Below are positions 1-64,000 of a stretch of DNA of 64,000 nt, one piece after another. The position numbers were made by a program, and so were the translations under genes. Below the pieces are notes generated by a model. It made no database searches, was not told the DNA's origin, and worked only from the letters and a program-made list of their open reading frames with translations. The DNA is taken from positions 4,588,001 through 4,652,000 of the forward strand of contig CM102285.1 in assembly GCA_046563655.1 (NCBI GenBank). The letters are read 5' to 3'. Position 1 is the first letter of the stretch, and each line of letters starts with the position of its first letter. This stretch comes from Yuukianura sp. NJ FZ-2021 (Eukaryota).

Positions 1-798
1 GCATTGCTCTTTATCTAGCTTCTGAATCATCTTTGTACACAAAGCAGATGTCAGTCAACACAGTTTTAAATGAGTTTTAACGAGGAAGTTCTCACCGATA
101 GTATTGACGCGATCACTTCAAAGTCCTTGTCGTCACAATTATTAGTACGTTCAGACGCCATACTTCGTCTTTTGCGTCCTGTAGGATCTCCGTGAAAGAA
201 ATTGTTGATGTTAATAGGCAGGATTTCAATATAACGCAGAACAGCAATCTGATGAATAAAGTAAAACCACAATTAAGGAACATTTCGCAAGCAGGATTTT
301 AATGGCTTACTTCAAAAACCATTTTAAAAACTCGCATCTATCTCAAAATTAAGCCGTTTTAGTAGTACTACTCTTTCCTAAACCTTGTCAAATAAAATCC
401 ATAGCAGATAAAATGGCCGAAAAAATTGCAAACAAGAAAATGAAAGGAGCAAAAGTGAAAGGCAGAACTGAAAACACCCAACGTTAGCTCTCGTTTCTTT
501 TCCTATTTTCTGTTGTTTCTGTTCATTTTACTTTTGATGTTTTCACTTTCTGACTTTCTTTCCTAACCCGGGCAGATACCGCGCGCTAAAAATTCACCTT
601 GAACATGATGAGGCATAGGAAGATTGTTTCAAACATGGTAAGCGGCATGTACCATGGCGCAGACCACCCGTTCATTGATATGTTGCTGGGCCACAATGCT
701 TTCGAATCCTGGATGAGATCTTGAAGAATGAGCACTGTTGACAACGGCAGCACATTTTGGAATCCAGTACTTCCGTAAAATTCCAGCACGGAATTCAT
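1..798 (-). CDS. Spliced gene running off the window start; TM/hydrophobic segment plus RKRR furin-like site, DM4/DM12-like arthropod protein (tentative)
   Basis: Phase-0 GT-AG exons 798-598, 248-96 and 30-1 join to MNSVLEF...FLCLIMFK|IAVLRYIEIL...GRKRRSMASE...ASILS|MIQKLDKEQC. The family call is from motif pattern only. Confidence 0.5.
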
Positions 799-1305
799 GC
801 TCGATATATTGATCACTGTACCTCAAATAATTTAATTTATTAGCCACACAAAGTTAATTGAAATTAATTCAACTATTAACTAGCTTTAAAGAGACAATCA
901 ATTCATTCTAATACTTTTAGTGTTAACGTGCACTTAAACATTTGTAGTTTCTAAACAGAATGTCTTTACTTCGGCTCCCAATCTCTAAAAAAAACTTTCT
1001 TCAAAGAAGTTTTCTTCCCTAAAGATGAACAGCTCATTCTCATTCTCTGATGACCTGTTACAAATTGCCAAATTATGCTAACCTACAGATCTACATTGAA
1101 AAAAAAAAATACATATGTAATGCGAGATTATGCTTATGTCGGTAGACTAGAATTTGAAATTAGTAGACTTAAAATGTAGGTTAGGAACATGAAAATTTAC
1201 ACGTAGATTTGCCAAACCCGTGTTGTTTTTGCATCTATAACCTTTTGTGTTCATTTTATTCATGTTTATTTTAGTACTCTTGTTTTCGTTTTAATCAGTG
1301 AATGA

Positions 1306-2515
1306 TTAGATACGTGGAGCTACGTTCTTGAGGTATTGCCCTTCGTAGTTTCCAGCGGGATTGTAGTTGGCAACCACAAAGGTTCCGCCGTTCCCAGCAG
1401 CTTTTGCAATTCCCAGTTCAGTAGAGGCCTTCCACACTACTTGACTAAAATGACCTAGAAATTCCGATAGCTTGGATTAGAATTTTTATCCTCCAGGATT
1501 ATGACACATTCATGTTTGAATTTCAATGTTATTTAAATATTACCAGTGTTGGGTTGGTAATCATTTTTGTCAAACTTGTAATCCTTCAATTCGCTGTACC
1601 AATAGCTAACAGGAGCATCGCCTTTATCGACAACCCCACTTGTCCAGTAAACGTTTTCTCCATAAGAAGAATCACTGTGGTCCAACTTCCCTTTGGCAGC
1701 AATTGTATTCACCCATTTTTGCGAAATCTTGCAAAGCTAAAAAATTAAGCATTAGTCAAAGCGAATATTCATTGTCATTGTAGTTTAAGAACGTAAGTAC
1801 AAATTCATTTTTTTTTGGTCATTTCTCTAATGTCAAATTGATTTGCCTTTTGTCAAAAAACGCGAATCGATGATTTTTTTAATACAGCCGGCTCATCTAA
1901 AACATATGCAAACGACTTAAGAGAAAGTTTGAAAAAGAAAGGCCTACCTTTTTGTTAAGGGTGAGAGGTGGAGCTCCGTGCTGCTTTCTAAAATCGTTGT
2001 GGGCTTTAAGTGCTTGTTGTTGGAAAGTAGAAAACTATAAAAATACCAAAGTATTGTTGTATGTATGTTTTTTAAATTGGAATTCCCCGTTTAATTAAAT
2101 TCAAAGTAACCTCCTCGCCGTCATCATCCGAGGAATCCGACGAATCGGAACTGCTGGCGCGACCTGACCGCTCATGCTTGATTGTCTTTGGAGAAGAAGA
2201 ATTGCCTGAAGTGGTTATAATTTTTGTAGTTTCCGGTAAACGTGTTTCCGTCACAGTCTTTGTTTCCTTGCTTGTACTGGACGATCCATCGGAGAAGGTT
2301 TTCTTCGTTGTCGTTATTGTGATGTGTTGAACTGAATTCTGATTTTGAAGCAAACAAAATTCTTATAAACATTGTTTTATTTGGCATTTCTAATTTTTGG
2401 AGAAAAAAATGAAGCCGCTTACGGGTCCAGCTTGTACAGTTTTCGTTTCTACTGACGTATCAGTTGATATGACTTTCTTTGTACTAGATGGAGAAGGCGA
2501 ACGCGAACGATTCAT
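1306..2515 (-). CDS. CAP/SCP superfamily protein (GAPR-1/GLIPR2-like) with Ser/Thr-rich N-terminus and no signal peptide
   Basis: Five exons join in frame: QALKAHNDFRKQHGAPPLTLNKKL..., YGENVYW, WYSELKDY, TGHFSQVVWKASTELGIAKA, FVVANYNPAGN. Stop TAA at 1306-1308, ATG at 2515. Confidence 0.9.
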
Positions 2516-2995
2516 GGTGGAAGAAATTTTTCAGGTCCGGTACAATTAGACTGAATGAAAAACTGGACTGAGTAACTTAAAGCTTCCGTTTATATGTTAA
2601 GGATGTTTACGGTGTACTACTCAAATCTCTATTTCATTTTCACCTTGAATCGGCGGCTGATTAAAATCCTAATCAAATTAACAAACAACGTATGTTGATT
2701 TGCTGGTTCTGGACTACATTTGACATCACATCCGGAAAGAACAATAGGAAAATTAGATCAACTGGTTTTAGATTAGATTAAAGCTACTTCCAGAGGTTTA
2801 AGGGGTTAAAGGTGTAATCCTAGCAAATAAAGTCCAAATTTCCGGTTTTTGCTCCTGTCCAAACTTCAATCCTTTGGCCTGATTTGACTTTTTAATTAAA
2901 ATAAAAATAATAAAAATTAATATGTATAAATATTTAATTTCTCTCCTGAACAGTCTTTTTTATTTCTTCTGAGACGTCATTCCTTGTGTTGTTGA

Positions 2996-4789
2996 TCAAT
3001 AAATCATTCCCGGGTGAAAGTCTGCTTTATAGAAATATACATTTGGATTCAACGCGGAGAAAGTTGGGGCATCAAAGCTTCCGTATGGATTTGGACTCTC
3101 TGGAACAAAAAGTACAAAGCATTTGGTATTTTTTGTTGTGCGTGAAGTGATTCTTTGCATGAAAAACTTGAAACACATTTACAAACATACCTATTCCTTT
3201 CATGTAGAATTTCATTGGGTCGACTTGGAAAAATGACGGAGAGTATTCGTCTTCTTGATTTTCTGCCAATAGTTTACCTCCGGCTAAAGTAGCTAACTGG
3301 CGGCCCTGTTTAAATTTTGAAATAAGTTTTCAAATTTTCAAATAAAATTCTAAAATCAAGATAAAGTTTCAAAATTCGTTTGTGAAGAATTGTTTTGTAC
3401 TGACCTTTGGCATAAATATGATTAGAAATGTAAAAAGACTCTGAGCTTGACATCCAAAAGCTACACATGCATCCAAATGTCTTTCCTACAGAATCACCCA
3501 AAAATTGACTTTGAATGATGACATCAATGTGTAACTTTGCACTTACGTGTAAGATACAAGCGGCTAATATCCAACAAACCCAGACCGGAATTGTTGCTAA
3601 AACTGCAAATCCGATGAATGTCGCTTCGCCATAATTCTCCTGGATTTTTCTAATTCGAATGGCCAGAAATCCAACAAACATAATAAGAAAAAGATTGTAT
3701 GAGATCATTGGCCACAGCATTGGGTTGAATCCAACGTCACATTCAGACCAGAGTGATTCAAATTCGGTGGACACGTTCACCTGTACAAAAAAAATGTAGA
3801 GTAACTAATAATCAGAACGGATTATTTAGATCTCTGTTTTAAGTTGTCGTATGAAACCCATACTGCTCCTGCAAAACGTTTTGAAGTTCAACTTTGCGTT
3901 TTAGTGGGGTAGACTTTTTTTTAAATCCTAAGCGTCGCGTTTTTTCTTCCTCTTCCATTACCTCCAAAATAGCGCAATAAAATGGCTTTACCTGACTGAT
4001 GCTGGGAGGAAATATTAGAGATGACTCAGTGCTAATTGCCACTTGGACGAGGACGGAGAAGAAAAGAAGTACAGCTTGATACGTCAGAGTTAAATTATTT
4101 CCAGAATCCAAACTGATCAAGAAGATGGCTTTCACCAACAAAACGGAGAAAATCATTGCATACGATACACTGATTCCAATGGTTCCGAGAAAGCAGTTCA
4201 CATATCCCGGACTGACTACAAATATAAGTGAGAATCCGGAGCATGATGCTAATCCTAGGAGAAGAAGCTGACCGAGGAACAGTGGATTTTGACCGCGTGA
4301 TTGGCACAGGACGTAAACCTCGAAGAAAGCTATTAGGCAGAGATTTAAAAGAACAAAAGATATGAGAGGGATTGCCCAAATTTCGCGTCGTACGTAGCCC
4401 CCAAACATGTAGCTGAAGTTAATAGCGTCTTCGTTAGGTGCATCGTCATTTGATGTATTTTTTCGTGAGCTCGAGTATATGTCTTCATTGGATAAACCTT
4501 CCTCGGTAAGTTCCTGAATGCGTGCGGTTGACGTTCCTATCACTCCGTAATTCGATTCATCGTCTTTGTTTGTCTTTCGCCGCCTTTCTCCTGCAGAATA
4601 CTTATCCACTTGAGTCTCAGGAGTCGCTGTGACATGCAATGTAGATGTCCGGTTCCTCAGAGCTTCCCGATGCACAGGAAGTAATTGAATTAAAGGAAAT
4701 GGGTTTTCGTTATGAAATCCAGCCATCTCCAGTCCGTGAGTGAGCGTGCATAGTATGTGAGTGAGAAACACTAAACTCGTACCAAGCAT
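2996..4789 (-). CDS. Class C (7tm_3, mGluR/BOSS-like) orphan GPCR with short ectodomain, copy 1
   Basis: Signal-like N-terminus and a TM series: WAIPLISFVLLNL..AFFEVYVL, LFLGQLLLLGL, SYAMIFSVLLVK, IRKIQENYGEATFIGF, FLIIFMPKGRQL. C-terminus HPGMIY*. Five coding exons. Confidence 0.88.
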
Positions 4790-7576
4790 CTGGAAAATAA
4801 AAATAATTAAACAGTATTATTAAATACTGTGTAGCACTTGATGTTACGTTTTTCCCTTTCGAAAAGGAAAAGCGTAGTGGTCTCGAGATGTCGAAAGCGT
4901 TCAAAATTGCAATAAGGAAATCAATGAATTGGGTATAGAGTTCTTTCTACGTGGCGAGTGACGTCTCAGTGACACACTCAAAGTGGATAGGAAAGTTTTG
5001 TCACGGTCTGATTCTACGGTGTGTCCAAAGATTGGTATCGTGGTTGTGTTGAATATATTTAACTAGTGTCTGAGCATGTGCTGATTTTTCTAACTTCAGC
5101 GTTTTGCGTAAATATGAAACCTTGCTTAGGTCGATATTGTAATTTATTCCACACTCCAGTGGGTCGACAAAAACAGCATGAGATTTCCCTTTGTTCTTTT
5201 CTCATATAAAATCAAGATTTCCAAGATAATGTGTTAAGAGTGACAAGAACATTCATTAAAACTGGATTAAATTTTGTGGTACTTGACCTAACCTTTCGAA
5301 AACAAACAAGTAGTAATCCTAGAGGAGAAATTTTTGAAATCCACCTTTCCCTTGGATCCCAACAAGAATTGTTTCTAGGAATCTTAAAATCTTACACGCT
5401 TCGACTCACAAAGCAAACAAGTTTAACATATTCTCATTACGGGAACATTTCCATTTTTAATTTAGCTGGTTATAATGATACTCCCGGTTAAGGAAAGTTT
5501 ACTTGCTCTATTCTTTTGATGTTAGAAAAGCATTCATTTTTACATCTTGTGTGCGTCCTAAAAATCGTGTTTGACCTATGCAGAACCCTTAAAAATTCTA
5601 AAGTAATTGCATTTTACTTTCGTATGAAATCAGTTCCAATAAATTACAAATTCGTCGTTGAAATTCTGTAATAACTAAATAAATTACTGATGGTTTGGGA
5701 GCTTAGAAGAATGAGAAAAACCTAAACTTGTATATGTTGTTATTTAAAAGAACGTTTGCCGGTTCTGACGGTATAACGAAAGAGAATGTCAATGTAATGT
5801 GGAAATACCTTTGTTGGTTTCAATTATTTCTCCTAACTGTTGATATCACATTTCTGTTACCGTTTTCCCAGACCATGCGCACTTGTAATTATGTTCTAGT
5901 TAAATGCTTTTAGTGCAGAGAATGAATGTGGCATTTGATCACCAAACCTGGACTTGAAACTGTAAAATTCTTGCAGTGCGGGCTCCGTTGTTTTTGAGTT
6001 GTGATGATGCCAAAGACTAAGATGCAACTGAAGAGGTTGAATTTAAGTGGAATCAAGGTAGAAGGAAAAGGAAGTTATTGTTTTAATTTACGAATTCGAC
6101 ACTCCGGTTGAGGGATTTAGAATAATGGGATTTGAGAAGGGAGTGTAGATGCGAGCCGTAGCGATATTTTGGCTCTGCCCATTTATTTTTGTACTTTTGG
6201 GTACAACTATAATGGAAGCACAGTAAAACACTTAAACCATGATCTTACCCCGTAAATCAAATCGTTGTTAGTAGTGCGTAGCGTTTTTTGTGGCGACCAA
6301 GTCATCTTTCACGCCCAAAACATCTTTGGACTCGTACTCAAGAATGAGTATTGCTTCGAGCCAGGCGTAGTAAATGTGCTTGTAAGATTATTCTCAAAAC
6401 AGCAAAACCTTTAAGTCCTTCCGGATTAAAACGTTATTCCTCTTAACTTTGCTGTCAGCGTGTCACATATGTGACAAAAATAATTATGAAAGTTTGAATT
6501 GCTACAAGTCCAGCAGTCGCTAGTTTGCGCCCTTAAGTTCTAAATTAAATTTTAACCGGGTTAAAATTTCAGTTAAAATGAAGTAGCTGAATTTGAAAGG
6601 CTTGGATGGTCAAAATTGGCATCGTATATGAGGGCGGAAACCATTTACAAAGCCGTTTTGTTTTGGATTTGGTCCATAAATTAATTATGTTGCGTCCACT
6701 ATTAGCAGTTCCCTACTAGTTCTGGTATTCAGTCCAACGTATCTGGGTTTTTTATTACTATGAAAAGTGTTTAAGTTAATGGCAAATCTTTTACTGTTCG
6801 GATTTTGTCAAAAAGAGTCAAATTTCTTGCATTTCGGAAGTCAACTGTAACAAAGTCGGTTTAATAAAAACAATTTTGTTACTGAACTTTTAGTAACTAA
6901 CTTATTATACTATAGTTTGATTTCCAAAGTCTTTTGATATTCAATGCAACCGGGCAATGCTAGTTGGAAAATCTAGCTTGTAAAAAGAAGCAGTGAAAAT
7001 CAATTTCCATTTCAAACTGGAGGAGTTAAAGCTTGCGATTTCCGTAAAATAGCAAAAAAGAAAAGATTTTCTGAAATTGAAAATTGCGTTAAACACGACA
7101 AACCATTACACGTCACTTCAAAATTGCTGTCGTTTTATCTCTAGAATTGCTTTAGGTTGTCGGGATTTTGCGCATTTAAAATACTTAATTGCCAGCGTGA
7201 TTAGTGGGCTAAGCATGTGCTCAACACGTATTATTGTCTAATTTTGTTAATATCGCTCGTGGACACTTAACTTGATCAGAATCTCTTCCACAATGCATTT
7301 GTGTCACATTTTCAGGAATTTTGCGTCAAAAATAGACTTAAGTGGCAGAATTTGAGATTGTTGTTTCGAATTTGAGGGTAAAATGCCACGCGTCGGTTCA
7401 TGTCTGATTACGACGAGTAGTTTTATCGATATCACTAAATTCAAAATTGCAAATATATATCAATTTTAGGTATTTAAATAGCCGTAATTTCTAAATAAGG
7501 CACCAGTTGCTTCCAAAATTGTTGTAAAATTGCTAAGCGCTCACGAAATAGTAAAGGAACAAAAAAAAGAGCTGCA

Positions 7577-9906
<2,330 letters not shown>

Positions 9907-10353
9907 ACGATTCACACAAAACCATCATCAGAAAGTACAAAAATGGAAGCGGACAATATTTTAACACTGAGATACATAATACAACGCAAAATATAAAATA
10001 AAGAATGCTGGGAATTCAAAATTGTAAATTCTTTTCCTGAACTTATTCTGCATTCAAGGTGACTTAAGCTGCGGCTTTAGTAAACAAAAAAGGAAAAAAT
10101 TTCTAAATTTTCCTAAACTTTCTGAAAATCTCACAACCATAAAAAATCATTCGGATATTTGGTGACTTCAAGTAAATCCCGGAAAGGCGGATGTGTGGTT
10201 CGCAAATTTCAAGGCTATACTTAAAATTTGGGAAAGCTCTTCCTTCACCCTCATACTTATGTCAAAAACGTATTATCCATTGAGTTAAAGACAGAATTTG
10301 CCAAAATTTTGTTCCGGCTCAGTTCATTGTTCGTCAATTCAAAAACAATACAA

Positions 10354-13300
10354 ATGGAGTTCCAGCTGAATCCCATGGCGGTATTGCCCATTTTGTTATT
10401 GCTTGTTACAACTCCATGTTTTACACCTCAGCAATCATCATTATTGTTTGGTAAAAAGAAATTCAAGTAAATCTCATTTTGGGGATTTTTAGTTTATTCA
10501 ATTTGCTGTAAATTAATTCAGCTCAAGCTTCTCCTAATTCGGAAAGCAAAAAAGAAAGAATCTTGCTTGGATACCTTCCAGCAGTTCGCGGAACAGTTCC
10601 TGGAAGACAAGGAATTGATATCTCTGGAGCCATTACATTAGCGATTGAGCGCATCAACAACCGGAGTGACCTCTTGCCAAACGTTGAGCTAGACCTTATT
10701 TGGGGAGACACTGAGGTAGACAGTAAATTAATAATTCGTAAAACACGGCCTTATGAAGACTGATTTTACAGGGCGATACACTCAAAGGAACTGAAATCCT
10801 TGTTAACATGGTAAGGAGTGTTGCCGTTGATGAAATATTTTCTTCAAACAGTAATAAACTGTGTATATAAAAACAACTGGTAAAGTTGCATAACGCGCAG
10901 GACAGCAAAGTCTTTTGTTACAGCAACAAAACTTTCGTATTTCAGCTTATTAATGATACGGCAGCATTCTTTGGCCCCGAATCTTCTTGTTCCGCGGAGG
11001 CTACAGTGGCTGGCGCTATGAATCGAGCTATGATCTCCTACGTAAGTTACAAATTACTAACTGAATCAGAACGGTTAAATTCGATTGTACAAAGCAAATT
11101 CATAATTGTAGAACCTAATGTACTCGGGCTGTACAAGCACTTATATTAAATTTTCATAAGCTGAATGAATGTCATCAATAATAACTCTCTTGTTTTGTTG
11201 TTTTTTGTTCGAAAAAGTTCTGTGCAGATGGGAGTCTTTCGGATAAAGAACGATACCCTACGTTTGTGAGAACAGCATCACCGGATACTCAAATTGTACA
11301 ATCAGTTTTATCACTGCTATCCCACTACAACTGGAAAATATTTCAAATTATTCTGCAGTCTTCTCATCGTAGTCGTTTTGCCACAGTAGCATCACGACTA
11401 TTTGAGTATGCTTTGAAAGAAGAAATGAAACCAAACCCAGTAAAGGAGTTCAACGACGAACACCATTCCGCTTACTGGTTTGAAATTGTTAATACAACAT
11501 GGACACAAACACGAAGTAAGATCCAAATTCATGCTACGTTTTTTTTAGATTAGTATTCAATTCATACGCGGTAAATAATATTATGTAGCAACTGCTTATT
11601 AGATATTATACGTTTGTATTAATTCGAAACTTATTTCTATGACTTCATCTAATGCGGATTCTATGATTTCAGTTTACGTTTTCATTGGCGAACATAGAAA
11701 TTTGGTGGAAATGATGAGTACAATGGGGAGTCTAAAAATGTTCGACAGTGGAGAATATTTGGTCATCTACATAGATTTGGAAACATACAATTCCCGTGTA
11801 GCGATGAAGTATCTCTGGCGTAAGATCTTCACATAGGTAGTTGATTACTAGATTAGTATTACTTACTGAATAATGATGGTGGGTAACAAACGGCATGTCT
11901 CATAACACAAAATATATCAACCGTTTGTAAATAAGTAGCGAAAGACGGACGCATGGACAATGCACCCAGCCCCCTTTTGAGCGTCGTAGTAACTTTGGGC
12001 AATCGCATTGCCCTATGGACAGTAGTAGTGCATTACAGCAAACCATTATGACATGGGTAAGAAAAACTTTTTAAGAAAAAACTTTTACTGAGGGTATTCT
12101 CTGCGGAAATGAAAGCGGTTAAACTTTTACCTGGAGGGAGTTGACAATAAATAGTGAACAGCCCTGTGTCATCCGATGCAAATGGATCCCTTAGATATTG
12201 AGCCGCTTCCGAGATAATTGGCGCCATCGAACGGACGTTCAGAGAGACAGATAGACAAGGGTGATACGTTAGCTTTCGCTACTTGTTAAGTCACAGTTTG
12301 ATACAAATTACCTTTTTCTGCACTTACTGGACACCAAAAATTGACCATCTAGATTCTTGTTACACAAAATATAAAATGTTATATTGTATTAAGTTTTGAT
12401 TTCATTCTACAGGTTTAAACGACTTTGGCTCAGTTTCCCACTGTCGCAATTTGACACACTACACTGCACAAATTGCACGAAGTCTATTGGTTGTAGCTCC
12501 ATCTCCAGTTGCTTACAGTTATCGCGAATTCTCAAACGCGGTGACTGCATTTAACTCGAAACCACCGTTTAATTTTATGAATTCACTTCTTGGACCAAAG
12601 TATCGAAAATTTGTAAGTGCAGGTATTAGGACGACACCACTTCTGATTCTAGCTACGCATAACGCTGAAAACTAAGTTGCTAAGTTCCTTTAGCTTAACT
12701 TCAAATAGAATGTTTAGAATAATATGTATGTTTTTCAGAGGGATCTCTGGGTGCATTAGGCACAAAGAGATGTTTAGAATAAAGTTTACCAGCAGTTCTA
12801 GACGGAATACTTTACAAAATAAGTTATGGGGGACAGTTTATGGCAATCCAAACCCAAAAAAGCAATAAGTCATGTAACAGTCAAACACTTTGTGCAGGTA
12901 TCCATTTATGCTGCCAATTTATATGACTCTGTCTTCATTTACGCAAAGGCTCTGGATGCTCTTTGGTTGAAATCAAATGGAACTGAAAATATTCAGGAAC
13001 TAGCGAGAGATGGACGCGCCATTTTCAAATCCATAATTAAAATGAAATCTTACGAAAGTAATTGGGCAGAAAAATATTCAACGTAAAAACACTTTTAAGG
13101 TATTGTACATTTATGTTTTCTTTTCAAGGCATTTCGGGAGCTGGAATTTCAATTGACGAGAATGGAGATTCTGGGGGAAACTACACCGTCATTGCATACA
13201 CAGAACAGCTCTTTGAATCCGGTCATTTTACTTGCGATTATGGAATGTTCCCGGTAGCCAACTTTCACCAGTCCGATGCAATAAGTTCCCTTCCGGTATG

Positions 13301-15368
13301 TTCTGCTCTTCTTTCAGACGAACTCTAGTGTAAACTCTTCAATTTGATACCTCGTGTCGAATGGACATGAACCTTAATCTAAACTTAACCTAACATATTT
13401 TTTTTTTACTTTTGTGAAATGTTAAGGAAATTCAGTTTTTTTCTGGAAAGAAAATTGAGTGGGACCTACCCCCAGCAGATTCTCCTAAATGTGGCTTCCA
13501 TTATGAACACTGTCAGACAGCGGGTACTATTTGGCGTGTCAGGATAATAGCAGCTTTTCTTGCCATCATTTTTCTACTGTTGTTGTCAACATGCCTATTT
13601 CTAAGGTACAAGGTATGTAGACAAAGAAGTAAAGTTCATGCTTACAATGTTTTGCCAAATTATTAACCTTCCCGATAACGACATTGCAACTTCATGCACA
13701 TACCAGGTGAAAATATAAATATTTTAAATATATTCCAGAGGATCCAAAAGATTCCGAGGCTCACTAGTGAGGAAATTCGAGAGTTCAAACATGGAAACAA
13801 AAGTGAATACAGTTCTGAGTTGGAACACTTCACATACAATCAACCTTATGACAACTCATTTGAAATTGAATCTCACGCGTTCTTAGTAGGTAAAGCTGAA
13901 AACACAAGAATAAACGATTTTTTTTATAAGCGACGCTACATTTACATAAATTTTTTTAAAGATCACGATGCCATTTTGGGCCAAGGGCAATTTGGAATTG
14001 TGTACAAAGGCACGATGAAAGTTGGCAACACGCTAGAACCTGTAGCTTTCAAAACTGTAAAGTGTGAGAAGGGCACGACTAACTTAAAAAGTCTTTTATC
14101 GGAACTGAAGTTGATGATTTATATTGGACAACATCCGAATATTCTTCGGTTGATGGGTGCGTACACTCGAAAATTAAATAGAGGAATTGCTTATGTCGGA
14201 CTTGAATTTTGTGAGCACGGAAGCTTAGAGCGTTTACTCCGCAACAACCAACACTTACATACGGCTGCAACTACGGGAAATTTGTAAGTATTGAATAAAT
14301 CAAAATAATGTTTGTTACACAACTAAATAAGATAAGTCCGTACAGAAAAACTGATATACACACTCACAAAGTTTTCACAAATTAGTACGCTTTCCACCAA
14401 CAATACTGTATAAGGTGAAGGAAATTGTACACCTGGTGTACCTAATGTACACATAGTGTGTACCTAGTGTATATAGTATAGTTACGTTAGGTTAGGTTGT
14501 GTCTAACTCAATCGTACCAAAATTTAGAGAAGAATTTGCCGAAGAAGTAAAAGAAGCACCTATTCTGGTAACTCCGCTTATGCAAAACCAGTGGTCTTCG
14601 CAAATCGCAAAAGGAATGGACTATCTTTCCGCCAAGAAGGTGAAAAGTTGAAATAAAAATTTTTAACAAATCGAAATGAATTGAACTAAGAAACTCACTA
14701 TAAAGCAACTCTAAGATGGGTTTCCTGTTTAAGATTAGTTACGTATGATTTGAAAAATTCAATTTTTGGTTCAACTAGATCGTTCATGCCGATTTGGCCA
14801 CTCGGAATGTACTAGTGACTTCTGACCTGTCAGTTCGTATTTCGGATTTTGGTTTGTCTCGGAGAATGGAAAACTATGAGAATTATTTGAAGACCGGAGA
14901 GGAACCGCTGCCTTGGCGCTGGATGGCTCCGGAGTCACTCGAGTTTCGTGTTTTCGCTACTGCATCAGACGTTTGGTCATTTGGTGTGGCGCTGTGGGAA
15001 ATTTACTCAATGGGTAGCATTCCATACGGTGCAAAGTCGTGGACGACAAATTTTGTTCGAGAGTTGGAAGCTGGTGAGCGTCTAAGTCGGCCTGTACATG
15101 CAACCGAAGAAATGTAATTTTATTTTATCAAAATTTACCGTAATTTCTAGACTATACACATGAAATTAACTTTTTGGTGTTTAAAAGTTTCTTATGTGTA
15201 TTTCTACAATGTTGTAGATACGAGCAAATGAAAAGGTGCTGGGCAGGTGATGCTTTACAGAGACCTACATTTAAGGATCTTGCAATATTTTTTCAAAACG
15301 GTGTTTACAGAGAAAACAACATTGTATACCTCGATGTTAGAACTTTGGTTCTCAGCAAAACCGTTTAA
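10354..15368 (+). CDS. Chimeric single-pass receptor: ANF-receptor/receptor-guanylyl-cyclase-type ectodomain + TM + tyrosine kinase (PVR/VEGFR-like), copy 1
   Basis: About 15 exons with compatible phases. Ectodomain: GYLPA..QGIDISGAITLAIERINNRSDLLPNVEL, FFGPE, YPTFVRTASPD, AANLYDSV, IDENGDSGGNYTV, PADSPKCGF. TM exon 13427-13612. Kinase: GQGQFG, VAFK, SELK, HADLATRN, DFGLSR, PWRWMAPE, SDVWSFG, CW...RPTF. Confidence 0.88.
11933..12284. mobile_element. Non-autonomous element (MITE or HINE/DINE-1-like) in a receptor intron
   Basis: 12-bp inverted repeats AAGTAGCGAAAG (11933-11944) / CTTTCGCTACTT (12273-12284) and a GACA/GATA microsatellite near the right end. Also present in copy 2. Confidence 0.6.
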
Positions 15369-15829
15369 CCTTTCATTATATTCATCTCTTCCACAACTAT
15401 TGTCTTTACAACTTTACAACGTTTAACAACCGCCAAAACGTGTAGCCGCCGCCGGCCTTCTTTGGTGGCTACGTATGGGTTGCAATATTTGTACAGTGGC
15501 CCATGAGAAATATCGCCACTCAACTGTACAAAATAATGATGGCAACAGTAAATGTTATGTAGCAAATGTTAGTTAGGTTTTTGTCACATCGGCTAGGTTG
15601 ATTCAATTATATTGACATGTTATGTGAGGATTGTTCACTAATCATTAGTTAATTTTACCACAAAGGTAACAGCAACATAACATCTTTTGATTTAACCCGT
15701 GGGTTAGGTTGGAAAACTCACGATTTTTAGTCCAACGCGCATCAAAGCAGGCATCCGAGAAAACCGCGTTTTAGTGAGACTTTATTGTTTTGTTTCGCAT
15801 GGCGCGACGAAGATTTTTGGGCCAAGACT

Positions 15830-17603
15830 AAAAGTCTGAAGTGCTGTCTGAAGTGCCTGTAACTTTGTCCAGAAACTCCAGAACTGACTGGAAACCACAA
15901 AAACAATTCTCCCACCTCCTTCTCACTCGATCCCACCACTGGGAAATGCTGGGAAGTCACTGGGGAAAAAACTACCCCTTTAGCTGTCTGAAGTTGCTGT
16001 CTGAAGTGGACCCACTATTCCGCTGATTCGTCAGAAATCGCAATCGCACTGGTTAAAATTTTCGCTAGTAGGAATGTGCGAAATACCAGGAAATGACAAA
16101 ACTGAGTTCCCAGCATCTTGTTCATCATTTCCCAACACTGGGAAATGGTGGGAAGTGTCTGGGGAAAAAACTACCTCTTTATTTTGGGGGTGGGAGGAAG
16201 TCTGAAGTGGGAATAACTTTGGCTAGAAAGGTGGGAAATGCTGGAAAACAATAAAACTGAGTTCCCAGCATCTAGCTCATTACTTCCCACTACTGGGAAA
16301 TGGTGGGAAGTGACTAGGAAAGAAACTACCTCTTTATTTTGGGGGTGGGAGGAAAACTCTGAAGTAGGAATAACTTTGGCTAGGAAGGTGGGAAATGCTG
16401 GGAAATGACAAAACTGAGTTCCCAGCATCTAGTTCATCAGTTCCCACTACTGGGAAATGGTGGGAAGTGACTAGGGGAGAAACTACCTCCTTATTGTGGG
16501 GGGTGGGAGGAAAACTCTGAAGTAGGAATAACTTTGGCTAGGAACGTGGGAAATGCTGGGAAATCACAAAACTGAGTTCCCAGCATCTAGCTCATTACTT
16601 CCCACTACTGGGAAATGGTGGGAAGTGACTAGGGGAGAAACTACCTCCTTATTGTGGGGGGTGGGAGGAAAACTCTGAAGTAGGAATAACTTTGGCTAGG
16701 AAGGTGGGAAATGCTGGGAAATGACAAAACTGAGTTCCCAGCATCTAGTTCATCAGTTCCCACTACTGGGAAATGGTGGGAAGTGACTAGGGGAGAAACT
16801 ACCTCCTTATTGTGGGGGGTGGGAGGAAAACTCTGAAGTAGGAATAACTTTGGCTAGGAACGTGGGAAATGCTGGAAAATGACAAAACTGAGTTCCCAGC
16901 ATCTAGTTCATTACTTCCTACTACTGGGAAATGGTGGGAAGTGACCAGGGAAGAAGCTACCTCTTTATTTTGGGGGTGGGAGGAAAACTCTGAAGTTGGA
17001 ATAACTTTGGCCAGAGAAGTGGGAAATGCTGGGAAATGACAAAAATGAGTTCCCAGCATCTGCTTCATTAGTTCCCACTACTGGGAAATGGTGGGAAGTG
17101 ACTAGGGGAGAAACTACCTCCTTATTGTGGGGGGTGGGGCAAAACTCTGAAGTTGGAATAACTTTGGCTAGAAAGGTGGGAAATGCTGGGAAATCACAAA
17201 AATAAGTTCCCAGCATCTAGCTCATTAGTTCCCACTATTGGGAAATGGTGGGAAGTCTCTTGGGAAAAAACTGCCTCTTTATTGGTAGGGTGAGGGGATA
17301 CTTTTTTACTGTCTGAAGTTGTAATAACTTTAGCCAGAGAAGTGTGAAATGCTGGGAAATGACAAAAATGAGTTCCCAGCATCTGCTTCATTAGTTCCCA
17401 CTACTGGGAAATGGTGGGAAGTGACTAGGGGAGAAACTACCTCTTCATTTTGGGGGTGGGAGGAAAACTCTGAAGTTGGAGTAACTCTGGCTAAGGAAGT
17501 GGGAAATGCTGGAAAACAATAAAACTGAGTTACCAGCATCTAGCTCATTACTTCCCACTACTGGGAAATGGTGGGAAGTGACTAGGAAAGAAACTACCTC
17601 TTC
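15830..17603. repeat. 158-bp tandem satellite, ~11 copies, G-tract rich
   Basis: The marker ctagga(a)g recurs at 16381, 16539, 16697 and 16855 (period 158). Recurrent ctgggaaatggtgggaagtg and ttcccagcatctag motifs. Monomers are degenerate at both ends. Confidence 0.95.
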
Positions 17604-17699
17604 AGTGGCGGTTTCGGTGCTTACTACATAGAAGACCAAAAGGGCCATTCGCAACTTTCTATTTCCGACTCGGAAATTTTGAGTGAAATTTGACTTGTA

Positions 17700-17960
17700 C
17701 TGTTTTCCGGTTTCCAGCCTTCCCAGCTTCTGAAGAGAAACAGCGGATTCGTCTTCCAGTCTTCCGATTTCCGGCTTCCAGAGAATGTTTCGTCTTCCAG
17801 GCTTCTAACTTCCGGCTTTTAGAGAATGTTCTGCCTTCGAGGCTTCCAATCTCCGGGTTCAAAGGAATATCTTGTTTTCCGGGCTTCCGGACCCCGGCTT
17901 CAAGAGAATATTTTCTCTTCCAGGCTACCGTCTTCAAAACTTCCGGAAGCTGGAAGACGC
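17700..17960. repeat. Degenerate TTCCGG/TTCCAG-rich low-complexity minisatellite
   Basis: Dense recurrence of cttccgg, cttccag and agagaatgtt motifs. Confidence 0.55.
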
Positions 17961-20090
17961 CTTCATTGGAAGAGTCTTCGCGAAGACACTACATCACTGA
18001 GTGCGAAATAAACGATGGCGTTGAAGAAACCAGGAATTAAAAAATTATGTAATCCGACTACATTGTTTCCTTGTTAACTTACTTCCGCAGAACCTTGTTT
18101 CTTCATCACCACACAATCTTGTTAGTTCACCTTGCAGAACTTACTTTGCTCATTGCAGATAAACACATTAGGATATTAACACAAAACTACCATCCCTTTA
18201 GCTATCATTACCGTATTTTCTGGCAGATAACCTTTGGACTTTCTGTGAAATTTTAATTTGGGATGAGCGAATTTTTGGTCTGCAAAACCTCATCATCACA
18301 TAACCTCATTATTTTACTCGCGTAAAACCATATTTTTTGTTAAAAAACATCATCCTCCACATGCATGATCGGGGTTCACGCAGACACGTTCACTCTTTTT
18401 AGTAGTTAGTTGGAGCACTAACTGCAAAAAGAGTGCGTATTCTCAAGTCGAAAATTCAAATCACATAAAGATTCAAACGTGCCTACTGTTTACTGGATTA
18501 GTTTCAATTTGAGGTTTTAAAACTTCTCAAGCTCCACATTTTTATTTCCAATTTATCAAAAATTTTTGATCTAAACTATTACACAATTTGTTTCCACAAC
18601 ACCTCCACGCACTTTGGGATTAACATCAAAACGTTGCCACAAACATGTCATGTTTCGGTGGGCTCTATTTAAGTGTTAATACCAGACGTGTGAAAAGAAA
18701 GATAAATCTTTTTGGGGACTTCTTTGTCTTTAATAAGTTTTAAAGTCTTTAAAAATTTTGAAAAACTCTTTTTGCTATAAAAACTTTTTCCTCTCTTTTT
18801 TTAACGAAAATCAGGTAAAAACAGGAAAGAGTCAAAAAATGCAATTTTAGCAGAAATTTCCACGATTTTTTGTTAGTCTTCCAGAATTGGGCGAAAATAT
18901 TAATTTCAAAACGGTGGGGTGAAAATTTAGTCAAAATTTTATAACATATGTCTCATATTAACATCATCTTTGATATGCATTAGATATTCAGTGACGGTTC
19001 GTCCAGTGAATATCTAGTGGATAATATATTTCATCCGGTTTTATCCGGAAGAAATGGCTGGATAAAATGGATATAAGTAGATACTTCCACTTATTTTGAT
19101 GCAAGTGGAAGAAATACTTTATCCATCTAGCAAAAATGGTGTTTAGGAACAAAAGTTACGCTTAGTTTAACTATTTTTCCAATAACACATACAAATCTTT
19201 TATTGTATTTGGTTGATTCTAGGATTCTTACGTTTTTAGAGTTGCTTTTCTAGCCATTTTTAAGAACATTTTTAGAACTTATTTGAGCAATTCTTTAAGG
19301 ATTTTTAAGATTTTAAAATAAGGATTTTTGGAATTTTCTTTTCACAGGTCTGTTTATTACGAAATCTAAACAACAGAGCACGTTCAGCTACACAAATTAT
19401 ACTTGGACATTTTCAATGTAACGTTAGGTATTCGCTTCCAAAGACTTACGTACACCAGTCCATCTTAATTAATGTTCGTCTAAAAATGCTCCGGATGCTT
19501 AAACACTTGAATATGAAAGTTTACTTTATGCTCATGGAAAAATTGATGGGAGACATTTTTTGTCGAACCGCCTCTTCTTCATTTGAAGAAGCCCCTCTTA
19601 TCTCAGGTGAATTTTCAGTAATTCAATTACACAACAAAATTTGGATGTCAGTTCAGTTACTAAGAAACTAATTACCTCCAACAGTCGTTTATATGTTAAG
19701 GATGTTTACGGTGTACTACTCAAATCTCTATTTCATTTTCACCTTGAATCGGCGGCTGATTAAAATCCTAATCAAATTAGCAAACAACATAGGTTGATTT
19801 GCTGGTTCTGGACTACATTTGACATCACATCCGGAAAGAACAATAGGAAAATTAGATCAACTGGTTTTAGATTAGATTAAAGCTACTTCCAGAGGTTTAA
19901 GGGGTTAAAGGTGTAATCCTAGCAAATAAAGTCCAAATTTCCGGTTTTTGCTCCTGTCCAAACTTCAATCCTTTCGCCTGATTTGACTTTTTAATTAAAA
20001 TAATAAAAAAAAATATGTAAAAATATTTAATTTCTCTCCTGAACAGTCTTTTTTTTATTTTTCCTGGAACGTCATTCCTTGCGTTGTTGA

Positions 20091-21889
20091 TCAATAAATC
20101 ATTCCCGGGTGAAAGTCTGCTTTATAAAAATATACATTTGGATTCAATGCGGAGAAAGTTGGTGCATCAAAGCTTCCGTATGGATTTGGACTCTCTGGAA
20201 CAAAAAGTACAAAGCATTTGGTATTTTTTGTTGTGCGTGAAGTGATTCTTTGCATGAAAAACTTGAAACACATTTACAAACATACCTATTCCTTTCATGT
20301 AGAATTTCATTGGGTCGACTTGGAAAAATGACGGAGAGTATTCGTCTTCTTGATTTTCTGCCAATAGTTTACCTCCGGCTAAAGTAGCTAACTGGCGGCC
20401 CTGTTTAAATTTTGAAATAAGTTTTCAAATTTTCAAATAAAATTCTAAAATCAAGATAAAGTTTCAAAATTCGTTTGTGAAGAATTGTTTTGTACTGACC
20501 TTTGGCATAAATATGATTAGAAATGTAAAAAGACTTTGAGCTTGACATCCAAAAGCTACACATGCATCCAAATGCCTTTCCTAAAGAATCACCAAAAAAT
20601 TGACTTTGACTGATGACATCAACGTGTAACTTTGCACTTACGTGTAAGATACAAGCGGCTAATATCCAACAAACCCAGACCGGAATTGTAGCTAAAACTG
20701 CAAATCCGATGAATGTCGCTTCGCCATAATTCTCTTGGATTTTTCTAATTCGAATGGCCATAAATCCAACAAACACAATGAGAAAGAGGTTATATGAGAT
20801 CATTGGCAATAGCATTTGATTGAATCCAACGTCGCATTCAGACCAGAGTGATTCAAATTCGGTGGACACGTTCACCTGTACAAAAAAAAATATGTAGAAT
20901 AATTACTAATCAGCACAGATTATTTAGATTTTATTTTTTAAGTTGTCGTATGAAACACACATTGCTCCACCAGTAAGTTTTTATGTTGAACTTTGCGTTT
21001 TAGTGGGTAGACTTTTTTAAAATAAATTCCAGCTCAGCGTCGCCTTTTTTTCTTTCATTTACTCCAAAACAGAGCAATAAAATGGCTTTACCTGACTGAT
21101 GCTGGGAGGAAATATAAGAGATGATTCAGTGCTAATGGCCACTTGGACGAGGACGGAGAAGAAAAGAAGAACAGCTTGATACGTCATAGTTAAATTATTT
21201 CCAGAATCCAAACTGATTAAAAAGATGGCTTTCACCAACAAAACGGAAAAAATCATTGCATACGATACACTGATTCCAATGGTTCCGAGAAAGCAGTTCA
21301 CATATCCCGGACTCACTACAAATATAAGTGAGAATCCAGAACAGGATGCTAGTCCTAGAAGAAGAAACTGACCGAGGAACAGTGGATTTTGACCGCGTGA
21401 TTGGCACAGGACGTAAACCTCGAAGAAAGCTATTAGGCAGAGATTTAGAAGAACAAAAGATATTAGAGGAATTGCCCAAATTTCGCGTCGCACGTAACCC
21501 CCAAACATGTAGTTGAAGTTAATAGCGTCTTCGTTAGGTACAGCATCATTTGATGTATTTTTTCTTGAGCTCGAGTATATGTCTTCATTTGATAAACCTT
21601 CCTCGGTAAGTTCCTGAATGCGTGCGGTTGACGTTCCTATCACTCCATAATTCGATTCATCGTCTTCGTTTGTCTTTTCCCGCCTTTCCGCTGCAGAATA
21701 CTTATCCACTTGAGTCTCAGGAGTCGCTGTGACATGCAATGTAGATGTCCGGTTCCTCAGAGCTTCCCGATGCACAGGAAGTAATTGAATTAAAGGAAAT
21801 GGGTTTTCGTTATGAAATCCAGCCATCTCCAGTCCGTGAGTGAGCGTGCATAGTATGTGAGTGAGAAACACTAAACTCGTACCAAGCAT
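20091..21889 (-). CDS. Class C orphan GPCR with short ectodomain, copy 2
   Basis: Same exon structure as 2996-4789. Several amino-acid differences (e.g. FNPMLWP vs FNQMLLP) and no disabling lesion seen. Confidence 0.87.
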
Positions 21890-24687
21890 CTGGAAAATAA
21901 AAATAATTCAACAGTATATAATATGTATTAAATACTGTGTAAAACTTGGTATTACAGTTTTCCCTTTCGAAAAGGAAAAGCGTAGGGGTCTCGAGACGAC
22001 GAAAGCGTTCAGAATTGCAATAAGGAAATCAATGAATTGGGTATAGAGTTCTTTCTACGTGGCGAGTGACGTCTAAGTGACACACTCAAAGTGGATAGGA
22101 AAGTTTTGTCACGGTCTGATTCTACGTTGTGTCCAAAGATTGGTATCGTAGTTGTGTTGAATATATTTACTTGTATCTGAGCATGTGCTGATTTTTCTAA
22201 CTTCAACGTTTTGCGTAAATATGAAACCTTGCTTAGGTCGATATTGTAATTTATTCCACACTCCAGTGGGTCGACAAAAACAGCATGAGATTTCCCTTTG
22301 TTCTTTTCTCATATAAAATCAAGATTTCCAAGATAAAGTTTTAAGAGTGACAAGAACATTCATTAAAACTGGATTAAAGTTCGTGGTACTTGACCTAACC
22401 TTTCGAAAACAAACAAGTAGTAGTAACCCTAGAGGAGAAATTTTTGAAATCCACCTTTCCCTTGGATCCCAACAAGAATTGTTTCTAGGAATCTTAAAAT
22501 CTTACACGCTTCGACTCACAAAGCAAACAAGTTTAACATATTCTCATTACGGGAACATTTCCATTTTTGACTTTAACTGGTTATAATGATACTTCCTGTT
22601 AAGAAAAATTTACTTGCTCTATTCTTTTGATGTTAGAGAAGCATTCATTTTTACATCTTGTGTGCGTCCTAAAAATCGTGTTTGACCTATGCAGAACCAT
22701 TAAAAATTCTAAAGTAATTGCATTTTACTTTCGTATGAAATCAGTTGCAATAAATTACAAATTCGTCGTTGAAATTCTGTAATAACTAAATAAATTACTG
22801 ATGATTTGGGAGCTTAGAAGAATGAGAAAAACCTAAACTTGTATATGTTGTTATTTAAAAGAACGTTTGTCGGTTCTGACGGTATAACGAAAGAGAATGT
22901 CAATGTAATGTGGAAATACCTTTGTTGGTTTCAATTATTTCTCCTAACTGTTGATATCACATTTCTGTTACCGTTTTCCCAGACCATGCGCACTTGTAAT
23001 TATGTTCTAGTTAAATGCTTTTAGTGCAGAGAATGAATGTGGCATTTGATCACCAAACCTGGACTTGAAACTGTAAAATTCTTGCAGTGCGGGCTCCGTT
23101 GTTTTTGAGTTGTGATGATGCCAAAGACTAGGATGCAACTGAAGAGGTTGAATTTAAGTGGAATCAAGGTAGAAGGAAAAGGAAGTTATTGTTTTAATTT
23201 ACGAATTCGACACTCCGGTTGAGGGATTTAGAATAATGGGATTTGAGAAGGGAGTGTAGATGCGAGCCGTAGCGATATTTTGGCTCTGCCCATTTATTTT
23301 TGTACTTTTGGGTACAACTATAATGGAAGCACAGTAAAACACTTAAACCATGATCTTACCCCGTAAATCAAATCGTTGTTAGTAGTGCGTAGCGTTTTTT
23401 GTGGCGACCAAGTCATCTTTCACGCCCAAAACATCTTTGGACTCGTACTCAAGAATGAGTATTGCTTCGAGCCAGGCGTAGTAAATGTGCTTGTAAGATT
23501 ATTCTCAAAACAGCAAAACCTTTAAGTCCTTCCGGATTAAAACGTTATTCCTCTTAACTTTGCTGTCAGCGTGTCACATATGTGACAAAAATAATTATGA
23601 AAGTTTGAATTGCTACAAGTCCAGCAGTCGCTAGTTTGCGCCCTTAAGTTCTAAATTAAATTTTAACCGGGTTAAAATTTCAGTTAAAATGAAGTAGCTG
23701 AATTTGAAAGGCTTGGATGGTCAAAATTGGCATCGTATATGAGGGCGGAAACCATTTACAAAGCCGTTTTGTTTTGGATTTGGTCCATAAATTAATTATG
23801 TTGCGTCCACTATTAGCAGTTCCCTACTAGTTCTGGTATTCAGTCCAACGTATCTGGGTTTTTTATTACTATGAAAAGTGTTTAAGTTAATGGCAAATCT
23901 TTTACTGTTCGGATTTTGTCAAAAAGAGTCAAATTTCTTGCATTTCGGAAGTCAACTGTAACAAAGTCGGTTTAATAAAAACAATTTTGTTACTGAACTT
24001 TTAGTAACTAACTTATTATACTATAGTTTGATTTCCAAAGTCTTTTGATATTCAATGCAACCGGGCAATGCTAGTTGGAAAATCTAGCTTGTAAAAAGAA
24101 GCAGTGAAAATCAATTTCCATTTCAAACTGGAGGAGTTAAAGCTTGCGATTTCCGTAAAATAGCAAAAAAGAAAAGATTTTCTGAAATTGAAAATTGCGT
24201 TAAACACGACAAACCATTACACGTCACTTCAAAATTGCTGTCGTTTTATCTCTAGAATTGCTTTAGGTTGTCGGGATTTTGCGCATTTAAAATACTTAAT
24301 TGCCAGCGTGATTAGTGGGCTAAGCATGTGCTCAACACGTATTATTGTCTAATTTTGTTAATATCGCTCGTGGACACTTAACTTGATCAGAATCTCTTCC
24401 ACAATGCATTTGTGTCACATTTTCAGGAATTTTGCGTCAAAAATAGACTTAAGTGGCAGAATTTGAGATTGTTGTTTCGAATTTGAGGGTAAAATGCCAC
24501 GCGTCGGTTCATGTCTGATTACGACGAGTAGTTTTATCGATATCACTAAATTCAAAATTGCAAATATATATCAATTTTAGGTATTTAAATAGCCGTAATT
24601 TCTAAATAAGGCACCAGTTGCTTCCAAAATTGTTGTAAAATTGCTAAGCGCTCACGAAATAGTAAAGGAACAAAAAAAAGAGCTGCA

Positions 24688-27023
<2,336 letters not shown>

Positions 27024-29049
27024 ACGATTCACACAAAACCATCATCAGAAAGTACAAAAATGGAAGCGGACAATATTTTAACACTGAGATACATAATACA
27101 ACGCAAAATATAAAATAAAGAATGCTGGGAATTCAAAATTGTAAATTCTTTTCCTGAACTTATTCTGCATTCAAGGTGACTTAAGCTGCGGCTTTAGTAA
27201 ACAAAAAAGGAAAAAATTTCTAAATTTTCCTAAACTTTCTGAAAATCTCACAACCATAAAAAATCATTCGGATATTTGGTGACTTCAAGTAAATCCCGGA
27301 AAGGCGGATGTGTGGTTCGCAAATTTCAAGGCTATACTTAAAATTTGGGAAAGCTCTTCCTTCACCCTCATACTTATGTCAAAAACGTATTATCCATTGA
27401 GTTAAAGACAGAATTTGCCAAAATTTTGTTCCGGCTCAGTTCATTGTTCGTCAATTCAAAAACAATACAAATGGAGTTCCAGCTGAATCCCATGGCGGTA
27501 TTGCCCATTTTGTTATTGCTTGTTACAACTCCATGTTTTACAACTCAGCAATCATCATTATTGTCTGGTAAAAAGAAATTCAAGTAAATCTCATTTTGGG
27601 GATTTTTAGTTTATTCAATTTGCTGTAAATTAATTCAGCTCAAGCTTCTCCTAATTCGGAAAGCAAAAAAGAAAGAATCTTGCTTGGATACCTTCCAGCA
27701 GTTCGCGGAACAGTTCCTGGAAGACAAGGAATTGATATCTCTGGAGCCATTACATTAGCGATTGAGCGCATCAACAACCGGAGTGACCTCTTGCCAAACG
27801 TTGAGCTAGACCTTATTTGGGGAGATACTGAGGTAGACAGTAAATTAATAATTCGTAAAACACGGCCTTATGAAGACTGATTTTACAGGGCGATACACTC
27901 AAAGGAACTGAAATCCTTGTTAACATGGTAAGGAGTGTTGCCGTTGATGGAATATTTTCTTCAAACAGTAATAAACTGTGTATATAAAAACAACTGGTAA
28001 AGTTGCATAACGCGCAGGACAGCAAAGTCTTTTGTTGCAGCACCAAAACTTTTGTATTTCAGCTTATTAATGATACGGCAGCATTCTTTGGCCCCGAATC
28101 TTCTTGTTCCGCGGAGGCTACAGTGGCTGGCGCTGTGAATCGAGCTATGATCTCCTACGTAAGTTACAAACACTAACTGAATCAGAGCGGTTAAAATTTG
28201 ATTACACAACGCAAATTCATCATTGTAGGACCAAATGTACTCGGGCTGTACAGGCACTTATATTAAATTTTCATAAGCTAAATGAGTGTCATCAATAATA
28301 TCTCTCTTGTTTTTTGTTGTTTTTTGTTCGAAAAAGTTCTGTGCAGATGGGAGTCTTTCGGATAAAGAACGATACCCTACGTTTGTGAGAACAGCATCAC
28401 CGGATACTCAAATTGTACAATCAGTTTTATCACTGCTATCCCACTACAACTGGAAAATATTTCAAATTATTCTGCAGTCTTCTCATCGTAGTCGTTTTGC
28501 CACAGTAGCATCGCGACTATTTGAGTATGCTTTGAAAGAAGAAATGAAACCAAACCCAGTAATGGAGTTCAACGACGAACACCATTCCGCTTACTGGTTT
28601 GAAATTGTTAATACAACATGGACACAAACACGAAGTAAGATCCAAATTCATGCAACGTTTTTAGATTAAGTATTCAATTTATACGCGGTAAATAATATTA
28701 TGTAGTAACTGTTTATTAGAAAGTATACGCTTGTATTAATTCGAAACTTATTTCTATGACTTGATCTAATGCGGATTCTATGATTTCAGTTTACGTTTTC
28801 ATTGGCGAACATAGAAATTTGGTGGAAATGATGAGTACAATGGGGAGTCTAAAAATGTTCGACAGTGGAGAATATTTGGTCATCTACATAGATTTGGAAA
28901 CATACAGTTCCCGTGTAGCGATGAAGTATCTCTGGCGTAAGATCTTCACATAGGTAGTTGATTACTAGATTAGTATTACTTACTGAATAATGATGGTGGG
29001 TAACAAACGGCATGTCTCATAACACAAAATATATCAACCGTTTGTAAAT

Positions 29050-29402
29050 AAGTAGCGAAAGACGGACGCATGGACAATGCACCCAGCCCCCTTTTGAGCG
29101 TCGTAGTAACTTTGGGCAATCGCATTGCCCTATGGACAGTAGTAGTGCATTACAGCAAACCATTATGACATGGGTAAGAAAAACTTTTTAAGAAAAAAAC
29201 TTTTACTGAGGGTATTCTCTCCGGAAATGAAAGCGGTTAAACTTTTACCTGGAGCGAGTTGACAATAAATAGTGAACAGCCCTGTGTCATCCGATGCAAA
29301 TGAATCCCTTAGATATTGAGCCGCTTCCGAGATAATTGGCGCCATCGAACGGACGTTCAGAGAGACAGATAGACAAGGGTGATACTTTAGCTTTCGCTAC
29401 TT
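29050..29402. mobile_element. Copy-2 counterpart of the intronic non-autonomous element
   Basis: Same 12-bp inverted repeats and internal sequence as 11933-12284. Confidence 0.6.
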
Positions 29403-31549
29403 GTTAAGTTACAGTTTGATACAAATTAACTTTTTCTGCACTTACTGGACACCAAAAATTGACCATCTAGATTCTTGTTACACAAAATATAAAATGTTAT
29501 ATTGTATTAAGTTTCGATTTTTATTCTACAGGTTTAAACGACTTTGGCTCAGTTTCCCACTGTCGCGATTTGACACACTACACTGCACAAATTGCACGAA
29601 GTCTATTGGTTGTAGCTCCATCTCCAGTTGCATACAGTTATCGCGAATTCTCGAACGCGGTGACTACATTTAACTCGAAACCACCGTTTAATTTTATGAA
29701 TTCACTTCTTGGACCAAAGTATCGAAAATTTGTAAGTGCAGGTATTAGGACGACACCACTTCTGATTCTAGCTACGCATAACGCTGAAAACTAAGTTGCT
29801 AAGTTCCTTTAGCTTAACTTCAAATAGAATGTTTAGAATAATATGTATGTTTTTCAGAGGGATCTCTGGGTGCATTAGGCACAAAGAGATGTTTAGAATA
29901 AAGTTTACCAGCAGTTCTAGACGGAATACTTTACAAAATAAGTTATGGGGGACAGTTTATGGCAATCCAAACCCAAAAAAGCAATAAGTCATGTAACAGT
30001 CAAACACTTTGTGCAGGTATCCATTTATGCTGCCAATTTATATGACTCTGTCTTCATTTACGCAAAGGCTCTGGATGCTCTTTGGTTGAAATCAAATGGA
30101 ACTGAAAATATTCAGGAACTAGCGAGAGATGGACGCGCCATTTTCAAATCCATAATTAAAATGAAATCTTACGAAAGTAATTGGGCAGAAAAATATTCAA
30201 CGTAAAAACACTTTTAAGGTATTGTACATTTATGTTTTCTTTTCAAGGCATTTCGGGAGCTGGAATTTCAATTGACGAGAATGGAGATTCTGGGGGAAAC
30301 TACACGGTCATTGCATACACAGAACAGATCTATGAATCCGGCCATTTTACTTGCGATTATGGAATGTTCCCGGTAGCCAACTTTCACCAGTCCGATGAAA
30401 TAAATTCCCTTCCGGTATGTTATGCTCTTCTTTCAGACGAACTCTAGTGTAAACTTTTCAGTTTGATACCTTGTGTCGAATGGACGTGAACCTTAATCTA
30501 AACTTAACCTAACATAACCTAACGTAACATATTTTTTTTACTTTTGTGAAATGTTAAGGAAATCCAGTTTTTTTCTGGAAAGAAAATTGAGTGGGACCAA
30601 CCCCCAGCAGATTCTCCTAAATGTGGATTCCACTATGAGGACTGGACTGTCAGACAGCGGATACTATTTGGCGTGTCCGGATAATAGCAGCCTTGCTTGC
30701 CATCATTTTGCTACTGTTGTTGTCTACATGTCTATTTCTAAGGTACAAGGTATGTATACAAGAAGTAATACAAGTCCTTACATAATGCCAAATTATTAAC
30801 CTTCCCAATAACAATACAACTACGTGGACATTCTGGGCGAAAATATAAACATTTTGAATATATTTCAGAGGATCCAAAATATTCCGAGGCTCACTAGTGA
30901 GGAAATTCGAGAATTCAAACATGGAAACAAAAGTGAATACAGTTCTGAGTTGGAACACTTCACATACAATCAACCTTATGACAACTCTTTTGAAATTGAA
31001 TCTCACGCGTTCTTAGTAGGTAAATCTGAAAACACAAGAAAAAACATTTTTTTTTATAAGCGAAGCTACATTAACATAATGTTTTTAAAGATCATGATGC
31101 TATGTTGGGCCAAGGGCAATTTGGAATTGTGTACAAAGGCACGGTGAAAGTTGGCAACTCGCTAGAACCTGTAGCTTTCAAAACTGTAAAGTGTGAGGAC
31201 ACGACTAACTTAAAAAGTCTTTTATCGGAACTGAAGTTGATGATTTATATTGGACAACATCCGAATATTCTTCGGTTGATGGGTGCATACACTCGAAAAT
31301 TAAATAGAGGAATTGCTTATGTCGGACTTGAATTTTGTGAACACGGAAGTTTAGAGCGTTTCCTCCGCCATAACCAACACTTGCATACGGCTGAAAGTAC
31401 GGGAAATTTGTAAGCATTGAGTAAATCAAATTTCTATTTGTTACACATATATAAAGACTAAAAGTAAGATAAGTCCGTACAGACAAACAGACAGACACAC
31501 TGACAAGTCTTCACAAAGTAAAATTAGTAGTTTTTCCACCAGTAATACT

Positions 31550-31845
31550 GTACGAGGTGGTACAGGTGTATACCTAGTGTGCACATAGTGTATACATAGG
31601 GTATACACAGTGTATACCTAGGGTATACACAGTGTACACCGAATGTATACATAGCGTATAACTAGTCTATACATAGTGTATACCAATTGGATATCGAGCG
31701 CATACATAGTGTATACCGAGTCTATACCGATTCTATACATAGTGTGGTGTATACCTAGTGTATGCATAGTCTATACATACCAAATACCTAGTGTACACAT
31801 AGTGAGTACATAGTGTGTAGTATAGTGTATACCTAGCTGGTACCT
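31550..31845. repeat. Intronic (TAGTGTATAC)n-like minisatellite
   Basis: Many degenerate tagtgtatac(a/c) units. The homologous copy-1 tract (~14425-14480) is far shorter. Confidence 0.8.
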
Positions 31846-33375
31846 AACCTAGTCGTACCAAAATTTAGAGAAGACGTTGCCAAGGAAGTAAAGGAAGCCA
31901 CCATTATTGTAACTCCGCTTATGCAAAGCCAGTGGTCTTCGCAAATCGCTAAAGGAATGGACTATCTTTCCTCCAAGAAGGTGAAAATATATGTTTTAGC
32001 ACCTGGAAATTATTTGAACAAAGAAACTGCCTAGAAAGCAGCTGTAGGAATTGTTTCCTGTGTAAGAGCGTGGTTGATTTGAAAATTGAAATTTTTGGTT
32101 CAACTAGATCGTTCATGCCGATTTGGCGACTCGGAATGTACTGGTGACTTCTGACCTGTCAGTTCGTATTTCGGATTTTGGTTTGTCTCGGAGAATGGAG
32201 AACTATGAGAATTATTTGAAGACCGGAGAGGAACCGCTGCCTTGGCGCTGGATGGCTCCGGAGTCACTCGAGTTTCGTATTTTCGCTACTGCCTCAGACG
32301 TTTGGTCATTTGGTGTGACGCTATGGGAAATTTACTCAATGGGTAGCATTCCATATGGTGCAAAGTCGTGGACCACAAATTTTGTTCGAGAGTTGGAAGC
32401 TGGTGAGCGTCTAAATCGGCCTGTACATGCAACCGAAGAAATGTAATTTTGATTTATCAAAATCTACCGTAATTTCTACACCATACAAATGAAATTAATT
32501 TTTTGGTGTTGAAAAGTTTCTATGTAATTTCTAAAATGTTGTAGATACGAGCAAATGAAAAGATGCTGGGCAGGGGATGCTTTACAGAGACCTGCATTTA
32601 AAGATCTTGCAATCTTTTTTCAAAACGATGTCTACAGAGAAACCAACATCGTATACCTCGATATTAGCACTTTGGTTCTCAGCAAAACTATTTAACTTTT
32701 TATTATATTCATCTCGATTTTCCACAACTACTGTCTTACAACTTTACAACCTTTAACAACCTCCACAATGTGTAGCCGCCGCCGGCCTTCTTTGGTGACT
32801 ACATTTGTGTTGCAATATTTGTATAGTGGCCCATGAGAAATATTTTATCGCCACTCAACTGTAGAAAATAATGCTGGCAACACTATGAAGATAATCGATG
32901 ACGCACCGGAAACACTCCTATGTTATTAGTCAGTTACAATATTGTAGCCCCCCCCCCTTGAATGTATACAGTAAATGTTTAGGATAGCAAATGTAAGTTA
33001 GGTTTTTGTCGCATCTGCTGGGTTGATTCAATTATTGACAGGTTATGTTAGAATTCTTCACTAATGTTAAGTTATTTTGACCATAAAGGTAACAACAGCA
33101 AATAACGAGGTTTCAACATCTTTTGTTTTAACTCGTAGGTTAGGTTGTCGAACTCACGATTTTTAGTTCAGCGCGCAAAAAAAAACATGTATCCGACAAA
33201 CCCGAGTTTTAGTGAGACCTTTATTGTTTTGTTTTCGTATGGCGCGAGGAAGATTTTTGTCACAGTGGATCAGACCAGACGAGCAAAGTTCTCAGTTTTG
33301 TCAATTACTAATTGGAGTGAAACTTAGGAGAAGGAGGTTACTGATTGACGAAAACGGTTTCGGAGTGGAATAGAA

Positions 33376-34020
33376 ATGCCTGGAGGTCACAGTGCTAAGC
33401 GTGATAGACGATACCAAGGACCGGAAGAAGGTGTCGAAGAAGAGCACTTTCTGTCTGCGGTAAGGTTTACTTTTCCTAAATCTTGGTGAAATTAAACTAG
33501 TGTGTGGCAGAGAATAAGAAAACGTCACGGGTTGGGTGCGAAAACTAAATTACCTATTAATAAATTAATTAATAATAGCCTAATTTACCTCCCAGTCCCA
33601 ATAGGGTTGAGCCAAAATTCAAGACGCGAATTTTTTTTTTTAACAAACGAAAATATTCATTTGTAGGTTGCTCCAGAAGGTGCCGATCAAGAAACGTGCA
33701 AGACATTCCTATTTCGGGGTGAAGGTCATACGCTGGGCAATGCTCTCCGATGTATTATTTCAACATACCCAGAGGTGCGATTATGCGCTTACTCTATGCC
33801 ACATCCCGCTGAAGATGTGATGCATTTCCGCATTCAAACAATGCCCGGAATTCTTCCCCAAGATATGCTTCAACGCGGTCTGCACGACTTGATCAAGCTC
33901 TCGGACGTTGTTGTGGAGAAGTTCCAGGAAGCCGTTGTAAATGCTCCCCTCCAATGCCAAACGAAAGGAAACGAGTTAAACAGCTCGAATACGATCCGTG
34001 ACTCGTCGTATTACCAATAA
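33376..34020 (+). CDS. POLR1D: RNA polymerase I/III shared subunit RPAC2 (AC19)
   Basis: Two exons (33376-33459, 33667-34020): TCKTFLFRGEGHTLGNALRCIISTYPEVRLCAYSMPHPAEDVMHFRIQT, the RPB11/AC19 signature. Confidence 0.88.
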
Positions 34021-35661
34021 ATTAAGATCACTAAATATTTTTATTACTTGATTAATACAAACGATACGTATTCCTTTTGGAAAGATTTGCTTTAATCTGA
34101 CACAAAAGATATTACGGAAGTTTCCTTATCAGTGTATAAGTCCGGCGTTTAGTTTCTGTGAATATTGAATTAACCTAAGTAGTCGTTTTCTGTCTATTAG
34201 ATCGGGCCTTGTGTTCAGCACGTAGGCTAGGAGTTATTTAAAATCGAAGGTCGGAGTACTAGCATTTGTAGAGCAACGGTCATTGGTTTGTTGGTAAAAT
34301 TGAAATGCAAAATCAAAATGGCTGATTAAACCTTTTCTCCAGCACAAGACAGCACCCTTGTTTTAGAATATCTTTAAGAAAAGTATCGGGCTTAACGTTT
34401 CGTTACCAATAATGTAATTTGCGGTCAAACTAATCGCTTACAAAGGATGCCGTGGTTGAACACTATGATATCAAATGGTTTGAGTACTCCACAAAAGTTA
34501 TTCACTCAGTAGTCAATTTTAGTTTCAATAGTCCCTTCATCGAATTTCGGTTCGTGATAGAGAAAAGCTAATTGTCCGCATCTTGCCAGTGACACATACA
34601 GGTTCACTTGATCACAACTTTAAACCCAAGGGACGGCCTTACCCAGTGAGTATTAGGTACGACGATACACATTTGGAGTTTCCTATTTAGTTACCGCCAA
34701 TCGCTCGAGGAAAGTTATCATCGTTTTGAAGTTAGCCCTAAATACGCAAGATCTCTGGGTCAGGTCAGTGCTTCAACGGCTCAATTTAGGAATCTTAAGT
34801 AATTAAAATGTATTTGGAAATTTTAAAACAGGGTGCTTTCACAAAAACTTTTTTGGTTGATTGATGCTCTTGCTCTTTTAGTTGTAATCTCATTGTTTGA
34901 AAATTACTTCTTTTTTTCCTGATTTTTGGGTGTTTCACCTAGCTGTTTTAATCGTATTTTTTAAAAAAAAATCAGTTATTTGCATTTTGGGGTTTCACAA
35001 CTCACACTACTGTAAATTTTTTATGAGGTTTTTCTTTTGCACCATTTTCTTGTGAAAGAGGATTCAAATTTCGAATTGAACTCCATTCGGTGACCCGCCG
35101 CGGTACAGAAATTCAAAATTTTGGGAAATCCGTTTCTTTGTTTTTTTTTTTGTTTTTTTTTTTTTTTTTGTGGTTATGATTTTGAAATTGAAATCCGAAT
35201 GATGACGTCGTCGGTTCATCATCTCTTCATGTAGCGAAACTTGTTGAAAGTAAGAATGTAAACCATACATTTCTTCGGGTGAAAAGACCTTGAATAGATT
35301 GAGTCTTGTTGATGTGTTTACTCCGTCCATCCTTCCTAAGTGCATGGTATTGGTATGGTGTTATTTCCTTCGTAAAAATTACCAACCGCTGCTTTCCTTT
35401 GCTGCTGTTGCTGATAGGTTTCGGTTTACCAGTTTAGTATAAGCCTATCTCAGGGTGTTAGAGTTGCTGTGTTTTTAATTCACAGAGGACGGTATGCTTA
35501 AGTGTAGTACACAGTAATAATTAAGCAATGTTAAACAAATATTGCCAGTTAACTTGAACTGCAAAATAACTTTCAAAATTGCTCCGGTTCTAAGTCATCC
35601 TCAAGTGCTTGTCTCAAGTGTCACTACGTTTAATCACGTCTGAGTAATTAATTAGTGACAT

Positions 35662-43302
<7,641 letters not shown>

Positions 43303-43687
43303 TATATGCGATTAAAATGAGGGATAAAAATATTTCATAATTCATGCCTTTTCGTTTACTCGCGCCACTCAATCCAGATAAACTACCTTATTCTCACCCC
43401 AAGCTGCGAATTATGCTAACAACGGTGCCTTCCATTAAAATACTTTCGACGAAAAGCATATCAAACTGTCGAATTTCTGGATTCTCGCACTTTCCTGGAT
43501 CACACAACAATAAATTTTATTTGTGTGACGATTGGAGATCACATCAGCCATAATGGACTAAATGGTTTGAATAACTTAACAACTGCTGTGAAAATAGGTA
43601 AAGGGAAGTACCTAAACGATTATGTAGTTAGTCGGAAGAAAACTTTGGCGTCGTACGAATATGAGAATAAGACTGACCATGTATGTA

Positions 43688-44765
43688 CTAAGCAGCGAAA
43701 GCTGGTTCCTTCTCCTCGTCGTCCAAAGTGAGCTCGCCTAGACGATTGCCAAGAACTTCACTTTCGGTTTCGTCGAATTTTAGCTTCTTTGCAACAAACT
43801 CTGACGCGATTGTAGCTTGGGCAGTATTCAAAGTTTGAAGAGATGCTAATGCTTCTGCGTAGTTTCCATTGGAGCAGTACCTATGGAAAGTATGAGAGAG
43901 TTGTGTAAACGTTCCGAATATTTACATTAACATTTGTACTTTTAACTATGTTATCCACTATATAGGTACATATTTTGTTAACTACCGGTGTCTATTTAGT
44001 AGTCAGATATTAATATTATATTTTTACAATTTGAAAATAGCTTACAATTCATGTGCAATTTGATACGAACAGATCTTCAAAAAATGGGCGGCGGCATCTT
44101 TCGATAACTCATCCACTTTCTTTGGCGCAAATATCTTTGAGAGAACAATTGCTTGCCGATAGTACTCCTTCTGAAGTGTTAAGGCTCGGATTGCTTGTTC
44201 TGGTTGATTAATCAGAAGGAAGTAGTTCATAGCCCTCAACTTTTCTTCCTGAGTCAGTAACTGCCGGGCGTAAGTTTCCAGGACACGGGTAAGAAGTCTA
44301 CAGAATACACTTAATCTAATAAGCCAACATATTCATTTATGATTGAGAATGTTGAAAACCTTACTTCGGAAAATACGTCGATGCAACTCTGATCATTGAC
44401 TCGTTGACTTTACCAAGGGAGATTCCCGTCATAATATCTGCTTCATTCATCATCCCCACACAGGCGGAATTCAGCAACTCGCAAACGTCGGCTCCATGGT
44501 TAGAGAAATCGTGATCTTGGGCTGCAAATGAAATAAAGGCATTCAAGAATGTATAAAATATCCCGTCAAACAAATTAAATGCATAATGCTATGATTTTTG
44601 TGTTTCTATTTCCTAGAAAATGTAAGCAAACTTAGAAGTTTTATTTACATCCATGTTCTGTAAGGTTTCCGTTCTTCAGAATAAACAACCCAGCCATATA
44701 ACGCTGTTCATGAGCAGAAGAGTGTTCCCCGAAATCTCCAGCACCGCCTCCATTCCCTGAATATC
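43688..44765 (-). CDS. Short helical-repeat protein resembling the Gemin5 TPR-like dimerisation domain, with no WD40 repeats; 5' end uncertain
   Basis: Four phase-compatible exons (44765-44649, 44522-44365, ~44297-44046, 43880-43688): GKVNESMIRVASTYFPKLLTRVLETYARQLLTQEEKLRAMNYFLLINQPEQAIRALTLQKEYYRQAIVLSK. The pattern matches recalled Gemin5 GELTDNLVAMA..EAFAKQL..AASHLLSIHKVYEAVELL..YREAIAIAK. Confidence 0.6.
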
Positions 44766-44875
44766 CTTTGAAAATTATAAATAAATACTAGTTTAAGTCT
44801 ACGACGTGTCACAACTTGCAGATTTTTATTAGTATTATTGTTAATGAACAACTTAAACCTCTCGTCATTAATAGG

Positions 44876-45378
44876 TTAACTCAAACTTAGGAGTCTACCC
44901 AATTCGTTTGGAATAGGAATATGAAGGACTTGGGCAACTAAACTGAGCCAAGAAATTAAGTAATTTAAAGAAGATTTGTGTTTGAGGTGGGACAATGATT
45001 TCATTATCTCCGTCGTGTGACATGGATGGAGGCAAAGGAAGGGGACACGGAGCACAGGGTGCTCCTGTTGAGAGAGTTCATATATGGATTTTTTAAAGTA
45101 AAGACCGACATCTTCCACCGGAAGTAACTTGCCGGAGGAAGATGACATATTGAAGTAAATTACGGGTACAGCGTAGCTAAAGCTGTACACTATATGGTAA
45201 TCGCACTTCAAAATTGAGTTGTTGATCATTGTGTAGCGAGTGTATGACAGAAATGATCCACCAGCAATTCCCGGTTGGGGGCATTCTAGTGTCCAAGAAT
45301 CACCAAGAGCGTCTGGAACTTTTGAAAGGGCATCGATTGCAAGTACGAATTCATCCCATGACAATGAGCCGGAAAACT
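44876..45378 (-). CDS. ATG10: Ubiquitin-like-conjugating enzyme ATG10 (main exon; start codon in an upstream exon)
   Basis: LSWDEF, DYHIVYSFSYAVPVIYFN, LSQQEHPVLRVPFLCLHPCHT (catalytic Cys), NYLISWLSLV. The exon starts at a phase-1 AG acceptor (45379-45380). AATAAA at ~44825-44830. Confidence 0.92.
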
Positions 45379-47706
45379 CTGTTAATTTAGTACATAGAAA
45401 GAGATTTTAGAAACTGTTTAACAAATCACTCGGAATCGTCGTTCAACCTAATTGGGCATGGCATGAATGAATGACTTTTGTTTTGAGTAAAAACTTTTGA
45501 CTATTCGGTCACTGAAACGTTTTGACAATTAAATTTTGGGAAAGGGACTGGAACACATCACATCCTTCATATTCTTATTCTTATGCTTAAACCTTTAACG
45601 TTCATAAAAACTAGAGTACGTATTACCCGGACGGTACGCTAACAGTAACAATAGCAACACAGTGACCGACAGTCCATCGTCCATCTCATTCTAAACCTGA
45701 ATTTTGACGTAATGTCGGATCCAATCCAACTCAATCACATCAAAAATATCCAAAACGCTTATGCATTATGCTTATGACCTTATTTATCTAAAAATAAATT
45801 TTCTTTATACCTTCAACTCCAAGAGCTGTATGTGATTTTTCCATTACAAATTCCAGCTAACTGTCAAATCACCAACCACGTCCAAGCAGCAGCGATCGAC
45901 GTCGACCGATTTCAATAAAAAATTAACAACAAGAATAAAAAATATATTGTCGTCACTTTTGTGATATTGGTGAAGTACGCTTTAGCCTCACTCGTTGTAC
46001 CACCGGTAAGCATTGTATTGTACGCCTCGATTCCACAAGGAAAATCTAGCAAGCACAAATATGCCTTACAAACTTACATTCCGGGTTATCACGTGGTTTG
46101 GGTTTTCTGAATTTTAAACTTTGGAGCAAGATAGGAAAAAGATAAGTTGCGGACACATATACTGACGACGAACCTTAAGTCAACTTCTTTTGGTGGGGAG
46201 GGTCGCACTAAACAACGGACTTCGAATCTGCAGATAATCGATCGCCCTATACAAATACAAATCGCAAAACGGCGTTCGTCGTGGTATTATAAAATGCGAA
46301 AATAAACTTGGATCTGCGTAGCTCAACTGAATTCTTTACCTTCGAAACTTAACCTTACCTTAAAATGGAATTTCTGGAAGTCTGGTTGGACGAATAATTT
46401 AAACAAGGTAGGGCGATGCTCAAGGGTTGAGCATAGGTCTTCTGGAGGGAGTTGACAATTCATACGACATGTAAACCGGCTGTCTGCAAACACGTTCAAG
46501 AAAAACGTTAAGAAACCGTTTTCACGAGTTTTATGCAACGAAACGTCCCTCATAATGTTCAGTGCAGATGTGGGGCCTTCCTGTGCATAATTGCACCAAA
46601 GTGTGAAAAAAACCGTTTTCATAAAATTGTTGTGCAACTTGAGCTCTGCGCAGTTTTCATTCACTTCAAAATTATTTTGATGCACAATGTTTTCACATCG
46701 AATGGTTCTCAAGTGTGCACAAGATTAGAATGCCCTTAAATCTATTTATGTGAATGCACAAGTATTCGGATGTAATCTATAGTTCAATTTTTAATGTTTG
46801 ACCCTTTGTTGATTTTCTTTTTTCATTCAAAATTCAGTTACAGGGGAAATGAAACGGAATTTTTGTTGCCGTAATTATATTTAATTATAAAATAATATTT
46901 CCAGCAGTCCAGGATAGAATTATTTGCGCTAAAAATATCTCCACATACATTATATCTGGATTAAAAAAAAATCTGGATGAAAAGGAGGCAAAATTTTAAG
47001 GACCGATTCAATTAATTTAAAGTCTGGAAATATTCATTCGTGGAGATACAATTTTTTTTTATAGAAATTAGTTTTTGTGGCGGTGGCAAAATGCAAGGAG
47101 ACCGAATGTACGTTCTAAATTTCGCCGAGAGTGATCCGGAATGTAAATAGAAAAGCAGAAAATACGCGGAGTTTAACTGACAGCAAAGTGCTTTGAGTTC
47201 GAAGTTCGAACTTGTTGAAAAGTGTCCGAACTTGGATGCCCTAAAAGTAAATAGTGGTAAGAATTAGGAAGCACATTATCATTGAAATTGGAAGAGATTC
47301 ACCATTAGACTCAACTTCAGATGAGGAATAGAAACAACTTTTATGCTGTTCGATTGGTTCCGTACGTTTGTGTTCAGTTATCGAAATTGCTATTAGCAAC
47401 ACAATTTGTTCACAGTAAACAAAGGGTCAAACATTAAAAATAAAACTATAATCACCATTCTAAAAGATGTGTGTGCAGTTGTTCTACAGTATGCACAAAT
47501 TCTGAAATAACGACATCCATTACCCAGCGTCAAAATACTGCGCAATTCGGCATTTATGTGCATCCACTGATAAGTGTGCACAAAATTGACGTTGAGGGGC
47601 AGGGGTCGACTGCAGCTTTTCTAAATCAAAATCAGTTCAAATAAATGCACATTGTGTTATTAAGATTAGGATGGACAGATTCGCTTCAACGCAATTTCCC
47701 ATAAGA

Positions 47707-48024
47707 CTTCTGGTGCCTCTCCTGTAAGATTGGTTAGGCGCTCAAAAAACTACGACCACACTTTTCGCATTAGCACACGATGATGATCAAAACATCGGAC
47801 AACTAGGTGACGAAAACAGTGCCCTTCGTCCAGAAAACTTAAGTTTTCCGGAAAATTTTTCTGACATCCTCGGGAAAATCCAGAAAAACTAGGTTTTCTG
47901 GGCGAAGGGTACTCTTTTCGTCACCTAGTTGTCCGATGTTTTGCTGACCATCGTGTGCTAATGCGAAAAGTGTGGTCGTAGTTTTTTGAGCGCCTAACCA
48001 ATCATACAGGAAATGCACCAGAAG
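47707..48024. mobile_element. Foldback/MITE-like long inverted repeat (~140-bp arms)
   Basis: The arm cttctggtgc..gattggttaggcgctcaaaaaactacgaccacacttttcgcattagcacacgatg..ggacaactaggtgacgaaaa recurs as its reverse complement at ~47890-48024 with few mismatches. Confidence 0.85.
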
Positions 48025-49006
48025 ATTGGGTCAGAGTTCACGAATTTCTTGTTTACAATTTACAATTTCGTATTACGTCACCAAGGGTTGGGGCAACCTG
48101 AGAGTTGAGGCTAAGAAATGGCTCATCCACTTCGTCTGGCAGTTTTAGAAAAAACGCAAACGTTTCTCAAATTTGAAATTTAACGCAGTGATTCGCGAGT
48201 TAGCGTGAGTAGTGCAAAATTTCAATCGTAAAGAATCCACCCGTTCGGGTTTTTCATGATCACGTAGTTGTAAATTCTCAATTCTCAGTCGTTGCCATGT
48301 CTACAAAAAATTCTTTGGCGTTATTTTTATTGACCTCCTGTCTCTCCTTAAATGCATAAGTTATAGGGTCGAATATAGTTTGTTAGAATGAAAATAAAAA
48401 TTTGTCGCAAAGGCAAATTTGAATTCTGCCAAACTCTGTTCACATATTACGAATTTAAGCCAAATTTTCTCCCCTCTAATCAGTCTTAATTTAACAACGT
48501 AACTAAACATACTGCCAGAAAGTGACCAGATCAAAACCCCGTTGTTTATAAATGCTTTGAGTGCAATCGAAACCAAAACTGTTTTGCGGAGGCACGATAC
48601 TGCGGGTACGTAAAGTAGCCGCCCACTTCTACGTTGTTAATGTACGACTTTGAGTGCAATGCAGAGCTACTAAAAACACTCGAGGCATAGATAACCCCCC
48701 GACTGCGATGGGGCTTATGTTTCAGTGCAATGGGTCCTAAAAAACGTTACGGACGGACGGACGGACAGACAAAGTCGTATCAATAGTCTTCTTCAGCATG
48801 TCGTAGACATGCGTCTCCAGAAGACTAAAAGGACAGGATTCCGTATTTGTCCTTCCGTAGTACGGAAGCGCAAACGAGATATCAAGCTGGCACTCTTTAA
48901 TCCAGGTCGTCGGCAGTCAAACTTTGGTAGAAATTCAGTTTCGTGTACTATTTTCGAAAATTCTGAAATTTTTGTGCAGACAATACACGGAGTACTAATA
49001 ACAAAA

Positions 49007-50190
49007 ACCAGCTTATGCTGAAGGTGCACAAATGTTTGCACTTAACCTGATTTTCCAGCAGTGGGTATCTGAAGGCACCGGTGCATAATTTTGTCTCACG
49101 TTAGTTATCAACGTATTTGGAACGACAATTCTCACTCTAGATTGCTCTAAGATTTTGTGCTTGCCAATGCCGTTATGCAGCTGGAAGACTAGCACATGTT
49201 TTCGGAAATCCTACCAGTGCAGGATGCTTGCTGACGGAGCACAAATGTTTGCGCTTAACCTGATGTTCCAACAGTGGGTATATGAAGGGACCAGTATTTA
49301 ATTTTGTTTCACGTTAGTTATCAATGTATTTGAAACGACAATTCTCACTCTAGATTGCTCTAAGATTTTGTGCTTGCCAATGCCGTTATGCCGCTGGAAG
49401 ACTAGCACATGTTTTCGGAAATCCTACCAGTGCAGGATGCTTGCTGACGGAGCACAAATGTTTGCGCTTAACCTGATGTTCCAACAGTGGGTATATGAAG
49501 GGACCAGTATTTAATTTTGTTTCACGTTAGTTATCAACGTATTTGAAACGAAAATTCTCACTCTAGGTTGCTCTAAGATTTTGTGCTTGCCAATGCCGTT
49601 ATGCAGCTGGAAGACTAGCACATGTTTTCGGAAATCCTACCAGTGCAGGATGCTTGCTGACGGAGCACAAATGTTTGCGCTTAACCTGATGTTCCAACAG
49701 TGGGTATATGAAGGGACCAGTATTTAATTTTGTTTCACGTTAGTTATCAACGTATTTGAAACGAAAATTCTCACTCTAGGTTGCTCTAAGATTTTGTGCT
49801 TGCCAATGCCATTATGCAGCTGGAAGACTAGCACATGTTTTCGGAAATCCTACCAGTGCAGGATGCTTGCTGACGGAGCACAAATGTTTGCGCTTAACCT
49901 GATCTTCCAGCAGTGGGTATCTGAAGGCACCAGTGCATAATTTTGTCTCACGTTAGTTATAAACGTATTTGGAACGAAAATTCTCACTCTAGATTGCTCT
50001 AAGGTTTTGTGCTTGCCAATGCCGTTATGCAGCTGCAAGGATACCGCATGCTTTCGGAAATCCCACCAGTGCAGCATGCTTGCTGATGGAGCACAAGTAT
50101 TTGCGCTTAACCTGATGTTCCAACAGTGGGCATATGAAGGGACCAGTATTTAATTTTGTTTCACGTTAGTCATCAACGTATTTAAAACCT
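49007..50190. repeat. 213-bp tandem repeat, ~5.5 copies
   Basis: agcacatgttttcggaaatcctaccagtgcagg recurs at 49191, 49404, 49617 and 49830 (period 213). Confidence 0.95.
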
Positions 50191-50324
50191 AATTCTCAAT
50201 CCTAACAATTAACCCCTTTAAATCTGGAGTAACCTGAAATCGAAGACGCACTACAATAAACTTGTTGCAAAGACATAAATAAGCCTAGAGAGATCAATTA
50301 TAGAGAGTTCCCGCGGAAGATATT

Positions 50325-50725
50325 GTTGACTTTGACCCCTGATATTGTTAGAGATCACTTGAGGCCAAACAGCATTCGGAAACTTAGTTATCGCGTCGTG
50401 AAACATCCATCCCCGGAACCCATTTCCAAATCGGTCCAGCCGTTTCCAAATTGTGGAGAAAACAATGACCTTGAACCTTGACCCTGTTACAGGTCACCCG
50501 AGGTCATCAAAAGCCCATCAACGCAAACCTCCATCTATCCTTCCGTTTCCTACTGCAATGGAACATAACCTTGCCTTTTGGCATTTGGTGAATCCAAAAA
50601 CTGATTTTTAGTCATCTTGGCAGTAGTTGCTTAATTAAAGAAAACCACTTGAAAATCAGTGCAGTGGTTATCAAGTTATAACCATTACAGACGGACGGAC
50701 GGACAAAACGGTCCCTATAAGTATC
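50325..50725. mobile_element. Probable degenerate Helentron/HINE-like non-autonomous element
   Basis: tgaccttga/aggtca motifs, ccaaatcggtccagccgtt, and a (GACG)n microsatellite at ~50690-50704. A similar microsatellite lies at ~48750-48770. Confidence 0.4.
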
Positions 50726-50985
50726 TGACGATGTTTAATAAATAACCAACGTAAATCCCTCTCACAAAGCGCTTGGTACTCCCTCTTTACAGACTGACTT
50801 TAACTTTGAAGGATGTCTCGCTTAGGGCCATGAAACATTTAAATTGTACAGCTCCAGCATGAGCGTGAACAACTGATTTCAGCAGTTTCTGTGCGTATTG
50901 ATAACACCAACAACGGACATACCAAACAGAAAGTGCATTAAAGTGAGGAAATTACCTGCAGTACTACTTATATAACTGCGTGAAA

Positions 50986-51779
50986 GGGTCCATGCCAATA
51001 CATCGACACAAAAGACATCGACACGAAAGACATCGACAATAGAAACACTTCGACAATAAAACACATCGACCCAAAAGACATCGACAATAGAAACACATCG
51101 ACCCAAAAGACATCGATAAAAAAGACATCGACAATGAAACACATCGACTCAAAACAGATCGACAAAAATTTTATTTTTTATACCCGAAAATGAAATCGGG
51201 CATTTTTTTTCAAAATTTTGAAAAACGAATTTAACCTAGCCAAGGAAGTTTACATAGCCTAAGTAAGTAAAACATTAATAAAATTTTTAAAAATCAACCT
51301 TAGCCTCGAAAAGGGACACTACAGACGTAATCACTATGGCGTACTTTACCAAACCTATTGCCGCGCCTTCGGCACGGTACCGCTAACTAAGCCAGCACAC
51401 GTCATCAGTATTGCCAGATATTTTTTTTTTTCAAAATTTTGAAAAAAAAAATGCCCGATTTCATTTTGACCGATTGCTTCATGCCCGATTTTTCAAAATA
51501 AAATTTTTGTCAATCTGTTTTGAGTCGATGTGTTTCATTGTCGATGTCTTTTTTATCGATGTCTTTTGGGTCGATGTGTTTCATTGTCGATGTGTTTCTA
51601 TTGTCGATGTCTTTCTTGTCGATGTCTTTTGGGTCGATGTGTTTCATTGTCGATGTATTTCTATTGTCGATGTCTTTCTTGTCGATGTCTTTTGGGTCGA
51701 TGTGTTTCATTGTCGATGTGTTTCTATTGTCGATGTCTTTTGTGTCGATGTCTTTTTTTCGATGTAATGGCGTGCTTCG
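50986..51779. mobile_element. Foldback-type element: long inverted arms built of 15-17-bp ACATCGAC subrepeats, flanked by an 8-bp direct repeat
   Basis: The left arm ~50991-51225 is the reverse complement of the right arm ~51425-51774. GCGTGAAA at 50978-50985 and 51780-51787 is a candidate TSD. Confidence 0.8.
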
Positions 51780-52636
51780 GCGTGAAAACATTTGGCGAAA
51801 AAAATCCTTGTTTGGGCTAGTTTCTTTTGTTATTTTTGACAAGTAGATACTCAAATAACGGTGTATTTTATCCACTGAGTTTCTTTTTGATTTCACAACA
51901 AAGATTTTCATAATTTTCGCTGACGCGGAATTTTAATATTAAATTACGTATAATGCGAGCTTTTTACATTCCTGAATTGTTTTAAAGCTATTTCATTGCA
52001 GCGTTGGTTGTAGCGGACTCGGCAGGGATTGGATTTGTTTCTTGTTGTTTTTTTTTTGTCCCATACTTACAATTCTTACCTATCCATATTTAGGTCTAGT
52101 TCGAGCCTATGTAGTGATGCTGAAACTATGATAATTTCCCAATTTCAATAAAAAGTACCTGTTGCAATGACCTTTGACCTAGGTCACTTGGCTCACCTCT
52201 TTTTACTCATCTCGTACATGTCAATTTCATCTGCATACGTCGATCCTACATTAAGTTATGCTCCCTTAAAGTTTAGTACGGAACCAAGGGTACTGCCTTT
52301 TGAGTCAACTTTAACCCCAAGATGCAATGGTCAAATGAAAGTGATTTATACCAAATTTGTTTTCGAAGTACGTCCCGCATGTTACTCGTATTTATGAAGA
52401 GTAACATTTAAAAAATTATGTTGCCAAATAATTCAAAAAATTTAAAAATGTAGAAACTCAGTTGAAAATCTGACCTGTGTAGGACCAAAAGGCGGTCATA
52501 ACTCGAGAACGCCTTGCCCGATTAATTCGGGACCAAGACCAACAGATAGAGGCATTCTAAAGGAACATATTGCATAGGTCATTTAAATTTGGAATGTGTA
52601 ATAATAGTTAGATTTTAAAAAAATTGTGTAAAAACA

Positions 52637-52760
52637 AAACACAATATGATGGTCGGAGAGAGTGACGATTTTGCTGGCTTCGGAGGGAAAAACAGGATTG
52701 GTGTCTCCCCCGTTCGCACCAGTCTATAAAAGGTTTGGAGACGACGCCACTCATCTGTAG
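52637..52760 (+). promoter_or_regulatory. Histone H1 core promoter
   Basis: TATAAAAG at 52725, ATTGG (inverted CCAAT) at ~52697, AAACACA at 52637-52643 and an Inr-like TCATCT ~27 nt after the TATA box. A 5'-UTR intron follows (52882-53236). Confidence 0.6.
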
Positions 52761-53261
52761 TTGGCAAGACGCAGTTCTGTTCGTTTGGTAAGAGACGAGG
52801 ATTCTAGGTCAGTACAACAAAAACAAACGAGGTCAAGGCAAGGGCAAACACCAATCGCTTATATCCCTTCATTTTTAAACGGTAAGTCTGAGTTTGCAGT
52901 CGCCGTTTTTTTTAAATGAAATTCCCAAATAAATTCCTACTTTCCTGAACTATTTTATAATTTCGCAAACTGGTGGGTACAAGGATACAGTAACGGCACA
53001 ATTTTTTTTAACCTTGGAAATTTTTGGTTGGAAATTCATTACCGAAAAGTAAGATGAAAATCCTCCTTTCAAAATAAAATTTCTTTTACCTATTGTGAAA
53101 TAAAATGCTTTTGCGCCTTTTCAGTATCATTGAAATCGAAAAATAAAACCATTTTTCAACCTAAAATCCTAATTTAAAAATGTAGTTATGCCTTTGGATT
53201 TTTTAATTAAGTGTATTTGAATTTGTTGATTTGCAGAGTTAAACTGATGCGACAAACGAGA

Positions 53262-53930
53262 ATGGCTGACACGGCCATCGCTACGCCCGATGCACCAGCG
53301 TCATCAGACGTTCCAAAAAAAGTTGTGAAGAAGGCTCCAGCAACTAAGAAAACCGCAGTTGCTAAAACCCCCAAAGTCAAAGCTCCAAAAGTCACGAAGA
53401 AGGCGACGACTCATCCCAAGATTTCCATCATGGTGGATGACGCCATCAAAGGCCTGGGTGAGAGAGGCGGATCCTCCCTTAAGGCCATCAAAAAGTACAT
53501 TTTAACCAAGTACAAGGTGGATGTGGAGAAGCTTGCCCCCTTCATTCGCAGATACCTCAAATCTGGGGTAAAGAGTGGATCCATTGTACAGGCCAAAGGG
53601 AAGGGAGCCAATGGGTCATTCAAGCTTCCACATAAAGGGGGCGCTGCAAAGGCACATTCGACAGCTCCAGCTAAACCAAAGAAGAGCGTTGCAGCCAAGA
53701 AGGTGAAGACGTCACCAAAGGTTAAGGTCACAGGAGCCAAGGCCAAGAAGGAGAGCATTGGAGGAACTGCTGCAAAGAAGGCGTTGCCACCGAAACCGAA
53801 AAAGATGACGCCCACAAAGAAAGTGGCGGTTAAGAAGGTCACCAAAGCGAAGGCAGCGGTTAAGGCTCCCAAGCCAAAACAAGTGGCTACAAAGAAACCA
53901 GTTCCCAGGAAGGCTCCAAGCAGGAAGTAA
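53262..53930 (+). CDS. His1: Linker histone H1, solitary
   Basis: Globular domain [31 protein letters not shown]...[14 protein letters not shown] and a K/A/P-rich tail. An alternative in-frame ATG lies at 53247. Confidence 0.96.
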
Positions 53931-55026
53931 GCGGCAGCGATTTGCAAAGCAGTGGTGAACTACATTTTGGGTGAAAGTCGTCACTAACCTCGAAGTTCAA
54001 GTACCTCTTAATTGTTTTAAGATTAGTTAAAATTATTATTAATTTAATTACACATCGTTGTTAAAGTATCTAGATAATTTAGTATTTTAGAAATCTATAT
54101 TTTTTTCCACTTTAGCCTTGAAAGAAGCGACAGATTTTGGTAATTAACTTAAAATTTATTTTCGATAAGAGGCTTTATTTTTTTTGCAAATTCCTTCAAC
54201 CGCAACCAGTAGAGCGAATCTGTCGATTCAGTATGTACATAGATTATCCATCCGCAGTGACGACATAACTTCGCGTTGATACTTAAACACAAATACCCAT
54301 AAGTAAATAATTTAATCGCTTCCTATGCTTTACATGGCAAGTTAAATATTATTGCCATCGTTGATGATTGTATTATTTGAGACAAGCTGAATCAACGAAA
54401 TTTGCAAATTTTGAACGTGACTTCTCCCTCGTTCTCGTTGTTAAACGCCTGCTGCTGCCGACGTTTTGTTTAATAAAAGGCAATAATTTTTTTTTACACA
54501 TATCGTCTAAAACTCGAAATGTAATCTTCTGAGAAACGTGCAGTATTACAACAACAGTGGTTACGTTTGACGTTTGTTATGTTTCACATTTGGTTATGTC
54601 AGCAAGTTCGACATGTTTACATTTACTAAAAGAAAATTACTACTCTTCAAAAGGCGCCTGTTTCAAAAACAATGAGCAAGAAAAAAACGATTTAAATAGT
54701 AAAGTCGAACTTTTTGCAAGGAGCGACAGTAATTTATTAGAATATAGACGCTGAAGTCAGCAGTAAACCAAAACAATAAATGTCATAACTGTAAACTAAT
54801 TTCTACCAATAACTAATGAATGGCATATTGGAATTAAATAATTATCGACGGCTCGCATATAGTGTGGACGAGTACCGAAATTGGCAGATTTGTTCCAGAA
54901 GATAAATTGCAGTAAAGAGGTTGGTCGAATTCATGGTGGATTGTCTAAGAATGCAAATTACACGTTAGATTCCAACGATTGAAGTCTAAATTAAGATAAG
55001 ACTACAAGAATGTTCCAGTTTTACCT

Positions 55027-55242
55027 TCAGGTATGGACAATGACAGTGGTTGGAGCTCCAGCGAAATTTCTACGCTTCGTGTTGGATGAAATGACGCAAC
55101 AGGCGTGGATTATGCCTGGCAAAACTAATAGACAGGTCAGGAGGATATTGATCAACAAATCACATCCGCAGCCACTCGACATGAGAACAGCAAATGGCGG
55201 GAAGATGCAGGCGCAGATGTAGCTGCAGCAATTGTTCCCCAT
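55027..55242 (-). CDS. Pmp3/RCI2/UPF0057 (YqaE-like) small membrane proteolipid
   Basis: 71 aa with the family pattern I..IFPPFAV....GCG.DLLINILLT.L..LPGIIHA; two hydrophobic segments; single coding exon. Confidence 0.88.
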   Translation of the reverse strand: MGNNCCSYICACIFPPFAVLMSSGCGCDLLINILLTCLLVLPGIIHACCVISSNTKRRNFAGAPTTVIVHT

Positions 55243-57242
55243 ACTGTCAGTGGTTCTTTAGAAAGCAGCGATGAAGCCTAAAAATTTGAAATAGAACAGT
55301 ATTAGAATGAGCAATTTCCATTAATAGCCACATCGAGGAAATACGTCCGCACAATTGATTTGAAAAAGAACATTTTGAAACATCGCATACTTTGGTCTTA
55401 TCCATTTTCTGAATTTTGAATTTGGAACGTTCTGAGACTAAATCGGATAGATCTTTTTTCTCGAGTTGTCGTTGCGCTTAAAGTAACTACACAATATAGT
55501 AATTAGGTACTGGTCTATATGGCGCAACACAGTAAAGCAAACCAGGATCGCCAATCAATTGAACAAATTCTACTTTTTAAATACAATGACCATATGACGT
55601 TTAGTTAAGTAAGTTAAGTAATTAAGTAATATTTTCGTGGACCTGTTGCGTCGCAGCTAATTTTGGAGCTGTACTGTATACTGTACTTGTGAAGCGATTT
55701 GTGTTCAATTTGTGTTGTTGTCTTAAAATGACCAAAGAAACGCTCCTGAGATGGAAACGCTGAGCTAAAGTCAAATGGGACTTTACCTTTCTCAATGTCG
55801 TTTTGCTCTCGTGAGTTGTCACTTGCGCCGTTTGTCTTGTTGACCTTTGACCCCACCAACTTGAGAGTTGAGACTGTCCCGATTCGTGACCTCGTCCTAT
55901 AGATCTTCTCTCTCCGTTGTATCCTGTCCCACTCTACACTGGATCTGTGCAAAGAACAAACTCTAAAATAAATGCTCCAAGCAAACCTTCGTGCAACATG
56001 ACCACGCCACGGACACAAGGGAAGGACGACGGGAGTCGCTTTTGAAAGTTTGTCCAGAACCCAGTACAAACGACACGCCACTATATGGTTTTGTAGCATA
56101 CTGGTTTCGTTGGTAGTACTGCCTTAGAATATACACTTATTCAACAAAATGTAAATTAAGTCTAGCTGCAAAAGTATTAACACTCGCCCCCCAAGTTCCC
56201 ACCCTGATAGTCCTGGGTACATTAACTTCCTTTGCAACAAATAACTACTGCACTAATAATTAATGCTAACTAATAATTGCAAGAAAAATATCAATCATTG
56301 TTACGTTTCTTATTATTAGCACTTATTAGCTAGCGTGCACTGAATTATGCAGATTGTTTGATATAGTTTTTCTTACTTCTTTGAATGCGTCTCTGCTAAA
56401 CAAATAAAATATTGACGATAGCACTATTTAATTTCACTTTTCCCTAAAATCTCGTCAAATGGAACTATTGAACCTAAATAAATGTCAATGATACGGAAAC
56501 AAAACACGTAGTGTGCATTTGAACTTGCAATTAATACAGAACGGGAGTAACAGTTGATTAAAATCAGCAGGTACACATCCTAACCCACGGCTACAAAAAA
56601 GGTGGCAATTACAGAAAATTTCAAATTTACTCTCGTTGTTTAGGATATGAAGCAAGGCATGGCTAATTATCAATCCGGATGAGTTCGTACGCATGAGCAT
56701 GAATTCGATCAAAGCAAAAAAGCGTTGGATTAGTATTGCAGAAAGTTGCTGTTGATTCTTCGACAAACAACATATGACGATATGAGTCACGTTAGTTTTG
56801 TATGTACTCTATTCTTAATTTGACCTTGAAAACCCGAAACTTTTTTTTTACAGTTACACTCTTATTGCCGTCATTTGTTTTGCTTACTAATGAGATGGGA
56901 GGATTTAGGTTTTTAGTATCTTTGTGGAGAGAATTGTATGGATTTAAATTGTGATTTATAATTCAATTTGTTCTTCTCTTGTAATCATTGAGATGCAACC
57001 TCGATGAAGTCAATTAGGAATAAAAATCATGTTTCATAAAATGGACCAACAAAGTAAAAATGCATAATTCGAAAGGACGCAAATTCACCATATAAAAACG
57101 AACACAAAATAACAAATAATGCACAAATAAACGAAGCTTTTTTCGTCTCGAGAGTGAAATTGACAAACCCAATGCAAGTTTTTTCTGGAATTGCACGCAA
57201 ATGTCAGATATGCATCAACGTCGCGAAAACACGGCAAGCCTA

Positions 57243-57477
57243 CAGGGTGTTCGAAAACTTAATCCTTACCTTCTCCAAAGCATAGACTCGGGAAATTGCT
57301 GGCTTCGCGTACATTTGACATTGACATGTACTTTTAGACCATCATGCAGCATCAGAGATGACCCCTTGATCAAGATTAACATAAAAATCGTCAAAATCGC
57401 AAGAAATGTACGAGTTGCGCACAATTTCCTCAGCGTACCCTTTGGTAAAAGCGGGTATTAAGTTTTTGGACACCCGG
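57243..57477. mobile_element. Tc1/mariner-type MITE
   Basis: TA|CAGGGTGTTCGAAAACTTAAT ... ATTAAGTTTTTGGACACCCGG|TA: ~21-bp imperfect TIRs with a TA target duplication. Confidence 0.8.
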
Positions 57478-57780
57478 TACAATGCCAAAAGTTGAAAGTG
57501 TAGGAGAAAGCAGACTCATCATAGCCTATTTTGCAGCTTTCTTCATTCAGCAGACTGAAAGAAAGGTCTTTAAAACAGGTTTAGGAAATCAATATCCCAC
57601 GAAGTAGCACCCATCCGCACCCAACATTTTATACCCAGCACATCCATAGCCAACCAGGATACTTTGCACTCAAAACATTGCCAATTCAGATCAGTCGAAT
57701 TAAATTCGATTAAAGTCGATTAAATCCTAACCTTGGAATCGGGAAACCCAGTGCTGTTTACGCCGTTTCCTTTTTCCATC

Positions 57781-58765
57781 ATGGCTGAGACCGACAGTAC
57801 TTCGATACTGGCAATCCTCTGGACGGAATTCTGCACGCATTTCAAGATTCCACAGGAAACGGTTGGTGAAAAGTGGTTGGGATACATACAAGCTCAGTAT
57901 CAACGACCTTGCAATGACCTTGGTTCCTTGGCGTTCAAGCTTCAGAAATTCGAGTCTTGCAAGCAGTATCTCAACTACCCCGACACAGTATTCTTGGCAC
58001 TCATATTTCAGTCGTAAGTTTATGTTAGTTTAAATTCAGTGATGAGTCAAGTCAACATCATGAAAGAAAAACCCTTGACATGTTTTGATTTCATAGAATA
58101 CATTATGTGACTAATGCCACGGATAATGTAGACAAATCTGTCGCCAAGTTTGAAGAGTTTGCCTCGGATGTGGGTTTACATAAGGTAAGGAAAAAGACTA
58201 TGAAAAATACCAGTCCTGGATCTTATCTCATGCGTTTTAGTCAAAGCTGACAAGTTGAATGGTTGATAAGAATTCTGTCGATGTCAACTGAATTGTAAAT
58301 ATTGAAAACAAATTCTGATTAGGAACACGCTGAAATGGTCAAACGAGTCTCCGATCTCATTGAAATCTCAGTCAACAACTCTTGCAACGAATTTTGGGAA
58401 GATGGGACATTCGGGACAGCGGACACACATTACTTCATGGACATCAACTTTGCTCACTTGGGCCAGGAATGGAATGACTACAAAACTTTCTCGGAGAAAA
58501 CGAGAAATGAATATGAATTCCTCGATGGTGAAAGCTATGCAAAGTTGAGAAGGAAGGTCAATTGCAATTTGAAATCCTCATTTCAAAAAATATGCCTCCA
58601 AAACTATCATTAAATCTTAAATGCTTATTTTTGAATACTTCGCAGATTCTTCAAAGCTTCCTTCACATCCCAAAAATATTTTCAACCGCTGTATTTCGAA
58701 CCGAATTGGAAGATAAGGCAAGGAAAAATATCCAACAGGAAATTGACGAGTTAAATCAACAGTAA
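57781..58765 (+). CDS. HD-superfamily-like protein (COG4339-type) with a degenerate metal motif
   Basis: Four exons in frame: ...VFLALIFQS|IHYVTNATDNVDKSVAKFEEFA...|...DTHYFMDINFAHLG..Y..F..K.RNEYEFL....Y..LRRK|ILQSFLHIPKIFST..FR.ELEDKARKNIQQEI. Confidence 0.78.
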
Positions 58766-58955
58766 TTTGATCACATGATAACCCTGAATGCTGAAAAAAA
58801 TGAGAATCTCATCACTACAATGTCCGGACAAAGTAATTCACGCTTATGATGAAGCTTTAAAAATTGTAACAGCTATTTGCTTTATGTCAAATTCGATTAC
58901 AGTTAAGAAAAGTTAGCATTTAAAAACAGAAACCAGTTAAATTCTAACTGCAAAA

Positions 58956-60246
58956 TCAAATGTCCATTAATTCCTCATCGTCGTCATCGTCATCAATATT
59001 TAGATTTATGTGTTTAGACTTCTTTCCTGTGATTGCGGCCGTTGCTGTAATGAGTGTGGATGCCAGCGGTGGTGCCGGTTTCGTTTGGCCCAATTTCATC
59101 ATCACTGCTGCCTCCGTTATAGCGCCTTTCTTTTCTTGACGTGGCGTAGACGGTGATGAAGGAACGGAAAGCGATTGCGGATGGCTATGTCTTTCACGTC
59201 GTTCCCTCGGTGGATCAGGCCGATCCCGATCTTTCTGTTCAGTTCGATCACGTTCCACGGTTTCACGATCTCTTCGCTCATGCCTGTCTCGTTCCACCTT
59301 TTCGGCACGTTCCTTCTCAAGTTCATGGCGACTCCTTTCCCGATCATGGCGTTCTTTGTCTTTGGATTCTTTCTCTTTTGGATTGTCGGCTTTTTCTTTC
59401 TCTATCTTTTCGTTTTCTTTGTCCGGATCAACACGATCTAGAAGAACAATTCCACCCATTTCACGTGCAATGTTATTCGGAGAATTCGTGGTAACGGTAG
59501 AGGTACGGTCGGTCATTGTAACAGCTGGGCTAATAGGCGCTGGAGAATGCAGTTCGGCTGGACTAGGGATATTGATATCGGGTAGCTGATTGAATACTGA
59601 TGGATCTCCGTAGTCCGGCACTTTGTCTCTGGCTTGATATTCGTAGGGCAAGTAAGTTTCTGAAGTAGTTTCCACCCCTTCTTCTGATTCGACTGATTTG
59701 AGATCTTCTAATGTCAAATGGGCCAAGGCAATAGAACGAAGTATTTGATTCATAGATTCTCGAATATCGGATGGAACTTCGTCTATAAAATAGAATTTAA
59801 TGACAGTGCGTCAGAGGGGCAGTGTTATTATTAGTCCGAAATAAATTTTATGGGTGTAAGAGTATCAAGTGTAATAATAATTATTCCTTTGTACGTCTCC
59901 TTTAGTAAACTTACTCCTTGCATATGGAATCATGTCGCATAACATGTGTGAAAAATTGACATTTTCAATTCCTTCTCTTTTAATATACTGTGTACATCTT
60001 TCCCGTATCATTGCACTCCAACCCGAAAACCTTAGAATGTCACTCAAATGGCTCTTGACCCTGAAAGTGCAAGTTAAACTAATTAGTTTCAAAAACACCG
60101 GTAAACGGAACTTATTCATTCACTTACGTATAGATCTTGCCGCTTCGAACTAATTTGTCGTAAATGAGATTTCTACATTGGACGACGTCGACCCCTCTGA
60201 CCTCACCCCTGGAGAGAGCCGGTAAAAACTCCGTTTCATTTGGCAT
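58956..60246 (-). CDS. ENY2/Sus1-like domain protein with a long acidic and Arg/Glu-rich C-terminal extension
   Basis: Three exons: IYDKLVRSGKIYT|VKSHLSDILRFSGWSAMIRERCTQYIKREGIENVNFSHMLCDMIPYAR|.EVPSDIRESMNQILR matches the ENY2 pattern (KL..SG....K..L...L...GW......C...I...G...V....L...I.P..R..VP). The 265-aa ORF 58956-59753 follows in frame. Confidence 0.8.
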
Positions 60247-61093
60247 GCTTCTTGTATCTTCCTCCTAGTGTAACAATTGTTCTGACCTAACCTGACCGTG
60301 TACTAGAGCCGTATCGTATTGCTAGAAGTCCCAGTTTCAATTTCAGGACACAAACAACTTGGAATGGTATGTCGAGATAAGCATGGAAACTGTCTACTAC
60401 CGATTATGTTTTTCTAAATTTATAAAATTCTAACTTTGTTGAAGTACCAAAACGCTCACACAGTTCAAGTAAAAAAAAAGCGAAAGCTAACCAAAAGATT
60501 ATCTGAGGCTCACTAAAAAGCAGAATCTGCGGAAACCGCAGAATGCTAAGTTTCTCACTTGCTTTTCAGCATTCAAATCTTAAAGCAGCGTCACATGAGA
60601 TAAATTTTTCGAAGAACACATTTGACACTCTTGAAAAAAACGAAGTTGCTGCGGAGTATTCCAACAATGGATCCATGGCTTGACGTCGCCCCAGTTTCTG
60701 GGTTTATAAACAATGTCATTGTGGCAAGGGTGATCAACATGTCGCTTATGCTCAGCTAGATTCAACTTTTTGTAAACCGCAAAGCAATCTTTAAACGGTT
60801 TCGACTCACTCAGCACATTTTTGCAAATGGTGTACAAATGGTGGGTGCAGGTAACACTTATTGAAGTTTAAAAACAACTTATATTACCTTACGTTTTTTT
60901 AGTCTTACGTTTTACGATACTTTTCTTCAGTCCACTCAGAAAATGGCGATTACACTAGTGAAGACGACGCATTGCTGAGGAAATGAATTCACCATGCCTA
61001 GAAACCTTTGGTTTTGTCCTAAAACCTGAAACTACAGTTTCAAGGACAAGTTTTAACTGGAGAGAGCAAATATTGTTTCGGAACTCCTTTCGG

Positions 61094-61322
61094 AAACTCG
61101 CGAAGCTCATTTAATTGAGATAAAAATCTCAATTAACTCAGTTTTTTACGCTGATTTCGAATCTGTAATTAGTTTTGGCCGCTCGTTACCCTAACTTAAC
61201 CTAACCTAACTTTAACTAAAATGTGCCCCCATGTATGAGATAGGGAGAAGTGAGATGCCCAGAGCTGTTACTCTGAGAGAAAGTGAAATTCCCTATCTCT
61301 CCCATAGAACCTTCGCGAGTTT
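61094..61322. mobile_element. Small non-autonomous element with 12-bp inverted repeats
   Basis: AAACTCGCGAAG (61094-61105) / CTTCGCGAGTTT (61311-61322) with an internal (TAACC)n tract. No TSD seen. Confidence 0.5.
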
Positions 61323-61898
61323 GCAGAAGATATACCATTGTTTCGCGCCCCGCTTTTGATTTTACGCGATCGTGGAGATTCGGTCATGGTGGCTTAAATT
61401 CATAAATATATTTAAGAAATGTTAAAATTACTTTTCAAATGTAAAATTACGTGTACAATTTACATTTCTGTAGGAAGCGTTATAAGGCATAATCCACTGA
61501 TGACGTCAACCACACAAGATTTGTTTGTCCGTATTGTTTGTCCCAGGACTAAAAAGGAAGTGTGAACTTATAATTAACACCTAAAGACGCGTGCTTATCA
61601 ATACCAAACAAACGTTTATGACTCGACTTTATCAGCAAAGATAATGCAGACTCATAACTTCGGTGTTTTCGCCAGGTTATGCTAAATTAAGCCTTCCGTA
61701 CCACTCCTTTGGTAGCGCTACGCCTTGAACACGAAAACTTTCCCACAAAACGCTTCCGACGTTCTTCAACTTTCTACATCCAATACTTTGTTCGGCGATT
61801 AAATTGTCAGCGTTTTGTGGTGAAAGTGAGCAGTTTACTATGTGAATTAACATTCATCAATTTGCAGTTAATATACTCGCCAAGTCGACGATTAAGTC

Positions 61899-62300
61899 AT
61901 GAGTGACGAAGTGAATTCCACTTCCACTACGGTTCCAACGATTCATACGGCGGGGATAAGGGCCACTTATCATACAGAATTATACGTTGCAGTTCAAATT
62001 GTGACTGCAATTTCGTCATTTGTCGCCGTTCTAGTGATTTCTTTCATGGTATTCGTGGTCTTATATGCGAAGCACACAAATAGGAAAGAAAGAAAACAAA
62101 ACTCAATTGTAATTGAGCAAGAAGAGGCCATCATGGACGCTAGACGGAGGAAACACCTCTATGCCAACAGAGACAGCGTCAGGAGAGATGTGATAGTGGT
62201 CGTCACTGATAATTGCGAAGCATCTTTTCCTGTAGACACAGGAGGTGACGCTTTAGTTCGATCTAATGGAGACGACGGAATGTCGAACTCCGCAGTTTAA
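61899..62300 (+). CDS. Small single-pass membrane protein, unknown function
   Basis: 133-aa ATG ORF with an S/T-rich N-terminus (NST sequon), one hydrophobic helix (AISSFVAVLVISFMVFVVLYA) and a basic stop-transfer segment. Confidence 0.6.
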   Translation: MSDEVNSTSTTVPTIHTAGIRATYHTELYVAVQIVTAISSFVAVLVISFMVFVVLYAKHTNRKERKQNSIVIEQEEAIMDARRRKHLYANRDSVRRDVIVVVTDNCEASFPVDTGGDALVRSNGDDGMSNSAV

Positions 62301-62766
62301 GTGAAATCTCTGAACGGCAAACAAAAACGCCGCAGTCACTTCGTAGCCTTTACTGTCGAATCAGTGGCCAGAATCGAAGGAAAAAAGTGAATCTTAGACC
62401 GTACGGTACATGGAAGACTTCATCGGAGACCAATATTACGTACGCTTCTGTGGAATCTCGAACTTGAAATAGAAAACAAAAATAACACGAGCGTAGGGTT
62501 TAATCTTATACTTCCGCAAGCAACGTTTGCTGTCCTGCTATTACAAGTTCCGTACGTAGCTGAAAACTAAATACATTTTTATGATTTAAAAGACTAGTCG
62601 CTAAATGTTAGATAATTAATCAAGAAAAGAAAGAAGAAGCTGAATGCCGAAACAACTAAGTTTAGAAGTTGTATCGCGGTTCAAAAAATATTGGTTGAAA
62701 ATGATTAATGATACTTGCGTGATTCGGTGAGTTATTTTAAAGAATTCTAACGTTGTCTTCTTGTTC

Positions 62767-64000
62767 TTATTCTTGTCGTATTTCAACAACAATTGATTTG
62801 GCAGCCAAGTCATACATAGTCCGTTGATGTTCAAATTGGAAGAGCGTGAAGCAGAAGGGGAAGAGAATTGCTAGACTCAAGTTCTTTATGCAGGAGCGAA
62901 GGAGTGCCCTCTGGAACGGAAGAAAGGAGCCAGGAGAAACTAGAACTCGAGTTGCCGGAAGTCCACCGGCGTAAAACTGGATGTTGACGTTGTTATTTTG
63001 GTACATGTCGGCGGAGATGGGTATCACTTGGTTACTGCAGTCCAAGACTCTCAAACGCATGAATCCTTTTCCTGGAGTTGCACCGCCTTTGAACAAGCAG
63101 TACGTCTGTAAAGATTAAACAAAAAGTTAAGACGTCTAACAAAAGGAATTGGCAGATAATGGAACAGTGAGAGATGTTTTCAAATGTACCTCAAAAAAAC
63201 AAACAATAATACGGTGAGTAACTTCGAGTACGAACAATTCCCAAGAAATCGTCATTGCCAGTTCGATGAGGTCTCCAGATTCCTGTAAAGCTTCCAAATC
63301 CACGTTCTCGAGGTTTCTTGAAATTATAAACGGCAAATGAGTTATTACTAAGTTTGAACCATTCAAATTCATTAAAAGATTAATTTCAAATAAGTTTTTA
63401 AAGTCATACATGAGTTCAAAATTCTCGATGATGGAAAACGTAACAAAGAGTTTGACCACCAGGAGGAGTAGAAAGTCAATACATTCTGCGACGACTCTTT
63501 TCCACAGGGGAGCGATATTAAAATCTATATCGAAAGTAAAACATAGTAAGTTTACAGAAACCACGACTAGCACATAGGGTTTTCAAGCAGTTGAAATAGA
63601 ATAATCTTACCAAATGCAATGTTGTTCTGATTTGTTCGGATTCCGCGAACCAAAAAACGTCTGTATTGTGGATTTTGCATATTGAGGTTTGGCTCGACCA
63701 CATTGTTGTTGTTCAAACCCCGGAAATTCAGATTGTAGAACTCGCGACCAGGAAGGTTTGCATTTTGGGGTACAGAGGATGAGGAAGACGTCTGCATTCC
63801 GCGATGCCAAGGATACATCATTCCAAGGGCAGTGTAGTAAGCCGAAACTGCGCATTCTCTCTGCCAATATGCTCTTCCTAGCCAGTTTTCAAGCTGCTTG
63901 CAGTATTCTGCCATGTTTCCGTTATATGGTTTATATTCCATCACTGGATATTGCGAAGGTGGGATGGTAGAGTCGCTGTCTGTAGCTTGACTGGAAGAGC
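62767..64000 (-). CDS. FAM8A1: FAM8A1 homologue (RDD domain; HRD1 ERAD cofactor), 5'-partial
   Basis: EYCKQLENWL..AY, F.IAPLWKRVVAECIDF, HRIIVCFFE, GATPGK.FM.LRV, RALLRS.IKN.S.A.LFP.CF, RT.YD.AAKSIVVE. The frame stays open to the window end. Confidence 0.92.

Follow-up and report, generated by a model that had tools for sequence, protein, structure and literature searches.

A Gyc76C-type ectodomain joined to a PVR/VEGFR-like tyrosine kinase in a probable single-pass receptor gene of Yuukianura sp.

Venus kinase receptors (VKRs) combine an ANF_receptor-type Venus flytrap, one transmembrane (TM) helix and a tyrosine kinase, and were described first from Schistosoma mansoni and later from insects and other invertebrates (PMC2680970, PMC3703292). 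As far as these reports describe them, VKRs of the honey bee and of schistosomes show catalytic activity and autophosphorylation as recombinant proteins (PMC3703292, PMC2680970), their flytraps are monophyletic and placed next to GABA-B receptors (PMC2680970) and bind amino acids such as L-arginine (PMC3703292, PMC2680970), and their kinases are nearest to the insulin receptor and carry HRD and a juxtaposed YY; a GY(V/I)WFLPxWL motif is a further VKR feature (PMC3703292, PMC2680970). In these accounts, VKRs are the documented precedent for a flytrap dimer driving a receptor tyrosine kinase (RTK) (PMC3703292, PMC2680970). As regards RTKs in general, one published classification places the PVR/VEGFR type in the FPVR subgroup and Ror, MuSK and Trk in the insulin-receptor-like subgroup (PMC8662651).

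In this work, we analyzed a 64-kb window, that is, the whole 64,000-nucleotide stretch of contig CM102285.1 from Yuukianura sp. NJ FZ-2021, for which an initial annotation had proposed a gene joining a receptor guanylyl cyclase (rGC) ectodomain to a tyrosine kinase in one frame from signal peptide to stop. A model built from the sequence with a script bears this frame out: 15 exons on the plus strand (10354-15368), all with GT donors, AG acceptors and consistent phases, give a single frame of 884 aa (CDS of 2655 nt, ATG at 10354, TAA at 15366-15368), in which a signal peptide, an ANF_receptor ectodomain, one TM helix, a juxtamembrane segment, a tyrosine kinase and a 24-aa tail follow one another. 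Exon 1 (10354-10450; start codon, phase 1 end, GTAAAA donor) encodes the signal peptide MEFQLNPMAVLPILLLLVTTPCF...; exons 2-4 (10522-10715, 10772-10810, 10946-11041) the N-terminal lobe of the ectodomain; exons 5-6 (11218-11515, 11673-11819) the part containing PTFVRTASPDTQ; and exons 7-9 (12413-12612, 12898-13057, 13129-13295) the second lobe, with ARSLLVV, SIYAANLYDSV and IDENGDSGGN. Exon 10 (13427-13612) holds the extracellular juxtamembrane stretch PADSPKCGFHYEHC and the TM helix (approximately residues 501-525, hydropathy peak at residue 506) and ends in phase 0 with ...FLRYK, and exon 11 (13739-13889) starts in phase 0 with RIQKIP... and encodes the cytoplasmic juxtamembrane segment LTSEEIREFKHGN...YNQPYDNSFEI; both boundaries agree with the initial annotation. 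Exons 12-13 (13962-14283, 14528-14639) encode the kinase N-lobe, a short kinase insert and the start of the C-lobe, and exons 14-15 (14779-15113, 15218-15368) the rest of the kinase, the tail and the stop codon. The kinase exon previously drawn from 13739 has the right start but is not a single exon, since intron 11 (13890-13961; 72 nt, GTAAAG...AAAG ends) lies inside it. This intron is open in frame in the present copy (copy 1); it measures 72 nt here versus 71 nt in a tandem copy (copy 2, below), and it is therefore not coding in both copies. Alignments to relatives contain no insert at its position.

A Pfam scan by exon, on 12 ORF pieces covering the exons of the gene, placed ANF_receptor on four ectodomain pieces in profile order, one from the region of exons 5-6 at 34.2 bits and the other three at 12.7-18 bits, below the gathering score (Pfam cut-off of 25.4 bits); in exons 2-4 the matches, weak per exon, cover profile positions 4-36 and 40-93. 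By tblastn, exons 2-4 were 54-58% identical to the rGC P0130 and exons 7-9 43-65% identical per exon to P0130 and P0200, with no space for a missed exon. An exhaustive HMMER search returned receptor cyclases as the nearest full-length ectodomain relatives: residues 33-480 are 51% identical (E 6e-150) to P0130, a protein composed of ANF_receptor, a kinase-homology domain, HNOBA and Guanylate_cyc, and the ectodomain is 41% identical to a Toxorhynchites Gyc76C-like protein. In a 33-row tree, the ectodomain was sister to P0130 (SH-aLRT 99), and the two grouped with insect Gyc76C in a clade of 11 rows (support 99). The translation contains RQGIDISGAITLAIERINNRSDLLPNV and PADSPKCGF besides the ectodomain motifs given above, so that all motifs initially quoted are present, and it has in common with Gyc76C-type rGCs both this motif series and the extracellular juxtamembrane P.D.P.CGF..E.C before the TM helix. 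On these comparisons the ectodomain is judged to derive from Gyc76C-type rGCs, as had been proposed.

The fusion protein differs from the Gyc76C-type rGCs in having no kinase-homology pseudokinase, no HNOBA linker and no cyclase. No cyclase match was found by tblastn with six receptor cyclases anywhere in the 64-kb window, and a linker-plus-cyclase HMM, which scored three positive controls at 1e-52 to 8e-79, reached a best E of only 4.7 against all six-frame ORFs of the window, in line with the absence of a cyclase first noted. The parental kinase-homology domain, dimerisation linker and cyclase are gone from the receptor, and its output cannot be cGMP.

In the cytoplasmic half, PK_Tyr_Ser-Thr was found on four kinase pieces, strongly in exons 12-13 (60.5 bits) and exons 14-15 (129.8 bits) and weakly in the other two (13 and 15 bits). 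EphB1, PDGFR-alpha, Tie-2, FLT3, VEGFR and KIT were among the best PDB matches of exons 12-13, and those of exons 14-15 included PDGFR, KIT, VEGFR2, FLT3 and FGFR at 95-101 bits. The translation contains PYDNSFEI and SELKLMIYIGQHPNILRLMGA; exons 12-13 carry GQGQFGIV, VAFK and the alphaC Glu (in LLSELK), and exons 14-15 the catalytic loop HADLATRN, DFG, the activation loop ENYENY (hence YENY), WMAPE and RPTF. The catalytic motifs are kept, as the initial annotation held (GQGQFGIV, VAFK, the alphaC Glu, Asp and Asn of HADLATRN, DFG, APE), the only catalytic residue not kept being the Arg of HRD (HAD here); HAD or HGD is common, in the alignment, to the whole springtail kinase clade and to damselfly (HAD) and crab (HGD) VEGFR1-like kinases. 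In the rGC rows the sequence is HGNLKSSN or HGDLKSPN, so that Gyc76C-type domains are without a catalytic Asp, and a Gly loop is missing from all of these rows.

Kinase residues 576-884 are 40-46% identical to RTK-like proteins of Orchesella and Allacma (E down to 3e-83) and 23-31% identical to 11 matching rGC kinase-homology domains (E 1.6e-16 to 4.7e-05). In a 44-row tree, the kinase pair (both copies), on a long stem of 0.93, fell in a 13-row springtail clade (100/98) with rows P0013, P0015, P0020, P0023-P0025, P0027, P0028, P0030, P0034 and P0038, the springtail sources including Orchesella cincta, O. dallaii and Allacma fusca; this clade was sister to the damselfly and crab VEGFR1-like kinases (99/99), and the rGC domains were separated by a 100/100 branch. 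The kinase clusters with VEGFR1-like, RET and FGFR-like rows, apart from the Ror/MuSK/Trk rows. Forcing the pair together with the Gyc76C-type domains cost 187 lnL and was rejected (AU p 3e-5); the AU test did not reject a position of the pair on the stem that links the rGC domains as a whole to the tyrosine kinases as a whole (delta lnL 8.3, p 0.068). By alignment and tree, the kinase is assigned to the PVR/VEGFR-like RTKs rather than to the cyclase kinase-homology domains, which upholds the earlier assignment. It resembles the PVR/VEGFR type in kinase placement, short kinase insert, Y..(D/N)Y activation loop and PDB matches, and differs in having no immunoglobulin domains (Pfam), a short length of 884 aa and a 24-residue tail. 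The springtail RTK-like proteins have in common with the fusion the 40-46% identical kinase, the juxtamembrane motif and the HAD or HGD loop, whereas their ectodomains contain Ig (P0030, P0023) or C-type lysozyme (P0027) or have no Pfam match (P0013, P0020, P0021, P0024, P0034), and ANF_receptor was found in 0 of the 9 scanned with Pfam.

Resemblance to rGCs does not go beyond exon 10; in alignments to P0130 and P0200 it extends through CGFHYEHC, and the RTK juxtamembrane motif LT.EEI.EFK.GN...Y..PYD..FEI, common in pairwise alignments to the springtail RTK-like proteins P0027, P0013, P0023, P0030 and P0020, starts in exon 11. The switch falls between residues ~495 and 536, a 40-residue stretch around intron 10 (13613-13738; 126 nt, GTATGT...CCAG, phase 0 on both sides), in agreement with the switch point initially placed at the phase-0 intron after the TM exon. 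Intron 10 is the likely seam of two ancestries, and the break itself presumably lies inside it; the exon shuffling initially proposed at this intron may have produced the junction. An in-frame ATG is also present within this intron, upstream of exon 11.

The tandem copy, which the initial annotation did not mention, lies at 27471-32695 (plus strand) and repeats all 15 exons along with the junction (tblastn, blastn, exon mapping). In copy 2, the TM exon carries a 5-nt insertion at approximately 30639-30646 that disrupts the reading frame upstream of the TM helix, so that at least one copy is broken, misassembled or making only a secreted ectodomain; its kinase exons, downstream of the frameshift, are still open. 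The 5' 8.5 kb of the copies are 97.5% identical, which indicates recent duplication or conversion, and nearby introns are 10-22% different. Because the two copies, which have diverged unequally, share the junction, a one-off misassembly is less likely. Between the cytoplasmic exons of the copies (Sd 28.5, Nd 25.5) dN/dS was about 0.23, with omega = 1 (p 1e-6) and omega = 0.5 (p 0.011) both rejected; the cytoplasmic half is under purifying selection. The ectodomain value of 0.43 comes from 20 differences, with little power.

We consider it probable that 10354-15368 encodes one single-pass receptor, Gyc76C-type outside and PVR/VEGFR-like kinase inside, with no cyclase, presumably read as a single transcript. 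The ectodomain, and probably the TM helix too, would derive from a duplicated Gyc76C-type rGC, and everything past the membrane from a member of a springtail-specific PVR/VEGFR-like RTK expansion. Ectodomains of rGCs dimerise and bind peptide ligands. By analogy, the flytrap ectodomain would dimerise and bind a peptide ligand, the change in the dimer would position the two kinase domains productively, the kinases would phosphorylate tyrosines in trans, with Y756 and Y759 (activation loop), Y552, Y561 and Y565 (juxtamembrane) and Y865 and Y872 (tail) as candidate sites, and phosphotyrosine docking would be the output in place of cGMP; ligand class, dimer mechanism and kinase activity are all what we infer from the sequence.

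Intron 10 might instead separate two adjacent transcription units, namely a truncated decoy receptor, made of the ectodomain, the TM helix and a tail of 17 residues encoded by the start of intron 10, and a kinase-only product starting at an ATG in intron 10, which we regard as unlikely. Past the donor at 13612 the frame is indeed open for 17 codons before a stop (ORF 13418-13666), the ORF 13679-14287 has an in-frame Met upstream of exon 11, and copy 2, with its frame broken before the TM and its kinase exons open and constrained, fits a kinase expressed alone. However, the two parts are only 126 nt apart, and the intron between them has consensus GTATGT...CCAG ends and the same phase 0 on either side; beyond the seam comes the juxtamembrane motif that, in 5 of 5 aligned relatives, follows a TM helix; intron 10 varies between the copies (126 versus 119 nt, 15% divergence) like the neighbouring introns; and a promoter would be needed inside the upstream gene.

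It is also improbable that the gene is a young non-functional chimera, a product of duplication or rearrangement that is unexpressed or decaying and has no signalling consequence. The search for relatives could be read in this way: PF01094 or an ectodomain HSP was found in 0 of the 120 kinase relatives listed, a kinase more than 31% identical was found in 0 of the 150 ectodomain relatives listed (93 of them under 300 aa, with an architecture that is not readable), and a metagenome scan yielded nothing beyond a 28% match and a piece of 14 residues, with no same-architecture orthologue. The frameshift of copy 2 and the 97.5% identity of the 5' 8.5 kb point in the same direction. Against this, copy 1 is intact across 15 exons, neutral evolution throughout the divergence of the copies is rejected even for a single one of them by the cytoplasmic dN/dS of 0.23 (p 0.011), and the combination of an ectodomain at 51% to the nearest rGC, a kinase stem of 0.93 and a sequence still free of stop codons and catalytic losses points to an old, maintained fusion. 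We read the fusion as independent and lineage-restricted.

Membership in the VKR family, which would make the receptor an already known one, is very unlikely. The layout is the same at the Pfam level, with a single-pass protein, a PF01094 flytrap outside, active-type tyrosine kinase motifs inside and no cyclase (PMC3703292), so that the initial claim that the architecture belongs to no named RTK family was overstated and holds only for this pairing of ectodomain and kinase, as judged against the published VKR descriptions (PMC2680970, PMC3703292). Exon 5 alone has GABA-B receptor subunit 2 as its best solved-structure match (E 7e-6), and VKR flytraps are reported nearest to GABA-B receptors (PMC2680970). 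Nevertheless, the catalytic loop reads HAD instead of the HRD reported for VKRs, the activation loop YENY instead of a juxtaposed YY, and GY(V/I)WFLPxWL is absent (PMC3703292, PMC2680970); the flytrap nests in the Gyc76C-type cyclases (33-row tree), and the kinase in the PVR/VEGFR-like kinases, away from rows of the insulin-receptor-like subgroup as published (PMC8662651). The trees include no VKR or insulin receptor rows, VKRs being set apart here by their published features, and we read the fusion as independent of the VKR ancestor rather than descended from it.

Least probable, and already disfavoured, is an rGC that, without any shuffling, lost its cyclase and regained catalytic residues in its own kinase-homology domain: a single BLASTP HSP to P0130 does span model residues 35 to 854, and the stem position next to all rGC domains is not rejected (p 0.068), but within that HSP the kinase is only 23% identical versus 51% for the ectodomain, the AU test rejects a grouping of the kinase with the Gyc76C-type kinase-homology domains (delta lnL 187, p 3e-5), and the juxtamembrane motif, kinase insert and EPLPWRWMA.ESL common to the springtail RTK-like proteins are absent from 3 of 3 aligned rGC domains.

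The single fusion receptor that we favor would thus represent a natural rewiring, with a Gyc76C-type ectodomain placed on a PVR/VEGFR-type kinase, of a type whose only known example to date is the unrelated VKRs.

That ectodomain, transmembrane (TM) segment and kinase lie in one frame of a single gene (copy 1, 10354-15368, forward strand) was confirmed. The gene stands in AT-rich animal DNA with short introns (GC 0.33-0.46 in the window) and its model comprises 15 forward-strand exons, at 10354-10450 (exon 1), 10522-10715 (exon 2), 10772-10810 (exon 3), 10946-11041 (exon 4), 11218-11515 (exon 5), 11673-11819 (exon 6), 12413-12612 (exon 7), 12898-13057 (exon 8), 13129-13295 (exon 9), 13427-13612 (exon 10, the TM exon), 13739-13889 (exon 11), 13962-14283 (exon 12), 14528-14639 (exon 13), 14779-15113 (exon 14) and 15218-15368 (exon 15), with a GT donor and an AG acceptor at every junction and consistent phases throughout. 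The open reading frames (ORFs) joined in this model, which is likely to represent a single transcript, give a coding sequence of 2655 nt and a protein of 884 residues. This protein runs from a hydrophobic N-terminal signal through an ectodomain with six N-x-S/T sites, one TM segment (about residues 501-525, with a single strong hydropathy peak at residue 506) and a juxtamembrane segment to the kinase domain and a 24-residue tail. Among the 12 exon-bearing ORF pieces scanned with Pfam, ANF_receptor matches followed the order of the profile along four ectodomain pieces, with one match passing the gathering score (34.2 bits) and three weak ones, and PK_Tyr_Ser-Thr matched four kinase pieces (60.5 and 129.8 bits, and two weak matches); no Ig family matched any of the 12, so that the Ig ectodomain of PVR/VEGFR-type receptors was not found. 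All the motifs quoted in the initial annotation are present in the translation; its positions for the TM exon and for the beginning of the exon after it are also correct. Its first kinase exon starts correctly at 13739 but had included 13890-13961, which is a further intron ending in GTAAAG...AAAG; keeping this stretch as coding is ruled out by its length, 72 nt in copy 1 against 71 nt in copy 2, and by the aligned relatives, none of which carries a 24-residue insert at this position. A missed exon within the long introns 6 and 7 is also ruled out, as the alignment with P0130, the receptor guanylyl cyclase (rGC) nearest to the ectodomain, is continuous across both.

A second copy at 27471-32695 (forward strand) was revealed by tblastn with receptor cyclases, and all 15 exons and splice sites correspond one to one between the copies. 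The two belong to a tandem segmental duplication (2587-15819 and 19686-33259, spacing about 17.1 kb) of uneven divergence, with 97.5% identity over 8.5 kb (6000-14473 and 23111-31616), 94% between 2587-4888 and 19686-21996, and 88% at the 3' end of the receptor gene (14439-15550 and 31785-32885), which suggests gene conversion or a composite history. Exon 12 of copy 2 has a 3-nt in-frame deletion, and its TM exon has a 5-nt insertion directly after CGFHYE that shifts the frame and leads to stop codons before the TM helix, a change that is either recent or an assembly error; the five cytoplasmic exons downstream of the insertion still form one open frame. Between the copies, dN/dS was 0.43 for the ectodomain (Sd 8, Nd 12), 0.23 for residues 497-884 (Sd 32.5, Nd 28.5) and about 0.23 for exons 11-15 alone (Sd 28.5, Nd 25.5), a region whose introns differ by 10-22%. 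For exons 11-15 both omega = 1 (p 1e-6) and omega = 0.5, the minimum expected from one neutral copy (p 0.011), were rejected. For most of the time since the two lineages separated, purifying selection has thus acted on the kinase half in both.

The window holds further features. Intron 12 measures 244 nt in copy 1 (14284-14527) and 459 nt in copy 2 (31410-31868), a difference of about 215 nt that points to an insertion or a deletion. Within the repeated unit, each receptor copy has upstream of it a class C GPCR gene fragment on the opposite strand (3313-4816 and 20408-21907, reverse strand; Pfam 7tm_3, E 1e-9 to 1e-12), for which ectodomain queries found no ANF_receptor exons, and directly upstream of each copy is an animal-type alpha-amylase gene (8028-9850 and about 25144-26960, forward strand; the Pfam Alpha-amylase match is in the ORF 8028-8498). 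Just downstream of copy 1, a 157-bp tandem array (16069-17602, 9.7 copies, 88% match) is open in several frames on both strands. A Pfam scan of 39 of the 102 ORFs of at least 85 aa in the window added five genes, each seen as a single ORF: an RNA polymerase Rpb11-type subunit (33667-34017, forward), DPPIV_N (41211-41737, forward), an Atg3-like gene (Autophagy_act_C, 44879-45406, reverse), linker histone H1 (53211-53927, forward) and an RDD-family protein (62770-63582, reverse).

The two halves of the protein have different relatives. With exon 5 as the query, exhaustive HMMER searching yielded 193 proteins at E of 0.001 or below, 150 of them listed, and 14 of the longer ones were scanned with Pfam: ten carry ANF_receptor, a kinase-homology domain, HNOBA and Guanylate_cyc, three end inside the kinase-like domain and one consists of the ectodomain only. 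Those with names are Gyc76C-like (Toxorhynchites, Diaphorina, Haliotis, Limulus), Gyc32E-like and speract-receptor-like proteins and nematode cyclases. Residues 33-480 are 51% identical to P0130, an unnamed cyclase record (E 6e-150), and 41% identical to the Toxorhynchites Gyc76C-like protein. In a tree of 33 rows (the window protein and 32 relatives with at least 300 aligned residues, 11 near-identical cluster members being left out), the window ectodomain is sister to P0130 (SH-aLRT 99) within an 11-row clade that includes the insect Gyc76C rows (SH-aLRT 99), which bears out the Gyc76C-type ectodomain proposed initially. Taken alone, exon 5 has GABA-B receptor subunit 2 as its best solved-structure match (E 7e-6), with no natriuretic peptide receptor among the solved-structure matches listed. 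The exon-5 relatives also include very long predicted proteins (P0121-P0123, P0126-P0129 and others, of up to 3927 aa) that the one flytrap exon matches at 4-10 separate places, two of the proteins being named CASR protein, partial, from Polypterus senegalus; these are probably merged tandem class C receptor genes.

For the kinase, word-indexed searches of the longer proteins gave no protein scoring with exon 5 or with the kinase N-lobe exon, and only the C-lobe exon gave matches. The C-lobe search found 513 proteins, and among the 120 listed the best belong to the springtails Orchesella cincta, O. dallaii and Allacma fusca and to unnamed records; judged by the species of these kinase matches alone, the window is probably springtail DNA. 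Residues 576-884 are 40-46% identical to springtail receptor tyrosine kinase (RTK)-like proteins (E down to 3e-83) and 23-31% identical to the 11 matching rGC kinase-homology domains (E 1.6e-16 to 4.7e-05); for the kinase-homology domain of P0130 the figure is just 23%, although this protein is the closest relative of the ectodomain. Among the solved structures that the two kinase pieces matched are PDGFR-alpha, KIT, VEGFR2, FLT3 and FGFR; EphB1 and Tie-2 rank high for the N-lobe piece, a two-stretch EGFR entry heads the C-lobe list, and the insulin receptor is absent from the best 60 PDB matches in either search. Two trees were built, a quick one of 60 rows and a careful one of 44, in which 16 long, unnamed or redundant rows were left out to make the search feasible (P0002, P0004, P0005, P0006, P0007, P0017, P0039, P0052, P0062, P0068, P0072, P0085, P0093, P0100, P0113 and P0119). 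Both trees place the two window copies in a clade of 13 rows, made up of springtail and unnamed sequences (ultrafast bootstrap 100, SH-aLRT 98), sister to damselfly and crab VEGFR1-like kinases in a 15-row clade (99/99), and both separate the eight rGC kinase-homology domains by a 100/100 branch. In the careful tree the window kinase groups with the VEGFR1-like, RET and FGFR-like rows, away from the Ror/MuSK/Trk rows, sets that correspond to the FPVR and insulin-receptor-like subgroups, respectively, in the classification of PMC8662651.

The initial annotation had named, as the outcome that would speak against it, a kinase grouping with the rGC domains. Its broader form was not rejected at the 5% level: forcing the window pair (the kinases of both copies) with all eight rGC domains on one side of a branch costs only 8.3 log-likelihood units (AU p 0.068), a constraint that in an unrooted tree is satisfied as soon as the pair lies on the long stem that separates the cyclase domains from the tyrosine kinases. 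Because the stem of the window pair is itself long (0.93), its exact place among the tyrosine kinases is less certain than the bootstrap value implies. The PVR/VEGFR-like kinase first proposed is upheld by the clade and the identities to RTKs, with a more basal placement not rejected at that p value. The narrower form, grouping with Gyc76C-type domains, is the placement predicted from the ectodomain tree without shuffling, and it was rejected (187 log-likelihood units worse, AU p 3e-5). The separation of the window kinase from these domains is thus secure; with its low identity to them and with its catalytic Asp and Gly loop present, it does not resemble a Gyc76C-type kinase-homology pseudokinase, and the chimeric ancestry of the two halves is well supported.

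The switch between the halves can be bracketed by pairwise alignments over residues 440-600. Likeness to rGCs (F.C.Y.M.PV.NF ... I.W ... P.D.P.CGF..E.C) extends to about residue 495, in exon 10, and from about residue 536 the protein shares the motif LT.EEI.EFK.GN ... Y..PYD..FEI, followed by the Gly loop, with five springtail RTK-like proteins; the TM helix in between aligns with both groups, which is uninformative for a hydrophobic stretch. Exon 11 starts at residue 529 and the phase-0 intron 10 (13613-13738) falls within this 40-residue bracket, and a seam at that intron, as first proposed, is therefore compatible with the data. Beyond the kinase, the stop codon comes after 24 residues in the gene model, leaving neither an HNOBA linker nor Guanylate_cyc. 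Cyclase exons farther downstream are ruled out over the whole window: six receptor guanylyl cyclases used as tblastn queries hit nothing in the 64 kb but exons of the ectodomain and the kinase, and a linker and cyclase HMM built from seven cyclases gave a best E of 4.7 against all six-frame ORFs of at least 15 residues, with three cyclases as positive controls at 1e-52 to 8e-79.

The kinase keeps GQGQFGIV, VAFK, the alphaC Glu in LLSELK, the catalytic Asp and Asn in HADLATRN, DFG and APE, and by these motifs it is predicted to be catalytically competent. The rGC rows of the same alignment differ, reading HGNLKSSN or HGDLKSPN, with the Asp missing from the two Gyc76C-type domains and the Gly loop present in none. 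The HRD Arg is replaced by Ala in the window kinase (HAD), as it is in the nearest sister group (the springtail or unnamed RTK-like proteins P0013, P0015 and P0020) and in the damselfly VEGFR1-like kinase, and HGD is found in the crab VEGFR1-like kinase and most other clade members. Loss of this Arg is accordingly a trait of the clade and not decay of this gene, because it recurs in the nearest relatives and in VEGFR1-like kinases.

The known receptors closest in layout are the Venus kinase receptors (VKRs), which passages of PMC3703292 and PMC2680970 describe as RTKs that span the membrane once, bear a PF01094-type flytrap and occur in many insects and in animals ranging from cnidarians to echinoderms. 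The window protein has the same layout, namely such a flytrap, one TM segment and a tyrosine kinase and nothing else. According to the same passages, however, the VKR flytrap clade adjoins GABA-B receptors and has amino-acid ligands, and most VKRs carry GY(V/I)WFLPxWL (PMC2680970; PMC3703292 section 8); this motif is absent here, and the ectodomain nests in Gyc76C cyclases (SH-aLRT 99, in a tree without VKR rows); the GABA-B2 match of exon 5 by itself qualifies this contrast. The VKR kinase is placed nearest the insulin receptor, with HRD(L/V/I)xxRNxL and a juxtaposed YY in the activation loop (PMC3703292 section 7), whereas the window protein has HADLATRNVL and ENYENY, and YY nowhere. As the ectodomain and kinase trees consist of rows other than authentic VKRs or insulin receptors, it is by published features that VKRs are set apart here. 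The initial annotation had regarded the architecture as belonging to no named RTK family. That claim must be trimmed, since flytrap RTKs are already known and the layout is shared with VKRs at the level of Pfam domains; the published VKR motifs and the parents differ, and what is new here, on the present reading, is an independent fusion with different parents. Within the open-access literature searched (PMC5290486, PMC3971589 and PMC8662651 included), no rGC-type ectodomain on a PVR-type kinase, or on an RTK other than a VKR, is described.

No orthologue of the chimera was found among the relatives listed. None of the 120 listed kinase relatives (of 513) has PF01094 or any ectodomain HSP, and none of the 150 listed ectodomain relatives (of 193) exceeds 31% identity in its cytoplasmic part; a match to this part was obtained for 12 of the 150, all of them of cyclase type. 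The best exon-5 match in the protein libraries is 45% identical, and a metagenome scan with the N-lobe exon returned two loci, a 28% match and a 14-residue piece, neither of them useful. The lack of an orthologue is weak evidence, because 93 of the 150 ectodomain relatives are fragments of less than 300 residues, too short to read an architecture from, and because the organism's own genome is apparently outside the protein libraries. Pfam scans of nine springtail-clade kinase relatives gave (i) an Ig ectodomain in P0030 and P0023, (ii) a C-type lysozyme ectodomain in P0027 (Orchesella dallaii), and (iii) an ectodomain without recognisable family in P0013, P0020, P0021, P0024, P0032 and P0034, the stretch lacking a Pfam match being 500-860 residues long in P0013, P0020, P0021, P0024 and P0034. 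If the gene predictions are right, the kinase cassette has been joined to many different ectodomains in springtails, in a burst of swapping; mechanistically, one further join, to a cyclase ectodomain, would then come as no surprise, and its interest lies in the pattern.

Gyc76C-type receptors are peptide-hormone receptors in Drosophila, and NPLP1 peptides are among the ligands of receptors of this type. Ion transport peptide has recently been reported as a ligand of Drosophila Gyc76C (PMC12611267 and PMC13267572). Flytrap receptors act as dimers, as a passage of PMC2680970 has it, so that a dimeric, peptide-binding receptor with tyrosine trans-phosphorylation would be expected; we infer that the dimeric chimera would bind peptide outside and then trans-phosphorylate tyrosine inside. 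It is tempting to propose, at somewhat less than even confidence, that in this gene a peptide-hormone receptor of Gyc76C type has been rewired in nature, its output changing from cGMP to phosphotyrosine, that this happened independently of VKRs and has been maintained by selection, and that the gene is one product of a springtail-specific burst in which a single PVR-like cassette, consisting of the TM-proximal motif and the kinase, was combined with ectodomains unrelated to one another (ANF_receptor, Ig, C-type lysozyme and several of no known family). If true, paralogous ectodomains could let one hormone act through two second-messenger systems in the same animal.

Receptor guanylyl cyclases and RTKs are usually seen as separate solutions to single-pass signalling, and VKRs have shown once that a tyrosine kinase can be placed under the control of a flytrap. 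If the same had happened a second time and independently, with a peptide-hormone cyclase receptor joined to a PVR-type kinase, the dimer formed by rGC ectodomains would prove to be an input module that can be transferred, and its rotation or closure signal to be readable not just by a cyclase but also by a kinase. It would also offer a natural chimera for testing transmembrane signalling by rGC ectodomains, phosphotyrosine being a far easier read-out than cGMP, and could help the pairing of Gyc76C-type receptors with their ligands. Domain shuffling in RTKs has mostly been inferred from ancient events (PMC8662651), and the variety of ectodomains in the springtail kinase clade makes this clade look like a case of shuffling still under way.
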